A DNA stretch of 64,000 bases from a virus (lineage: Duplodnaviria; Heunggongvirae; Uroviricota; Caudoviricetes), in IMG/VR virus record IMGVR_UViG_3300037400_001691, positions 1-64,000 of that record; one strand, written 5' to 3'. The position numbers and the translations under genes were made by a program. Positions 1-64,000 of the stretch are shown here, piece by piece. A model generated the notes under the pieces. That model had not been told where the DNA came from. It saw only the letters and a program-made list of their open reading frames with translations, and did not search any database. Position 1 is the stretch's first letter; every line of letters begins with the position of its first letter.

Positions 1-102
1 GATTTAAAAGAATATATAAAAACTTTAAAATAATGGAAAAGAAAGTTTTTGAAATTTTCGGAAAAGTATTAATCTCAAATAAGCCAAAAGTATTTTTCAC
101 AA

Positions 103-447
103 TTGAAAGGTTCTATTATATTAGTTAGAGGTAATCACGATGAAATTCCTCTTGGTACATATGAATTTGCAAATAGTCTCGGTGCTAGATCTTTTGAAGT
201 ATATGATCAACTTATGTTTAATGTTGATGGTGTTGGAATGTTTGCATCACATTATCCAGCAACAGTATTTCCAGGTCTGTATCAAGTGTTTGGACATCTT
301 CATACATTAAAGGATGATACATCTTTCTTTATTAAAGGAAAGACAAGTGACGTACTTAAACCAACACAATATGACGTTGGTGTAGACCAAAATGATTTTC
401 GACCAATTTCATTTTGGGAACTTTGCAATATTTTTAAACAAAGATAA
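103..447 (+). CDS. metallophosphoesterase (calcineurin-like), C-terminal portion only; N-terminal motifs absent (window edge or frameshift)
   Basis: Translation contains motif III GNHDE and the GHLH motif. It has no ATG, and the ORF opens right after an in-frame TAA at 79-81. Confidence 0.45.
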   Translation: MKGSIILVRGNHDEIPLGTYEFANSLGARSFEVYDQLMFNVDGVGMFASHYPATVFPGLYQVFGHLHTLKDDTSFFIKGKTSDVLKPTQYDVGVDQNDFRPISFWELCNIFKQR

Positions 448-448
448 A

Positions 449-2146
449 ATGAAAAAACTCGAATCTCTTTATCCAACAAAGGCTCCTTCTACCAAAGATA
501 TGAACATCTTTGAGAAGGAGCTTTTTAAGAAGTCAGTACAAACTACTTCTGGTAATGGTAGTGTTAAGTATTCTATCAGCGGTAATGTCTTCTTAGATGA
601 CTATGCTGCAATTTCAAATTATCGTGAACCTAGAGAGTTAGACGATATTTTCTGTACTATGCAGAAACTTTGTAACGAGAATGTTCTTATTGCTCTTCGA
701 CTTACAGCATTTATAAGAATGATTACTCGTGCTCCATTCTTCAAAGATCAAACTCTTGGTGTTCATCGTGGTCAGGGTCTAAAGCATGAATACATTGGAA
801 GAATGTATTTCTTTGCTAAGAATTATCCAAAGATTTTCAAGCGTAACCTTGATGTATTTATCGCGATAGGTTCTTGGAATGATTTGTTTGAAATTCTCAG
901 AACAGATCTTTACTACAATGGTAAGAAGAGAAAGTCAAATTTCTTATTCAAAACTATTATTGATTATATCATTGCAAAAACATATGATAAGAATCAAGTA
1001 GAGTTGATTAAGAAGTATCTTCCACAAATTAAGCCTGCATCTAAGTGCTCAACTATTCGAAATCAGGCAAATAGTATTATCGCTAAGATAATTGCAACAC
1101 GTCTATTCCCTAGTGAGGATAAGAAGACAAGTTATGCAAGTTATCGTAGGTTTAAGAGTTCTGGTACAGCTCATATTTGGGAGCAAAAGATTTCTCAAGG
1201 TAAGTTCAATGAACTTGATTTTTCTCTCATTGCTGGTCGTGCACTTTCAAAACTCATAAACTCTAAGTTCCTAAAGAATCATGATCTTGAGGATGCTTAT
1301 TATGAGTGGATTGCTAAGCAGCCTGTAGCTAAGTTCACAGGATATCCATTTGAATTGTTTGCACCTTTTAATGAAGTGTACTTACAATACAATTATCTGC
1401 AAAACAGTAAGAATTTTAAACCTTATCAAATTGAAACATTAAATAAGCAATTTGAAGGTCTTATTGAAACTGCAAAGAAGGATATGAATCGTGAAACTTC
1501 ATTCATATGTTGTATTGATACTTCTGGTTCAATGACAGTACAAGCTAATGGTTTGAAAGTTTCTTCACTTACTGTTGCTCGTTCAATGGCTCTTTATTTT
1601 AGTAAACTCCTTATAGGTAAGTTTGCTAATACCTTCCTAGAGTTTGATAGACAGTGTAATTTCAATGTTTGGCAAGGACAAACTGCATATGAAAATTGGG
1701 TACAAACTCCAATCTCTGGATGGTGTAGAGATACTAATTTCATGAGTGTTGCAAACAAGTTTGTTGAACTCAAGCAGAAAGGATATGATGAATCTGAGTT
1801 TCCAACAGGAATAATTTGTATTTCAGATGGTGAATTTAATAGATATTCACATGATAAATCTGTATTTGAATCATTCTTGAATGCTCTTCGTCCTTGGTTC
1901 TCAAAAGAATTTGTTGATAATTTCAAACTTGTTCTTTGGGATTGTCCTAATGGTTGTTACGGTGAAGGAGTTAGACCTAAGTTCGAAAGTCTTGCTGATC
2001 GTCCAAACTTTTATTATATGTCTGGACTTGATCCTGCTGGAATTGCTTTCCTAACAGGTACTAAGTATTCACCTTCTATTCCTAAGACAGCTGAAGAACT
2101 CTTTGAAGCTGCTCTTGATCAAGAACTAATCAAAGCAATTAAGTAA
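449..2146 (+). CDS. vWA-domain protein, Ro60/TROVE-like (Rsr-like) candidate
   Basis: The protein is about 565 aa. A MIDAS-type motif (CC)IDTSGSM at about aa 360 is followed by vWA-like sequence, and size and domain order match Ro60 (toroid plus C-terminal vWA). The probable start is ATG 449, in frame directly after the upstream stop; the ORF track's 392 start overlaps the previous gene. Confidence 0.45.
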   Translation: MKKLESLYPTKAPSTKDMNIFEKELFKKSVQTTSGNGSVKYSISGNVFLDDYAAISNYREPRELDDIFCTMQKLCNENVLIALRLTAFIRMITRAPFFKDQTLGVHRGQGLKHEYIGRMYFFAKNYPKIFKRNLDVFIAIGSWNDLFEILRTDLYYNGKKRKSNFLFKTIIDYIIAKTYDKNQVELIKKYLPQIKPASKCSTIRNQANSIIAKIIATRLFPSEDKKTSYASYRRFKSSGTAHIWEQKISQGKFNELDFSLIAGRALSKLINSKFLKNHDLEDAYYEWIAKQPVAKFTGYPFELFAPFNEVYLQYNYLQNSKNFKPYQIETLNKQFEGLIETAKKDMNRETSFICCIDTSGSMTVQANGLKVSSLTVARSMALYFSKLLIGKFANTFLEFDRQCNFNVWQGQTAYENWVQTPISGWCRDTNFMSVANKFVELKQKGYDESEFPTGIICISDGEFNRYSHDKSVFESFLNALRPWFSKEFVDNFKLVLWDCPNGCYGEGVRPKFESLADRPNFYYMSGLDPAGIAFLTGTKYSPSIPKTAEELFEAALDQELIKAIK

Positions 2147-2149
2147 ATT

Positions 2150-2419
2150 ATGATAACAGCAGAAGAAGCAAAGAAAGCTTCAAATGAAGCTTTAGAAAAA
2201 AGAGAAAAACAAGAATTTGATGACATTCTTAACAAGTTCAAAGTAGAAGAAACAGTAAATAGTGCTATAAATTCAGGTCTTTATAGAGCTTATTTACAGG
2301 GTGTTAGCAATAAAGAGTTGGAAATTCTACGTAAATATCTCATGAACAAAGGTTTTCTTGTTGATAGGTCGCTTTCAACAAACGATGTTTACATAGATTG
2401 GAGCACTAGCAAAAAATAA
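2150..2419 (+). CDS. hypothetical protein (89 aa)
   Basis: ORF with ATG start 4 nt after the upstream stop. No recognisable motif. Confidence 0.55.
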   Translation: MITAEEAKKASNEALEKREKQEFDDILNKFKVEETVNSAINSGLYRAYLQGVSNKELEILRKYLMNKGFLVDRSLSTNDVYIDWSTSKK

Positions 2420-2465
2420 AAAAATTTTAAAAATTTTTTGAAATTTGAAAATTCTATAATATATT

Positions 2466-2502
2466 TGTACACATTCGCTTCAAAAAAAGTAAATGTGTAC
2501 AA
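2466..2502. promoter_or_regulatory. perfect 11-bp inverted repeat TTGTACACATT/AATGTGTACAA with 15-nt spacer, just downstream of a TATAAT hexamer (2453-2458)
   Basis: Read directly in the sequence. It lies immediately 5' of the tRNA-like gene at 2558. Confidence 0.3.
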
Positions 2503-2557
2503 AATATTGGGTTCATAGTTCAATGGTTAGAACAATTGATTAAAATTTATCATATTA

Positions 2558-2643
2558 GGGTGGTTGGCCGAGTGGACGATGGCAATAAACTGTTAATCTA
2601 TCTAGTGAAAGCTACACCGTGGGTTCGAATCCCTCACTGCCCG
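2558..2643 (+). tRNA. atypical class-II-like tRNA (long variable arm, acceptor GGGTGGT/ACTGCCC with 2 G-U pairs); anticodon loop CTGTTAA reads GUU
   Basis: Hand fold: Ser-like D-arm GCC-GAGTGGACGAT-GGC, anticodon stem ATAAA/TCTAT (one A-C mismatch), variable hairpin TAG-TGAAAG-CTA, T-arm GTGGG-TTCGAAT-CCCTC. Confidence 0.4.
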
Positions 2644-2648
2644 CTAAT

Positions 2649-2963
2649 ATGGCATAGAAAGAAATTCGTTATTGTGAAAAACATGGAAATACTGAGTTTG
2701 CTTTGTATAAAACTGGAAAAGATAGCACTAGATGGAGATGTCTAAAGTGCTAGACTGAAGCAACTTAGAAAAGAAGAGATAAAGTGAAATATATGGCAGT
2801 TGTTTATAAAGGAGGTAAATGTCAATGTTGTGGATACAATAAATATATAGGAGCTTTAGAATTTCACCATGTAGATCCAGAACAAAAAGATTTTGGAGTA
2901 TCATCATAGGGATATACCCATTCTTGGGATAAAGCTAAGAAAGATTTCGATGATAAATTTTAA
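2649..2963 (+). CDS. HNH homing endonuclease (C-terminally truncated) with four in-frame TAG codons
   Basis: Frame-0 translation reads ...YCEKHGNTEF...RWRCLKC*TEAT*KRRD...YKGGKCQCCGYNKYIGALEFHHVDPEQKDFGVSS*GYTHSWDKAKKDF. This is a classic Zn-finger plus HNH motif. The TAGs are at 2655, 2751, 2766 and 2907. There is no TAA or TGA inside and no frameshift. Confidence 0.6.
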
Positions 2964-3016
2964 CCTATTAATATCAGTTCGATTCTGTTTGGGCCCGCTA
3001 CTATAAAAATAATATC

Positions 3017-3769
3017 ATGAATACACTCGTTCATCATTTTGCAGGAATGAAATTAAGAGCACAACAATTTGTAAAATATTTTTACGATAATGTTGTTAAT
3101 GCTAAAATAAATTCAGATAATTTGACAGATTTTAATAATAATGTTACTTTAGTTTACGGATCAACAAATAATTATCCGTTTTCTCAAACATTACTTAAAT
3201 ATATAACTGAAAATAATATAAATTCTATAAATATATATGAGAATATTAATCAAGCTTTAAATATTGAGAAAATATCATATTTTAAAAAAGTTCTTGACGA
3301 AAAGTATGATTTATTAAACGATTATATATTATTTATAGATGCTGGAGATACAGTATTAAATATAGATATTTCTTTTAATGAAATTCTTGAAAGATTTAAA
3401 AGTTATAATTGTAATGTTTTATTTAATAAAGATATTACTGATTATCCTTTTAGTTTTAAAAAATATTTTAATCCGAAATCTCCAAGTTATATCAAAGAAT
3501 ATTTTGAAACTCCAAATGTTGAACAATTAAGTGATATAAAAAATGGACATTTTATAAATTCTGGTGTTTATTTTGGTAAAAAAGAAGACATTAAAGAATT
3601 AATAGATGTTTGTTTTAAAATTATAATAACTGATAACAATCCAAGATATTATTCTGATCAATTCATTTTTAAAAAGGCTGCAAAGTTTATTAATGAAAAA
3701 TATAATAAACATTTTGTAGAAGTTGATTATGAGAATAAATTATTTTCTTGTGTAAATTTTAATAAATGA
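3017..3769 (+). CDS. hypothetical protein, extremely AT-rich (possible nucleotide-sugar transferase-like, DAGD motif)
   Basis: 250-aa ORF with very low GC relative to its surroundings. No confident motif. Confidence 0.5.
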   Translation: MNTLVHHFAGMKLRAQQFVKYFYDNVVNAKINSDNLTDFNNNVTLVYGSTNNYPFSQTLLKYITENNINSINIYENINQALNIEKISYFKKVLDEKYDLLNDYILFIDAGDTVLNIDISFNEILERFKSYNCNVLFNKDITDYPFSFKKYFNPKSPSYIKEYFETPNVEQLSDIKNGHFINSGVYFGKKEDIKELIDVCFKIIITDNNPRYYSDQFIFKKAAKFINEKYNKHFVEVDYENKLFSCVNFNK

Positions 3770-4035
3770 AAAAATTACTAATTTTACTAATAATGATGCT
3801 TAGTATTGGTATATTCGGTAATGTAAATCATCAAGCAACTTATTCTGGAAAACACGTTGAAATATATAAAAAATCTAATAACAAGTTAATTTTTGAAACC
3901 GATTCAGCTAAAAAAGCTTATACCAATAAAGACACAATCATTGTAAAAATGATTAACGGAAAGATTAAAAAATATTATCCTGAAAGTGAATATATATTTA
4001 AGTATTCAATTTCAAGTGTAAGATATTACGAATGA
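3766..4035 (+). CDS. small secreted/lipoprotein-like protein
   Basis: N-terminal hydrophobic signal MKKLLILLIMMLSIGIFG. Start overlaps the previous stop (ATGA). Confidence 0.5.
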   Translation: MKKLLILLIMMLSIGIFGNVNHQATYSGKHVEIYKKSNNKLIFETDSAKKAYTNKDTIIVKMINGKIKKYYPESEYIFKYSISSVRYYE

Positions 4036-4055
4036 CATAGATACAACATATAAAA

Positions 4056-4144
4056 GGAATACATACAGCAAATGTTTTTGGTTAATAAATAATACTGATT
4101 ATATTGTTTTAAGTGGTTCAAATCCATTACTTTTTTGTATTCCG
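4056..4144 (+). ncRNA. IR-flanked structured element (GGAATACA...TGTATTCC) with ACAGCAA motif and a T-arm-like hairpin; degenerate Y-RNA/tRNA-like unit U1
   Basis: The 8-bp terminal inverted repeat encloses 73 nt that contain AGTGG-TTCAAAT-CCATT. No acceptor pairing was found. Confidence 0.35.
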
Positions 4145-4149
4145 AATTT

Positions 4150-4222
4150 GCATCGTTGGTGTTAGTGATTAGCATATTGGACTTCCACTCCAAAGGCGAG
4201 AGTTTGAATCTCTTACGATGCT
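4150..4222 (+). tRNA. tRNA-Gly(UCC)
   Basis: Acceptor GCATCGT/ACGATGC 7/7. Anticodon stem TTGGA/TCCAA with loop CTTCCAC. T-arm GAGAG-TTTGAAT-CTCTT. Confidence 0.65.
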
Positions 4223-4281
4223 CTCGAATCCCCATTAGTCCCTGAATTTTTAATTCAAACTAGTGGGTATTGTTATCTTAA

Positions 4282-4357
4282 GGAGGTATAGCGTAGGTGG
4301 TTGTTGCGCGTGGGTCTGAAAAACCCAAGGCTTGTGGTTCAACTCCCAATGCCTCCA
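4282..4357 (+). tRNA. tRNA-Phe(GAA)
   Basis: Acceptor GGAGGTA/TGCCTCC. D-arm GCGT...GCGC. Anticodon stem TGGGT/ACCCA with loop CTGAAAA. The T-stem is imperfect. Confidence 0.55.
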
Positions 4358-4380
4358 CTAATTTTTAAAATTATATTATT

Positions 4381-4563
4381 ATGAGTTTCGATAAAGCAAT
4401 AGAATCTGGTAAAGAACATCGTAAGCAATTTAAAGGAGCAAAGTCTGTTTCTTATAGTTGTAGAAATCATGGTGAATGTCCGTGGTGTAGAAGTAACAGA
4501 TTGTATGGTAATAGAAAAAGAGAAATAAGATCTTTAATGGAAATTAGAGATTTTCTGTCATAG
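4381..4563 (+). CDS. small Cys-rich zinc-ribbon protein (60 aa)
   Basis: Contains SCRNHGECPWCRSN. The ORF ends with TAG immediately followed by TAA. Confidence 0.5.
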   Translation: MSFDKAIESGKEHRKQFKGAKSVSYSCRNHGECPWCRSNRLYGNRKREIRSLMEIRDFLS

Positions 4564-4574
4564 TAAAGAATAAA

Positions 4575-4753
4575 GAAAGCGTACAGCAAATTTTTATATT
4601 TTACCATTAAATTTATAATCCGAAATGTTGTGCAATTCATATAAAAGACTGATTGAATTGTGTTTTATACTCGTATAGAAGTTAAGCTATACTAAGGTGT
4701 GAGTCACTGATTTAGAAGAATAAAAGTTAAATTAAACTTATATTTCGCTTTCT
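4575..4753 (+). ncRNA. IR-flanked structured element U2 (AGAAAGCG...CGCTTTCT) with ACAGCAAA motif, 179 nt, several internal hairpins
   Basis: The terminal 8-bp inverted repeat is preceded by the same leader motif as U1 and U3-U6. Internal hairpins include CAATTCA/TGAATTG and GTATAG/CTATAC. Confidence 0.35.
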
Positions 4754-4759
4754 GTAAAC

Positions 4760-4830
4760 AGGTCCTTAGTTTAACGGTAAAACATTAGTCTCCAAAACTA
4801 AAGTTATTGGTTCGATTCCATTAGGGTCTG
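4760..4830 (+). tRNA. tRNA-Trp(CCA)
   Basis: Acceptor AGGTCCT/AGGGTCT with 2 G-U pairs. D-arm GTTT-AACGGTA-AAAC. Anticodon stem TTAGT/ACTAA with loop CTCCAAA. T-loop TTCGATT. Confidence 0.6.
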
Positions 4831-5136
4831 CTAAAAAATGTTAAACTATTTTGTTTTCATAATAAAGATATGTATATTTGAAGTGTTAATTAGGAACACA
4901 TACAACAAAATTAATTCATTACTCTGCGTTTTAGAGTTCATTGTGTTCCGTTATTTTAATTATTGATTATGGCTTATAAAAAAGATACAAGACAAAGAGT
5001 AAAAGTACTCAATTGTGACATTCCTTATCTTAAAGGAATGGTTGGTCGAGTAGAAAAAGTAAATGGGGATATTTACAATGTAATGGTAGGACCGATTGTT
5101 ATAGCATTACATAAAAGTAAAATTCAAATATTAAAT

Positions 5137-5208
5137 TGAGGTATAGTATAACGGTTAGTACAGTAAACTGATAATTTACAAACCTAAGTTCAACTCTTAG
5201 TACTTCAA
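5137..5208 (+). tRNA. tRNA-Ile(GAU)
   Basis: Acceptor TGAGGTA/TACTTCA. D-arm GTAT-AACGGTTA-GTAC. Anticodon stem GTAAA/TTTAC with loop CTGATAA. T-arm CTAAG-TTCAACT-CTTAG. Confidence 0.6.
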
Positions 5209-5216
5209 CTAATATC

Positions 5217-5285
5217 GCGGATGCAGTGTGATGGTCGCATTTAAGGCTCATAACCTTAAGGAGTAGTTCGATTCTAACATTCGCA
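5217..5285 (+). tRNA. tRNA-Met-like (CAU) with truncated/imperfect T-stem (possible pseudo-tRNA)
   Basis: Acceptor GCGGATG/CATTCGC. Anticodon stem TAAGG/CCTTA with loop CTCATAA. The T-loop TTCGATT has only a 3-bp stem. Confidence 0.4.
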
Positions 5286-5306
5286 ACTTATCTTCATGTT
5301 TTTTAA

Positions 5307-5421
5307 AGGAAACTTCAGCAAACAATTCTCCCACAGAATGTCGTTAGTTCGAATCTAACTCCCTCTGATAGAGGGATAGCTCAATTGGTTCAGAGCGTCT
5401 GTTTTATAAAAAATGTTTCCT
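5307..5421 (+). ncRNA. permuted tRNA-like element U3 (Y-RNA/YrlA-like): 3' tRNA half then 5' tRNA half, enclosed by IR AGGAAAC/GTTTCCT
   Basis: At 5333-5367 lie ACAGA-ATGTC-GTTAG-TTCGAAT-CTAAC-TCCCTCT-G. After the linker AT, 5370-5402 hold AGAGGGA-TA-GCTC-AATTGGTTCA-GAGC-G-TCTGT. The acceptor pairs 7/7 and the anticodon stem 5/5 between the halves. The leader contains CAGCAAA. Confidence 0.6.
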
Positions 5422-5427
5422 GTTTAA

Positions 5428-5545
5428 AGAAAACTAACAGCAATATTTAAATCCGTATCCTGGTGGTAACATGGGTTCGATTCCCTTCTCTACTGTAACA
5501 GGTAGTGTCGTCTAGTGGTAGGACGCCTTTTTTGAATAGTTTTCT
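5428..5545 (+). ncRNA. permuted tRNA-like element U4 (Y-RNA/YrlA-like), IR AGAAAACTA/TAGTTTTCT
   Basis: Leader ACAGCAA, then T-arm ATGGG-TTCGATT-CCCTT, then an acceptor-like hairpin CTCTACTG-TAA-CAGGTAG, then a Glu-like D-arm TCGTCTAGTGGTAGGAC. The inverted-repeat arms show compensatory changes relative to U5 and U6. Confidence 0.55.
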
Positions 5546-5552
5546 GTAATAT

Positions 5553-5636
5553 CGCGGTATAGTCTAATGGTAAGATGCGAGGCTCATAACCTTGAGACAG
5601 TAAATGCTTGTGTGGGTTCGATTCCCACTACCGCAA
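5553..5636 (+). tRNA. atypical tRNA, anticodon CAU, C1-A72 mismatch, 17-nt variable region
   Basis: Acceptor CGCGGTA/TACCGCA. D-arm GTCT-AATGGTA-AGAT. Anticodon stem CGAGG/CCTTG with loop CTCATAA. T-arm GTGGG-TTCGATT-CCCAC. Confidence 0.45.
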
Positions 5637-5725
5637 GGACACATAATCAAAACCTCCACGTGGTGTGTCTGGGTAATGCTAATTTGATTATAATTTGTTT
5701 AATTTAATTTATTTAGAATTGAATC

Positions 5726-6376
5726 ATGGCTTATATTTATTGTATTACAAATTTAATTAATGGAAAATAGTATGTAGGTAAAACTACATATTCTATTACA
5801 AAAAGATTTAAAGAACATTGCAGAGATTGTTCAAAAGAATGTGAAGAAAAAAGACCTTTATATGCTGCTATGAATAAATACGGTATAGAAAATTTTGTTG
5901 CAAAAGAACTTATAGAATGTGAAATAGATGAACTTAGTTCTTATGAAATTATGTTTATAGAAAAACTTCAAACATATGGAAAAAATGGATATAATGCAAC
6001 AAAAGGAGGTGATGGTTCTATATTATTTGATTATAATGAAATAGTTAATTTATATAAACAAGGAAAATCTATGACAGAAGTAGCTAGTATAATACATTGT
6101 TGTATTGATACTGTTTCTAAAGTAGTTCATTTATATAATTTACCTATAAATAAAATTATATCAGGTAGTTGTAAACAACCAAAAATTGTAATACAATTAA
6201 ATAAAGAAACAAAAGAAGAAATACAAATTTTTAATTCAGTTGCAGACGCTTCTCATTGGTTAGTTGATAATGGATATGCTAAAACATATAACGGAGGTGT
6301 TAGACAAAAAATTTGTAATTGTTGTAATGGAAAATCAAAATCAGCTTATAATTTTAAATGGAAATATAAGGAATAA
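5726..6376 (+). CDS. GIY-YIG homing endonuclease (free-standing) with one in-frame TAG
   Basis: Translation MAYIYCITNLINGK*YVGKTTYSITKRFKEHCRD...AAMNKYGIENF... carries the GIY-YIG motif with a TAG at 5768-5770. The ORF is otherwise intact through to TAA at 6374-6376. Confidence 0.7.
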
Positions 6377-6394
6377 TTCCCACTACCGCAATAT

Positions 6395-6466
6395 GGGGCA
6401 TTAGTGTAGAGGTCAGCACGTCAGATTTTCATTCTGGAGACTCGAGTTCGAATCTCGGATGCCCTA
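6395..6466 (+). tRNA. tRNA-Glu(UUC)
   Basis: Acceptor GGGGCAT/ATGCCCT. D-arm GTGT-AGAGGTCA-GCAC. Anticodon stem TCAGA/TCTGG with loop TTTTCAT. T-arm TCGAG-TTCGAAT-CTCGG. Confidence 0.6.
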
Positions 6467-6588
6467 CAAAGGTTCTTGCTTTTTCATCCTATAACGAAAA
6501 AGCCGTAGCAATTCGTCAATGCCGTAGGAATCCGTTAACTCCAATAAACTAGTTTGTGTAACTACACTCTTTGAGTGCAGTTCTTTTT

Positions 6589-6659
6589 GAGTGCTTGTCC
6601 GAGCGGTTAGGTAACGCTCTGTAAAAGCGAATACATTGGTTCAAATCCAATAGCACTCT
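6589..6659 (+). tRNA. tRNA-Tyr(GUA), short class-I form
   Basis: Acceptor GAGTGCT/AGCACTC 7/7. Anticodon stem CGCT/AGCG with loop CTGTAAA. T-arm ATTGG-TTCAAAT-CCAAT. Confidence 0.5.
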
Positions 6660-6805
6660 CAACCTCAGCTGACAAGAGCTAGATCTTGTTGACTTTTAAA
6701 TTCCGGGGCAACATGAAACGGAATAGGTTGGCTTACCTTAAAAAAGTACACGCATCAAAGATGTAAGAGATCCTACTCAGTGAGGTTTTAGAGTAGGATT
6801 TACTT

Positions 6806-6888
6806 GCCGGAATGGGACAGCGGTCGACTCCACTTGATTTGTAATCATGCTCTGAAAAGACACGTCGGTTCGAATCCGACTTCCGGCT
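6806..6888 (+). tRNA. class-II-like tRNA (83 nt, long variable arm), anticodon loop TTTGTAA reads UGU
   Basis: Acceptor GCCGGAA/TTCCGGC 7/7. D-stem GGA/TCC with an 11-nt loop. Anticodon stem CTTGA/TCATG with one mismatch. Variable hairpin. T-arm GTCGG-TTCGAAT-CCGAC. Confidence 0.45.
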
Positions 6889-6909
6889 CAAACAATTAAT
6901 TTTAATAGT

Positions 6910-7458
6910 ATGGTAGATAATAACAAAATCATTCATTTGTTTATTACAAACAAATGTACACATAATTGTAAAAATTATTGTAATAAACAGTATGACATTG
7001 ACAAAATTTCTGTAATTACTGTAGATGAATTAAAATATGCAGATACAGTTTTACTAACAGGTGGTGAACCATTTATGTTAGTTGATTATCTTGAGGATTT
7101 TGCTAAGATGTTAAAGCATGGTTTCACAAATATTAAACAACTTTATGTTTATACTTATGGAGATTCTCTTTATAAATATTTACAGAAGGGTAAAACACTT
7201 GATGTATTTGATGGAGTAAATATAGCTCCTAAAAATAAATATGATGCAGAATGTACTAATAGCATTCTTAAATATAGAAAAGATGATATACTTTCTTTAG
7301 CATCAAGTCGTTTATATATCTTCCCAGAAATGAACGATTATATTCCTACTTACGATTTATATGGATATAGTAATTTTGAAGTTATTCATAGAAAATGGCA
7401 AGAGGAATTTGTACCAGATTCTGGAATATTTAGAAGACTTCCTATTTTATTTGAATAA
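6910..7458 (+). CDS. radical-SAM-like protein (CX3CX3C variant plus GGEP motif)
   Basis: Contains NKCTHNCKNYC and LLTGGEPF. Confidence 0.45.
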   Translation: MVDNNKIIHLFITNKCTHNCKNYCNKQYDIDKISVITVDELKYADTVLLTGGEPFMLVDYLEDFAKMLKHGFTNIKQLYVYTYGDSLYKYLQKGKTLDVFDGVNIAPKNKYDAECTNSILKYRKDDILSLASSRLYIFPEMNDYIPTYDLYGYSNFEVIHRKWQEEFVPDSGIFRRLPILFE

Positions 7459-7553
7459 GTGTTCATATTTGTATAATTAAAGGTTACATATAGCAAACTT
7501 ATTATCAGCAACAAACTTGTAATTTGTCACGCTTTACCTTGTAACCTGTATTT

Positions 7554-7626
7554 GTGACCTTAGCTCAGATGGTAGAGCTACGGATTTTTAATCCATCGGG
7601 CATGGGTTCAAGTCCCATAGGTCACA
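7554..7626 (+). tRNA. tRNA-Lys(UUU)
   Basis: Acceptor GTGACCT/AGGTCAC 7/7. D-arm GCTC-AGATGGTA-GAGC. Anticodon loop TTTTTAA. T-arm ATGGG-TTCAAGT-CCCAT. Confidence 0.65.
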
Positions 7627-7644
7627 CATTAAAACTATTAAAAT

Positions 7645-8685
7645 ATGAGTGAAAAGAATTGGACGTGTAAATATGCACATCATGGAAGACGTAATGGTGA
7701 AGGATTCCCACGTCATGCACTAAAGGATTTTGATGGTACTCATATTAGTATGGGTATGTTACGTTCTTATAAATCCAAATATTCTTGGGATTATCGAAAT
7801 TATCCAGCAATTACAAATAAGTATATTGTAGGTTTATTAGATAAATATGTTGGTAAATCTTATGATGATTTTAAACTTGCTTTTGATCAAAGGACTAAAA
7901 ATCTTTATAAGAAATATCCTATAGAATGGGGTAAGATTTCTGATTACTTACTTGATAAGCCACAAGAATATTATCGTCGTATTACATTTTATCTTGACAA
8001 AAACAATATAATTAGAAGATGCAAGAAATTAAAATATAGAACTTGGAAACTTCCAACTCTTAGTAAAACTCAAAAACATTTTAATGAAAGAGTTAAACTT
8101 CCAGAATGGGGACAAGTAAGAACTGATTCTCGATTTGACGTTGATCATGATTCTTTTTCTACTATGCCTGATAAGTTTAAAGAACCTTTATTACTTGGAA
8201 CATTTTATGTTATTGTAAATGATAAGATTTGTAAACTTCCTGTTTATACTTGTAATAAAGAAATATTTAAAACATATTCAACTTATCGTGATGAAAAATG
8301 GGATAGTAAAAAGAGACGTTATATTAAAACTCCATTTTGGAAATCAGATGCTTGGAATTGTAAACTTATAAATCCTGCTAAAAGAAAGAAAATAGCAGAA
8401 CAATGGATTCCTGTTGATGTTTACACATTACCAAAATTAAAACATGATTTTTGGTGTGAAGCTAAACATAAAGACAGATATAATCTGGAAGAACGTATTG
8501 AAAATCTTAATAATAAAATCAATATAACATTAAATTTTGATATTAGATTGGAATTAATTGGTGATAGAAATAAATTAATTCACCAACTTAATGAACTTCC
8601 AGAAACTGCTTGTTACAATCTTGGATATGGTCGATATTATCCATTTGTAAAAGTATCTGATTACGAAAAGTTTTGTAAAAAATAA
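7645..8685 (+). CDS. hypothetical protein (346 aa)
   Basis: Long ORF with no recognisable motif. Confidence 0.6.
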   Translation: MSEKNWTCKYAHHGRRNGEGFPRHALKDFDGTHISMGMLRSYKSKYSWDYRNYPAITNKYIVGLLDKYVGKSYDDFKLAFDQRTKNLYKKYPIEWGKISDYLLDKPQEYYRRITFYLDKNNIIRRCKKLKYRTWKLPTLSKTQKHFNERVKLPEWGQVRTDSRFDVDHDSFSTMPDKFKEPLLLGTFYVIVNDKICKLPVYTCNKEIFKTYSTYRDEKWDSKKRRYIKTPFWKSDAWNCKLINPAKRKKIAEQWIPVDVYTLPKLKHDFWCEAKHKDRYNLEERIENLNNKINITLNFDIRLELIGDRNKLIHQLNELPETACYNLGYGRYYPFVKVSDYEKFCKK

Positions 8686-8699
8686 TTTTAAGTGTTTAA

Positions 8700-8816
8700 A
8701 GAATACTAACAGCAACTTAATTAGCACTTGTAATGCCGTGTCGGAGGTTCGATTCCTCCTCTTACTTTTAATTGAGAAAGATAGTTTAGTGGCAAAACAC
8801 GTAATTATAGTATTCT
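8700..8816 (+). ncRNA. permuted tRNA-like element U5 (Y-RNA/YrlA-like), IR AGAATACTA/TAGTATTCT
   Basis: After the IR comes the ACAGCAAC bulge, then a second helix TTAATTA/TAATTA. The T-arm is GGAGG-TTCGATT-CCTCC. The 3' acceptor-like strand TCTTACT pairs 6/7 with the downstream AGAAAGA. A D-arm GTTT-AGTGGCA-AAAC follows. Confidence 0.55.
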
Positions 8817-8835
8817 GTTTTTAAAATTAATAAAA

Positions 8836-9030
8836 ATGAAAAAAGTAATTTTTTGGATTATTGTGAAAAATTGTATTATAGTTGTACTTGTTGCAATTAT
8901 TATTGGTTTAATGGTATATTATAATCATATGCGTGAGGAATATCAAAAGAAAGAAAATACATTAATAATGATGTATAATTCTAAATGTAATCACGCTCAA
9001 ATTGATTACAAACTATTAAGAAGTTATTAA
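8836..9030 (+). CDS. small membrane protein (1 TM)
   Basis: Hydrophobic segment IIVVLVAIIIGLMVYY. Confidence 0.45.
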   Translation: MKKVIFWIIVKNCIIVVLVAIIIGLMVYYNHMREEYQKKENTLIMMYNSKCNHAQIDYKLLRSY

Positions 9031-9032
9031 TA

Positions 9033-9206
9033 TGAAAAGTAATTTTGACGGATTATTAGCAATGATTATAATTGCTACAGCTTGTGTTTTAGTTACAATG
9101 AGTATTTTTTATAATAATATTGAGCAACGTATCGAAACACTTCAACAACAAAATGATTCTCTTAAACAAGAAATTGTTTTATTAAATAATTATTTATATG
9201 ATTAAA
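9033..9206 (+). CDS. small membrane/coiled-coil protein (57 aa)
   Basis: ORF MKSNFDGLLAMIIIATACVLVTMSIFYNN... with an ATG start. Confidence 0.4.
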
Positions 9207-9407
9207 TATGTTAAACCTGAAATACAATTAATAATATCAGATTCTGAAGATTTGATGATTAGTTCACAAGAACATTTACCAGATATTCAATCTGATGTTC
9301 ACGAATGTTGTCCTGCTTGTGATCCAAATGGTTATTGGCATTGCGATCATTCTAGAGCATGGGGTAACAAAGGATCACAATATGGAAAATGTGATAGATG
9401 TAATTAA
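9198..9407 (+). CDS. small Cys/His-rich protein
   Basis: Contains CCPACDPNGYWHCDH...CDRCN. Confidence 0.45.
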   Translation: MIKYVKPEIQLIISDSEDLMISSQEHLPDIQSDVHECCPACDPNGYWHCDHSRAWGNKGSQYGKCDRCN

Positions 9408-9411
9408 CATG

Positions 9412-9485
9412 GTGTCGTTAACTTAATTGGCTAAAGGCGGTGACTGTGAATCACTGAGATATCGGTTCGAATCCGTTGCGATACT
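9412..9485 (+). tRNA. tRNA-His(GUG)
   Basis: Acceptor GTGTCGT/GCGATAC with 2 G-U pairs, and a G at -1. Anticodon stem GGTGA/TCACT with loop CTGTGAA. T-loop TTCGAAT. Confidence 0.55.
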
Positions 9486-9503
9486 ACATCATATGTATTG
9501 TAA

Positions 9504-9643
9504 AGAATACTAACAGCAAAATTATTTAAAAACTGTTTTCTCCGTTGTGCGAAAGGCGCGTATAGGTTCGAATCCTATCATTAGGTAATTACTCCTAATG
9601 TGGTGGAATTGGTAGACACGATGGATTGTTTTAATAGTATTCT
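9504..9643 (+). ncRNA. permuted tRNA-like element U6 (Y-RNA/YrlA-like), IR AGAATACTA/TAGTATTCT
   Basis: Leader ACAGCAAA and a second helix TTTAAAAAC/GTTTTAA. T-arm TATAGG-TTCGAAT-CCTATC. Acceptor-like hairpin ATTAGG-TAATTACT-CCTAAT. D-arm GTG-GAATTGGTAGA-CAC. Confidence 0.55.
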
Positions 9644-9798
9644 GTTTTTGGAGGGTTGACAGAGTGATTTATTGCACCAGACTACTAATCTGGCAGTCGT
9701 CATTTTACAGGTTTACTTTGGCCATTTTTAGTAGTTATATTCCTACTTTGGCTTTGGGGTAAGTTTTGTACAAAAATTTCTAAAAAGATTTTGAAACA

Positions 9799-10017
9799 AT
9801 GATTATATTTTTTATATTTATCTATCTTTTAGGTTCAACAATTTTTGCTGGATATTTCTTCAGTAAATTTGAGCCAAATGATTTCATGGCTCAATCTTCT
9901 GCAATATTTTTAGGATTATTATGGATTTTTATAATTCCTTTAATAATAATGTGGTGTACATTATATTATCCTACAAAATATTTCGGTAATTTGTTTGATA
10001 AACTTAACAATAAATAA
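9799..10017 (+). CDS. small membrane protein (2 TM)
   Basis: Hydrophobic ORF. Confidence 0.45.
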   Translation: MIIFFIFIYLLGSTIFAGYFFSKFEPNDFMAQSSAIFLGLLWIFIIPLIIMWCTLYYPTKYFGNLFDKLNNK

Positions 10018-10023
10018 ATTTTA

Positions 10024-10108
10024 GGAGTTGCTGCTCGGATGGTGGACGGGCACCGGACTGTAAATCCGGCACATAGAAACACCGTAGGTTCGAATCCTAC
10101 CAACCCCA
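10024..10108 (+). tRNA. tRNA-Tyr(GUA), class II (bacterial type)
   Basis: Acceptor GGAGTTG/CAACCCC with one mismatch. Anticodon stem CCGGA/TCCGG with loop CTGTAAA. 14-nt variable arm. T-arm GTAGG-TTCGAAT-CCTAC. Confidence 0.6.
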
Positions 10109-10124
10109 CTAAAAATTTAACACT

Positions 10125-10691
10125 ATGAGTTATTATCATTATTTTAAATTAAAGGATGAAAGTAAATATCAGAAAGAAGATGCTTTAAGAGAACTTAAGT
10201 TTAAATATACATCTTCAGATAAAGATAAAATTCTATTAAAAGTAAGTATGATTAAAGCTTATTATGAAAATAAGATTGAAAATAATTATACTGATATTTT
10301 TTGTAGAGTTAAACTCTTAGCATCTGATATAGAAAAAAATTGTCTTCTTTCTTTAGTAAAAGAGATTAAAGAAAAAGGAGAAATAGAGAGAAATAGACCT
10401 CACGATGAATATGAAATGGAACAAATAGTAAATTCTTATGATGAAGATATAAATAGAATTATTGAAAATCTTCTTATATTATCTACTATTAGATTTGTTC
10501 CAGATAATGAATATTCAGACACTCCTAAAACGGAAATGGATTATTTGAGATATGAATATATTACTCAAATTAATTACGAATTAGAAACGTTAGAAGATAC
10601 AGTTCTCGATTACACTTTTTCTAAATTTGTATTAGAAGAATGTAATAGAGAAACAGAATCTGAAAGGAGTTCATCAGAAGACTTAGAATAA
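10125..10691 (+). CDS. hypothetical acidic protein (188 aa)
   Basis: ORF with no recognisable motif. Confidence 0.55.
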   Translation: MSYYHYFKLKDESKYQKEDALRELKFKYTSSDKDKILLKVSMIKAYYENKIENNYTDIFCRVKLLASDIEKNCLLSLVKEIKEKGEIERNRPHDEYEMEQIVNSYDEDINRIIENLLILSTIRFVPDNEYSDTPKTEMDYLRYEYITQINYELETLEDTVLDYTFSKFVLEECNRETESERSSSEDLE

Positions 10692-10705
10692 GTCTTCTGT
10701 AAATT

Positions 10706-10780
10706 AGGATCATAGTTCAGTTGGTCAAGAACATCTGGCTTACATCCAGAAGATCATCGGTTCGAATCCGATTGATCCTA
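10706..10780 (+). tRNA. tRNA-Val(UAC)
   Basis: Acceptor AGGATCA/TGATCCT 7/7. D-arm GTTC-AGTTGGTCAA-GAAC. Anticodon stem TCTGG/CCAGA with loop CTTACAT. T-arm ATCGG-TTCGAAT-CCGAT. Confidence 0.65.
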
Positions 10781-10787
10781 CAATTAT

Positions 10788-10874
10788 GCACCTATGGCGC
10801 AAATGGATGAGACGCACCACACTTAGAATGTGGAAACCGAAAGGTTTGTAAGAGTTCGACTCTCTTTAGGTGCA
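10788..10874 (+). tRNA. tRNA-Leu(UAG), class II
   Basis: Acceptor GCACCTA/TAGGTGC 7/7. Anticodon stem CCACA/TGTGG with loop CTTAGAA. Variable hairpin AAACC-GAAA-GGTTT. T-arm AAGAG-TTCGACT-CTCTT. Confidence 0.65.
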
Positions 10875-10876
10875 CT

Positions 10877-11098
10877 ATGAATATAATATATTGGAATCCT
10901 AAAGAACATAAAAGATATAAATTTTATACTTTATGTTTAAAGTTTCCATTTGGAAAGAAGTGGAAACAATATTGGTTTTGTAAAAGATGTAATTTTATAA
11001 ATAAACCTCTTTTAGACGCAATGAGAAATCTCCCATTAACAAAACCCAATTTTAAAGAAATTGAATTTGAAGATTTTACTTGGGAAATAATTAGATAA
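10877..11098 (+). CDS. hypothetical protein (73 aa)
   Basis: ORF with no recognisable motif. Confidence 0.45.
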   Translation: MNIIYWNPKEHKRYKFYTLCLKFPFGKKWKQYWFCKRCNFINKPLLDAMRNLPLTKPNFKEIEFEDFTWEIIR

Positions 11099-11100
11099 TT

Positions 11101-11514
11101 ATGAAGAAACTTATTTTATTATTGATGCTCTTATTATCTATAGGAGTATATGCACAGGTAACAACTCATGTTACACTTACATATTACCAACCTGTAGTGG
11201 AACAGTGTAATTCTGATCCATTAACAACTGCAGACGGTAGTAAAATAAATTTACATCATCTTAAACAAGGGAAAATTAAATGGTGTGCAATCAGCAGAGA
11301 TTTATTATATCTTTTCCCGAAAGATGAACCAAAACGTATTTACATTGAGGGATTTGGAGTTTATGAAGTTCGTGATGTAATGAATAAAAGATTTCATCAT
11401 CGAGTAGATATTCTCATTCATCCCAAAAATAGTGTAAGAGTTAAATTAGATAGAGTTAAAATTAAAATTTTGAGTAGTCACAGAAATGTGAATCGTAACC
11501 ACAAGAAACATTAG
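11101..11514 (+). CDS. secreted 3D-domain-like (cell-wall-binding/lytic transglycosylase-like) protein
   Basis: Signal peptide MKKLILLLMLLLSIGVYAQ. The TYYQ...QC...DPLTTADGS...IEGFGVYEVRD pattern resembles 3D-domain proteins. The ORF ends with TAG. Confidence 0.45.
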   Translation: MKKLILLLMLLLSIGVYAQVTTHVTLTYYQPVVEQCNSDPLTTADGSKINLHHLKQGKIKWCAISRDLLYLFPKDEPKRIYIEGFGVYEVRDVMNKRFHHRVDILIHPKNSVRVKLDRVKIKILSSHRNVNRNHKKH

Positions 11515-11796
11515 CACGTTTGCCCAAGACATTAATTATCTGCACAATCGTAGTTGATGGCTAACAGACTTGGAGACCATCGTATTGGTACAGAGTTATC
11601 CCACTCTCGGAGTATAAGGGAACCCAAGTTTACCACTACTTTATTAATATATGAAGCTAACATAGTATATTAAATAAAGGTGAAAGACTATAAAGGCGCA
11701 CTATTGTCACAATAGATGAAAATCTGGCGGTAAACTTATTAATTTTTATTTATAATTATATATAAAAGGTTGTACGATACCTTAAATCGTACATTT

Positions 11797-11870
11797 GGGC
11801 TTTGTGGTGTAACTGGCTAACACACCTCCCTTGCAAGGAGGAGTTTAGGGTTCAAATCCCTCATCGTCCA
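11797..11870 (+). tRNA. tRNA-Ala(UGC)-like with imperfect acceptor (G3-U70 present)
   Basis: Anticodon stem CCTCC/GGAGG is perfect, with loop CTTGCAA. T-loop TTCAAAT. The acceptor GGGCTTT/ATCGTCC has two mismatches. Confidence 0.45.
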
Positions 11871-11961
11871 CTTTTGTTTTTTTCATTTGCATATATTTTT
11901 CCCAATGACCTTTTAATAAGGTTGTTGGGGTTTTTGTTAAGTAACTAATAATTTTTACAAA

Positions 11962-12192
11962 ATGACTAAAAAAGATATATTAAGAGGAGCAGGAATACTC
12001 AGAAAGGAGCAACCTTGCTTAAGGAAAGGACAAGCAGTTTTTAATTATGTAGATATGCATCCAGAACTTTTCAAAAATGCTGCACGTATATCTCAGTTTA
12101 ATTATGGAATTGATTGTTTCTATAATGATGATATAATTGATCAATTTATTGATCAAGTTCTTGAAATATTAAACAATGATTTTATAGACTAA
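11962..12192 (+). CDS. hypothetical protein (76 aa)
   Basis: ORF with no recognisable motif. Confidence 0.45.
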   Translation: MTKKDILRGAGILRKEQPCLRKGQAVFNYVDMHPELFKNAARISQFNYGIDCFYNDDIIDQFIDQVLEILNNDFID

Positions 12193-12319
12193 TGTTATGA
12201 CCTTTGGACAAGCAATAGAAGAACTTATTCAAAACGAGAAATTTCGACATTTGTTTTCTCCTAAATTATATTATAATTATCTTATTGGTGATTGAAATAT
12301 ATTAAATAATTTTCAATAA

Positions 12320-12394
12320 AAGACGCATGATGACCAAGTGGCTATGGTGACAGGTAACGTTCCCAACGATGGTTCGAATCCATCCTTGCGTCTT
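12320..12394 (+). ncRNA. tRNA-like element: 8-bp terminal stem AAGACGCA/TGCGTCTT, D-arm-like CCA-AGTGGCTA-TGG and canonical T-arm GATGG-TTCGAAT-CCATC, but no canonical anticodon arm
   Basis: Hand fold. Confidence 0.35.
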
Positions 12395-12954
12395 AATTTG
12401 GGGGTATTTGGATTTGATTGCTAAGAGAAGCAAAGAAATCACGCAAAGGCAGTTGGAAAGACAACAAATAAAATTTAAACGGAAATAACACAGTTACATT
12501 CCGTATCGCTGCTTAATTGAATTAGATTAAGTACGATACCCGGGAAACACAGGATACTTACCGAGGAACAGAAATAGTATTCATCGCTGGCATCGGCAGT
12601 AATTAAACGAGCAAAAGTTTTATTAGTTTTCACAAAACTAATTGGTGGAGCTAACATTCAGTTAGCCTAAAGAAGAAAACTTTTAAAAATTGAAAAGCGT
12701 GTACAAATTTCGATGATATTTTAGTAAGACGAGGGTTTAATAGTTGGACCAGCTATAAAGTGATTTATAGTTAAAAACATCGGATGAATTCAGGGAACGC
12801 TAAAAAATAAAGCTCAAGATAAGCTTTATTTCATGCTAATCCTGAGCTAAACATAGAGTACACTCTATGAAAGTGCAACGACTATTGGAGAACTACAGTG
12901 TTCTTAATTACCAACTTGAGCGTCCGACATCTCATTAAGAGATGATGATATAGT

Positions 12955-13518
12955 CTAATCTTCTATGAAAGTAGAAGTATAGGAAGAAATCTGTTTTAAA
13001 AATTTTTTAGTTTCTAAATCAGACATTTGTTGTTTCATTAAATTAATAGGAGTTGATACAAATTGAACATTACCTTTTATGTAACCTTTAGATGAATCAA
13101 TTCTATCTAAAGATGCTCGATAAATTATATTTAAATCATTTATATTATTATCTTCTGGTAATGTTAATTTAAGATTAGTATAAGGACATATTCCATTTTG
13201 TTGTTCCCATATTAATTTTAAATATTCTAAATCTATATTTATTTCTTTAGATCTACGTTTTATACATCTCATTGTATATCTAAAAGGACTAAATTCATCT
13301 CTTCTATTTCCAGAATGTTGTGAAATATCATATTTATCATTTGATAATGATAAATTTTTATTAGATTTTCCAGAACAAATTCTAGAACAATAATTTTTTC
13401 TTCCTAATTTAACATTTCTATTATATTCGGAAAGTGGTTTTTGAAATTCTTTACCACAACAATCACAAATTAATGTGATTAATTTTCGATTTTTACAATA
13501 ATCTTTTAAAATTTCCAT
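12955..13518 (-). CDS. HNH homing endonuclease (Zn-finger N-terminus, SLDRIDSSKGYIKGNVQFV HNH motif)
   Basis: Minus-strand ORF of 187 aa with CxxC pairs and the HNH signature. Confidence 0.65.
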   Translation of the reverse strand: MEILKDYCKNRKLITLICDCCGKEFQKPLSEYNRNVKLGRKNYCSRICSGKSNKNLSLSNDKYDISQHSGNRRDEFSPFRYTMRCIKRRSKEINIDLEYLKLIWEQQNGICPYTNLKLTLPEDNNINDLNIIYRASLDRIDSSKGYIKGNVQFVSTPINLMKQQMSDLETKKFLKQISSYTSTFIED

Positions 13519-13737
13519 AATTTTTTATTTTATTTAATATATGTATATATAAGAAATTTATGTGGATACTTATAATTTTTATTGTTAATAAATGTTAATT
13601 TTGCGACTCCCTCTACCTCCACAAGAAAACGATAATTATCTATAATGTTTAATTTTTAATTACGGACGTAAGGAGCGTCCTTCTTAAATTACATATAATT
13701 ACCATCAAATTATCGTTTTCTTTTTAATTTAAAAATT

Positions 13738-13953
13738 ATGTTAGATATTTTATCATTTATCGCAATGGCATTATCATTGCTTGGAAACATTCTTTTAGTA
13801 AAGAAAATCATTTGGGTATTCCCAATTTGGATTATAGCGAATGTAACATGGATTGTTGTGAATTTTATGAGTACTCCTAATATTTCACAAATAATTATGT
13901 TTGTAGTTTATACCATACTTGCTATGATAAGTTGGTATCAATGGAAAAAATAA
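13738..13953 (+). CDS. small membrane protein (2 TM)
   Basis: Hydrophobic ORF. Confidence 0.45.
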   Translation: MLDILSFIAMALSLLGNILLVKKIIWVFPIWIIANVTWIVVNFMSTPNISQIIMFVVYTILAMISWYQWKK

Positions 13954-14035
13954 AAATAATGCTCCCATAGTCAATTAGATACTTATAAATCTAAAAATAA
14001 AAACGGAGATAAATCTTATTATCGTTATCACAAAT

Positions 14036-14119
14036 GGGAGGTGGGCAGGGTTGAATAATGCACCGGTCTTCTAAACCGGAGTCTTTTAGACATGATGGGT
14101 TTGAATCCCATACCTCCTA
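14036..14119 (+). tRNA. class-II (Ser-like) tRNA with anticodon loop CTTCTAA, reading UCU
   Basis: Acceptor GGGAGGT/ACCTCCT. Anticodon stem CCGGT/ACCGG is perfect and almost identical to the E. coli tRNA-Ser anticodon arm. Variable hairpin GTCT-TTT-AGAC. T-arm ATGGG-TTTGAAT-CCCAT. Confidence 0.5.
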
Positions 14120-14297
14120 CATTTTTATTGATGTAGGTTCGATTCCTACTGGGAGTACTATTTTAGGTAGTGATTTAACATTTATTAACAAATTTGTTGA
14201 TTTACATCAATTTAAATTTTTTTGAAAATAAAAATCAAATTATTATATTTGATTAGAAATTTTAGATAAACAGTTTATTAATTAAAAATTTAAAAAA

Positions 14298-14473
14298 ATG
14301 AAAAAGTTGTTATTTGCATTTGTTATGTGCATGAGTATTGTACTTGTAAGTTGCGGTTCTGGCGCAGTAACATCAGTAAGTGATAATGATTCTATCGACA
14401 CAGTATCTTATGATACTATTGATACCATTGTTCTTGATACAGTGGGTGTTGATACAACCATTTGTATTGATTA
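14298..14473 (+). CDS. small lipoprotein (58 aa)
   Basis: Signal peptide with lipobox MKKLLFAFVMCMSIVLVSCGSG. Confidence 0.45.
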
Positions 14474-14643
14474 ATTTATTAAAAGAAAGGATTTATTATG
14501 AAGAAATTGTGTAATCTAGTGAAAGCAGGAATTAAATTTTATGGAAGAAATCTCAAAAACTTTACGAAGTTAATCGTTATTCCTGAAGGAGCTTGCTATG
14601 CACAGTAATTCCTGTACAATGGTAGTTTAATACTACCAACAAT

Positions 14644-14712
14644 GTCCCATGGTGTAATGGTAGCACATCAGATTTTGGTTCTGACGGTCAAGGTTCGAAT
14701 CCTTGTGGGACA
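14644..14712 (+). tRNA. tRNA-Gln(UUG)
   Basis: Acceptor GTCCCAT/GTGGGAC. Anticodon stem TCAGA/TCTGA with loop TTTTGGT. T-arm AAGG-TTCGAAT-CCTT. Confidence 0.55.
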
Positions 14713-14862
14713 ACAATTAACTTTTAAAAAGAAAGGAGTTTAATTATGAAAAAAATCAAAGCTTTATTTATTAGTGCTATTACTATCGCTGCTTGCATGT
14801 ATTCATTTTACATCGTAGCATAGTAATGCTTTTTTAATCGAATTTTATTAACTTTAAATATA

Positions 14863-14890
14863 AACCGGGCATAAGCTCGGTTATTTTTTT
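14863..14890 (+). terminator. rho-independent terminator-like hairpin AACCGGGC-ATAA-GCTCGGTT followed by a T-run
   Basis: Seen directly. It follows a small ORF (14747-14824) that ends TAG-TAA. Confidence 0.4.
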
Positions 14891-15040
14891 ATATATGATT
14901 AGTATTATTTTATTGGAAACGAAACAAGAGGTCCAGAATTAATAAAGGCTCTTGAAGAAAAAGGTGGAATTAATTTTTATAATCATTCTGGTGAACGTGA
15001 TAATTTAATTTATTACTGTGATCCTATAAATAATCACATT

Positions 15041-15292
15041 ATGTCAAGTGATAATGATGGTCGTCTTGCTAAATTTATTATAGCTAATTATGAAGAAGTA
15101 AAACTTCCTCTTTTTGTGCGAGGTGATAAAGTTCTTGTAAGAACTTTTAAATCTGATGTTTGGAGAGAAGCTATTTATAGTTTTACAGAAGTACGCAATG
15201 AAAGGAAATTTTATTTTGTAGTAGGTGGATGTTACTTTTATTATTGTATTTTATTTGATATTAACAAATTAGGAAAAATAACCGATGAATAA
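15041..15292 (+). CDS. hypothetical protein (83 aa)
   Basis: ORF. Confidence 0.5.
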   Translation: MSSDNDGRLAKFIIANYEEVKLPLFVRGDKVLVRTFKSDVWREAIYSFTEVRNERKFYFVVGGCYFYYCILFDINKLGKITDE

Positions 15293-15638
15293 ATTAATAT
15301 TAAATAATGTTTCATATATAGTTGAAGTAGCTAGTGATACAGATGAAGGTTGTGCTAGATGTGCTCTTCGTAATTTAAATGGAGGATGTTGTTCACCTTG
15401 TGAAGTTTTTGATCATCATGGGAAAGGATTAACTGAAGGTAATTGTTATTTCATAGAAGAGACTGAAGAAACAGAAAAAGCAAAAGAAGCAATAGTTAAT
15501 AAGAAAGCAGAAGTTGCTAAGAAATTATATGATGTTCTCGATCCTTTAGAAAGTTGTTTTGATGAGTGTCCTTTAAATGAAATTTGTGGATCTCCAAATA
15601 CAATTTGTGATACATTAAAAGACACAGCTAAATATTAA
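15285..15638 (+). CDS. hypothetical Cys-rich protein (117 aa)
   Basis: Contains CARCALRNLNGGCCSPCEV. Confidence 0.5.
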   Translation: MNKLILNNVSYIVEVASDTDEGCARCALRNLNGGCCSPCEVFDHHGKGLTEGNCYFIEETEETEKAKEAIVNKKAEVAKKLYDVLDPLESCFDECPLNEICGSPNTICDTLKDTAKY

Positions 15639-15649
15639 ATATATAAACT

Positions 15650-16642
15650 ATGTTCAGAAAATATTCTCATATTCAAAATTCTTATCAAACTTCATATATT
15701 GAAAGAGTAAGAGAGTGGACAAATAAAGACACAAAATTTGTCGCACAAGAAAAAGTTGATGGAACTAATTTTCAATTCTTTATAAATCGTAATAAAGAAT
15801 CTAAAGAATTTGAAATTAATTGTGGTAAGCGTTCATCAGAAATTGCTCCTAATGAAAGTTTCTTTAATTATAAAGAACTTCTTGCTCAAATGACTCCTAA
15901 ACTTGAAGATCTTTATGACATAATGAGTTATTATCATTATGATATAAGTAAAGGTATCATTGTTTATGGAGAATATTTTGGTAAAGGTATTCAGTCAAGA
16001 ATATTTTATACAGAAAATCAAGATTTTTATGGATTTGATATTTATCTTCCATCTATAGGAGAAATTATAAATCCTATTGAAGTTATGGATTTATTTGATA
16101 GTGCTAAAATATTTCATGCTGAAAATCTTCATATTGGAACTCTTGATGAAATGCTTGCACTTGATGTAACATTTTTATCAACAATTCCAGAGCGTTTAGG
16201 TTATAAAAATCCTGAAAACAATTATGCTGAAGGATATGTTATTAAACCTGTAGATGCTCCTTATTTTGCTCCAAATGGAGATAGAATTATTATTAAACAT
16301 AAGAATTCTAAATTCATTGAAATTGGACAACATAAGAAAGAAAAGAAAGTAATTGAGCCAGGTAATCCTCTTAAGTATAGAGAACTTCTTGATGCTGTAA
16401 ATAATTATTTTACAGTAGCTCGTCTTGAGAATTGTAAATCACATCTTGGTGATATAGAACTTCCAAATGATTTTGGTAAGTTACTTAAGGAACTTTGTTG
16501 TGATGTACTTAATGAGTTCTTAGAAGATGAAAATTATAAAGCAATTTATAATTCATTAGAAAAGAACGATCAAAAGATGCTTAAGACTGAAATTAATAAG
16601 AAGTCAGTGGCTCTTATTAAAGAAACTTACATGAATGGATAA
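15650..16642 (+). CDS. rnlB: RNA ligase 2 (T4 Rnl2-like, ATP-dependent)
   Basis: The N-terminus MFRKYSHIQNSYQTSYIE...FVAQEKVDGTNFQFFI matches T4 Rnl2 MFKKYSSLENHYNSKFIE...WVAREKIHGTNFSLII, including the KxDGxN lysine-adenylation motif. Downstream, VYGEYFGKGIQ and IIKHKNSKF also match, and the size is 330 aa. Confidence 0.85.
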   Translation: MFRKYSHIQNSYQTSYIERVREWTNKDTKFVAQEKVDGTNFQFFINRNKESKEFEINCGKRSSEIAPNESFFNYKELLAQMTPKLEDLYDIMSYYHYDISKGIIVYGEYFGKGIQSRIFYTENQDFYGFDIYLPSIGEIINPIEVMDLFDSAKIFHAENLHIGTLDEMLALDVTFLSTIPERLGYKNPENNYAEGYVIKPVDAPYFAPNGDRIIIKHKNSKFIEIGQHKKEKKVIEPGNPLKYRELLDAVNNYFTVARLENCKSHLGDIELPNDFGKLLKELCCDVLNEFLEDENYKAIYNSLEKNDQKMLKTEINKKSVALIKETYMNG

Positions 16643-16922
16643 GCAAAAAGTAATTGATCTTGGAAATAAACTTTGTAACCCTAATGGTGCTAATCTTCAG
16701 TACAGTGAGGTTACAGAGTTTATTTATGAATATCTCCAAGATAAAATGCCAGAAAAAGCTGGAGAAATGATGAAAGCATTCATGAGTTTCCCAGACAATA
16801 TTAAATTCGAAGCACTTAAAACTGCTATCGAATATTATACTAAAAAATTCGGAATTTTTACATTAAGAAAAGTTGATCCTTTTATAGGAGGACAACAAAT
16901 TACAATTATTAAATATTATTAA
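16635..16922 (+). CDS. hypothetical protein (95 aa)
   Basis: ORF. Confidence 0.5.
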   Translation: MDKQKVIDLGNKLCNPNGANLQYSEVTEFIYEYLQDKMPEKAGEMMKAFMSFPDNIKFEALKTAIEYYTKKFGIFTLRKVDPFIGGQQITIIKYY

Positions 16923-18058
16923 TGCAAGCTTGGTATAAAGACGGAGAAACTTATTCACAAACTTCTCCAAGTGCGGAAATCTACAAGGGAGAGTTGCCTG
17001 TAGGTATTTACAAAATTGAACACACAATGATGGGATATCGTCTAGCTAAACTTAAAGAAAGATTTGAGTTTAACTATAAATTGTACGATATTGAAACTGA
17101 GTTCATCGATCATGTTCTTCAATGGTGGAGTGAAACAAATCGCAATCTTGGTGTTTTGCTTAGTGGAACAAAGGGTACAGGAAAATCAGTTACTGCAAAG
17201 ATTATTTCAAATGCAGTTAAGCTTCCTGTAATTCTTATTGACGATAACGATGAAGATCTTATTAGATTTTTGACAACATTTGATTTTCCATGTGTATTCT
17301 TCTTTGACGAATATGAAAAGTTATTTAAAGATGGAAATCAAATTCTTACGTTAATGGATGGAGCTTTCTCTGATTTTAATCGTAAGTTATTTATTCTTAC
17401 TACAAATAGTTTTAAGATTAATGAAAATCTAATTTCTCGTCCTTCTCGTATTCGTTATCATAAAGAGTTTTATAATCTTTCTATTAATGTAATTTCAAAT
17501 TACATTGATGATAATCTTAAACGTCCAGAAAAAAAGCATGACATTCTTAAATTCTTGAATGAACTTAGTGAATGTACTATTGACATTATAAAGGCTATTG
17601 TTCAGGAAATTAATATGTTCAATTCTTCTATTGAGGAAATTCAAGAGTATATGAATCTCGATACTCGAATGTTTGCATATCATTGTTATAAATTTGACAA
17701 TAGTTATCAAAGTAAAGAAGATCAAATTACAAACATTGATGATTTCATCGCTCTTTGTAAAAGAATTGGAACTTCTGGAAAAGATATTCAAGGTGTTCAA
17801 AAAGATTATTTGATGTATAATGATTTAGGTCTTACTACATCATATTCAGATTTTATTTATAAATTCTCTGATTTAGAAGTAGGAGATAATCCTTTCTCTA
17901 ATAATGATAATTGGGAAATTCTTGCAATTAAAGATAATGCTTTCTTAGTTGCACCTCATTATAATCCAGAGGATATAAATGATTGGCAATTCTATTATAT
18001 AAAAGATCCTAATGAAGATAAAGGTCTTTATAGTGGTAAATTAGATTTAATTCTCTAA
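16922..18058 (+). CDS. AAA+ ATPase (clamp-loader-like features)
   Basis: Walker A GTKGTGKS, Walker B FFFDEYEK, sensor-1 ILTTN and SRPSRIR resembling the SRC arginine-finger motif. Confidence 0.55.
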   Translation: MQAWYKDGETYSQTSPSAEIYKGELPVGIYKIEHTMMGYRLAKLKERFEFNYKLYDIETEFIDHVLQWWSETNRNLGVLLSGTKGTGKSVTAKIISNAVKLPVILIDDNDEDLIRFLTTFDFPCVFFFDEYEKLFKDGNQILTLMDGAFSDFNRKLFILTTNSFKINENLISRPSRIRYHKEFYNLSINVISNYIDDNLKRPEKKHDILKFLNELSECTIDIIKAIVQEINMFNSSIEEIQEYMNLDTRMFAYHCYKFDNSYQSKEDQITNIDDFIALCKRIGTSGKDIQGVQKDYLMYNDLGLTTSYSDFIYKFSDLEVGDNPFSNNDNWEILAIKDNAFLVAPHYNPEDINDWQFYYIKDPNEDKGLYSGKLDLIL

Positions 18059-18468
18059 TGAATCTTAAATTTTATACAGATGGTGCTTATTCTTCTGCTC
18101 GTAATGCAGGAGGTATAGGCATTGTTTGTTTACAAGACGACGAAGTAATACTAAAATATTCAAAAAAATATACGAATACTACTAATAATAGAATGGAAAT
18201 GAAAGCAGTAATTCTTTCATTAAAATCTATTCAACAAAAAGTAGATAGTATTACAATAGTTAGTGATTCTCAATATGTAATTGGTTGTGCCACAAAAGGT
18301 TGGAAAAGAAAAAAGAATGTAGACTTATGGGAAGAATATGATAAAGCTTTTAAATATGCTTCTCAGTTCTGTTCTGACATTAAATTTGAATGGGTACATG
18401 GTCATAACGGAGATAAATATAATGAAATAGTTGATAAATTAGCAGTAAGAGCAAGTCAATCGTTATGA
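18058..18468 (+). CDS. rnhA: ribonuclease HI
   Basis: FYTDGAYS...GGIGIV...NNRMEMKAV...WVHGHNG matches RNase H type 1 catalytic motifs. Confidence 0.75.
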   Translation: MNLKFYTDGAYSSARNAGGIGIVCLQDDEVILKYSKKYTNTTNNRMEMKAVILSLKSIQQKVDSITIVSDSQYVIGCATKGWKRKKNVDLWEEYDKAFKYASQFCSDIKFEWVHGHNGDKYNEIVDKLAVRASQSL

Positions 18469-18818
18469 AAAAATTTGATGAAATTAAACTAAAACTTCAA
18501 CAGAAAATTGATAATATTATAGATTGTTTCGATTTCAATAAAGTTCATGAAATAATGGAACACCTTAATTGGACATGGGCTACTACATCAGGTAGAGTTC
18601 CTGATGTTCTTGATCTTAAACAATGTGCTCGTAAGCTTCTTAATGATGTAGTAGATAATTACATCAATAATAGAATATATGGGGATGAAAAAATTCATGA
18701 ATTTGATGTTTCAACAGGCGGATTTAAAGCAGAACTTTATTATGAAATACTTGAACTTTCTTTTATATTAGAAAGTTGGGATGAAGAAAATATTTTGGAT
18801 AAACCAAAAAACGATTAA
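18465..18818 (+). CDS. hypothetical protein (117 aa)
   Basis: ORF. Confidence 0.5.
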   Translation: MKKFDEIKLKLQQKIDNIIDCFDFNKVHEIMEHLNWTWATTSGRVPDVLDLKQCARKLLNDVVDNYINNRIYGDEKIHEFDVSTGGFKAELYYEILELSFILESWDEENILDKPKND

Positions 18819-18922
18819 ACAATGAAGTACAAAAACAAATTGAAGAAGCTTGAAGCAAGAATTAAGTTTTACGAAGCAATTAAAAACAAAACTGGTTATA
18901 CAAAACCAGGAAGTCAAAAGAA

Positions 18923-19123
18923 ATGAATAGTAAAAATTTTCTTTTAATTGTAGTGTGGATTTTATGTACACTACTTATATTAGATGGAGCACTCTCACTA
19001 ATCAATTGTTCCAGCACTATTGCTAATATTGTTGGAGTTATTCTAACTGCTCTTTATGCAGTACTAACTCTCAAGTCAGAATTTTTTACATCAAATCCAT
19101 TTAAAGTAACAACAAAAAAGTAA
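18923..19123 (+). CDS. small membrane protein
   Basis: Hydrophobic ORF. Confidence 0.45.
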   Translation: MNSKNFLLIVVWILCTLLILDGALSLINCSSTIANIVGVILTALYAVLTLKSEFFTSNPFKVTTKK

Positions 19124-19130
19124 ATTAAAA

Positions 19131-19922
19131 ATGAAGAAGTTTGTAAAGTTTTTCGTAGTAGCTATTGTAGCAGTTCTTACCCTTTCATCTTGTTATGAGC
19201 GTGTTGATGCTGGTTATGAGGGAGTTCTTGTAAACCTTTATGGTGATAAGAAAGGTGTAGATGATGCAAATCTCTGCACAGGTGCAGTTTGGTATAACCC
19301 ATTTACTCAGCGAGTATTTGAGTATCCTGTTTATGTTCAAACAGTAGATTATCCTGCTTTTGAAGTAAACTCAAAGGATGGAACCAAATTTACTATTGAT
19401 CCAAGTATTCTTATTAAGATTGAGGATACTAAGTCACCTTATATTTATAAGAAGTATAGAACTGAACTATCGGATATTATTAATAAGACTCTTTATGTAT
19501 ATGTAAGAGATGCAGCAAGAAATGAATTTAATAAGTATAATGCTGATCAGATTATATCCAATAGATCTGCTGTCGATAAAAGTTTTGAAACTAATGTTCG
19601 TAAGGCTTTAAAGAAGGAGCATTTCATTCTTGAGCAGCTAACTCCTGGCATAAAGTATCCACAATCTTACGAAGATGCTATTAATGCAAAGAATAAGGCA
19701 GTTCAGGATAGTATGCGAGTTCGTAATGAGGTAGCTGTTGCAAAGGCTGATGCTGAGAGAAAGATTGTAGTAGCTCAAGCTGAAGCTAAGGCTAATGCTC
19801 TCAAGACACAGGCTCTTACTAATGCTATTCTAAAGGCTCGCTGGATTGAGAAATGGGATGGTCATCTTCCAACTGTTACTAGTGGTAACAATATGATTCT
19901 CAACTTAAAGGATTTTGAGTAA
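19131..19922 (+). CDS. SPFH/band-7 (HflK/C-stomatin-like) lipoprotein
   Basis: Lipoprotein signal ...LTLSSC. The C-terminal A/E/K-rich segment KADAERKIVVAQAEAKANALKTQA is typical of SPFH. Confidence 0.55.
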   Translation: MKKFVKFFVVAIVAVLTLSSCYERVDAGYEGVLVNLYGDKKGVDDANLCTGAVWYNPFTQRVFEYPVYVQTVDYPAFEVNSKDGTKFTIDPSILIKIEDTKSPYIYKKYRTELSDIINKTLYVYVRDAARNEFNKYNADQIISNRSAVDKSFETNVRKALKKEHFILEQLTPGIKYPQSYEDAINAKNKAVQDSMRVRNEVAVAKADAERKIVVAQAEAKANALKTQALTNAILKARWIEKWDGHLPTVTSGNNMILNLKDFE

Positions 19923-20227
19923 TGATTTTCATTTTAATAGGAATTGTGTTCACCATAATATTTTATATGGTGTACACAAAATTTCTTGAATATCGTGATG
20001 AAAGATATAATTGGGTTAGACCACCTCTTCCATTATGGGCATTTCTTTCTGTAGCCATAATCGAATTAATTCCTATTCTTAATTTAGTTGTTGCGGGATT
20101 AATTCTTTTTGGTTTATTTGGAATGATTAATATTGAAAAGAATGTTAGATTAAAATCTCATTCAAAATCTAAAATTCTTGACTTTTTTAATTACGATTTA
20201 AATGCTAACAGCCGAAAAAATAACTGA
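19922..20227 (+). CDS. membrane protein (2 TM), possible SPFH partner
   Basis: Overlaps the SPFH stop (ATGA) and is hydrophobic. Confidence 0.45.
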   Translation: MIFILIGIVFTIIFYMVYTKFLEYRDERYNWVRPPLPLWAFLSVAIIELIPILNLVVAGLILFGLFGMINIEKNVRLKSHSKSKILDFFNYDLNANSRKNN

Positions 20228-20498
20228 ATATTGCGGAGATATTAAGTTTTTACAACGTCTTGAACAGACTATAGCTGGATTATCTAAAGTAGTAAATCCT
20301 GTTAAAAATCTTGTAAGAAAAGATATTTGTAATGCTGATCTCTATATGCTTGAAGCAATTGCAATCTTAGGAAAAGTGTCTCGTCTTTCTAAATCAGAGC
20401 GAGATACTATTCTTAATGTAATAGAATTTACAATAGATTATTATGAAAAATGGAAATCTGGAACCAATACTGAAGAAACTCAACCAACTATGCAATGA
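20202..20498 (+). CDS. hypothetical protein (98 aa)
   Basis: ORF. Confidence 0.5.
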   Translation: MLTAEKITEYCGDIKFLQRLEQTIAGLSKVVNPVKNLVRKDICNADLYMLEAIAILGKVSRLSKSERDTILNVIEFTIDYYEKWKSGTNTEETQPTMQ

Positions 20499-20937
20499 TT
20501 TGGACAGCTGGTATGATATAAATAAAGGAGGTTGCTGTTATGTCGCATATTTAATTGCTACAAATTTATGGAATCTTAAAATCAAATACAAATTAGTAGT
20601 ATGTGATAGATGGAAAACTTGCAAGGCCCTTAAAATGCGTAGAGACATAAACAGTTTAAGACTTTCAAATTATTCATTTAATCACTATTTCATAGAAGTT
20701 GATGGATTTCCTATAAATATGGGATATTTTAGCAAAGATGTATGTTATCAATCTAAAGCATCTTATATAAATCCTTTTTGTATAAATAAAATATACACAT
20801 ACTTTAAAGAAAGAAATGAATGGAATGTAGTATATAAACCTCATTATAATCCTATTATAAGAGACACAATTAACAAATTTTTTGAAGAAAATGAAGAATG
20901 TATTAGACAAATCGTTAATGCCTGTAGATGTGCATAA
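20443..20937 (+). CDS. hypothetical protein (164 aa)
   Basis: ORF. Confidence 0.5.
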   Translation: MKNGNLEPILKKLNQLCNDLDSWYDINKGGCCYVAYLIATNLWNLKIKYKLVVCDRWKTCKALKMRRDINSLRLSNYSFNHYFIEVDGFPINMGYFSKDVCYQSKASYINPFCINKIYTYFKERNEWNVVYKPHYNPIIRDTINKFFEENEECIRQIVNACRCA

Positions 20938-21367
20938 CGACGCTGAAATGGTAGCTATTGGTATTCGTGTTCCACTTGCTAAACCTATTGATGAATCTGT
21001 TTGGACTAAGACAGATGCAGAAAAGAAAGAATTAGCTAAGAAGCGTGCGGTACTTAAACATTATTTTGATGGTACAAAAGGTATAAGCACTACAAGAAAG
21101 TGGAGTATTCCATTTAGAAGTAAGCTTATCATTACCATCCAAAATCATCCTAAGTTTAGGAAGATTAAAAAGAATAAGAAGGGCGAAATTGTAACCAATT
21201 ATAAGACTACCTTTTCTCATGTTTGTGGACAGTCAGAAATTAAGGATGTCCTAAAGATGTTCGATGTTTATGATAAGCAAACAAAGTCTAAAGTAAATCT
21301 TGTCAAAAAGTATTATTGGAATGGCAAAGAGTATGCCCCAGATGTGCTACCAGCATGGGGATGGTAG
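20882..21367 (+). CDS. hypothetical basic protein (161 aa), TAG-terminated with TAG and TAA again within 7 codons
   Basis: ORF. Confidence 0.5.
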   Translation: MKKMKNVLDKSLMPVDVHNDAEMVAIGIRVPLAKPIDESVWTKTDAEKKELAKKRAVLKHYFDGTKGISTTRKWSIPFRSKLIITIQNHPKFRKIKKNKKGEIVTNYKTTFSHVCGQSEIKDVLKMFDVYDKQTKSKVNLVKKYYWNGKEYAPDVLPAWGW

Positions 21368-21624
21368 AATTCTGTATAGAGCTAATAGTTTTATATACGA
21401 ATTAACAACTAATCTCTTTTTTAAAAATGAAGGGAGGATGGAACTTGAAGCGTGTCGATATATATCGTCTCAAGTTCCGCTAAAATTTAAAAAAACATAT
21501 GTAGTTGAAAAACTTTCTAAACAATTAACAAGAACGAAAGAAATAGAACTCGTATGTGCTCCAATGGATTATATTACAAAAAATAACTTTGTACTAACAG
21601 AATTAAAGAACAAAAAGACTAAAA

Positions 21625-22248
21625 ATGTATCATGAGTGTATAAATATATCTAAGTTGTGTTGTATTGGAGGTTTATGTGAATCTTTTATCTTTGCTGATA
21701 TGTTTCAAAAAAGATACAAGAGTCCAACTGATACAATGACAGCAAAAAATTTTAAATCATTATTGGATTTATTTAATGGAAATCTATTTGATGCAGTTTT
21801 AAACGATAAAATTATTGAAACTAAATTTAATCAATTTAGAAGTGGTTATTCAAATGATGAAGAGTTTTTAAAGACGCATGATGATTTTAGTATAAGAAGT
21901 TATTGTAATACTAATAATGGTTGGAGTTGGTATTCTGGACACATAGACTTTACGTTACAAAATCGAAAGGAAGAATTTAAAAGAAGAATAGATAATTTTA
22001 ACAATTTTACTGAATTAGTAAAAAAAGAAGGAAATTATTATCTATATTCAATTTCTCCTTTTGATTTTAAATTAACAAAAGATGATCTTGAATACACAAT
22101 TAATAATCTACCTAACTATGTAGTTGATAATCTAATTATTTTAGGAACAAATAGATATCCTATGTTAGATATTTTTAAACAATTTAAGAATATATCAATC
22201 AATTTATCATTAGGTAGTAAATCTAACAAATGGTTAAAAATTAATTAA
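21625..22248 (+). CDS. hypothetical protein (207 aa)
   Basis: ORF. Confidence 0.55.
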   Translation: MYHECINISKLCCIGGLCESFIFADMFQKRYKSPTDTMTAKNFKSLLDLFNGNLFDAVLNDKIIETKFNQFRSGYSNDEEFLKTHDDFSIRSYCNTNNGWSWYSGHIDFTLQNRKEEFKRRIDNFNNFTELVKKEGNYYLYSISPFDFKLTKDDLEYTINNLPNYVVDNLIILGTNRYPMLDIFKQFKNISINLSLGSKSNKWLKIN

Positions 22249-22259
22249 AGTAAGTAAAA

Positions 22260-22709
22260 ATGGATGTAACAAAAATTAAAATTAATCCACGTGTGATTAA
22301 GGCAGCAGTAACAAACTTTGTTGATTTCAAGGGTGATACACATAAGATTACAGCAGTAGCTTATGATTCTCTTACAGGTAACGAATTTTGGTATGATGAT
22401 GTAACAAGAAAGGCTGTAGCTTTTGGTATTTCTATTCAGAATCCTCAGGATGAGTATGTAGAAGCTATTGGTATTAATCGTGCAGCTAAAGGTATTGAGA
22501 AGAAAATTTCAGAAGGTCAGTTTGTTCCAGAAATCACATCTAATTACGTTGCTGGTATAGATGATGATGTACTTGAGTTCTATCTCACAAGAGAGCTTGA
22601 TTATGTAACCAATAACATCAACATCTTTATAAAGGGTTACAACCAGGAGAAGGCTAAGTATGAGAAGAAGCGTGCTAAGAAAGATGCTGAAATCATTGAT
22701 AAGGTATAA
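22260..22709 (+). CDS. hypothetical protein (149 aa)
   Basis: ORF with GC somewhat above the local background. Confidence 0.55.
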   Translation: MDVTKIKINPRVIKAAVTNFVDFKGDTHKITAVAYDSLTGNEFWYDDVTRKAVAFGISIQNPQDEYVEAIGINRAAKGIEKKISEGQFVPEITSNYVAGIDDDVLEFYLTRELDYVTNNINIFIKGYNQEKAKYEKKRAKKDAEIIDKV

Positions 22710-23025
22710 ATACCTTATTATAACTTTAATATTAATACTTGTTGGCATATTATGTGCTAACAAGTATTTGACACATGAACCTGAAACAGTATATCCACAA
22801 ATTCAAAAACTGGATTCTATTGCTGATACAATTCGTAAAAATAATGATAGTATTATTACTACCATTAAAAATAACGAAAAAGTTTTGTTAGAAATAAGAA
22901 CTAAATATGAAAAAGATAGTATTACTATTGTCAATCAGTCTGTTGATTCCGATTACGAGTATTTCACAAACTATCTTAAAGGATTCTTTGATAACAATAA
23001 CTCCGACTCAACTAAAACAAATTAA
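22660..23025 (+). CDS. membrane-anchored protein (121 aa)
   Basis: N-terminal TM segment. Confidence 0.45.
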   Translation: MRRSVLRKMLKSLIRYKYLIITLILILVGILCANKYLTHEPETVYPQIQKLDSIADTIRKNNDSIITTIKNNEKVLLEIRTKYEKDSITIVNQSVDSDYEYFTNYLKGFFDNNNSDSTKTN

Positions 23026-23293
23026 TCTTATTTTTAATGAACATTCTTCATTAAAGAAAGAAAAGGAAGTTTATTTAGAGCAAATTAACTCTTACGAAAG
23101 AGTAATTGACAATTATCAGCAGTTAGATTCTGTAAATATTGTTAAGTCAAAATTGTATAAGCAAGAATTACAAAATAAGGAAAACACAATCTCCGAACTT
23201 AATAAAGCAATAAAGACGTCAAAAACTAAACATCATATTAAGAATTGGATTATTGGGGTTCTTGGTGCAGTTGTTGGACTTTTAGCAATATGA
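22907..23293 (+). CDS. secreted/coiled-coil protein with C-terminal TM
   Basis: Signal-like N-terminus MKKIVLLLSISLLIPITSIS. Confidence 0.45.
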   Translation: MKKIVLLLSISLLIPITSISQTILKDSLITITPTQLKQINLIFNEHSSLKKEKEVYLEQINSYERVIDNYQQLDSVNIVKSKLYKQELQNKENTISELNKAIKTSKTKHHIKNWIIGVLGAVVGLLAI

Positions 23294-23454
23294 AGGATGA
23301 CTTAAATAAACTTTTAAAAGATAGTTCTGGGTTTAAATACAAGCATCCTAAAAGAGATTGTAAAGATTGTTTACATTATCCGTGTTTTATAAATATGGAT
23401 AAGTTAAAATGTAATTTTGCAAAGTATGGATGCTCAGACTACAAAGACTCCTAA
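23245..23454 (+). CDS. small Cys-rich protein
   Basis: ORF. Confidence 0.4.
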   Translation: MDYWGSWCSCWTFSNMKDDLNKLLKDSSGFKYKHPKRDCKDCLHYPCFINMDKLKCNFAKYGCSDYKDS

Positions 23455-23767
23455 AATAATGACTTTAGCAAAATTAGTTGACTTCTGTGAAGATATAAGT
23501 AATTATATAAATTATGTATTCCAACTTTTGGACAAAGATGATATTAATAGATTTAATACTAAATATCTGATTTGTACAAGATATCCAAATTGGGATCATA
23601 AAACATTACATATTGGAGACGAAGGATACTTAAGTTGCGAAGAAGTTTTAAGTGGAATAACAGAATGGTATGATGGAAAGAAATTTATCCATCATAATTA
23701 TGATCATTTTCATTTTATTAAATTTGTTCCTTTAAAGGAAGAAGTTAAAAATGAAATTGTACTCTAG
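23417..23767 (+). CDS. hypothetical protein (116 aa)
   Basis: ORF. Confidence 0.5.
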   Translation: MQSMDAQTTKTPKIMTLAKLVDFCEDISNYINYVFQLLDKDDINRFNTKYLICTRYPNWDHKTLHIGDEGYLSCEEVLSGITEWYDGKKFIHHNYDHFHFIKFVPLKEEVKNEIVL

Positions 23768-23802
23768 ATCATTTTATATTTATTTTATAGTTATGAAAAA
23801 TA

Positions 23803-24702
23803 ATGAGTATAATCGGAGATGCACTAACACAAGCAATCGACGCAAAGAGTAATGATGTAAATTCATACGTTTGGAAAGGTCCAAAGAAGGATATTAACGG
23901 ACGTAAAGTACAAGACGAAATTAAGTTAATGGACATGAGTGTAGAGCAGTTACAAGCTGCTTTTGACCATTGTGCTTCTATGCTTTATAGTAATGATAAG
24001 GAAAATCCAGGAAGATATGTCCTTCTCAAAATTATTAAGGAGCAGAGAATGAAATGCAACGCAGAACTCTTTATGCGTTATCAGGAGAATACCTATCATA
24101 CATCTGATAGAGCAAAGTATCCTAGATTTCATTATCAAGAGGATTTACGTAAGTTCCTTCGTGATAATGAAGTACAGCTTAAAGAAATGTATGGAGTAGA
24201 AAACTTAAAAGAACTTCCTATGGGAATACTTAACAATATCCCATCAGAGTTTTCTAATATTCCTATTAATACAGTAATTGATGCTTGCCTTGATTCACTT
24301 GGTACTTTCAATAAAAAGCATATTACTTTAAACTTTATTACTAAGCTTCCTCTTTGGTTTACACAGCAAGAAATGAAAGATCTTACTGAGAGAACTGCTG
24401 ATGGAAAAATACGTAATAGACTTGAGGTAATTAAAGAAAGACTCGGAATCCGTAACAACATTCGTCTTATTATAGATGATGAAAATGCAAAACTTAATTA
24501 CACTGAATTTCGTGCAGCAGTTCAGTTAAAGAATAAGAATTATTCTCAACTTACAACTGATCAGCTCGTACTTCTTCAAAATAAACTTTTATTTTATCTT
24601 GAGGATGAAGTAGACGTTCATATTAAACAATGGGAATCTCGAATCAAACAGATTAATGAAGTTTGTAAACTTAAAGGATACAGACTTCAGGTAAATGGCT
24701 GA
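23803..24702 (+). CDS. hypothetical protein (299 aa)
   Basis: ORF. Confidence 0.55.
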   Translation: MSIIGDALTQAIDAKSNDVNSYVWKGPKKDINGRKVQDEIKLMDMSVEQLQAAFDHCASMLYSNDKENPGRYVLLKIIKEQRMKCNAELFMRYQENTYHTSDRAKYPRFHYQEDLRKFLRDNEVQLKEMYGVENLKELPMGILNNIPSEFSNIPINTVIDACLDSLGTFNKKHITLNFITKLPLWFTQQEMKDLTERTADGKIRNRLEVIKERLGIRNNIRLIIDDENAKLNYTEFRAAVQLKNKNYSQLTTDQLVLLQNKLLFYLEDEVDVHIKQWESRIKQINEVCKLKGYRLQVNG

Positions 24703-24805
24703 TTTATTTGGTCCCATTTCAAGGGATGAACGTCAAGCACAATGTATTGAGAATTGGGTAAAGCATAAAGGAAAAGCTACTGTTGTTGGTGCAACAGGTT
24801 TTGGT
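24695..24805 (+). CDS. SF2 (DExH) helicase, exon 1 (ends inside Walker A ...GATGFG)
   Basis: Translation is MADLFGPISRDERQAQCIENWVKHKGKATVVGATGFG. Joined to exon 2 it gives GATGFG-KT, a complete Walker A. Confidence 0.7.
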
Positions 24806-25961
24806 TTCCAAAATAAAATTTTTGTTTGAAATTTTGAAACTTGTTAAATTAGTTATATTATTAATTTAACAGTTAAAATTATGGATATAGAAAAATTGGC
24901 ATTTGAATTTCAAACAACTAGTATTTCTCTTACTAAATTAGCAGAAAGAGAACATACAGCAAGACAAACTCTTGCAAAAAAATTTAAAGAATTAGGTATT
25001 GAGATAATTAATAAACAAAATAAAACTAAATTTAATGAACATATCTTTGATTCTATAGATACAGAGAAAAAAGCATACTGGTTAGGTTTTATTTTTGCTG
25101 ATGGAAGTATTAGAGAACAAATTGAAGGTAAAAAAGTTCCTTATACTTTTGAATTAAGTTTAAAAGGAGATGATATAGAACATCTTAAAAAATTTAATTC
25201 ATTTATGGAATATCAAGGAGATAATGTTAAATTAGGAAAAAGTAAATGCAAAAATAAAGAGTTTTCTAGATGTAGATGGACTATTACAAATAAACATTTA
25301 TGGACTATTCTTAACAATTTAGGTTGCACATCTAATAAATCTTTAACATTACAATTTCCTAATGAATCAATATTTAGTTCAAAAGATTTAATTCCACACT
25401 TTATTAAAGGTTATTTTGATGGTGATGGATGTTTTACACGTCATGTATATACACATATTGTTAGTCCTGTTATTTCTATATTAGGAACTCCAGAATTTTT
25501 AGATAAAATTGACGAATATTCTAATATAGAATCTATAAGACGACATGACAAAAGACATTCTGAAAAAACTTATATTTTAGAATTTAATAAAGAAAATGGA
25601 ATTAAATTTATTAATTATATTTATTCTAATTGTAATATATATTTAGATAGGAAATATAAATTATATAATTTTTTTAAAAACGGAAGCCGTTCTGTAGAGG
25701 AATTTACAGAATTACAATCGGGCAATATCGGGGAAAAGCTGAAGCTTGAGTCGAGAGACTATATGTATGAAAATCCCGAGATAAACTTAGAAACTAAAGA
25801 ATCTGAGTCATCGTACAGCGTAGGAGGTGAAACTGTATAACAGACTATAATCCTTCCAAGAGTGTCCGATACCCCAACTGAAATAAGTGGGTAAAAAGGT
25901 ACGCGGGGCTTACTTGTAATAAGTAAGAAATACGAATAAAAAATCGTATGATAACAATCCG
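24806..25961 (+). mobile_element. group I intron in helicase gene, carrying LAGLIDADG endonuclease ORF
   Basis: The exon ends in U and the intron ends in G. The in-frame read-through hits a stop. The host Walker A motif is split precisely. The 3' core shares blocks with the dut intron. Confidence 0.65.
24881..25840 (+). CDS. LAGLIDADG homing endonuclease (intron-encoded)
   Basis: Two LAGLIDADG motifs: YWLGFIFADGSI and KGYFDGDGCF. Confidence 0.75.
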   Translation: MDIEKLAFEFQTTSISLTKLAEREHTARQTLAKKFKELGIEIINKQNKTKFNEHIFDSIDTEKKAYWLGFIFADGSIREQIEGKKVPYTFELSLKGDDIEHLKKFNSFMEYQGDNVKLGKSKCKNKEFSRCRWTITNKHLWTILNNLGCTSNKSLTLQFPNESIFSSKDLIPHFIKGYFDGDGCFTRHVYTHIVSPVISILGTPEFLDKIDEYSNIESIRRHDKRHSEKTYILEFNKENGIKFINYIYSNCNIYLDRKYKLYNFFKNGSRSVEEFTELQSGNIGEKLKLESRDYMYENPEINLETKESESSYSVGGETV

Positions 25962-27131
25962 AAAACTCGAGTTGGAACAAACTTGATAGGTAAAATACTA
26001 AAGCGTAAACCCCAATATAGAATTTTAGTAGTTGTTCCTACCACTACTCTTAAAGAACAATGGGAAGAAATCCTTGATTCATTAGGATACGGATTCAACT
26101 GTTCTGTAGAAGTAATTAACACTATTGTATTAAAAGATACAAAATATATTTGTGATTTTTTAATTTTGGATGAAATTCATAGATTTGCGTCTGATTTATT
26201 TCAACAAGTGTTCAATAGAGTTAATTATTCTCTGATTTTAGGACTTACTGCAACTATTGAAAGACTTGACGGAAAAGAAATTATCATTAAACAATATTGT
26301 CCTGTATGTGATGAAATCACATTAGAGGAATGTATGATTAATGGTTGGATTTCCGATTATAAGGAATATCAAGTACTAATAGAAGTAGATAACATACAAG
26401 AATATAAAGATTTAAATAGACAATTTAATGAACATTTTGGATTCTTTAACTATGATTTTGGATTAGTTATGAATATGGTTGGTCCAAAAGGATATTTGGC
26501 TCGTATTGCATATCGAGATCAATTATGTCCAAATGGTACAAAAGAAGAAAAATCCGCAGTTCTTAAATCTATTATCTATCATTCGACTGCTTTCATGAGA
26601 GCATTACAAGGTAGAAAATCTTTTATTAATAATCATCCTAAGAAAATTGAAATTGCTAGAAAAATAATTGATGCACGTCCAGATGCTAAAATTATTACTT
26701 TTTCTAATAATATAAAGATGGCTGAGGCTATTGGAATTGGAAAAGTATATAGTGGTAAAGACACTAAAAAGAAAGGTCGTGCAACATTAGAAGAATTACA
26801 ATCTGGTGACATTCGTGTTATAAACACAATTGCTAAAGCAAATGAAGGTCTTAATATTCCAGATTTATCTATAGCAGTAATGCTTGGAATTGATTCTTCT
26901 AAAATAAAAGCAGTTCAAAGAGTAGGTAGAGTATGTAGAGCGCAAGAAAATAAACAGGCTGAAATCTTTAATCTTGTTATTAATGATACAGCGGAACTAG
27001 AATGGTTCAAAAGAGCTCACGCTAAATCTCAATATACAACAATTGACGAACAAGGTTTAGAAGCGGTTCTTAATTATGAAGAACCTAAACCGTATAAAAA
27101 GAAAATACCAAAATTAACTTTTAGATTTTAA
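25962..27131 (+). CDS. SF2 (DExH) helicase, exon 2
   Basis: Begins KTRVGTNLIGKILKRKPQYRILVVVPTTTLKEQW and contains the LDEIHR DExH box. Confidence 0.7.
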   Translation, partial: KTRVGTNLIGKILKRKPQYRILVVVPTTTLKEQWEEILDSLGYGFNCSVEVINTIVLKDTKYICDFLILDEIHRFASDLFQQVFNRVNYSLILGLTATIERLDGKEIIIKQYCPVCDEITLEECMINGWISDYKEYQVLIEVDNIQEYKDLNRQFNEHFGFFNYDFGLVMNMVGPKGYLARIAYRDQLCPNGTKEEKSAVLKSIIYHSTAFMRALQGRKSFINNHPKKIEIARKIIDARPDAKIITFSNNIKMAEAIGIGKVYSGKDTKKKGRATLEELQSGDIRVINTIAKANEGLNIPDLSIAVMLGIDSSKIKAVQRVGRVCRAQENKQAEIFNLVINDTAELEWFKRAHAKSQYTTIDEQGLEAVLNYEEPKPYKKKIPKLTFRF

Positions 27132-27134
27132 AAA

Positions 27135-27347
27135 ATGACAGTAGAAAGAATGCTTGAACTCGTATTGTTAAATCATTTCGATTCACATCTTAAAATGTTA
27201 TCATCTGATGAAGTGTATGAAATTGCACAACAATACGATTTACAAAAAATGGCAGAAAGAAGTAAAGAACTTTCTAATGATTTTTTAAAGGATTATATAA
27301 TTGATAACCCTTCGAAAGAAGTTGAACCGATTGTAGTGAAAGATTAG
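27135..27347 (+). CDS. hypothetical protein (70 aa)
   Basis: ORF. Confidence 0.45.
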   Translation: MTVERMLELVLLNHFDSHLKMLSSDEVYEIAQQYDLQKMAERSKELSNDFLKDYIIDNPSKEVEPIVVKD

Positions 27348-27995
27348 TTGTTTGAAACTAGTTTTAACTATATAGTGCAAAAACTTAATTTTAATATAGA
27401 CGATGAATTAGTTCTCATTGAAAAATATGAGATAACTCCAACTGAAATGTTTGTAGCAAGATTAATTCTCTTAGCGCAAGAGAGTGACGAAGAACAACAA
27501 TATCTTGCTAAATTTTTGAGTATCCCAGAAAATGTAAGGGGAGATTTTAGAGACATTTTATTATCACTACAAAATAAAGGGATTATATTAAAAAGTTATA
27601 ACATTCCAAAGAAAGGAGAAACACTTGATATTTACGAAATAGAGTTTAATAAGAATTTCTTAAAGAACTTTTATCGAGCATCTGGTGAAATGGGTGAAGA
27701 ATTATTTGAACATTATCCACAATTTGCAAATATAAATGGTAACATGGTTGGAATAAGAAATGTTTCAAAGAAGTTTGTAGACCTTGAAGATGCTTGGCGA
27801 AAATATGGTAAAATTATTAAGTGGAATCCTGATATTCATAACGAAATTATCAGTTTACTTGATTGGGCAGTAGAAAATGGTATTGACATAAATAAATCGT
27901 TAGCGAATTTTATTTGTGATCATAGTTGGTTAGATTTAAAGACTCTTCGTGATGGAGGGGCTGGATTTAACACGAATACTGTTAAAATGTTATGA
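27348..27995 (+). CDS. hypothetical protein (215 aa)
   Basis: ORF. Confidence 0.55.
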   Translation: MFETSFNYIVQKLNFNIDDELVLIEKYEITPTEMFVARLILLAQESDEEQQYLAKFLSIPENVRGDFRDILLSLQNKGIILKSYNIPKKGETLDIYEIEFNKNFLKNFYRASGEMGEELFEHYPQFANINGNMVGIRNVSKKFVDLEDAWRKYGKIIKWNPDIHNEIISLLDWAVENGIDINKSLANFICDHSWLDLKTLRDGGAGFNTNTVKML

Positions 27996-29071
27996 TTAGT
28001 AATTCCTTACTAACACAAATTACAAACGGTCGTGATGGTTCGAATTGGGGATATACTATGGGATTACCAAAACTTGAAAATATTGTAGATGGTGTATGTA
28101 AACAAACATATACACTATTATTTGCAGGTTCAGGTTGTGGTAAATCAAATCTCATGATGTATGCTTATATTTATAGACCATTAATGGAACATTTAGACGA
28201 TGATGATTTCTTTGTTTATTTATTCTCATTAGAGATGAAAGCAGAAATCATTCTTGCTAAACTTCTTTGTATTTACATATTTGAAAAATATCATATTGAA
28301 CTTTCTTTTAAAGAATTACTTTCTAAAAAGAGAAATTATAGACTTCCAGACGAATATTACAAAATAGTTTTGGAATGTGCTGATTGGCTAAAGAAAGTAG
28401 AATCCAAAATTAGGATTTATGATAAAGGAGCAAATGCTGATACAATTTATGCTAAATTAAAAGAAGATTTAGAGCAAAAAGGAAAAGTTGAAGAACAAGG
28501 TAATCGTAAAGTATATTACCCAAATAATCCAAATTTAACATATTTGGTTGTTGTTGATCATATGGGATTACTTCGTACTAAAGACGGAAGAAGTAAGAAA
28601 CAAGAAATTGATTTATTATCAAATTATTTTGTTTATTTACGTAATAGTTATGGCATTAGTCCATTAGCTATAATGCAATCTAATAGAGATCAATCTTCAT
28701 CTGCAAGAAGACAATTAGGTATGTATTTACCTCAAATGTCTGATGTTAAAGAAACTAATGTTCCGTATGAGGATTCCGATATCACCATTGCGATTTATAA
28801 TCCTAATGTTGATAAATTAAAAACTCATAATAAATACGACATAGTACAATTTGGCGATGCGTTTAGAAGCATTGTATGTATTAAGAATAGATACGGTGAA
28901 TCTAATGTAGAAGATAGTTGTGCGTTCTATGGTAAATCTAATATCTGGGTGGAATTACCTAAACCAGATGAGATTTATGATGTAGAAAGATATAAAACTC
29001 CAGATTGGCTTTGGAAAAAGCAAGAGATGCCAGATAAAGAAAAGAAAGAACAATTTAAATTTACAATGTAA
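27992..29071 (+). CDS. DnaB-family replicative DNA helicase
   Basis: Walker A GSGCGKS, Walker B LVVVDHMGL and the H4 motif QSNRDQSSSARRQLGMYLPQMSDVKETNVPYEDSDITIAIYNP, which matches the DnaB SDLRESGSIEQDAD block. Confidence 0.7.
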   Translation: MISNSLLTQITNGRDGSNWGYTMGLPKLENIVDGVCKQTYTLLFAGSGCGKSNLMMYAYIYRPLMEHLDDDDFFVYLFSLEMKAEIILAKLLCIYIFEKYHIELSFKELLSKKRNYRLPDEYYKIVLECADWLKKVESKIRIYDKGANADTIYAKLKEDLEQKGKVEEQGNRKVYYPNNPNLTYLVVVDHMGLLRTKDGRSKKQEIDLLSNYFVYLRNSYGISPLAIMQSNRDQSSSARRQLGMYLPQMSDVKETNVPYEDSDITIAIYNPNVDKLKTHNKYDIVQFGDAFRSIVCIKNRYGESNVEDSCAFYGKSNIWVELPKPDEIYDVERYKTPDWLWKKQEMPDKEKKEQFKFTM

Positions 29072-29106
29072 TGGCAGAATTAATCGCAGTCGTAGGAGAA
29101 AGTGGT
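29071..29106 (+). CDS. Sak4-like (AAA_24) P-loop ATPase, exon 1 (12 codons, MAELIAVVGESG)
   Basis: Overlaps the helicase stop (TAATG). Joined to exon 2 it gives the Walker A GESGSGKTT. Confidence 0.6.
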
Positions 29107-30496
29107 CTTTTAAGAAATTTTAACATTTAATTTTACCATTATTAAAATAAAATTCGTATATTTGTATTATTAATTATTAACTATTAACTATTAAAATAAT
29201 ACAAACATGAAACGAGTTTATAAAATTTTAACTAAATTACACAAAACTGCTGGAATTTATATTATTTCCTGCACAAAAACAGATAAAGTATATATTGGAG
29301 AAAGTTTAAATGTTAGTGGGAGAATTTTAAAACATTTTACTAATCTTAGAAAGAATATGCATCATAATCCTATACTTCAAGCTATATTTAATAAGTATGG
29401 AGAAGAAACAATGATAGTAGATGTTTTAGAATGGATTAATTCTGATGATATACATCAACTAGATTTTCTTTTAAGAAAGAAAGAAGTTGAATATCAAAAA
29501 AAGTTTGAACATTGTATCAATTTTGATAAAAATGGATACGCATGGAAATTAAATGCAACAGAAGAACAAAAAGAAGCAAATCGTAAACAATTAGACTCTA
29601 TTAGAGAAGCAGCGATGAATGCTTGCAAAACTCCTTTAGTTATATATAATATTAAAACTAAAGAAAAAATAGAAGTAGATAGTTTACAAGAAGCGGAAAA
29701 TTATATTGAGCAAAAACATATTTATCGAAATATAAAAGATAAAGTGTATTTACCATATAATAATTATGTAGCATTTCTTCCAGAAGAGTATAATCCTACA
29801 CTAATTTTAAACACATCTTGTATGTCTAATGCTAGTATATCTGAAGTATATAAGTTATATAATTTAAAAACTGGGGAAGCTTTAAGTTTTCCAAGTAAAT
29901 CTCAATTTGCCATATATTTAACAGGTAAAAGGAATGATAAATTATATGATAGATATACTACATTTATAGATGATAATTTTTTAACTGCAATGCAAATTAC
30001 TTCTATAGAAGATTTTTGGAATGCTCCTTTTGTATATAATAGAAATTCTAGAAGTATAAAAACTTGTATTCTAAAAGATTATTATCAGGCATTACTGAAT
30101 TACAAGACTGATATTGAATTATCTAATATTTTAGGTTGTGAAAGAAGATTAATTCCAGTTTTATTTAAAAATAAATCCTTAGCAGACAGGATTAATGAAA
30201 TTACAGAAACCGCAGGCCACTTTAACAAATCTGTTTAAAATTGGGAAGCTTTAATTCTAATTATTGTGAAATAATTATAAGGTAATCAATTACGAACTAT
30301 ATGAATAGCATAAAAGTAATATAGACGTTTAACGACTAGTAGATAAATAGCTAAATTGATTCTACCACGAAATACAGACATTTTATAAATTGTATGTGAA
30401 TATAAGATATAAAGTGAAGAGATAGTCTAAACTGCATATTAAAGAATATAAATTGCAGAGTTTAGGATAAAGAGCCTAGAGTTAATTACAAAAATG
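29107..30496 (+). mobile_element. group I intron in ATPase gene, carrying GIY-YIG endonuclease ORF
   Basis: Exon 1 ends in U (GGT) and the intron ends in G, the G of the ATG at 30494-6. The P-loop is split exactly. Confidence 0.6.
29207..30238 (+). CDS. GIY-YIG homing endonuclease (intron-encoded)
   Basis: Contains GIYIISCTKTDKVYIGESLNVSGRILKHF...NKYGEE. Confidence 0.75.
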   Translation: MKRVYKILTKLHKTAGIYIISCTKTDKVYIGESLNVSGRILKHFTNLRKNMHHNPILQAIFNKYGEETMIVDVLEWINSDDIHQLDFLLRKKEVEYQKKFEHCINFDKNGYAWKLNATEEQKEANRKQLDSIREAAMNACKTPLVIYNIKTKEKIEVDSLQEAENYIEQKHIYRNIKDKVYLPYNNYVAFLPEEYNPTLILNTSCMSNASISEVYKLYNLKTGEALSFPSKSQFAIYLTGKRNDKLYDRYTTFIDDNFLTAMQITSIEDFWNAPFVYNRNSRSIKTCILKDYYQALLNYKTDIELSNILGCERRLIPVLFKNKSLADRINEITETAGHFNKSV

Positions 30497-30943
30497 AGCG
30501 GTAAAACTACAAGTATAAGAAACCTTAATCCAGAAGAGACCTTCATAATCTCAACCACTGGAAAACGTCCTGGTACAAAGGGCGCAAAGAAGAAATATCC
30601 AACTTTTGGAGTTGATCCAGAAACAAAGGAACTTCACGGAAATTTCTTCACAGCATCTAACGTTGATAATATCGGTAAGATGCTAAAAGTAATTAATACT
30701 AAACTTCCTAATATCAAAACAGTCATTATTGACGATTATCAGTATGTAATGGGTTTTGAAGCAATGGATCGTGCAGGAGACAAAGGCTTTGACAAATTTA
30801 CTCAAATGGCTCAACATGCTTATCAGGTAATCAAAGATGCCATGAATCTCCGCGATGATTTATATGTTGTTATTCTTACTCATAGTGAAAATACTGGTGA
30901 CAAAATGAATCCATATTATAAGATTAAGACTCAAGGTAAATAA
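30497..30943 (+). CDS. Sak4-like P-loop ATPase, exon 2
   Basis: Begins SGKTTSIRNL. Walker B VIIDDYQY. Confidence 0.6.
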   Translation, partial: SGKTTSIRNLNPEETFIISTTGKRPGTKGAKKKYPTFGVDPETKELHGNFFTASNVDNIGKMLKVINTKLPNIKTVIIDDYQYVMGFEAMDRAGDKGFDKFTQMAQHAYQVIKDAMNLRDDLYVVILTHSENTGDKMNPYYKIKTQGK

Positions 30944-31327
30944 TATTTTGCCAGTATAACCCCTAATTCGGCGAAATCTGAAGCACAAGTCGTGAGATTA
31001 ACTGTATGACAATGCCGAGCCAAGCAAAAATAGAATTCTAGACTATTTTGGGCGCGTGTATCGACTAGTAGCGGATCGGCTACGTAAAAATTGAAGTAAT
31101 TAATCAATTTTGAAATGGGGATGTAAATTTTATATATTTTAATTTGAGGTAAATTTAAACAAAAATTAACTAGAAAACTTTTAATCATAAAATAAATGAT
31201 GTAAAAGGGTTTAAATTTATTAAATATAAAGAATTTGTGAATACATAGTCAGTTCCCGTAGAAATACGGTAGGCATAAATTTGATAGTAATTATATCAAA
31301 TAAAAAATTTATGTAATTTTAACGAAA

Positions 31328-31546
31328 ATGATTGATAATGTCATCACTCTTGAGGGTCTGTTTACTTATGTGTTCTTCACAGAAGTAAATCGTGATGACG
31401 ATGGTAATCCAAAGTATCAGTTTAAAACTAATTCTGATGGAACTTGTACTGCTAAGTCTCCAATGGGACTTTTCGATACACTTCTTATAGATAATGATCT
31501 TAATATGGTAATTTCTAAAATAAAGGAATATAATGGCGAAGACTAA
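31328..31546 (+). CDS. hypothetical protein (72 aa)
   Basis: ORF. Confidence 0.45.
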   Translation: MIDNVITLEGLFTYVFFTEVNRDDDGNPKYQFKTNSDGTCTAKSPMGLFDTLLIDNDLNMVISKIKEYNGED

Positions 31547-32138
31547 TCTTGTTAAAATGGAAGTTTATTTCGATCTCGATACTCAGAGCTTTATAGCTCT
31601 GGATCCTGAGACCGGAGAATTTAGAGACTTTTCAGTTTCTAAAAAGAGTGCAACACCTAAGAAAAAGGCTGTTACCTCTGATGATGCAACTCCTAAATTA
31701 ATTCTAGAAACAAGTAAATATACTTTAACTCAAGCAGCAGCCAATTTACTCGGTGTTGAGCCTGATGATCGTATTGATATTAAATATCAAAAGATAGGTA
31801 ATATACTTGTTCCTGTAATTGGGTCTAATACTGCTTTTGGTACTAAGGCAGGAAATAAACTTACTAAAAGTTTAACTGTTAGTTGTAGAGGTAAAGCTAA
31901 TGAAGAACTTAGTGAATATGGTTCTGAGTTTACACTTAAGCCTCATCCTAACAAAGAAGGTTTATTTATCCTTGAAGGAGATAAACCGTTACCAGAACCA
32001 AAAGAAAGTAAAGTTGTAAAAATAGATGATAAATCCGAACACGAGAAGGATATTGATGACGATCTTGCTGACCTTCTCGATTCCGATAGTAAAACAGATG
32101 ATTATTTAGAAATCAATAATGATATTTTTGAAATTTAA
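31533..32138 (+). CDS. hypothetical protein with acidic C-terminal tail (201 aa)
   Basis: C-terminus is DDDLADLLDSDSKTDDYLEINNDIFEI. Confidence 0.5.
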   Translation: MAKTNLVKMEVYFDLDTQSFIALDPETGEFRDFSVSKKSATPKKKAVTSDDATPKLILETSKYTLTQAAANLLGVEPDDRIDIKYQKIGNILVPVIGSNTAFGTKAGNKLTKSLTVSCRGKANEELSEYGSEFTLKPHPNKEGLFILEGDKPLPEPKESKVVKIDDKSEHEKDIDDDLADLLDSDSKTDDYLEINNDIFEI

Positions 32139-32140
32139 TT

Positions 32141-32839
32141 ATGAATAGTTTTAATTTCGGTGGATTTGCAGAGCAAAAAGTAAAGAATACTAATTATCTT
32201 AGAGCGTATAACATTTATGAGAATGTAAAGTTTACAGGTATTGATGAACCAAAGACAGGTACATCAAAGAATGGTAGAGCTTGGAAGTCTTGGGCTTTCC
32301 ATTTCGAGTGTCCTGATGGTGAGTTTGTAAAGTCTATCTTCGTTCCAGAAGATAACAAACGTCCTGTATTTAAGAATGCACAGGGTCACGATTATGAGAG
32401 ACCTTCTAACCATGAGAACAATCTTGCTTTCCTTTTCCTCGTTGGTCAGTATTTTGATCCAGAAGGACTTGAGAAGCTAAAGAAGAACATGGATAAGGTT
32501 GATGGTTATGACACTCTTATCGCTCTCTTCAAGAAAGTAATCGCTACAAATAAGAATACTACAAGTATGAAGCTTGTTGGTAGAAATGTAGAAGGTTCTG
32601 TTTATGCTGAGATGCCACAGTATTGTGGACTTAGTAAGGAACTCGATGAAGAGGGTAAAGCTAAGTGGTTCCCTGTAAGTAACAGTGTATTCGGAGATAA
32701 GGTAGGATTTACTGCTTATGAGCTTTCTAAGAAGAAGGAGCTCGAGTCTGCAAAGCCAACTGATATGTCTAAGAAGGAGAGTGCTCCTTCAGAATCATCT
32801 GAATCTAACGAAGTAGCGTTTGATGATCTTCTTGATTAA
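32141..32839 (+). CDS. possible ssDNA-binding protein (gp32-like acidic tail ...FDDLLD)
   Basis: The acidic C-terminal tail resembles the T4 gp32 C-terminus, and GC is above the local level, suggesting high expression. Confidence 0.35.
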   Translation: MNSFNFGGFAEQKVKNTNYLRAYNIYENVKFTGIDEPKTGTSKNGRAWKSWAFHFECPDGEFVKSIFVPEDNKRPVFKNAQGHDYERPSNHENNLAFLFLVGQYFDPEGLEKLKKNMDKVDGYDTLIALFKKVIATNKNTTSMKLVGRNVEGSVYAEMPQYCGLSKELDEEGKAKWFPVSNSVFGDKVGFTAYELSKKKELESAKPTDMSKKESAPSESSESNEVAFDDLLD

Positions 32840-32859
32840 TCAAAAGACTAATAAACTAT

Positions 32860-32890
32860 AAAACTTTCCGAGAGGAAAGTTTTATTTTAA
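32860..32890 (+). terminator. rho-independent terminator AAAACTTTCC-GAGA-GGAAAGTTTT followed by a T-run
   Basis: Seen directly. Confidence 0.55.
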
Positions 32891-32938
32891 TTTCTCATTA
32901 AAATAGTTTATATTAGTCAATATTAACTTATTTTAAAG

Positions 32939-33946
32939 ATGAAATTAAATTTTGAATTTGAACAAGACATTACAAAAGAATTTCTCTTATCTAAGTATAG
33001 CGAAGAAACCTATATGACCCATTATTTGGGTATTCCAGTTAAAAAAGGATTGTTTAAGTCTCCTTTGAGGGGTGACAAAACCCCAACGTGTTCTTTCTTT
33101 AGGAACAAATCTGGAGAACTTATTTTTAAAGACTTTAGTGGAGCTTTTTATGGTAATTTTATTAACGTTGTTATGACTAAATATCAATGTAATTATCATA
33201 AAGCTCTAAAAATAATAGCAACTGATTTTGGACTTGTTAAAGGTTCAGTTAAAAAAGAAGAAATTAAAATTGTAGAAGTGCCTAAGTTTAAGGATTCTGG
33301 TCAAGCAATTATCAATGTAGAAATACAAGATTTTACTGAAACAGAACTTAAATGGTGGGCTAAATACGGTATTACCGAAAAAATTCTAGCAAAATTTAAA
33401 GTTTATTCTTGTAAAAATATCTGGTTGAATGGTAATTATTTTGCTAATTCATCTAAAAATAATATGATATTTGGCTATTATGGAGGAATTAAAGATAAGG
33501 TTGAACTTTGGAGAATTTATTTTCCAAAACGTAAAGAATATAGGTTTTTAAGTAATTGGAATGCGAATAAAATACAAGGATTTGATCAGCTTCCAAAAAA
33601 TGGTAAAGCTCTCGTTATTACTAAATCTATGAAAGATGTAATGACATTGTATTCTGTTGGTATTCCAGCTATTGCTCCAAATTCAGAAAATCTATTTATA
33701 AGTGAATCAGTATTGTCTAAACTTAAAGAACGTTTCGAACATATTTATGTTTTATATGATAATGATTTACCAGGAATTACTAATATGAATAAAATTAAAA
33801 AGCAATTTCCTGATTTGAATTATATTTGGATTCCTCGTGAGACAGGAGCAAAAGATATTTCGGATCTTCGCAAACTTTTAGGTAAAGAGAAATTTATTTT
33901 GTATTTAAAAGAACAATTGTTATGGTTAAAAAATAGGTGGAATTAA
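32939..33946 (+). CDS. DNA primase (zinc-finger plus TOPRIM)
   Basis: CHC2-like finger GDKTPTCSF and TOPRIM acidic motifs LVITKSMKD and VLYDNDLPG. Confidence 0.6.
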   Translation: MKLNFEFEQDITKEFLLSKYSEETYMTHYLGIPVKKGLFKSPLRGDKTPTCSFFRNKSGELIFKDFSGAFYGNFINVVMTKYQCNYHKALKIIATDFGLVKGSVKKEEIKIVEVPKFKDSGQAIINVEIQDFTETELKWWAKYGITEKILAKFKVYSCKNIWLNGNYFANSSKNNMIFGYYGGIKDKVELWRIYFPKRKEYRFLSNWNANKIQGFDQLPKNGKALVITKSMKDVMTLYSVGIPAIAPNSENLFISESVLSKLKERFEHIYVLYDNDLPGITNMNKIKKQFPDLNYIWIPRETGAKDISDLRKLLGKEKFILYLKEQLLWLKNRWN

Positions 33947-34470
33947 ACACATCTTGTAGAGCAACATTTAAAGACGGACATACAGAAGAATATAATTCTG
34001 TAGAAGAAGCAGCAGAGGCAACAGGTCTTACTGTCAATTCCATAAAGATAAGATGTAACCGTAAAGGTGCAGGTGGTAAAGATAAAACTACATTCGAATG
34101 GTTAGATGATCATACTAAAAGACACTATCAAGCAAAGAAATCTAAAAATAAAGGTAGTGGTTTTGAGTCAGAAGTCGTTCATAAATTACAAGAAATAGGC
34201 TATTCTGGTTGTATTCGTTCAGCTGGAGAGTCTAAATGGACTGATAGTAATAAAATAGATATAATGGATATGGAAGGTGAACTTCCTATAAATATTCAGT
34301 GTAAATATACAATGAATACTCCATCTTATTTTAATATATCAGAAGAATGTTCAGATAAATCTAAACCATTTTGTTTATTATGGAAAAAGGCTCCAGAACC
34401 TGGCTCTATTAGTAGAGGTGCTGTTGCTATTATCCCTCTTGATTATTTCTACGATTTAATTAGAAAATGA
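33937..34470 (+). CDS. hypothetical protein, N-terminal HTH-like segment, possible nuclease fold C-terminus
   Basis: Weak D...E.K pattern DIMDMEGELPINIQCK. Confidence 0.35.
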   Translation: MELNTSCRATFKDGHTEEYNSVEEAAEATGLTVNSIKIRCNRKGAGGKDKTTFEWLDDHTKRHYQAKKSKNKGSGFESEVVHKLQEIGYSGCIRSAGESKWTDSNKIDIMDMEGELPINIQCKYTMNTPSYFNISEECSDKSKPFCLLWKKAPEPGSISRGAVAIIPLDYFYDLIRK

Positions 34471-34685
34471 ATACGTATTTGATTCCGATTGATGATGTGA
34501 ATATGGAAGGACCTTATATTATGAGTGTTCATGCCGATTCATTATCTGACGCTAAAGACGTAATTGAAGAACAACTTCGTTATGATTACGAAGTTAAAAA
34601 TACAGGTTCTTGGATGGATTTCGTTAAAGAAATGGCTGAAATAGAAGTGTATTTAGGTACTATTTATGACAAAGATGAATTTTAA
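34467..34685 (+). CDS. hypothetical protein (72 aa)
   Basis: ORF. Confidence 0.45.
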   Translation: MNTYLIPIDDVNMEGPYIMSVHADSLSDAKDVIEEQLRYDYEVKNTGSWMDFVKEMAEIEVYLGTIYDKDEF

Positions 34686-35187
34686 TAAAACATTAAGAAT
34701 AGGGTTAGATATAGATGATACCCTTGCTGGATTCTCTCAAGGATACCTTGAAAGATTTGGTAAATGGCCGAAGGTTGATTGGGCTATTACAAGAAATGTA
34801 AATAATATACTCATTAAGGAAAGAGAGTTTTGGTTAAGTCTTCCTGTTTTAAGAAAACCTGATTTTGAACCTCGTCTTTATTGTAGTTGTCGTATTAACA
34901 ATAAACGTTGGACTAAACGTTTCTTGCAAGACCACGGTTTTCCAAATAGTCCTCTTTATCAAATTCCTGGTTATCATCTAAGTAAAGCCGCTACTCTTAG
35001 AGGTAAAGTGGATGTGTTTATTGATGACTCTATAAGAATATTTGAAGAACTTAACAGTAAAGGTATTCCTTGTCTTCTTATAGATGCGCCACAAAACCAA
35101 AATTACAAAACTGAATATCGCATACATTCTCTACAATATTCAGAAATTGAGAACGCATATAATAGGCTTAAAAATGAAAGTAACTAG
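34666..35187 (+). CDS. HAD-superfamily phosphatase (5'(3')-deoxyribonucleotidase-like)
   Basis: Contains the LDIDDTLAGF DxDxT motif. Confidence 0.55.
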   Translation: MTKMNFNKTLRIGLDIDDTLAGFSQGYLERFGKWPKVDWAITRNVNNILIKEREFWLSLPVLRKPDFEPRLYCSCRINNKRWTKRFLQDHGFPNSPLYQIPGYHLSKAATLRGKVDVFIDDSIRIFEELNSKGIPCLLIDAPQNQNYKTEYRIHSLQYSEIENAYNRLKNESN

Positions 35188-35578
35188 AGTAAAAACAATA
35201 CGAAAAACTGTTGTTGAGGATATTACTCCTGAAGAAATAGTTGAAGAAATAGTTGATTCAGTAAATTTCTTTGACTATGATACAACAGACGACAAATGTT
35301 ACGAAGAAATGTTTGAAGATGGTTTGAATTATGTTCAAGATGAAGTAGAAATATCTGATGAAGATATTCCATTACTTAAATCTTTAACTATTGAAAAACT
35401 TAAAGAAACAAAAAAATCTAGAACTGACAACGAACTTAAACTTTTCTTAAAAAATCCTTATTATATAGCTCAATTAATGGAGTATTTAAATGAAGATCTT
35501 CAACGTGATTTTGAATTTATAAATTCTGATACTCCGGAAGTAAGAGAAACTATTATAAAATATTTACAGGAAAAATGA
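35174..35578 (+). CDS. hypothetical acidic protein
   Basis: ORF. An internal ATG was chosen to avoid a long overlap. Confidence 0.45.
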   Translation: MKVTRVKTIRKTVVEDITPEEIVEEIVDSVNFFDYDTTDDKCYEEMFEDGLNYVQDEVEISDEDIPLLKSLTIEKLKETKKSRTDNELKLFLKNPYYIAQLMEYLNEDLQRDFEFINSDTPEVRETIIKYLQEK

Positions 35579-36630
35579 ATTTATCTGAAATAAAGATAAC
35601 TCCATTGCTCGATACTCTTCGTCTGCAAAAAATATCAGATGAAGAGTATTTTTCTGAGGTGTATAAGGATTATATAAGTAATTCCAGACTTGGACTTATA
35701 GATCCGAGTAATGAAGGTTCACCTGAGAAATTCTTAGATGGTCTTAGAGCTAACAAAATTTTCAGTGATTCTTTAAGTTTGGGAACTGTAGTGCATGAGC
35801 AAACACTACAACCTGATTTATTTAATTTCCCACCATCTTTAAATCGTCCTACTGCGAAAGTAGGTTTTATTGCGGATGAACTTTGGAAAATTGCTAAAGA
35901 TCCACTTAATTTTACAAAGAGTGAATTTGAAACTGCTTGTTTAGTAGTTGATTATTACAAAGGAAATCCTTCAGACGAAAAACGTAAAGAAATTTATCCT
36001 AAGATTCAAAATTATTTTGTAAATCTTAAGAATTTCTGTGACAATAACGATTCTTCAAAAATTTCAACTTTTCTTGATGATAACACTTTAGTTAAAGCTA
36101 AGAATTGTGTAGAAGCTTTGAAGAATAATAAAAAGGTTCAGAACTTACTTCACCCTAAAGGATTAATTGATGATCCGATTTCTGAATGTGAGCAAGCAAT
36201 TTTGCTTGACGCTAAAGTAGAAGTTCCTGGACTTGATTCATTTATTGTAAGATTGAAATCTAAACTTGATAATTATACAATCGATAAGGAGAGTAATCTT
36301 ATTACAGTAAATGATGTAAAAACCATAGGTAGAACTTTAGATAAATGTGATGAACAAATAATGAAATATCATTACTATAGAGAAATGTATATGTATTGTT
36401 ATTTACTTATTTTATGTGCACAAAAGTTCTATAATATGGACAAATTTAAAGTTAGAAGTAACTTTTTATGGGTTTCTACTCTTCCTACTTGTTATACTAA
36501 AGTAACACCAATGACTCAAACGTTATTTGAAACAGGTAAGAAAGAATTTAAAGAATTATTAAGACGTGCTGCAATAGCATTGTATTTTAAAGATGCCGTA
36601 GAAGCAAGTACTTTTATTAATGGTCTATGA
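35575..36630 (+). CDS. hypothetical protein (351 aa)
   Basis: ORF. Confidence 0.55.
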   Translation: MNLSEIKITPLLDTLRLQKISDEEYFSEVYKDYISNSRLGLIDPSNEGSPEKFLDGLRANKIFSDSLSLGTVVHEQTLQPDLFNFPPSLNRPTAKVGFIADELWKIAKDPLNFTKSEFETACLVVDYYKGNPSDEKRKEIYPKIQNYFVNLKNFCDNNDSSKISTFLDDNTLVKAKNCVEALKNNKKVQNLLHPKGLIDDPISECEQAILLDAKVEVPGLDSFIVRLKSKLDNYTIDKESNLITVNDVKTIGRTLDKCDEQIMKYHYYREMYMYCYLLILCAQKFYNMDKFKVRSNFLWVSTLPTCYTKVTPMTQTLFETGKKEFKELLRRAAIALYFKDAVEASTFINGL

Positions 36631-36980
36631 GTGATATAGAAACTGAGGATTGGCTGTCTTATAAAGAAATGTTGAAAATTCATTCTAAATTGTTTTCGCT
36701 TGGATTTTTAGATGCTGATTTTAAAACTAAAATGGCACTAATCTCTCTAATTTGTTATATTACACATAAGGCGAAAATGAAAAAACCCGATGTAACACAT
36801 TACCAAATCGTCCAAAAATTAGCAGAAGGTAAAGGACTTCCCGACAAATATTTGAAGGCTCTGGCTGTGATTTGTGATGAATTTGGATATGGTTGCACTG
36901 AATTTCCAACTTTTGATTTGAAAGATGCAGATATTATCAAAACTGTGAAGAACATTTTTGATAATTACAAACCATTTTAA
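36627..36980 (+). CDS. hypothetical protein (117 aa)
   Basis: ORF. Confidence 0.5.
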   Translation: MSDIETEDWLSYKEMLKIHSKLFSLGFLDADFKTKMALISLICYITHKAKMKKPDVTHYQIVQKLAEGKGLPDKYLKALAVICDEFGYGCTEFPTFDLKDADIIKTVKNIFDNYKPF

Positions 36981-37177
36981 CAAAAATTAATACATAAATT
37001 TTTTGGAAAACTAAGATGACTGATATATATTTGTATCAGCTTTCGGATTAAGAGAGTCCGAAGAAAAAATAAAAAATTTATGTTAAATTACTTGTATGTG
37101 TAAAATTTAATACATATATTTGTAATAGAAATTTAGATCATGTTAATAAGAATTAATGTTTAAAAAATTTAAGAAAA

Positions 37178-37801
37178 ATGGCAACAAAAGAGTACGTAAA
37201 TTTTAAGAAAGTAGACATCGTAGCAGAAAGTTTTGAAGCAGCTAAGGCACAGGCTCCATTCGGTATTCAGGGTAACGCAACACAGGCTTATAAGAATTGG
37301 TTATCTAAGCAGACAGGTGTTGTAACAGACTCAATGAAGAAAGAGTTTATGATTGATTATCTCAACAAGAAGACTAAGAACGTTGAGGGTTCTGGTTTCA
37401 TTATTGTTGTTGAGGCTGCTGTAACTGACAAGCGTGAGCGTCCTTACAAGAAGATTAATATCAAGAACGAGGACGGTAAGCGTGATTGGGATACCACATT
37501 TGACATCGTTGGTGCAAGTGGTAAGGTTTATGCAACTGTAACATCTGAGGATGCTAAGAAGTTTGCTAAGGAAGTAGCTAAGAATGAGAATGGTACTGAG
37601 AAGGAAATCCGTGTTAAGAAATCTGATGCTGAGAAGGTTGTTAAGGATCTTTATGTAAACAAGGGTCTTACAGAGAACGTTGATGTTCTTTATAACAAGA
37701 CTCCACGTAAGGAATCTCAGCGTATTGCAATGCGTTTCGAGTATACTCCTTCTAAGGGAACAAAGCCTGGTCAGTATATTGCTTTCGGTATCGAGGCTTA
37801 A
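37178..37801 (+). CDS. hypothetical protein, GC-richer/likely highly expressed (207 aa)
   Basis: Codon usage differs from its neighbours and a strong terminator follows. Confidence 0.55.
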   Translation: MATKEYVNFKKVDIVAESFEAAKAQAPFGIQGNATQAYKNWLSKQTGVVTDSMKKEFMIDYLNKKTKNVEGSGFIIVVEAAVTDKRERPYKKINIKNEDGKRDWDTTFDIVGASGKVYATVTSEDAKKFAKEVAKNENGTEKEIRVKKSDAEKVVKDLYVNKGLTENVDVLYNKTPRKESQRIAMRFEYTPSKGTKPGQYIAFGIEA

Positions 37802-37823
37802 TTTTTCTATCAAATACTTTTTA

Positions 37824-37860
37824 AAGGCGGTGCTGAGTAATCAGTATCGCCTTATTTTTT
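37824..37860 (+). terminator. rho-independent terminator AAGGCGGTGCTGA...TCAGTATCGCCTT followed by TATTTTTT
   Basis: Seen directly. Confidence 0.55.
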
Positions 37861-37891
37861 ATTACAACACGAAAGTGATTTAAAAGCAGAG

Positions 37892-38479
37892 ATGCGACAA
37901 ATCAGTACTATAACACAAAATGTTACATTTATCCCTATAAAGGGTTCAGACTTTTACAATGACTTTTTTGATGAAAAAGGAAAGGTAGAAGTTGAAAGTG
38001 TAATAGAATCTGTTTATTGTAATTCCATGCTGAAGTCAACAAGCGGTAAAGTAGACGTGATTAAGAAAAGGTTTACTAAAGGAATTACAGATGGATTAAT
38101 TAGATTTAAATTTGAGGGAGAAGAGATCAAATTTTTCGGAATACAAGAATGTAAACGTAATATTAAAAGAAACAGTGCTGCTTATAAATATCAAATAAGT
38201 CAAGCATTACTTTATTTTATTCAAATGATAGAAGATTGTAAAGTATTGATTATTGATTCTGTTAATTATTTCGATTACATTTTAATTGATGAAAATATTG
38301 AGTTCCTTAATGAAATCAAATCCAATTTAAAACACACATTAATATTGGGTTCTCCAAGTCAATCTTGTAAGAAATGTAAATTTTTAGATTTATGTAAATT
38401 AAAGATTCATACTTGTGATGTTCCTGATGAAACAGAGATCAATAAAATAATGTTAAACATTTATAGAAATTGTATTTAA
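37892..38479 (+). CDS. hypothetical protein (195 aa)
   Basis: ORF. Confidence 0.5.
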   Translation: MRQISTITQNVTFIPIKGSDFYNDFFDEKGKVEVESVIESVYCNSMLKSTSGKVDVIKKRFTKGITDGLIRFKFEGEEIKFFGIQECKRNIKRNSAAYKYQISQALLYFIQMIEDCKVLIIDSVNYFDYILIDENIEFLNEIKSNLKHTLILGSPSQSCKKCKFLDLCKLKIHTCDVPDETEINKIMLNIYRNCI

Positions 38480-38877
38480 TTATGAACAAGTTTGAAAGTT
38501 TTTTCGGAAGAATGATGAAAAAGTCAGGTATTTTATCTCTTAAAGAAGCTCAGTCTCTTATTGATGATGCTTTTAGTTATGTAAAAGGTCTTATTCCAGA
38601 GGACCAGCTTTATAGAATCCCAAATAAATTTGAGTGGGATGCTGACAAGAGTATTGAAGCTAATCTCTTTGATGTTATTACTTATAACATTTATGAGTAT
38701 GTAGCAAAGAAGAACAATCTTCTTAAGAAGGGTTATAAGTTTGATTTTGTAACTACAGAGGGTGTTGGTATCCTTGATTCTCCAGAAGATTGTACTGATA
38801 CTGTAGAAGTTGCCGTTAGATTTGGCGAGCATGACTTTAAATTCATGTATTCTGTTTCTAACGCTAATAATGACTAA
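38470..38877 (+). CDS. hypothetical protein (135 aa)
   Basis: ORF. Confidence 0.5.
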   Translation: MYLIMNKFESFFGRMMKKSGILSLKEAQSLIDDAFSYVKGLIPEDQLYRIPNKFEWDADKSIEANLFDVITYNIYEYVAKKNNLLKKGYKFDFVTTEGVGILDSPEDCTDTVEVAVRFGEHDFKFMYSVSNANND

Positions 38878-38880
38878 TTT

Positions 38881-39660
38881 ATGGAATTAACACTCGAAGA
38901 AGTACTTAAGGGTAAAGCAACTCGTATAAAGGACAAAGATTATTTCCCAACCGCAGCTTATGTAGAACCATTTATTGAAAAAATGTCTAAGTATACATCT
39001 GATTTTAGAATACAAGCTAAACTTCCAGATCAGATTACTAAGACTTTTAATGGTGATATTAATTATGATGATATTACCTACAATCGCGTTTGGGTTCAGG
39101 CAGTAATGCCAGAAAGTTATAGATTTGATAATCATGACGAAGTAGTCGGTATGGTTTATGGACTTGATTGTCGTAAGCCTATTGTAAAGCTTTATCGTGG
39201 AGGACTTAATAGAGCTTGTACTAATTTATGTGTATTCGATCCATCTTTCCTTCATGTTCAAGAAATTGAAGCAGAAAAGGGATTTGATTATCGTTGTATT
39301 AAACAAATGATGGAGCAAACTTCTGACCTTAAAGCATGGTTAAATAAACTCCATAATACACCGTTTGATACAAGTTATGTTTCTATTAATGAAGCATTAG
39401 GAGAATGGATCAGAAATTCTATTTCTGCATCTTATGATAGCGGATTTGGAAAAGTTAAGATTGGTGCGACAAATGTAATTGATGCATATAAAGATCTTTT
39501 TGAGAAAAAAGACTCACCATATTATGTAGGTGAAGGAAACCCTACATCAATGTTCAATGTGTATAACGCATTTACTCAACAGATTACTGATGATAAAAGA
39601 GATATTATGAATAAAGTAGAGAAAACTCTTCTTATCAAAGATATTTTGGGTTCTATTTAA
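38881..39660 (+). CDS. hypothetical protein (259 aa)
   Basis: ORF. Confidence 0.55.
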   Translation: MELTLEEVLKGKATRIKDKDYFPTAAYVEPFIEKMSKYTSDFRIQAKLPDQITKTFNGDINYDDITYNRVWVQAVMPESYRFDNHDEVVGMVYGLDCRKPIVKLYRGGLNRACTNLCVFDPSFLHVQEIEAEKGFDYRCIKQMMEQTSDLKAWLNKLHNTPFDTSYVSINEALGEWIRNSISASYDSGFGKVKIGATNVIDAYKDLFEKKDSPYYVGEGNPTSMFNVYNAFTQQITDDKRDIMNKVEKTLLIKDILGSI

Positions 39661-39719
39661 AATAATTTGTTTAAATGGGAATTAATGTTTATATTAGTTC
39701 TCATTTAAACTTATAAATA

Positions 39720-40889
39720 ATGGAAATAAAAGTAATTAATAAATGCGGAATTTTAGAAGATTTTGATCCACAGCGTATTGCTGTAGCAATTAGAAAAAGT
39801 GCAAGTAGAGTATTTGTGGATCTCACCGACGAAGATTGTGAAAAAGTATCAGATTGGGTATATTCTCATTTAACTGAGAACATTCCAGTTAAAACTCTTC
39901 ATAATTTAGTCGAATGTGCATTAGATGAATGTAATTTTAAAAGAGTAGCAGAATCTTATCGTGCTTTCCGAAATTATAAATCTGACATTAAAGAAATTTG
40001 GGAAGCAGTACAATTAAAAGAAATTGAATTAGATTCTCAGCCAGATCATTCTAATGCTAATTGTAATTCACAGTTAGTATCTACTAAAGGTATTCTTACT
40101 TATGGAGAATTTCTTAAAGAATCTTATATGAGATTCTTTTTAACTCCAGAAGAAAGAAAAGCTGTTAAGGAAGGGTTTATTTATCCTCATGATATGAAGG
40201 ATAGATATAGAACATATAATTGTTGTCTATTAAATGTCGGTCGTATTATGAAAGGTGGATTTACCCTTGAAAATATGCCTTATACAGAACCTGGAAGTGT
40301 AGCTGCTGCGATAGCAGTTGCATCTGATATTATAAGTGTTACTGCTGGAAATCAATATGGTGGTCTTACTTGGCCTCAAGTTGATGAGGATTTATCTTAT
40401 TACTGTCAGAAATCATATAATTTCTATATTAAAGAATATAGTCATATTATAGAAGATGCTGGCTGTACTGTAGATCCTCGTAAAGCAGATGCTTATGCTT
40501 ATAGAAAAGTAAAACGTGAAATTCAACAAGGTTATCAAGGAATTGAACATACCTTTAATAGTGTATCATCTTGTAGAGGTGATTTTCCATTCATTTCATT
40601 TAGTTTTGGTAACGGAACTGATAGATGGTCTAAACTTGTAAGTACAACTATCTTAGAAACAAGAATGGGTGGTCAAGGAAAACCAGGTGGTAAAACTCCT
40701 GTATTATTCCCTAAACTTATCTTTACTTATAGAGATGAAATTCACGGAGAAGGTGGTATTTCCGAAGATTTATTTGACTTAGCTGCTAAGTGTTCTAAAG
40801 ATACTATGTATCCTGATTTCTTAAGTCTTGATGCTGGTTATGTAGGACAAATGTATAAGAAAACAGGTAAGATTATCACTATGATGGGT
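39720..40889 (+). CDS. nrdD: anaerobic ribonucleoside-triphosphate reductase NrdD, exon 1
   Basis: N-terminal ATP-cone. The exon ends ...KIITMMG, immediately before the conserved active-site CRA(C/F)LSP. Confidence 0.75.
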
Positions 40890-41732
40890 AAGCGTAAACT
40901 ATAGCTCATCTAAAACCTTTTGAACCGTTATTCGCGGGTGTCTAGAAATAGGCTAACGGTTAGGTCCTATAAATAATAGGATGAGACCGTGCTAAATTTA
41001 TTATATATGTTTTTAAAAATAATGTAATATGTGGATATATAAAATAGTAAATGATATTAATAATAAAATTTATATCGGGCAAAGTAAATATCCAATTGAG
41101 CAACGTTTTTAGAGACATAAAAATGATTGTTTATGATTAGATACACATCTTGCTCGTGCATTTAAAAAATATGGAATAGAGCATTTCAAAATAGAAATAG
41201 TAGAAGAAGGAATTGAAGATCCAAATTTATTAACAGAAAGGGAATCATATTGGATTAAACATTATGATTCAATAAAGAATGGATATAATGAAACTGATGC
41301 TGCTGTACGTTCTGGAGGAAATACTTATCAAAGTAAAACAGAAGAAGAAATGCTTATAATCAAAGATAAAATTAGATAGACTAAATTAGGAGGAAAAAAT
41401 CCTCATGCAAGAGCTGTTAAAATGATAAATATACAAACTGGAGAAGAAAAAATATTTGAAGCTATATCAGTTTGTGTAAAAGAATTAAATTTAGATCGAC
41501 ACGATCATGTATCTAAAAGATGTAGAGGAATTATTAAATCTCCTTATAAAGGGATTTATAAATTTGAATATGTAAATAATTAATAAACATATATAATAAA
41601 GAAGTGTATCGACTATCCCTGATGAATGTAAGGGAGTAGGCTTAGAGATGAATACTAAGTCGAAGCGGAAGGCTTTAAGTAATTACTTAAAGAAGATATA
41701 GTCAGTTCTTTTGGTAACAAAAGATTAAAACG
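40890..41732 (+). mobile_element. group I intron in nrdD with degenerate GIY-YIG ORF
   Basis: Exon 1 ends in U and the intron ends in G. The joined exons give ITMMG-CRACLSPDY...GVISLNLPMFYQK, matching T4 NrdD SPMGCRAFLSPWY...AISLHLPMIYQK. Confidence 0.7.
41040..41583 (+). pseudogene. GIY-YIG endonuclease (I-TevI-like) with in-frame TAG x2 and TGA x1
   Basis: Translation MWIYKIVNDINNKIYIGQS...QRF*RHKNDCL*LDTHLARAFKKYGIEHF...YWIKHYDSIKNGYN...KIR*TKLGG. Confidence 0.55.
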
Positions 41733-42716
41733 TGTAGAGCGTGTTTATCTCCTGATTATAATGAACAAGGTGAACTTCTTATTAATAGATGTAATATGGG
41801 TGTTATATCTCTTAACTTACCTATGTTCTATCAGAAAGCTAAGTTAGAAAACAAAACCTTCTATGAAGTATTTGATTATTACTTTGAATTAGCAAGACAA
41901 ATTAATCTTAGAACTATTGAATATTTAAAACGCAAACTTAAAGGAGCTAGTAGTCCACTTGCATTTATGGAAGGTGGATTTGACGATGGTTATCTTGGAC
42001 CAAATGATTCTGTAGCTCCTGTTCTTAAACATTCTACTATAAGTTTTGGTTATGGTGGACTTAGTGAACTACAAACTTTATATAATAAGGATCATAATAT
42101 TGAAACTCATTATTTTGAAGATTGTGATTTTGCTAAAGATGTTATGACTTACTTTAACGATAAAGTAGAAGAAATTAAGAAGGAAGACAATGTATTATAT
42201 GCGATATATGGTACTCCAGGTGAATCTTGGCTTCCAAAAGCTTGTGAACAATTTATTGCTAAATATGGAGAAGTTGACGGTGTAACCGATAAAGGTTTCT
42301 TCTCTAATTCATTCCATATTAATGTTGACGAAGACGTAACTCCAATTGAAAAAATTGATTTTGAAAATCAATTCTTCCCACTTTCTAAAGGTGGTTCAAT
42401 CTGTCACGTTAAGATTCCATCTATTGCTGATGAAATGATGCCAGGAGTTAAAGCAATAATTCGTCATGCTATGAAAATTGGTAACTATCAATCTGTAAAT
42501 CACGCATCTAATAGATGTACTGATTGTGGACACCATTGGATTGGTGATGATAGTATGCCTTATGAAGAAAATTATAGATGTCCAGTTTGTGGAAGTATGA
42601 ATACCGTAGGAACACGTAGAATGAATGGATATCTTGGATATTCTAAAACTATTCTAGGTGTAAATAAGTTCAATGATGGTAAGATTAAAGAATTTAAATT
42701 ACGTAAAAATCTATAA
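41733..42716 (+). CDS. nrdD: NrdD exon 2 (glycyl-radical domain, C-terminal Zn ribbon)
   Basis: CTDCGHHW...CPVCGS zinc ribbon and RRMNGYLGYS glycyl-radical motif. Confidence 0.75.
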   Translation, partial: CRACLSPDYNEQGELLINRCNMGVISLNLPMFYQKAKLENKTFYEVFDYYFELARQINLRTIEYLKRKLKGASSPLAFMEGGFDDGYLGPNDSVAPVLKHSTISFGYGGLSELQTLYNKDHNIETHYFEDCDFAKDVMTYFNDKVEEIKKEDNVLYAIYGTPGESWLPKACEQFIAKYGEVDGVTDKGFFSNSFHINVDEDVTPIEKIDFENQFFPLSKGGSICHVKIPSIADEMMPGVKAIIRHAMKIGNYQSVNHASNRCTDCGHHWIGDDSMPYEENYRCPVCGSMNTVGTRRMNGYLGYSKTILGVNKFNDGKIKEFKLRKNL

Positions 42717-42718
42717 TT

Positions 42719-42940
42719 ATGTTTTTAATAATAGCAGAAATTATGGGGTGGATAGCAACCATTTTCCGTGGTGCTGGTATGCTCGTTCACGGAATGATGG
42801 TTAAGTACCTTGTTAGTATCGGAAATCTTTTCTGGTTTATCAATGGTGCTATGACTAAAAATACTCCATTAATGGTATCTAATGGTTTTTGTCTTGTTGT
42901 AATGTTATATGAAATGATTAAAACACATTACAAAAAATGA
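42719..42940 (+). CDS. small membrane protein (73 aa)
   Basis: Hydrophobic ORF. Confidence 0.45.
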   Translation: MFLIIAEIMGWIATIFRGAGMLVHGMMVKYLVSIGNLFWFINGAMTKNTPLMVSNGFCLVVMLYEMIKTHYKK

Positions 42941-43605
42941 AAATAACTTTTATTAGCGATACACATACACAACATAAGAAAATAGAATTGCCAGAAGGAG
43001 ATATTCTTATCTTCTCCGGCGATTTTATGAGTTCTGGATATAGAGTTTATGAAGCACAAAGTTTTCTTAAATGGTTTTCAGAACAACCTTATAAATACAA
43101 AATATTTATAGCTGGAAACCATGATAGATATTGTGAAATCAATCCAGAAATATTCGAAACATTAGTTGATGATTATGTTGATAAAAATGTAATTTATCTA
43201 AAGGATGATATGATTGAAGTTGAAGGTCTTAAAATTTATGGTACTCCTTGGCAACCATATTTTTGTGATTGGGCTTTTAATATACCTGAACCTGATCGAC
43301 TTATATCACTTTATCAAAACATTCCTGAGGATTTAGACATTTTAATTACACATTGTCCACCTTATAATATATTGGATAAATCTCACGATTATCGTAATGG
43401 AGAAGAACCACTTGGAAGTAAAGAACTTGAAATTGTACTTTTTCAAATGGGAACACATCGTCCAAAAGTTCATTGTTTTGGACATATTCACGGTGATGGT
43501 GGTAATGTTTTAACAGACGGAACTTGTTATATAAACGCTAGTGTATGTGACGAAAATTATAATCCATTAAACAAAATTGTAACAATAGATTATGAAAAAG
43601 TATAA
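42937..43605 (+). CDS. metallophosphoesterase (calcineurin-like)
   Basis: Motifs ISDTHTQH, FSGDF, AGNHD and GHIHG. Confidence 0.65.
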   Translation: MKITFISDTHTQHKKIELPEGDILIFSGDFMSSGYRVYEAQSFLKWFSEQPYKYKIFIAGNHDRYCEINPEIFETLVDDYVDKNVIYLKDDMIEVEGLKIYGTPWQPYFCDWAFNIPEPDRLISLYQNIPEDLDILITHCPPYNILDKSHDYRNGEEPLGSKELEIVLFQMGTHRPKVHCFGHIHGDGGNVLTDGTCYINASVCDENYNPLNKIVTIDYEKV

Positions 43606-43608
43606 CAA

Positions 43609-43743
43609 ACCTACAATGAAAGTACATACTTGTGCTTTATCAAATGAAGTATTAAAATGTTGTTGTGGAAGTGGTTGTTGTTGTGGTAAAAATGCAAAAG
43701 CAACAACTACTGATTTTAACGATGTAAATTTTGAAGAAAATGA
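43609..43743 (+). CDS. very small Cys-rich protein (44 aa, CCCGSGCCCG)
   Basis: Short ORF not in the track. Low confidence. Confidence 0.3.
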
Positions 43744-43907
43744 GTAAAAATACAGAAAACGCAATTAAGGGAGCTATCGGTTTCTTAGGTACCGGTTTGA
43801 TTTGTGTAGGCTCAGCAGTTCCAACAACTTGGTATGGTATAACATCACTTGTTGTTGGTGTAGGCATATTAGGTTGGTTTGGTTATCACGTTTTATTTGA
43901 TGAATAA
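43737..43907 (+). CDS. small membrane protein (56 aa)
   Basis: Short hydrophobic ORF not in the track. Confidence 0.3.
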   Translation, partial: KMSKNTENAIKGAIGFLGTGLICVGSAVPTTWYGITSLVVGVGILGWFGYHVLFDE

Positions 43908-44401
43908 TGATTATTCATATTTACGATGATGATTTATTAAATGGAGATGGCATCCGTGAAGTAGTATTTCTTCAAGGGTGCCATCATCATTGTAAGGGAT
44001 GTTTTAATCAAGAAACTTGGGAATTTAAAAAACCAACTCCAGAATCTGAATTAAAAGATTCTGAATATTTAAAACATCTTGATGATAAACTTTCACAAGA
44101 TTACATTGATGGAGTTACTATAAGTGGAGGTGATCCATTAGCTCCAGAAAATTTGTATTTAACAAGGATTATTATAGATATAGCCAAACGTCATGAAAAG
44201 ACAATTTGGATATATTCTGGATATACTTACGAACATTTATCAATGGTTGCATATGATATATTAAAAGATATTGATGTACTATGTGATGGAAAGTTTGTAG
44301 AAGAATTAAAATCTCCAAATAAGCCTTGGGTTGGAAGTTCTAATCAAAGAGTAATAGATGTTCAAAAGTCATTAAAAAGTGGAACAATTCTATTAAAATG
44401 A
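43907..44401 (+). CDS. nrdG: anaerobic RNR activating protein NrdG (radical SAM)
   Basis: LLNGDGIREVVFLQGCHHHCKGCFNQETW is the NrdG N-terminal signature with CX3CX2C, and ISGGDPL follows. Confidence 0.75.
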   Translation: MIIHIYDDDLLNGDGIREVVFLQGCHHHCKGCFNQETWEFKKPTPESELKDSEYLKHLDDKLSQDYIDGVTISGGDPLAPENLYLTRIIIDIAKRHEKTIWIYSGYTYEHLSMVAYDILKDIDVLCDGKFVEELKSPNKPWVGSSNQRVIDVQKSLKSGTILLK

Positions 44402-44715
44402 AAGAAGAATCTTTAAGTAAAGAACTTGATCGTAAGAGAACTGAACTTTCTGATTATTTTAGAAGTTTAGATTTTGAAGATAGAACTATGATTTACACTA
44501 AAGCAAGAGAACTTTTTGATTCTGAAGAACTACAAGAAGCTTTTGTTAAAGGTTACGAATATTCTTCAGAACAACCTTCTGCTCGTGTAATTCATACAGT
44601 AGCAATGTATGTATTTGATTATATTAAGAGTAAAGCAAATTACATTAATATAATTAAAAAGATCTATCAATTATATAGAGAATATTTACCAACTTTGAAA
44701 AAAAATGAAAAATAA
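44398..44715 (+). CDS. hypothetical protein (105 aa)
   Basis: ORF. Confidence 0.5.
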   Translation: MKEESLSKELDRKRTELSDYFRSLDFEDRTMIYTKARELFDSEELQEAFVKGYEYSSEQPSARVIHTVAMYVFDYIKSKANYINIIKKIYQLYREYLPTLKKNEK

Positions 44716-44835
44716 ATACGGAACTTGTTGTTGTTGTGGTAAACCTCTTACAAGAGAGGATAAGTTTTATTATGATTTAGATAGTTATTGTATTGATTGC
44801 GCCATTCGTGATGGTATAAGAACATCTAAAGATTA

Positions 44836-45174
44836 ATGACACATAAATATAAAGGCAAAGAATACGAAATACAAACAGGTGCTAAAGGTGGACAATTTTT
44901 CGTAGATGATACAGGTAAGAAACATTATCTTAAATCTGCTACATCAAAGAAAACCACTAAAAAGAAATCAACTGAAGCTATTAAAAAAGAAGTAGAATCA
45001 ACTGATTTTATAAAGCGTTATGTTTGTTATTATTCCAGATATAAGGATGGCGAAATGATAGACGATTTTAAAGAATGGACTGATGCTAAATCTTATAATG
45101 AAGCAAAAGAATATTTTGAAAATGAATATCGCCATGATGAAAATGTGAAAATTGATTTAATTACAAGAGAATGA
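44836..45174 (+). CDS. hypothetical protein (112 aa)
   Basis: ORF. Confidence 0.5.
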   Translation: MTHKYKGKEYEIQTGAKGGQFFVDDTGKKHYLKSATSKKTTKKKSTEAIKKEVESTDFIKRYVCYYSRYKDGEMIDDFKEWTDAKSYNEAKEYFENEYRHDENVKIDLITRE

Positions 45175-45261
45175 TTATACTTTGTTGGATTTTATTCATT
45201 CTGTTGATGATTAGATTTCTATATAGCGGTTGTTATTTAATTGATAAATCAAATAAAATAA

Positions 45262-45510
45262 ATGAAATACGTAATCATCAATGGTCAAACAATTCCTTCT
45301 GAAATATTAGAACTATCTGATGTTCAAATAATTGATGAAGGAACATTAAAAGGTAAAAAGGAAGCTTACAAAATTAAAGGTAAGTTTGCTGCAAGAATGA
45401 CACCTTTTATAGGTATAATAGATGAAGATGGTAAAATTCAAAAAGGATTTTATTCTGAAGCAAGTACTAATGTATTTAAAGATTTTATAGATTATGAGAA
45501 ATGTAAATGA
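45262..45510 (+). CDS. hypothetical protein (82 aa)
   Basis: ORF. Confidence 0.45.
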   Translation: MKYVIINGQTIPSEILELSDVQIIDEGTLKGKKEAYKIKGKFAARMTPFIGIIDEDGKIQKGFYSEASTNVFKDFIDYEKCK

Positions 45511-45934
45511 GAAAATCCCAGGAATTACAAGTATGCCAATAAGGGTTTATGAACTTCTTAAACTCAAATTGACACCTGAGAATGAACTTGATGAAGATTT
45601 AGTTAAATATTCAAACATACTTGATGAAATTAAAAAGTCTAAATCTGGATGGATTAAGATTAAAAAAATTTCTGATAATGGTGGATATTTAACTAAAAAT
45701 GAATCAGAAAGTGGTTGGTTTGCAGTATTTGCAAAAGGAATGTCTTTATATATAGGAGATGGTTCACATTATTATTATACTTCTAATATTGTAGACATAG
45801 ATTGGGATAAAAAGTTATTTTTAACATTAAATTCTATTTATTCATTTGAAATAACAGAATATGATGCTAAAGATATGGTAGATGCTATCGACGAACTAAT
45901 CTCAAATAGAAATGTTAAACATCAAAATAATTAA
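45494..45934 (+). CDS. hypothetical protein (146 aa)
   Basis: ORF. Confidence 0.5.
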
Positions 45935-46163
45935 TAAATCTGAATACGAAGCTCCAAAATACGAAACAGAACAAAGTGCTGGAGTAGATCTTCGTGCTAA
46001 TATTGATAAAGAAATAATTCTTTATCCTATGGAAAGAAAATTAATTCCAACAGGAATTTTTATTGAACTTCCTAAAGGTTATGAAGCACAAATACGTCCT
46101 CGTAGTGGTCTTGCAGCAAAATATGGTATTACTGTTCTTAATTCTCCTGGCACTATAGACGCT
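45912..46163 (+). CDS. dut: dUTPase, exon 1
   Basis: Motifs [16 protein letters not shown] and NSPGTID(A). The in-frame read-through then leaves the dUTPase motif and hits a stop. Confidence 0.7.
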
Positions 46164-46385
46164 AGCCGAAATAATTGGCGTCTTTAAATCGGGCAATATC
46201 GGTGGAGGCTGTGATGTTAATACCGAGATAAATTCAGAGATTGCGCAAGGCTCTGAATCATCGTACAGCGTAGAGAGTGAATAAATATAATCTCTCCAAG
46301 AGTGTCCGACATTGAAAATGTACGCGGGACTTAAGTGAAAAAAAACTTAAGAAGTTAGGATAAAAAGCCTAATGATAACAAATCG
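46164..46385 (+). mobile_element. ORF-less small group I intron in dut (222 nt)
   Basis: Exon 1 ends in U and the intron ends in G. The joined exons give GTIDA-DYRGEI. The intron shares blocks (AATCGGGCAATATCGG, TCATCGTACAGCGTAG, TCCAAGAGTGTCCGA, GTACGCGGG, ATGATAACAA) with the helicase intron 3' region. Confidence 0.65.
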
Positions 46386-46571
46386 GATTATAGAGGAGAA
46401 ATTATGGTATTACTTATTAATCTTAATAATGAATATTTTTCAGTTAAACCAGGTATGCGTATAGCACAAATGATTATTGCACGTCATGAACAAGCTAATT
46501 TCTTAGATTTTGATGTTCTTAGTGAAACAGAACGTGGTGATGGAGGTTTTGGACATTCTGGTAATTTCTAA
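46386..46571 (+). CDS. dut: dUTPase, exon 2
   Basis: Translation [31 protein letters not shown]...[12 protein letters not shown] covers dUTPase motifs III-V. Confidence 0.7.
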
Positions 46572-47017
46572 TGAAAATATTTAAAAAATTATTATCTTAT
46601 ATTTCTTACGGAATCCGATATTTAAAAACATTCGGGTTTCGTAAGAAATTAAGATTCGTTTCTAGAGGCGAAAGACTTATTTATCATTATCTAAAAGATT
46701 GTGGTGATAATATTAAATTTAAACCTCAATATAAAATCTCAATACCTGAAGGAATTAATAAAACAAATCGTGCTTATATTGATTTTATGGTTTGGGTAGG
46801 AAATAAACGTTATGCTATTGAATATAATGGTATACAACATTATGAATTTATACCTTATTTTCATAGAACATATGACGATTTCTATTTTCAAACGAGAAGA
46901 GATTTAGCGGTAGAAAGTTATTGTTTTGATAAAGGAATAACTTTTGTAGAAATTCCTTATTATTGGTCTGATACACGAATAATTCATAAATTAAAAGAAA
47001 TAACACATGAAGCTTGA
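46571..47017 (+). CDS. hypothetical protein (148 aa)
   Basis: ORF. Confidence 0.5.
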   Translation: MKIFKKLLSYISYGIRYLKTFGFRKKLRFVSRGERLIYHYLKDCGDNIKFKPQYKISIPEGINKTNRAYIDFMVWVGNKRYAIEYNGIQHYEFIPYFHRTYDDFYFQTRRDLAVESYCFDKGITFVEIPYYWSDTRIIHKLKEITHEA

Positions 47018-47321
47018 AATTGTAAGAACAGTTAAAACTGTTTATGAAATTGACGAACATGAATTACAAGCATTCGCTAATACATGGGAAGACTGTTTTG
47101 ATCAATGTGAACTTACTACTATGGAAGAAGTAGTAGATGGTCATTTAGATTATATCAAAGAAGAATTTGAATGTTCAGTAGAAGGTTATGATAGTATATG
47201 TGGAGTTAATTCTCATATTCAAGTAAATGAAGAATATTCAATAGATGATGTAAAGATGTCTGAATCAGATGTTACAAAAGTAATTGCTAATAAAGTGAAA
47301 GATTATATTGATGAAAATTAA
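47007..47321 (+). CDS. hypothetical acidic protein (104 aa)
   Basis: ORF. Confidence 0.5.
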   Translation: MKLEIVRTVKTVYEIDEHELQAFANTWEDCFDQCELTTMEEVVDGHLDYIKEEFECSVEGYDSICGVNSHIQVNEEYSIDDVKMSESDVTKVIANKVKDYIDEN

Positions 47322-47333
47322 AATAATAATTAA

Positions 47334-47755
47334 ATGAATAAAACTCTCATTACTAAAGACGCAAAAGGTAAAATTCGTGTAGCTGAAATTAATTGTGAAC
47401 TTCTTGATTCTGGTATTTATCTTATAACAAGAGTAACTTATCAGTACGGAGGTAAAAGAACAAATCAACCTTCAATTGAAATTACAGAAGGAAAAGCTAA
47501 ACGAACAATTAAAGAACAAGCTGAATTAAAGTTTAATTCTTTAGTTAAAGAGAAATTAGATAAAGGATATAAGGAAATTGAAAATCCTGTTGATACTTAT
47601 ACTCATGAAGAACTCGAAAATATTGTTGGTCAAATTGTAACTGATGCTAATGGATTTGCTAAACATATGTTAGCAAAACAAGCTGATAAAGTTTCTGATA
47701 AAACAATAAATAAACTTGATTTCTGGTATGCTTCGAGAAAGATTGACGGTAGACT
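47334..47755 (+). CDS. ATP-dependent DNA ligase, exon 1 (through motif I KIDGRL)
   Basis: Contains ...FWYASRKIDGRL. The in-frame continuation runs into intron sequence. Confidence 0.65.
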
Positions 47756-48681
47756 TATGCCGTCGTTAAATTCGGCTAATTCAGGGAACCCTGAGACGGG
47801 AATCCTGAGCTAAATTGAATAGTAATATTCATAAATGCGCAGAGACTAGAAATTCGTCCTAAAATTTTTAGGATGTAATTTCCACGAACACCGAACTTTT
47901 TTCGATTCCATTTTGATAGTGTAAGAATTTTCATTATTTTTGTTTCATAGTATTAATTTAAAAAATTTTTATATGGAAACGAAAATTTGTAGAACTTGTA
48001 AAAAGGAAAAACCACTGTCTGAATTTAATAAAGACAGGAGACAAAAAGATGGATTTGCTACACAATGTAAAGAGTGTAAACACGCATATGATAAAGCTAG
48101 ATATGAAAGAATTAAAAATGATCCTGAATATCATACAAAAAAGCTTGAACATGGGGAAAAAATATAGGGAATCTCATAAAGAACAAATACAAGCTTATTC
48201 TGTAGAATATAATATGCGTCCAGAAGTTGTTCAAAGAAAAGCTGATTGGCATCAAAATAAAGTAGCTAATCAGTCTATAGAAGATAAGTTAAAAAGTATG
48301 GCACATAGAGCTCATGATAGAGCTAACTTAAAGAAAGTACCTTGTACAATTACCTGGAAGGATCTGGAATATGTAGAGTATTGTCCATTATTGGAGATAA
48401 AATTAAATTGGGGCAATACTACAAATGAGGGAGGAAGAAATATTGATACTCCATCTTTGGATAGAATAAATCCTGATTTAGGATACATTCCAGGAAATGT
48501 TAGGATAATTTCTAACTTAGCTAACATGATGAAAAGTTCTGCTACTTTAGAGCAACTTAAAACTTTTTACAAAAATATTTGGAATTATATGAAAAATGAA
48601 GATATAGTCCGAACTATAGAGAATAATGAATCTATAGAATCTGAGGATAAAGAGCCTCAGAGTTAACAAACTGGTAAGATG
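47756..48681 (+). mobile_element. group I intron in DNA ligase gene carrying frameshifted HNH endonuclease ORF
   Basis: Exon 1 ends in U and the intron ends in G. The joined exons give KIDGRL-SFYWKDGEIHTASRGGG, matching T4 ligase KYDGQRCFAHVDGGVVTMHSRNGN with no length change. Confidence 0.65.
47964..48666 (+). pseudogene. HNH homing endonuclease (intron-encoded) split by frameshift in an A6 run near 48150
   Basis: The N-terminal part METKICRTCKK...CKECKH (ORF 47940-48167) and the C-terminal part ...PSLDRINPDLGYIPGNVRIISNLAN (ORF 48049-48666) lie in different frames. The slip site is GGGGAAAAAATATAG. Confidence 0.55.
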
Positions 48682-49444
48682 TTCATTCTATTGGAAAGAT
48701 GGAGAAATTCATACAGCATCTCGTGGAGGTGGACATTATGATTATTCAACTTATCAATTAAGAACTAATCCAGAATTTATTGAGTTCTTTAAAAATAATC
48801 CAGACATTATACTTGATGGAGAACTTTACAAACATGGAAAATCCTTACAACAAATTTCGGGAGCAGCACGAATGGAGAAAACTGCTAATGGTTGTGACTG
48901 GCTCGAATATTATATATATGACGTCATGGAACCAAAACCTTTCTCTGAGCGACTTCAAACGCTCAATAGAATCAGCCTCGAACTCAATCTGGGATTTGAT
49001 CCAAACAGGGTCTGGTCCGATAACGATTTGCGCGTACAAATGGTGCCACAAGAAAAAGTTTCTGGTAAAGAGAATATTATCGCGCTCCATGATAAATATG
49101 TTGCGGAAGGTTGGGAAGGATGTGTCGTTCGAGATCCTAACGGATTATATAAAAATGGCGGACGTGGCTCTGAGATGATTAAGTTCAAAATGTATCAAGA
49201 TGCAGAGTTTGAAATCACAGGTATATCTGAAGGTCTTCGTGATGAAGATATGTGTTTTACATTAAAAACTGAAAATGGAATTGAATTTAAAGCTAAACCA
49301 ATGGGTTCCCGTGAACTCAAAGATCAGTATCGTCAAGATATTAATGAACTTATAGGTAAGATGGCTACTGTTAAATTCTTCTATTACAGTGATGATGGAA
49401 CACCATTACAACCTGTATTAAAAGCAATTAGAGACTATGAGTAA
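48682..49444 (+). CDS. ATP-dependent DNA ligase, exon 2
   Basis: Contains ...LDGELY..., WEGCVVRDPNGLYKNGGRGSEMIKFK (motifs IV-V) and a C-terminal OB-fold-like region. Confidence 0.65.
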
Positions 49445-49643
49445 ATATCAAGTTGAAGTACATCACATAATACATAGTTATGATTACTATGAAATAGAAG
49501 CAGAATCTCCAGAAGAAGCTTGTGATAGAGTAAATAAAGGTGATGGTGAATATATGTTTTCAAATACAGAACCAGATTGGAGAGACGATACAGAAACATA
49601 TGTTACAGGTGTTTTTAATGAAGAAGGAGATAGAATATTATGA
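49437..49643 (+). CDS. hypothetical protein (68 aa)
   Basis: ORF. Confidence 0.45.
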   Translation: MSKYQVEVHHIIHSYDYYEIEAESPEEACDRVNKGDGEYMFSNTEPDWRDDTETYVTGVFNEEGDRIL

Positions 49644-50032
49644 TTAATGTGGATGAATTTTTAAAGTCTTATAAAGAACATCTTTCTAATTTAAGAGAAA
49701 ATCTTAAAAAAGATGTCCAACAATTAATAGATGAAAAGAAAATAAATTATGAACAAGCTATTAGAATATTTGAAGATTCCAAACTATTTGAAATAAAAGG
49801 TCTTATAATATATAAAGGAATTTTTGATGTATATACTGATTATGCTGGTGATTGGGCTAATAGATGTGAAACAATTTATTTTTCACAAATTAGTGATTGG
49901 ATAAATGATGATTATGAAGGTTGTATAACAGAAATATGTGAGGAAAAAGGTGTTACTAAAGAAGATCTTCAAAAAGAAATATATGACACAATCATAAATG
50001 ATAATATTGTCGGATTTATATACGATTGGTAA
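49640..50032 (+). CDS. hypothetical protein (130 aa)
   Basis: ORF. Confidence 0.5.
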   Translation: MINVDEFLKSYKEHLSNLRENLKKDVQQLIDEKKINYEQAIRIFEDSKLFEIKGLIIYKGIFDVYTDYAGDWANRCETIYFSQISDWINDDYEGCITEICEEKGVTKEDLQKEIYDTIINDNIVGFIYDW

Positions 50033-50249
50033 AATTATGAAATATCAAATTTTATTTAATGCTACGGATAGAGTAACAAGTCTTATGACCGCTACAGTTG
50101 ATGCTGATTCTGTGAGAGAAGCAGAAAGCAAATTTTATTCTGGAGATTACTATAATGAAAGAATAATAAAAGAAGTAGATAGAGAATGGGAAGATGAAGA
50201 CGATCTTATTTCTATAACTGACTGTAGAGGTCGAACTGTTGAAATGTAA
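49998..50249 (+). CDS. hypothetical protein (83 aa)
   Basis: ORF. Confidence 0.45.
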   Translation: MIILSDLYTIGKIMKYQILFNATDRVTSLMTATVDADSVREAESKFYSGDYYNERIIKEVDREWEDEDDLISITDCRGRTVEM

Positions 50250-50251
50250 TT

Positions 50252-50533
50252 TTGTTTATGGAATTAAAAGAAATAAATGAAATTATAAATAAAGCTATTG
50301 AAACTTATGGTCAAGATCCTCAAATTTGGATGACTATAGAGGAAATGTCTGAATTAGGTAATGCTCTTGCTAAATATCGTAGAAATAGAGTAACTAAATC
50401 AGATATTTGTGAAGAAATAGCTGATGTTTTAATTATGTGTATCCAAATGTCTAAAATATTTGGAGAAGACCGTGTTAAACAAATGTTTGAAGACAAATTA
50501 ATAAGATTAAAAGAAAGACTTGGCTATGAATGA
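50252..50533 (+). CDS. mazG: MazG-like nucleoside triphosphate pyrophosphohydrolase
   Basis: The EEMSELGNAL...EEIADVLIMCIQ pattern is the all-alpha NTP-PPase fold. Confidence 0.65.
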   Translation: MFMELKEINEIINKAIETYGQDPQIWMTIEEMSELGNALAKYRRNRVTKSDICEEIADVLIMCIQMSKIFGEDRVKQMFEDKLIRLKERLGYE

Positions 50534-50825
50534 ATATTTATTTATAGTAGATGTTTATTACAATCATAATAAAATAGATGTTATAGATCGTTATGGAGTA
50601 TCATATAATTTAAATCCTAATACTCATTGGGCACTTGAAGATCAAATTCAAGATAAAATTTATAATAATGAGAGTTTGTGGGATGAATTATGTGATAATC
50701 TTAAAAGTCATTGGGATTTAGGTGAAGAACCTAAATATGATATAATAATGAGTGTAACATTAGTTAATCCTAATGATAATGAGATGATTGAAACTTATAA
50801 ATCATTAACAAAATTAGAACTATGA
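50520..50825 (+). CDS. hypothetical protein (101 aa)
   Basis: ORF. Confidence 0.5.
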   Translation: MAMNEYLFIVDVYYNHNKIDVIDRYGVSYNLNPNTHWALEDQIQDKIYNNESLWDELCDNLKSHWDLGEEPKYDIIMSVTLVNPNDNEMIETYKSLTKLEL

Positions 50826-51049
50826 AAAGTTTCCAAGTTGTTTACACAGAAGAAAGTGAATTAACACGTACCTTTGTTTATAGAGTACAAGCTGAATCTG
50901 CTGAGGAAGCAGAAGAAAAAGTAAGACACTCTGGATATCAAGACACTGATGATGTTGAATGTATTGACTCTTACGATGATGAAGCACTTCTTACTAGTTA
51001 TATAGATCCTGAATGTACTGAACTAATCGAGGAAGAAGACGAAGACTAA
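50822..51049 (+). CDS. hypothetical acidic protein (75 aa)
   Basis: ORF. Confidence 0.45.
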   Translation: MKSFQVVYTEESELTRTFVYRVQAESAEEAEEKVRHSGYQDTDDVECIDSYDDEALLTSYIDPECTELIEEEDED

Positions 51050-51969
51050 TGAAGTCTTTTAAGATCATTCAATCTATTACTAATAAGGATGATATATCCA
51101 TTAAAAATTATTTTAAAGATATAGCTAAAATTCCCTTATTAACGAAAGAAGAAGAAATTAAATTAGGAACTATTATTCAAACTAAATATAAAGAACTTGA
51201 GTCAGAAAATTTAACATTAGAAGAAAAGAAATCTATTGAAAATGAAATTAATAAAGCTGTTAATAAACTTGTTTCTTCTAATTTAAAATTCGTCATTTCT
51301 GTAGCAAAACAATATCGTAATCAAGGACTTCCATTTATTGATTTAGTAAATGAAGGTAATCTTGGTATGATACAAGCTGCTAAAAAATATGATCCTGAGA
51401 GAGGATTTAAATTTATAAGTTATGCTGTATGGTGGATTAGGCAATCTATCATACAAGCTTTAGCTCTTAAAAGTAAAACAATCAAAACTCCTGTAAATCA
51501 ATCTGCTTCATTAACAAGACTTAACAATGTCTCTGCTAAATATGAACAGTTAAATGGATTTAAACCATCTTATGATGAATTATCCAAACTTACAGGAATC
51601 CCTGTTGATAAAATAAGTAAAATTTATAGTTATAATTCTACTTGTGTATCAGTAGATACACCTTTTACAACAGAGGAAGATTCTGGTTGTTTACTTGATG
51701 TAGTCAAAAATCCTAATTGTGATGATTCGGATAAAGACTTAATGGATTCTTCTTTAAAACAAGATATTGAAAGAGTTTTGAATAAACTTACTCCAAGACA
51801 AAGAGTAATACTACAAATGTTTTTTGGTATAGGCTGTGACGCAATGCAATTAGATCAGATAGCACCAAAGTTTGGAGTAACGTCAGAACGTATAAGACAG
51901 ATTAAAGATGGTGCAATAAAAGAGATTATTACTAAATATAAATCAACTTTAAAAACTTATATAATATGA
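51049..51969 (+). CDS. sigma-70 family RNA polymerase sigma factor
   Basis: The region-2 block LVSSNLKFVISVAKQYRNQGLPFIDLVNEGNLGMIQAAKKYDPERGFKFISYAVWWIRQSI matches RpoD [41 protein letters not shown]...YATWWIRQAI. The C-terminus is region-4-like. Confidence 0.75.
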   Translation: MKSFKIIQSITNKDDISIKNYFKDIAKIPLLTKEEEIKLGTIIQTKYKELESENLTLEEKKSIENEINKAVNKLVSSNLKFVISVAKQYRNQGLPFIDLVNEGNLGMIQAAKKYDPERGFKFISYAVWWIRQSIIQALALKSKTIKTPVNQSASLTRLNNVSAKYEQLNGFKPSYDELSKLTGIPVDKISKIYSYNSTCVSVDTPFTTEEDSGCLLDVVKNPNCDDSDKDLMDSSLKQDIERVLNKLTPRQRVILQMFFGIGCDAMQLDQIAPKFGVTSERIRQIKDGAIKEIITKYKSTLKTYII

Positions 51970-52232
51970 CGGACAATGTAAATCACCCAGCTCATTATAC
52001 TTCACATCCATCTGGAATTGAATGTATTGAAGTCGTAAGACATTATTGTTTTTCAATAGGTAACGCTATAAAATATTTATGGAGAGCTGGTTTGAAGAAA
52101 GAACAAGGAATTGATGAAATTGATAAAGAGATTGAAGATCTTAAAAAAGCAATTTGGTATATTAATGACAGAATACATCAATTGGAAATGTCTCGTAAAC
52201 CAAAAACTAATATTGACGAACTTGACGACTAA
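51966..52232 (+). CDS. hypothetical protein (88 aa)
   Basis: ORF. Confidence 0.5.
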   Translation: MTDNVNHPAHYTSHPSGIECIEVVRHYCFSIGNAIKYLWRAGLKKEQGIDEIDKEIEDLKKAIWYINDRIHQLEMSRKPKTNIDELDD

Positions 52233-52726
52233 TGATATTAGAAGTATACGATTTAGAGTGTTTAATTAATATATTTACTTATACAGGATATTGTCCTAAA
52301 ACAAATACTTGGCATCAATTTGTAATTTGTGGTTGGAGAAATGATTATGATGCTTTAATGGAGCACCTTAAAAGAGATCAAATTATCCAAGTTGGATTTA
52401 ATAACGAGAGTTATGATTATCCATTGTTACATCACATTATAAGACATTATGACGAATACAAGAAACTAAGTGGAAGCATGGCTGCCCAAAAAATATATGC
52501 CAAATCACAAGAAATAATTGAACAGCAATTTAGTACTATTGCTGATAAAAATAAATTTATTAGACAAATTGATTTATATCGTATATGGCATTATAATAAT
52601 GATGCACGAAGAACTAGTTTAAAAGACCTCGAAATATGCATGAGAATGGAGAATGTCGAGGAAATGCCAATACACCATTCCACTTGGTGTAAGCAAGGTG
52701 ACGAAATACAAGTACTTGCGTATTGA
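52232..52726 (+). CDS. family-B DNA polymerase, N-terminal 3'-5' exonuclease portion (before intron)
   Basis: Exo I motif LEVYDLEC and Exo II motif GFNNESYDYPLL. The reading frame runs into a stop where intron-like sequence begins, so the exact exon end is uncertain. Confidence 0.55.
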   Translation: MILEVYDLECLINIFTYTGYCPKTNTWHQFVICGWRNDYDALMEHLKRDQIIQVGFNNESYDYPLLHHIIRHYDEYKKLSGSMAAQKIYAKSQEIIEQQFSTIADKNKFIRQIDLYRIWHYNNDARRTSLKDLEICMRMENVEEMPIHHSTWCKQGDEIQVLAY

Positions 52727-52989
52727 AATTATGCGCCATAGTTTTACAACTATGAAAATTGGGTGAATTGCTGGAAGACTAAGTTGTAAAATAAAAATAT
52801 TGATTTTATAATATGTTAATCAGCAGCCAAGTCTTTAGTATACTAAAGAAAGGTTCACAGACTACCTGAGCAGTACAATCTGCTTAATGACAGGGGAATT
52901 ATTAAAAATTCTTAAAAAAGCGCCCAATAATTTTGTTTATCTAAAAATAAATTATATATTAACATCGTTATATAAAAATTTAACGATGT

Positions 52990-53985
52990 ATGAGTAAATA
53001 TAATTTAAACAAAGAACAAATTTATGATTGGTATATTAATCAAAATTTGAATCAAGACGAAATTTGTGAAAAATTAGGCGGAATACCTAAAATTACGTTA
53101 CAGAGATTTTTAAGAAAAAATGAGATAAAGAAAATAGATAGAGTAAATTATGATTTATTAGTTCCTGAAATAAGATCAAGATTAGATTTAGGAATGATAC
53201 ATAAAGAAATTGCTGAAGATTTAGGTTTAACTATTGATAAAGTTAGAAAAATAATTTATCAAAAAATAAATCCTAATGATAATCCAAAGTATTCAAATAA
53301 ATTATTAGACGATTCGTGGATTAACGAAAATAATTTAATTTTTTGGTATATAGTTGGATTAATAAGTTCAGACGGTCATATTGATAAAAATAATTGTATT
53401 AATATATTTCAATCTAATTTTGAATATTTAAAAATGATCCAAAAAATAATAAATCATCCTGGAAAATTATACAAAAAAGAAGATTCTGATTGTTATACAC
53501 TAATTATTAATAGTGAAAAATTATATAAAATATTATCTGAAAAATATAATATTAATTGTGATAAAAGATATTCAGTTCCTTTTATAAATCCTCCTAAAGA
53601 ATTAATTAATCATTATATAAGAGGAATATTTGATGGAGATGGATGTTTATATTATAGATATATTTCAGGGATATTTGAAGGAAAACGTTGGCAAATAACT
53701 ACAGGATCTAAATTTATGGCAGAAGGTTTAAAAGAATGTATTAAAAAAGAATTGAATATAGATCTAACAATACATTGTAAAAAATCTATTGCTGATAATA
53801 ATTATTATGATATAATATGTAATGATACTGAATCATTATTAAAATTATGTCAATATATGTATAATAATTCAAATAAACTTTATTTAAATAGAAAATTTAA
53901 AAGCTATATTAAACTTAAAAATCTTATTAAATTAGATAAACAAATTAATGATATAGTCGATGCTTCTATGAAAATAGAAGAATAA
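52990..53985 (+). CDS. LAGLIDADG homing endonuclease (within polymerase-gene insertion)
   Basis: Two LAGLIDADG motifs: IVGLISSDGHI and RGIFDGDGCL. Confidence 0.75.
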   Translation: MSKYNLNKEQIYDWYINQNLNQDEICEKLGGIPKITLQRFLRKNEIKKIDRVNYDLLVPEIRSRLDLGMIHKEIAEDLGLTIDKVRKIIYQKINPNDNPKYSNKLLDDSWINENNLIFWYIVGLISSDGHIDKNNCINIFQSNFEYLKMIQKIINHPGKLYKKEDSDCYTLIINSEKLYKILSEKYNINCDKRYSVPFINPPKELINHYIRGIFDGDGCLYYRYISGIFEGKRWQITTGSKFMAEGLKECIKKELNIDLTIHCKKSIADNNYYDIICNDTESLLKLCQYMYNNSNKLYLNRKFKSYIKLKNLIKLDKQINDIVDASMKIEE

Positions 53986-54123
53986 CATGATAATAAAAAT
54001 GATGTTTGGGCAACTTATTTATTTTTAAGAACAACACTCGGTAAAACTGACTATTCAATTTATAAAGGAAAGAATAAAATTAAACTGAGAGAAAATCTTG
54101 GTAAGAAATTTCATGTTAATGTA

Positions 54124-55431
54124 ATGAATATGGGTGATGTTCCTATGGGAGAAGAGTTAATGCTTAACTTATATTCTCGAAAAGTAGGAATACCTCCCTA
54201 CGTTCTTAAGAAACGTGGAGGAACTCATAGACCAAATGGAATAAATTTAAAAGATTGTATTCCATATTGGTGTAAAATTGAATCTAAAGAATTTAATACT
54301 TTCCTTGATAAACTTAAAACTATGAAAATTACAGGAGCTAAAGGAGAATTTCAATATTCTGTAATATTTCATAATTATAAGTTTGATTTTGGATTAGGAG
54401 GTTCACATGGATGTTGTAACCCTAAAATATGGGAATCTAACGAAAATTGGGTAATCGTAGACTATGATATCGGGTCGCTATACCCCAGTATAAGTAAATC
54501 TCTTAAACTATATCCAGAACACCTTGGTCCTGTATTCAATGAACAATATATAGGTTTCATTGATACTCGATTAAATGAAAAACACAAACCAAAAGAACTT
54601 CGTGATAACGTCCTTATTGAAGGATATAAACTTATTCTTAATGGAACGTATGGTAAAAGTAAGGAGGAAACATCTTTCTTATATGATCCACTTTATACTT
54701 TCAAAACTACAGTAGCAGGACAATTATTTATTTGTATGTGGGCTGAACGTTGGGTTAAAGTATGTCCAGAATTAAAGTTTATCCAAACTAACACTGATGG
54801 TCAAACTATTTATATTCCACGTAAAGATATAGATAAGATACGTGCTGTTAATGAACAATTAACAAAAGAAACAGGTCTTACTATTGAAGAAGTTATCTAT
54901 AAAAAGATGATAGTGCGTGATGTAAATAACTACCTCGCAGTTTATGAGGATAACGAAAAAGAACACGAACACATTAAGCTAAAAGGTGATTATGAAGTAG
55001 ATAAGGAATATCATAAAGATCCATCTATGAGAATAGTTCCATTAGCTGTTAAAAATTATTTTGTATATGGAGTTCCTGTAGAAGAAACCATTCGAAATCA
55101 TACAGATATATTTGATTTTTGTATGAGATTGAAAACTAATTCCAAAAGTACACCTTATTTTAGACACTTCGATGATAATTATAATGTTGTAAATGATAAA
55201 CTCGATAGAACAACACGATATTATATTTCTAATAGAGGTGGAAACTTATATAAGGACTTTAATGGAAAACAAGTAGGTGTAAATATAGGATTTTCAGTTA
55301 CATTATTTAACAAATATGTTAAAAAAGATATGAAAGACTATGATATTAATTATAGATTTTATATCATTGAAGCTAAAAAGTTAATAACTTCAATAGAAAC
55401 AAAACAATTATCATTATTTGATTTATTTTAA
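54124..55431 (+). CDS. family-B DNA polymerase, C-terminal polymerase portion (the ORF is open upstream to about 53986, so the true exon start is upstream of the ATG)
   Basis: Motif A DYDIGSLYPSI, motif B KLILNGTYGKS and a motif-C-like IQTNTDGQTIY. The protein is compact, of phi29-like size. Confidence 0.6.
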   Translation: MNMGDVPMGEELMLNLYSRKVGIPPYVLKKRGGTHRPNGINLKDCIPYWCKIESKEFNTFLDKLKTMKITGAKGEFQYSVIFHNYKFDFGLGGSHGCCNPKIWESNENWVIVDYDIGSLYPSISKSLKLYPEHLGPVFNEQYIGFIDTRLNEKHKPKELRDNVLIEGYKLILNGTYGKSKEETSFLYDPLYTFKTTVAGQLFICMWAERWVKVCPELKFIQTNTDGQTIYIPRKDIDKIRAVNEQLTKETGLTIEEVIYKKMIVRDVNNYLAVYEDNEKEHEHIKLKGDYEVDKEYHKDPSMRIVPLAVKNYFVYGVPVEETIRNHTDIFDFCMRLKTNSKSTPYFRHFDDNYNVVNDKLDRTTRYYISNRGGNLYKDFNGKQVGVNIGFSVTLFNKYVKKDMKDYDINYRFYIIEAKKLITSIETKQLSLFDLF

Positions 55432-55433
55432 AT

Positions 55434-55883
55434 ATGTACGAGGATTATAAAAAATACACAATTGATCATTATTGCCAAGATTATGAAGATATAATATCTA
55501 CAATTAACGGGTTTAGTGATGAAGAACTTGAAATGGTAGCAAATAATCTTCCTGAGAATTATGAATATTTAGAATATGCTATTAAAGAACAAGTAGAAGC
55601 AAGAATTATTCAAATATTATACGATAATCTTATAAAAGATTTATCTGATAAAAACTTCTATGAGTGTTTTGAAGGAGATATTATAGATTATCTTACAGGA
55701 GAAGGATTATCATATGAATCATGTGGATATTATATCAATTTAGATTATTATACAGATTGGTTTATTTCAATACTTAATAATTCTGATCACATATATGATT
55801 TTGAAGTTAATTCAGAATTAAATAAATACGAACTTGTAAACAGTTTAAATCAAGTATTTACAAATATTAAATTTTATATATAA
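55434..55883 (+). CDS. hypothetical acidic protein (149 aa)
   Basis: ORF. Confidence 0.5.
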   Translation: MYEDYKKYTIDHYCQDYEDIISTINGFSDEELEMVANNLPENYEYLEYAIKEQVEARIIQILYDNLIKDLSDKNFYECFEGDIIDYLTGEGLSYESCGYYINLDYYTDWFISILNNSDHIYDFEVNSELNKYELVNSLNQVFTNIKFYI

Positions 55884-56117
55884 TTATGGCATTTTTTACA
55901 ATAGAAAAGAATTAAGTTTTGCAGAGAGAATTGATAATGTACAGTCGATGTTTACTAATGCTTATAATAAGGCTCAATCTATTAAAGAAGACCTTGTTAA
56001 AGATAATGAAAACAAGCAAGTTCAAATCAATACTCTCAATTAAGAAATTGAAAAGAACGCAACTCTTATTACTAAAACTACAAGTTTTATGAATAAACTT
56101 AAAGACATTATTGGATA

Positions 56118-57092
56118 ATGAAAATTGTAAATCAATCATATGAAATTTTGGAACAAGAGATTCCAGTTCATAAATTAGACGATTATTCTGGTTATCATTT
56201 CAGAGAACAATATCTTGAAAATATGTATAAACATATCGAAAGATGTGGAAGAACTTGTTATAAATCTGAAGATAGAATAACTCCAGATAGTTCTAAAAAG
56301 TTTGTAGATGGACTTATTAAATCTAAACATTTAAGTGTTCTTGAACATGGAACTATTTATTTAGAATATATTTTTAATCCATCAAAAGAAGATGAAAAAG
56401 AATTTTTCAAAAGATATACACTTAATCCGTATTCTAAGCTTAAAAGTAAAGCTTTAGAATATGAAGATAAATCTGTAGAAGAACAAGTAATTGGAGAAAA
56501 AATAAAAATTATTAAAGCAGCTATGTACGTAACTACTAATTTTAGAGTATTAGTAGAGAATAATTGGCTTGATGATTTACAATATCTTTGTCAACCAACT
56601 GAATATCATGATATTCGTCATACTGTACTTCTTCATTCTTGTATTCATGTTTATAAGGATTTAACTCGTCATAGACCAATGAGTTTTTCTATTGAATCTA
56701 CAAGATATTGTAATTATCTTAAAGGAAAATTTGGAAGCGAACTTAAATTTGTACGACTTCCTTGGACAAAAATTATTCCAGGTGATTACGATAGTTCTAT
56801 ACTTCAAAAACTATATGACGATGATGTAATGTCTATTGAAGACATTAATTTTATCGCATCTCTTTGTAGTATTGAAGAAACTTATATGTATCTTATTAAA
56901 GAAAAGTGGGAGCCTCAACAAGCAGCTGAAATTCTTCCACAATGTCTTGCTGCTGATGTTATAATGTCTGGATTTGAATCTGATTGGAGACACGTATTCA
57001 ATCTTCGTTCAGATATTGCAGCAACAGGCAAACCACATCCTCTTGTAGAACAATTAATGACTCCATTAAGAAAAGAAATGTTACATGAATAA
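56118..57092 (+). CDS. thyX: flavin-dependent thymidylate synthase ThyX
   Basis: Carries the ThyX signature DLTRHRPMSFSIESTRY (RHRxxSxxxxSxRY). Confidence 0.75.
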   Translation: MKIVNQSYEILEQEIPVHKLDDYSGYHFREQYLENMYKHIERCGRTCYKSEDRITPDSSKKFVDGLIKSKHLSVLEHGTIYLEYIFNPSKEDEKEFFKRYTLNPYSKLKSKALEYEDKSVEEQVIGEKIKIIKAAMYVTTNFRVLVENNWLDDLQYLCQPTEYHDIRHTVLLHSCIHVYKDLTRHRPMSFSIESTRYCNYLKGKFGSELKFVRLPWTKIIPGDYDSSILQKLYDDDVMSIEDINFIASLCSIEETYMYLIKEKWEPQQAAEILPQCLAADVIMSGFESDWRHVFNLRSDIAATGKPHPLVEQLMTPLRKEMLHE

Positions 57093-57444
57093 AGTAATTA
57101 TTTTGCTAATAAGTTTGTTTATTAGTTTAAACACTTTTAGCCAGAATGTTACTGTTTATGAAAATGTAGATCCTAAAACTATTGTTTCTAATATATATCT
57201 TTTATATAGTAAAGAAAAGCCTGTCAAAGTAATTGAAAGTTACTTTGGCGGCTATGTATATTATTGGAATAATAGTATTTTAGGATTTATAAATGAACAG
57301 TTTGTAGTAATAACTGAAGAAAAATCTTCTTTAGATAGTATTGAAACTCTTTTAAATATATCAAATAAAAAACATGAACTTATGTATTTTGATACTGATA
57401 ATAATTCTTCTTATTGCGATGTTCTTTATTTGGATTATTGTTGA
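57085..57444 (+). CDS. secreted protein (119 aa)
   Basis: Signal peptide MNKVIILLISLFISLNTFSQ. Confidence 0.5.
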   Translation: MNKVIILLISLFISLNTFSQNVTVYENVDPKTIVSNIYLLYSKEKPVKVIESYFGGYVYYWNNSILGFINEQFVVITEEKSSLDSIETLLNISNKKHELMYFDTDNNSSYCDVLYLDYC

Positions 57445-57545
57445 TAATAAAATTAAAACTTATTATTTAGACGATGAACATGAAGGAAAAAGCGATAATA
57501 AATGGAGCGTAGACTCGGATTGAAAAATTTATAAAGCGAACGAAA

Positions 57546-57830
57546 TGTCTAATATTAATAATAAACCCTTATCGAAAGATGAAATACGTGAATATTTAAA
57601 AAAGAAATCATTCAATTTTTCACCTTCTGATAAGGGTAAATTCGTTATTGTGCAAAAGCCAAGAAAAAAAAAGGTCTTGTTACAAGATTATATTTAGTAA
57701 ATAGAAATATTACTAAAGATTTTTGGTGGAGTCATGATGCTCAATATGCAATGAAATTTAATTCAAAAGATGATGCTAAACAAACATTATCTAAACTTAA
57801 ATATAATAATCCCGAAATAATTAAAATAAA
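57546..57830 (+). pseudogene. small gene interrupted by frameshift in an A9 homopolymer (57664-57672)
   Basis: Translation MSNINNKPLSKDEIREYLKK...VQKPRKKK then continues in another frame as ...FWWSHDAQYAMKFNSKDDAKQTLSKLKYNNPEIIKIK. Confidence 0.35.
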
Positions 57831-58265
57831 ATGAAAGCATATACAGATTTAGAACAATCTAAAAAGTTGTCTGAAATATTATCACTTGATAGTGCAGATA
57901 TGGCAAGGTGTGGTGGTGAAAATGTTATAATGACAGATTATATATCAGCAAAAAAGAAGTTTAGTAATGCAGGTGAAATTCCGATTGATCCTTGTTGGAG
58001 TCTTGCTGCATTATTAAATCTTCTTCCAAGTGAATTTACACAAAAAGGTAAATATTCTACAACAACATATAAAATTGACATCCGTAAATATAAGTTTACT
58101 GATAATGTAGATTTGCATCAAATAGCCTATGGTAGTATAAAATTTGATGTAGATGGACAGTATTCATTTAAGGATATGATTAATACTGGCGAAAAAGAAA
58201 ATTTAGTTGATGCGTGTGTACAAATGATAATTAAACTTAAAGAATTAAATATATTATATGTTTAG
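57831..58265 (+). CDS. hypothetical protein (144 aa)
   Basis: ORF. Confidence 0.5.
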   Translation: MKAYTDLEQSKKLSEILSLDSADMARCGGENVIMTDYISAKKKFSNAGEIPIDPCWSLAALLNLLPSEFTQKGKYSTTTYKIDIRKYKFTDNVDLHQIAYGSIKFDVDGQYSFKDMINTGEKENLVDACVQMIIKLKELNILYV

Positions 58266-58659
58266 TAGTAATCAAAAATTAGAAATATCTGGTGAGTATG
58301 ACCAATTGAAATCAGCATTAGAATTTGCAATAAAACTTGATGGTACAGACTTTGATGAACTCTGTTATCAAACAACTGAAGATGGAAAATTCTGTATAGG
58401 TTGGTTTAGTGGTAATGTCTTAGCATTAGGTTGGAAAAGATTTCAATTTGATTTTGATATAGAGATAGTATCAAGAATAATTATTCAGTTTTTATCAAAA
58501 CAAAAGCAAAAAGATATGTCAGGATTTGATGGTGATACAGAGAATGGATTTGTTATGAGAGCAATCCCAGAAACATTTTCAAATCTTGATAATGGAATCC
58601 AAAATCCATTTTATGGTATTGTTAGTTTTAAACCTTTTATTTGTTTTTATTCAAAATAA
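58258..58659 (+). CDS. hypothetical protein (133 aa)
   Basis: ORF. Confidence 0.5.
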   Translation: MFSSNQKLEISGEYDQLKSALEFAIKLDGTDFDELCYQTTEDGKFCIGWFSGNVLALGWKRFQFDFDIEIVSRIIIQFLSKQKQKDMSGFDGDTENGFVMRAIPETFSNLDNGIQNPFYGIVSFKPFICFYSK

Positions 58660-59140
58660 TATAAGAGAAAATAAAGATTTACTGTTAAGGTATCTGTGTA
58701 TAGCATTGCCTTATGAGGTTAAGGGTAGAGTGTATGCTGAGATTACAAATGGACAGTATGATATGAATGGGGATATGATATTTTTCGATTCTCCATTTGA
58801 CGTTATACTTGATGGTATTAATGTGTCAACCGAAGAAATTCATGTGGTTGCTATTGGTAATGAAGATACTGTTGAGTTTATAGAAATACAACAAACAGAT
58901 GGTATCCCTTATACTATAAAGGATATTAAACCCTATCTCCGTCCAATGTCAAGCATGACTGAGGAAGAAGATAAGAAATATGGTCTTTTGTGTTTTGACG
59001 TATCTTATTATGACAAAGATACCCCAAAGTGCAGTTTTAAGTTGATAAAATGGTTACTTGAAAAGCATTTTGACTTTATGAGTTTAATTCTAATGGGTCT
59101 TGCAATTGAAGTCACTGAAGAAAACAATCTTTATAAATAA
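58586..59140 (+). CDS. hypothetical protein, paralog of 62052-62468
   Basis: Shares IKPYLRPMSSMTEEE...LIKWLLEKHFDFMSLILMGLAIEVTEENNLYK with IKPYLRPLLSMTKAE...LIWLVRNHFDCFNLINQGLTIGVTKNNNPYEK in the paralog. Confidence 0.5.
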   Translation: MIMESKIHFMVLLVLNLLFVFIQNNIRENKDLLLRYLCIALPYEVKGRVYAEITNGQYDMNGDMIFFDSPFDVILDGINVSTEEIHVVAIGNEDTVEFIEIQQTDGIPYTIKDIKPYLRPMSSMTEEEDKKYGLLCFDVSYYDKDTPKCSFKLIKWLLEKHFDFMSLILMGLAIEVTEENNLYK

Positions 59141-59273
59141 TATGTCAAAAAAGATTCAAAATAAAAAAGAAAATAAATCTCAACAAATTTATTTAGGTAA
59201 TGGTCTTGCAACTATACTTAAAGAGGTTAAACCTTTGTTTGAAACAAGAGCAGATTATACTTAGCCATGTCCT

Positions 59274-59462
59274 TTGAAAAATCTTGTAGATGATGACATT
59301 ACAGCAGTATATATGTATAATGATGAGCTGTATGCAATTACTTGTGATTTGTTCGACACACCATTTGCAGAACTTTCAAGTAATATAAGAAACCAAATAA
59401 GGGAAGAGGCTATAAAGTGGTTGAAAGAACAACCTCAAACTCAAGGTAAATTTAGAGAATAA
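59274..59462 (+). CDS. hypothetical protein (62 aa)
   Basis: ORF. Confidence 0.45.
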   Translation: MKNLVDDDITAVYMYNDELYAITCDLFDTPFAELSSNIRNQIREEAIKWLKEQPQTQGKFRE

Positions 59463-59466
59463 AATT

Positions 59467-59799
59467 ATGATTGATTTTGAAACTCTTGGATATAAAAATA
59501 TAACAGAAGATAAACCAATTCGTTTTTCAGAATATCTTGGTGAATTTTTTGAGAGTGTTTATCCTTATGATAAAAGATATTATAGAAAAGATGGATGTAT
59601 AGAAATAGAATTAAAAGTAGGAAATCATTATGATTTATATTTTATTTCTGGCATTTGTTATTATCCTAAAGGATGGCAAAAATTTGAAATTATTAATTCA
59701 GAAAAACATATTGTTGAATATCTTAATAAAACTCTTATTGCAGTAAAAGATATAATAACAGAAAATTTAGAACGTTATGGACTACGAAAAGAGATATAA
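59467..59799 (+). CDS. hypothetical protein (110 aa)
   Basis: ORF. Confidence 0.5.
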   Translation: MIDFETLGYKNITEDKPIRFSEYLGEFFESVYPYDKRYYRKDGCIEIELKVGNHYDLYFISGICYYPKGWQKFEIINSEKHIVEYLNKTLIAVKDIITENLERYGLRKEI

Positions 59800-60793
59800 T
59801 GAAGCTCTTGATAGAGCAAAGAAATTAAAGGAAACTTGTGATAGCACTGCTGTCATAGGTTGGTGTGAATATATTTTTTCTGAACTCAAAGAATCAGATG
59901 AGGAAATAAAAAAAGCACTTATCGCACTTGTAAAATGTAATGAAAGAAGTGGATATACATTACTTAATAATGTTTCTACAAGTTCTATGATTAATTGGGT
60001 CGAAAAACAAGGTAAAGAAACTATTTCTCAATCGTATCTTGCACCAAAATCAGCAAGCCAAGCAATTAAAGAAATAATAACTGATAATGCTAATAAAGTT
60101 GAACCGAAGTTCAAAGTTGGTGATTGGGTTGTTTTTAATGGTCTCACCCTTTATATAAATGAAGTTCTAAAAGGGTATTATAGAACAATATCTAAAAGCG
60201 GTATACCTAATAGCTATGATTGGAATATTGATAATACAGCAAGACTTTGGACAATTCAAGATGCAAAAGACGGTGATGTGCTTGCAGAAGATTCTTGTAT
60301 TTTTATTATTCAAAAGTTTGGTGGTATTAATGCAGCAGCGAAAACATATTGTACATTATTTAATGATGGTGAATTTAATGACGGTACAATATTATATTTT
60401 GATATAGATAGTACAAAACCTGCCACCAAAGAACAGCGTGACCTGTTATTCCAGAAAATGAAAGAAGCAGGCTATGAGTGGGATGCTGATAAGAAGGAGT
60501 TGAAGAAGATTGAGCAGAAACCTGTCAAGAAAACATCCTGTGATAGATGTAAGAATGTGCAGTCTTCTCATTCATGTCAAAACATAGCAGAATTAGGAAG
60601 ATGTTATCTTGAGCACGAAAAGCAAGGTGAACAGAAGCCTACTTGGAGTAAAGAGGATGAAAAGAAAAGAACATTATTAATGAAAATTCTTGAAGTTAAT
60701 CATCCTCACGGATTATTTAAAGTTAATTTATCAGAAACAATGCGAACAGAAGAACTTGTTTCTTGGCTTAAATCTCTTAATTATAAAATTTAA
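59777..60793 (+). CDS. hypothetical protein (338 aa)
   Basis: ORF. Confidence 0.55.
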   Translation: MDYEKRYNEALDRAKKLKETCDSTAVIGWCEYIFSELKESDEEIKKALIALVKCNERSGYTLLNNVSTSSMINWVEKQGKETISQSYLAPKSASQAIKEIITDNANKVEPKFKVGDWVVFNGLTLYINEVLKGYYRTISKSGIPNSYDWNIDNTARLWTIQDAKDGDVLAEDSCIFIIQKFGGINAAAKTYCTLFNDGEFNDGTILYFDIDSTKPATKEQRDLLFQKMKEAGYEWDADKKELKKIEQKPVKKTSCDRCKNVQSSHSCQNIAELGRCYLEHEKQGEQKPTWSKEDEKKRTLLMKILEVNHPHGLFKVNLSETMRTEELVSWLKSLNYKI

Positions 60794-60799
60794 ATAAAT

Positions 60800-61207
60800 A
60801 TGTGTTTAGTTAGATCAAATATACATTGTGGTCCTAAATATGCAACTGAAGATATAATTTGTTATAAAGTATTATGCAAAAATAATCAAAATGAATATTT
60901 TTCTCCTTATAAATTCTTTAAATATGAATTAAATAAACAGGTATCATCTAATTTTAGTTTTACAGTTTCTTCACCGGTAAGTTTTTCTCCACAAAAAGAG
61001 TATGATTCCCTTAAAATTTTTAGAAATTTTAATTGTATAAGACAAGGTTTACATTCATGTAAATATTTATCAGGTGCTCTTAATTATAGTTCTCGTTTTA
61101 TAGGAGCGTGTGTTATGAAATGTACGATTCCAAAAGGAAGTTGGTATTATGAAGGAACAAACTATGAATTAGTTTCTGATAATATAATAATAAATAGAGA
61201 AATATGA
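60800..61207 (+). CDS. hypothetical Cys-rich protein (135 aa)
   Basis: ORF. Confidence 0.5.
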   Translation: MCLVRSNIHCGPKYATEDIICYKVLCKNNQNEYFSPYKFFKYELNKQVSSNFSFTVSSPVSFSPQKEYDSLKIFRNFNCIRQGLHSCKYLSGALNYSSRFIGACVMKCTIPKGSWYYEGTNYELVSDNIIINREI

Positions 61208-61419
61208 GTGTTTTTAAATTTGATCTTGAAAATGTTAAAGAATATTTGTATAATGAATTAAATTTTTCAAATAATCGTCAATCTAAATACCATCCAAAAG
61301 AAAATATAAATAAAGCATCAGATGTTTTTAATATTCTTAATGATTATTATATGATTAATAAGGATGAAGATTTTTATTTAGATTTGATACAATATTTGAG
61401 AGATAATAAAAAGTTATAA
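61204..61419 (+). CDS. hypothetical protein (71 aa)
   Basis: ORF. Confidence 0.45.
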   Translation: MSVFKFDLENVKEYLYNELNFSNNRQSKYHPKENINKASDVFNILNDYYMINKDEDFYLDLIQYLRDNKKL

Positions 61420-62055
61420 ATGACTGATAATTTTAACTTATATAGAAAATTTATTACAGAAGTATACGGAGGATTACCAAATACAAACGAAAAAGGTAAT
61501 CTTGATAAATATTTTGTAATAGAATTAATGAGACGTGGAAAGGATAATCCCGATATGTCTGCTGCAAATTATCATTTCAGAAATTATTATATTTATTCTT
61601 GGAAAGATTTAGATAAGTATAAAGAAGAAATAAAGAATGTATGTACTTTACTTAGACTTCGTGCTTATTGTTCAGTTAATTATAAAATGATGTCTCAAGT
61701 AGCATTAGATGCGTTAGCTGAATCTGCTCGTAGAATTGCAGCTCGTGATTATAAGAAATTTTACAATATATTTGAAAGTTGTTCTGGAAAATATTCCGAT
61801 AAAGGAAATTCTGTATGGGTTGTAGATATTGATAAAGAAAATCTTGATTCGATTAATGTAATTAAACATTATATTAATGAAGTTAAGCCAAAGAATACAG
61901 AAAAAATTCTATTTGAAATGCCAACTAAATCAGGAATACACCTGATAACAAAAGGATTTGATTTAAAAACTTTTAACGATAATTGTAAAAATGAATTGGG
62001 ATATAAAATCGATGTAAAGAAAAATCATTTAACATTATTATACGAGAATTTATGA
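61420..62055 (+). CDS. hypothetical protein (211 aa)
   Basis: ORF. Confidence 0.55.
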   Translation: MTDNFNLYRKFITEVYGGLPNTNEKGNLDKYFVIELMRRGKDNPDMSAANYHFRNYYIYSWKDLDKYKEEIKNVCTLLRLRAYCSVNYKMMSQVALDALAESARRIAARDYKKFYNIFESCSGKYSDKGNSVWVVDIDKENLDSINVIKHYINEVKPKNTEKILFEMPTKSGIHLITKGFDLKTFNDNCKNELGYKIDVKKNHLTLLYENL

Positions 62056-62468
62056 ATGATTTATTAAATTATATTTGTATATCAGTTCCATTTGAATTGA
62101 TAGTACAATATGAAGGTGTTGATTATTATCTTGACGGTATGACTAGTTGGAATGAAGTACAATTAGCTACTATGGATTATACATCACTTAATTATACAGT
62201 TCCTTTAAATGATATTAAACCATATTTACGTCCATTATTAAGTATGACTAAAGCTGAAAATGATGATCTTTATGAATTTGGATGGCAAGCTTGTTGGACA
62301 AATGGTTCAGAAATTAGGCTTAATGAATTTGCCGGATTCAAAGAAACATATCGAAGTTTAATTTGGCTAGTTCGAAATCATTTTGATTGCTTTAATTTGA
62401 TTAATCAAGGTTTAACTATCGGAGTAACTAAAAATAATAATCCTTATGAAAAAGATAATTGTGAATAG
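62052..62468 (+). CDS. hypothetical protein, paralog of 58586-59140
   Basis: See the paired feature 58586-59140. Confidence 0.5.
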   Translation: MNDLLNYICISVPFELIVQYEGVDYYLDGMTSWNEVQLATMDYTSLNYTVPLNDIKPYLRPLLSMTKAENDDLYEFGWQACWTNGSEIRLNEFAGFKETYRSLIWLVRNHFDCFNLINQGLTIGVTKNNNPYEKDNCE

Positions 62469-62640
62469 TGCTTTATTTATTGTAGCACTAATTGGTGCAT
62501 TTTTTGCACTAATCTTATCTGGAATAATATTTATATTTACTTCTATAATTCCAGATAATGATGAATGGAAAATTGATGAAGAAGAAACTTGGTATATAAC
62601 TAGTAAGTTATTAGATTTTATAGAATCAGTTTTTAAATAG
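62446..62640 (+). CDS. small membrane protein (64 aa)
   Basis: Hydrophobic ORF. Confidence 0.45.
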   Translation: MKKIIVNSALFIVALIGAFFALILSGIIFIFTSIIPDNDEWKIDEEETWYITSKLLDFIESVFK

Positions 62641-62641
62641 T

Positions 62642-63187
62642 ATGTCAAAGAAACGTTTTAAATTGGTGGGTTTGTTACTTGGTAGTTTCGACCCACCACA
62701 TATTGGGCACATAGATGCCGCATTACAATCAATCAATCTCTTGGATGAAGTTTGATTTGTTCCAGCTTGGCAAAATCCATAGAAAGAAAAATCATCTGAT
62801 TATTGGGATCGTTATCTAATGTTAAATACATTAGTAAAGAATTATAATTTAGATGATTCTTATAGGTTTTCTGTTAGAAATATAGAATATACAGTAAAAC
62901 CTAAATATACGTATGAATTAATTGAATATCTTGTCAAACAATATTCGGATACTCAATTTTTTATTATTGGAGGGCAAGATATAGAACAAGATATTAAAAA
63001 TTGGAAAAATACTGATTACATTTTAGAAAAATGTATATTACTTCCAATTGATAGACATAGGATTAATATTTCTTCAACAGAAATACGTGAATTAATTAAA
63101 AATCATAGTAATCCTATTCCTTATATAACTCCAGCTGTTTTAGAACTTATTAAAAACAAAAATTTATATAATGAAAATAACGAATAA
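62642..63187 (+). pseudogene. nicotinate/nicotinamide-nucleotide adenylyltransferase (NadD/NMNAT family) with 1-nt frameshift plus in-frame TGA and TAG
   Basis: Frame A reads MSKKRFKLVGLLLGSFDPP. After a 1-nt shift it reads (H)IGHIDAALQSINLLDEV*FVPAWQNP*KEKSSDYWDRY... then ...NISSTEIRELIKN...LY. The TGA sits at the conserved Trp (B. subtilis LDEIWFMPNQIPPHK). Confidence 0.55.
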
Positions 63188-63656
63188 ATTTATTTACTTT
63201 TGGGGCGATTGGACTTCCAATTTCTATCCTTGTCATTTCGTAACAAAAGACAAAAAGACATTCTTTTGTACTGAACAGTATTTCATGTATATGAAAGCTA
63301 TTACTTTTGAGGATTATGAAATAGCAGAGAAAATTCTATTAGAAACAAAACCTTCTAATTGTAAGAAACTCGGAAGACAAGTAAGAAATTACGACGATAA
63401 AGTTTGGAACGAAAAACGCTATCAAGTTATGCTTGATGCAAATATGATGAAATTTTCTCAAAATCTTGATTTAAAAGACTTACTTTTGAATGATGATTTT
63501 GAAGGTAAACATTTTGTTGAAGCTTCACCTTATGACGCAATTTGGGGAATTAAATGTTCCGTAAGAGACGCTAAAGATGATAAATCTAATTGGAAAGGAT
63601 TAAATCTTTTAGGTAAAGTTTTAGATGAAGTAAGGTTAAATTTAAAAAATAAATAA
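63171..63656 (+). CDS. NADAR-domain protein (YbiA-like)
   Basis: The pattern FYFWGDWTSNFYPCHF...EQYFMYMKA...KKLGRQVRNYDDKVW...KFSQN..LKDLLL...EASPYDAIWGI matches the NADAR family. Confidence 0.6.
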   Translation: MKITNKFIYFWGDWTSNFYPCHFVTKDKKTFFCTEQYFMYMKAITFEDYEIAEKILLETKPSNCKKLGRQVRNYDDKVWNEKRYQVMLDANMMKFSQNLDLKDLLLNDDFEGKHFVEASPYDAIWGIKCSVRDAKDDKSNWKGLNLLGKVLDEVRLNLKNK

Positions 63657-63667
63657 TTACGAATTCA

Positions 63668-64000
63668 ATTCTTGATACAGATCTTTACAAATTTACAACT
63701 TCATATGCATATATGAAGAAATTTCCTGACGCTGAATGTACATTCACATTTAAGGATAGAAATAAAGTTAAACGTACACCTGAGTTTTTAAATAAGTTTA
63801 AGAAACATCTTAAAGAATATTGTGAAAATATTTGTTTAACTATCAATGAACTTAATTGGCTTTTAACTTCTCATAAGATTGACTTTATTGCTCAGTATTA
63901 TTGGGAGTGGTTATATTCATTCCGTTTTGAATATGACAAGATTAATGTATATCTTGATAAGGATGGTGTACTTTGTATGGAAGTAACTGATAAGTGTTAT
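63668..64000 (+). CDS. nicotinate/nicotinamide phosphoribosyltransferase-like, N-terminal part (continues beyond window; start codon unclear, no in-frame ATG)
   Basis: The N-terminal signature ILDTDLYKFT(T)SYAY is characteristic of PncB/NAMPT-type phosphoribosyltransferases. Confidence 0.45.
   Translation, partial: MLDTDLYKFTTSYAYMKKFPDAECTFTFKDRNKVKRTPEFLNKFKKHLKEYCENICLTINELNWLLTSHKIDFIAQYYWEWLYSFRFEYDKINVYLDKDGVLCMEVTDKCY

Follow-up and report, generated by a model that had tools for sequence, protein, structure and literature searches.

Probable recent decay of nadD-like and pncB-type genes in a phage-borne Preiss-Handler NAD+ salvage cluster

The closest described counterparts of the locus reported here are found in gastrointestinal NAD-jumbo phages, among which Kuafu_71 carries a pncB-nadD-nadE cluster (Li et al., Microbiome 2024, PMC11662467). 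A second system, NARP2 of Vibrio phage KVP40, is composed of Nampt and Nmnat and counters NAD+-depleting defences (Osterman et al. 2024, bioRxiv 10.1101/2024.02.11.579819). NARP2 overproduces NAD+ and consumes PRPP, and cloning of its operon in E. coli proved toxic (bioRxiv 10.1101/2024.02.11.579819). Two other gene pairs have been described, NARP3, which consists of PnuC and a NadR-like protein (PMC13464706), and NARP1, which consists of Adps and Namat.

The DNA analyzed here, which we refer to as the window, is a 64,000-nt stretch of phage sequence with a G+C content of 29% and nearly all of its genes on the + strand. It contains 18 tRNA genes at 2.5-14.7 kb as well as replication and nucleotide-metabolism genes (RNA ligase 2, a DnaB-like helicase, a split NrdD, ThyX and a sigma factor), and several homing-endonuclease ORFs are also present. 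The window is the visible 64 kb of a longer genome, as related contigs extend up to 186 kb, and the findings on NAD+ metabolism concern its final 1.36 kb (62642-64000). Relatives were collected in two ways. An exact look-up of the NADAR protein encoded in this region, which is present in 66 blocks of public assemblies, returned ten loci (L058-L067), and a degenerate pattern tolerant of either the intact or the broken allele returned two additional JGI metagenome contigs, for a total of 12 relatives. The DNA identity to the window is 93-97.5% for the ten loci in the NAD+ region and 93-98% across all 12. The two contigs were the only ones returned by the either-allele scan of JGI metagenomes, and both carry the intact allele; the same kind of scan returned no match among GTDB genomes. 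Exact matching of the window's end against IMG/VR gave no hit, and the exact look-up had no record for a 138-aa protein of the window. Among INPHARED phages we found no close relatives, only 75% DNA matches of the NADAR gene to Lak phages.

Three adjacent + strand ORFs make up the end of the window, and the homologies first proposed for them hold up well, with Pfam scores of 57, 156 and 63 bits that all exceed the respective cut-offs. The first (62642-63187) is a nadD-like gene for a putative NaMN/NMN adenylyltransferase (NMNAT), which appears to be a pseudogene in this strain. The second (63171-63656) is an intact gene for a 161-aa NADAR-domain protein that overlaps the 3' end of the NMNAT gene by 17 nt. 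The third (63659-64000) is the 5' part, 114 codons in length, of a pncB-type nicotinate phosphoribosyltransferase gene that runs past the end of the window. In each of the ten loci with gene calls, an uninterrupted NMNAT of 180-183 aa is followed by NADAR, and in all nine relatives with a complete pncB call the order continues with a 395-396-aa NAPRTase, NadE and a NUDIX protein. An unannotated protein of ~274 aa follows the NUDIX protein in most relatives that extend further, although it is absent in L063, and an isochorismatase-family, PncA-like protein is present in 8/8 relatives that extend far enough. Thus pncB, nadD and nadE occur together in every related contig that reaches nadE (9/9), and the window shows nadD and the 5' part of pncB, both of them damaged, with nadE falling past position 64000.

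The assignment of these genes to a pathway rests on family membership and neighborhood. The relatives' 395-aa PncB orthologue passes two equivalog models (TIGR01514, 369.5 bits against a cut-off of 269.55; NF003704, 386.6 against 379), and their NadE scores 158.9 with TIGR00552 against a cut-off of 63.65. The only NCBIfam match of the isochorismatase-like protein is to nicotinamidase PncA, a weak one (6.7e-15) that falls below the cut-off. A gene set of PncA-like, PncB, NadD and NadE proteins points to the deamidated Preiss-Handler route, and the assigned families and the order of the genes place the end of the window within a phage-borne salvage cluster of this kind. By textbook pathway logic, the intact relatives would use the PncA-like enzyme to deamidate nicotinamide, PncB would join nicotinate and PRPP to give NaMN, the NadD-like enzyme would adenylylate NaMN to NaAD, and the single-domain NadE would amidate NaAD to NAD+. 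The NaMN preference of the NadD-like protein, like the enzymatic roles of its partners, is inferred from these same two sources. NADAR and NUDIX plausibly process ADP-ribose species.

The locus resembles those of the NAD-jumbo phages in that the same enzymes are encoded together on large, AT-rich genomes of phages from metagenomes of the animal-gut or rumen type, with pncB, nadD and nadE adjacent in the relatives; the 186 kb reached by related contigs does not imply jumbo size for this phage. Unlike the NAD-jumbo phage clusters, here NADAR lies between nadD and pncB, NUDIX and PncA-like genes follow nadE in the relatives, and in the strain of the window nadD is interrupted by two stops and pncB is without its start codon. 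With NARP2 the cluster shares the principle of a phage-encoded classical salvage pathway that proceeds from nicotinamide-derived precursors via PRPP and an adenylyltransferase, but it differs in having a nicotinate phosphoribosyltransferase (PncB, TIGR01514) in place of Nampt, and four enzymes, including NadE and a deamidase, in place of two. The original prediction had called the third ORF PncB/NAMPT-like; the PncB half of that description is borne out by the relatives' passing TIGR01514, while the NAMPT half is not, with nadE lying downstream in the relatives. The cluster is also akin to NARP1 and NARP3, both of them phage gene pairs that restore NAD+, and Namat belongs to the same phosphoribosyltransferase superfamily. 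It is not NARP1, as neither the tested window ORFs nor the relatives' 20-kb neighborhoods contain a PRPS/Pribosyltran-family (Adps-like) gene, and it is not NARP3, as both the window and the cluster of the relatives lack PnuC and NadR genes. The only related item is a separate AAA_28-domain gene that lies ~7 kb downstream in three of the ten relatives.

The nadD-like locus is 546 nt long (182 codons including the terminal TAA), the length of the intact gene in most relatives. The original prediction had invoked a 1-nt frame correction for this gene, which proves unnecessary since the 181 codons of 62642-63187 lie in a single frame that is interrupted by two in-frame stops. With the stops masked, the protein scores 57.3 bits with Pfam CTP_transf_like (PF01467; cut-off 21, E = 2.5e-15). 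Against NCBIfam, the NadD equivalogs are the top matches and all remain below their cut-offs (96.5 against 150; 91.5 against 112.45). Its best PDB match is B. subtilis NadD (1kam, 6.5e-16), and it aligns end-to-end with the 174-position PRK08887 profile and with PDB 3h05, the short VPA0413 protein. The two signature motifs reported at the outset are both found in the translation, GSFDPPHIGH at residues 14-23 and ISSTEIRE at residues 143-150, and these nucleotidyltransferase motifs are kept in close relatives as well as in the majority of the sampled distant relatives. The HxGH and ISSTxxR motifs are common to the phage protein, bacterial NadD (1kam) and the VPA0413/PRK08887 subfamily; in contrast to bacterial NadD, the phage protein falls below every equivalog cut-off and has NPWK in place of PPHK. 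Taken together, these comparisons identify the predicted product as a divergent NadD-like protein.

Both stops replace tryptophan codons. The first is a TGA at 62753-62755 (W38 to opal), produced by a private G>A at 62755, where 12/12 relatives have TGG. In B. subtilis NadD, the residue opposite W38 is the Trp of 'EIWFMP', and the TGA first reported is confirmed. The second is a TAG at 62780-62782 (W47 to amber), produced by a private G>A at 62781, again where 12/12 relatives have TGG. This codon had been placed at the conserved His/Lys position of the PPHK motif. In the alignment with B. subtilis NadD the position indeed falls on the His of PPHK, but the residue lost is a Trp, as the phage clade has 'NPWK' there. 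Position 47 is Trp in 12/12 close relatives and in 52/56 distant viral NMNATs; the IMG/VR NMNAT relatives, which are 27-33% identical, were used solely to judge residue conservation. The frame is therefore not open over the whole nadD domain, being broken by the in-frame TGA at 62753 and TAG at 62780, whereas the gene is intact in 12/12 relatives (180-183 aa in the ten that have gene calls). Translation would halt after 37 residues, and no full-length NadD would be made. Re-initiation at Met60 would yield a fragment without the HxGH motif; the corresponding residual ORF of 122 aa (62819-63187, + strand), which covers the C-terminal part of the NMNAT, is called as a gene in one contig, L068. 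Because two different stops lie nine codons apart, full-length NadD would be obtained only if both were suppressed.

The pncB-type gene carries a third lesion, additional to the two NMNAT stops that were first reported. The window fragment scores 63.3 bits with Pfam NAPRTase_N (cut-off 32.6, E = 3.6e-17), but at 63659-63661 it has ACG where 12/12 relatives have the ATG start, the result of a private T>C at 63660. Downstream of a TAA at 63650 the frame opens as ATA ATT ACG, and no ATG, GTG or TTG occurs before codon 19, leaving the gene without a start codon. The next in-frame ATG, at codon 19 (63713-63715), lies past the LDTDLYK motif and is used as the start by the gene caller in L068. ACG is a very weak initiator at best, and so are the upstream ATT and ATA. 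Any PncB would be, at best, a trace product begun at a non-canonical codon, or a protein truncated at its N terminus that lacks the LDTDLYK motif.

A protein-level comparison indicates that the rest of pncB has fared better. P0259, a JGI protein of 377 aa encoded on an 87,366-nt contig, matches the window at each of the 96 residues they have in common, the private T58I among them, and probably comes from the same strain. P0259 reaches the normal PncB C-terminus with four private amino-acid changes. The pncB reading frame is thus probably open to its normal C-terminus in this strain, and with the remainder of the gene open in what is probably this strain, loss of the start codon looks recent. 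The gene could keep some expression, its frame probably being an open 377 codons. We considered whether a 377-aa PncB call might itself be a sign of start loss and dropped the idea, as L077 has the ATG and is nevertheless called from Met19. A homolog search and the cluster listing gave no nadE member on the 87,366-nt contig of P0259. The original prediction held that confirmed NMNAT lesions beside a broken phosphoribosyltransferase would speak against it. The NMNAT lesions are confirmed and the pncB start is lost, while the pncB frame is probably open, as P0259 suggests. The broader claim, that of an NAD+ salvage cluster with an inactivated NMNAT, is supported by the homologies, by the cluster of the relatives and by the private nonsense codons.

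To describe the lesions in their context, we aligned the window with the ten loci and counted a substitution as private when the window base is found in none of them. There are seven private substitutions in 62446-64000. Four fall in NMNAT, all of them nonsense or missense: TGG>TGA at 62755 (W38 to stop), TGG>TAG at 62781 (W47 to stop), S80N at 62880 and S124T at 63012. One falls in NADAR (63308, synonymous) and two in pncB, namely the ATG>ACG at 63660 that removes the start codon and a synonymous change at 63796. That all four changes in nadD are nonsense or missense and the only one in NADAR is synonymous is the pattern expected of a relaxed gene beside a constrained one.

Since all three lesions are single-base changes confined to one lineage, we asked how they would be read as sequencing or assembly errors, with both genes intact in the real phage. 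A lesion in a 77-aa gene further upstream (described below) includes a homopolymer-length change of a type typical of some platforms, which fits this explanation. Against it, the Logan contig L068 (SRR12668996) is 100% identical to the window over 62027-63955 (1929 nt), all three lesions included, and the presence of the broken allele in a separately assembled contig argues against assembly error. L068 may come from the window's own sample, and its evidence is stronger against an assembler artefact than against a sample-specific variant. Additionally, two further samples yielded the JGI contigs L071 and L072, both 99.9-100% identical to the window at 26.7-28.2 kb, which indicates that the strain is real and recurrent, and the core genes at 16-40 kb are free of such errors. 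An error at all three sites is, in our judgment, extremely improbable.

The remaining question is whether the stops in nadD are lesions at all or are instead decoded. Under a recoding explanation, TGA and/or TAG would be read as Trp by phage suppressor tRNAs and NMNAT would be expressed, perhaps conditionally. The explanation has some appeal: three in-frame stops (62753, 62780 and 59262) each occupy an ancestral Trp codon, the phage is AT-rich and tRNA-rich with weak DNA similarity to Lak megaphages, and only part of its genome is visible. Lak phages use an alternative genetic code. On the other side, TGA and TAG both serve as ordinary terminators in this phage. In a simple gene map, 40 other genes of the window end in these codons (29 TGA and 11 TAG), many of them as ATGA overlaps, and directly upstream of NMNAT a 64-aa gene (62446-62640, + strand) ends in a TAG located one base before the NMNAT ATG, with the same boundary called in all relatives that have gene calls, so that TAG works as a terminator here. 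No single bacterial or phage code is known to read both TGA and TAG as Trp, which also weighs against recoding. Searches with ARAGORN and Rfam found no suppressor tRNA among the 18 tRNAs of the window, and + strand ORF coverage rises only slightly, from 80% with the standard code to 82-83% under alternative codes. Each of the 35 genes of L073, a close relative that covers 16-40 kb, corresponds to an ORF that is open under the standard code.

Two other stops were examined as read-through candidates and rejected. The TAG at 27345 is a true gene boundary, with homologs of ~206 aa that start right past the stop, and the TGA at 57523 is conserved in relatives. The location of the stops at Trp codons is itself no argument for decoding, as TGG is the commonest transition route to a stop in nadD (5 TGG codons with 10 sites, compared with 6 CAA codons), and TGG is kept in 12/12 relatives. 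G>A hypermutation was likewise dismissed as the source of the Trp-to-stop changes, the spectrum being ordinary with 4 G>A among 22 private substitutions at 61.4-62.45 kb. With its terminators in use, no suppressor tRNA in the window and open core genes, the phage does not look like a recoded phage of the code 4 or code 15 type.

Furthermore, nadD and pncB are not the only genes affected. A 95-aa accessory gene has a TGG>TAG at 59262 (relative to L060), and in a 77-aa gene upstream of thyX one nucleotide is deleted and a CAA>TAA is present at 56041 (relative to L058). Suppression would be no remedy for the frameshift and TAA in the 77-aa gene or for the lost pncB start, and recoding leaves both unexplained. 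From the sequence comparisons, several dispensable accessory genes at 55-64 kb appear to be decaying in one lineage whose core genes are clean. We therefore regard recoding as very unlikely. The same low standing applies to a narrower version, early recoding in one strain, in which suppressor tRNAs from another part of the genome would allow read-through of the in-frame opal and amber codons, a highly improbable scheme that would make expression of NAD+ salvage hinge on the phage's own tRNA program. The original prediction had left NMNAT as either a recent pseudogene or a recoded or slippery gene; the recent pseudogene is the alternative that stands, and the second is very unlikely, with these stops in use as terminators and no suppressor tRNA in the window.

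The explanation we prefer, with considerable confidence, is a recent, strain-specific decay of a dispensable accessory NAD+ pathway, either neutral or favored by metabolic cost, in which NADAR is retained. A phage with a broken nadD and pncB would no longer run its own pathway and would rely on host NAD+ metabolism; this dependence is inferred from the predicted absence of full-length NadD and from a PncB that would be present at trace level or truncated. The NADAR ORF is intact and encodes a full domain (Pfam PF08719, 156.1 bits against a cut-off of 35.1, E = 1.2e-45; TIGR02464, 150.8 bits against 73.7, scored on the identical L058 product), and 66 blocks of the public collection list this exact protein. 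The identity of the NADAR protein to this widespread allele suggests that it is retained for a function of its own.

Within such a decay, loss could also have been positively selected, the pathway being costly or harmful in the current host, for instance through a drain on PRPP or ATP, through toxicity, or by triggering a host response. Three of the seven private substitutions, all within 1.55 kb, disable two enzymes of one pathway, and for four substitutions in nadD neutrality gives a probability of ~0.013-0.024 that at least two are nonsense. Two nonsense changes of four thus exceed the strict neutral expectation, for which both chance and selection for loss are possible explanations. NARP2, which likewise consumes PRPP and overproduces NAD+, offers a parallel for cost in that its operon is toxic to clone (bioRxiv 10.1101/2024.02.11.579819). 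The numbers are very small, however, and once a first knock-out is present later hits are neutral regardless. Moreover, unrelated small accessory genes nearby are broken too, which speaks for generally relaxed constraint, and the broken allele is rare, as the 122-aa fragment ORF is recorded once in the public collection (L068; 1 block) and the NADAR protein in 66 blocks. We consider selected loss unlikely, a minor sub-case of the decay.

The locus adds one further phage lineage with a Preiss-Handler NAD+ cluster, here accompanied by NADAR, NUDIX and PncA-like genes. By analogy with the systems described above, the intact cluster could plausibly counter defences such as Thoeris, DSR or SIR2. 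Decay in one strain with NADAR kept suggests that in some hosts the phage can do without the pathway or pays a cost for it, and that NADAR may have a function independent of NAD+ synthesis. The cluster type has already been described, and what we see is common gene decay and not a new genetic code or mechanism, so the finding matters little beyond annotation. For annotation it carries a caution, in that when conserved Trp codons of an AT-rich, tRNA-rich phage turn up as in-frame TGA or TAG, this alone does not indicate an alternative code. PncB homologues occur in 13 of 50,697 deposited phage records and are abundant in metagenomic contigs, and a 474-kb contig with a phage-like neighborhood encodes an 83%-identical PncB near an isochorismatase-like gene.

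Several genes in the window are split by insertions, and two of them are continuous in L073, a close relative that covers 16–40 kb of the window. A DEAD/ResIII helicase gene is divided by 1156 nt (positions 24806–25961) that carry an ORF for a LAGLIDADG endonuclease (24881–25840), while in L073 it is unbroken. As the exon frames differ on the two sides, an intron is the probable reading of this insertion, not an intein. An AAA_24-family gene, also uninterrupted in L073, is broken twice in the window, first by 1.39 kb (29107–30496) containing a GIY-YIG/NUMOD1 endonuclease ORF (29207–30238), and then by 384 nt (30941–31324) that hold no ORF of at least 45 aa. Both of these insertions are probably introns too. 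The helicase gene also varies by deletion: when the JGI metagenome contig L071 is compared with window positions 26349–26706, it fuses position 26411 to 26706, which corresponds to a 294-nt deletion variant within the gene. About 14 nt of sequence are in common at the junction, and elsewhere L071 is 99.9% identical to the window.

The anaerobic ribonucleotide reductase gene nrdD (39720–42716) is likewise present in two pieces (39720–40904 and 41796–42716), an arrangement similar to that of T4-type nrdD introns. The spacer of approximately 890 nt contains an ORF (41137–41583) that lacks a start codon and is interrupted by a TAG in frame, and that by eye looks like a degenerate GIY-YIG-type ORF; it has no Pfam match, and Rfam calls no intron in the spacer at gathering score. 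Further along, in the region 52984–55431, a LAGLIDADG_3 ORF (52990–53985) lies directly 5′ of a 435-aa ORF in the same frame, with a single TAA between them. The 435-aa ORF is without a Pfam match, and the pair may represent another mobile-element arrangement.

A group I catalytic intron is detected by Rfam at 12728–12977 (96 bits, E = 1.5e-23), inside a tRNA cluster of 18 genes (2558–14714). The 1.5 kb around it (12193–13737) contain no ORF of at least 45 aa on the plus strand. Several of the tRNA genes are over-long for the tRNA that they encode (87 nt for Asn, 86 nt for Met, 84 nt for Thr, 85 nt for Arg and 86 nt for a second Tyr), and the extra length may reflect introns or extended variable arms. 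At gathering score, Rfam does not recover two of these genes, those for Arg and for the 86-nt Tyr.

Small genes outside the NAD cluster are also damaged. A 95-aa gene of unknown function (59139–59462) has an in-frame TAG at 59262–59264, where the related locus L060 has TGG (Trp); judged from this comparison, the TAG is a further strain-specific nonsense mutation, beyond those of the NAD cluster. Alignment with positions 502–735 of L058, another of the related loci, indicates that a 77-aa gene immediately 5′ of thyX (approximately 55883–56118) is doubly broken: an A-run near 55905 is one nucleotide shorter, and CAA has become TAA at 56041.

Homologues of pncB occur on other large contigs. At 5112–7200 of L074, a 474-kb ENA contig, there is a PncB 83% identical to its L058 orthologue (395 aa), near an isochorismatase-like gene and in a phage-like neighborhood with numerous small unannotated genes. 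Because homologues with 77–87% identity to that of L058 sit on several contigs of 0.3–0.5 Mb, the sequences suggest that pncB has been exchanged among large phages. In 3 of the 10 related loci (L058, 17436–17966; L061; and L066), a 176-aa gene with an AAA_28 domain lies approximately 7 kb 3′ of the NAD cluster, accompanied by Metallophos and PNK3P phosphatase genes. AAA_28 is the family to which the ribosylnicotinamide kinase domain of NadR belongs, and this gene is a possible candidate for a nicotinamide-riboside branch in the relatives.
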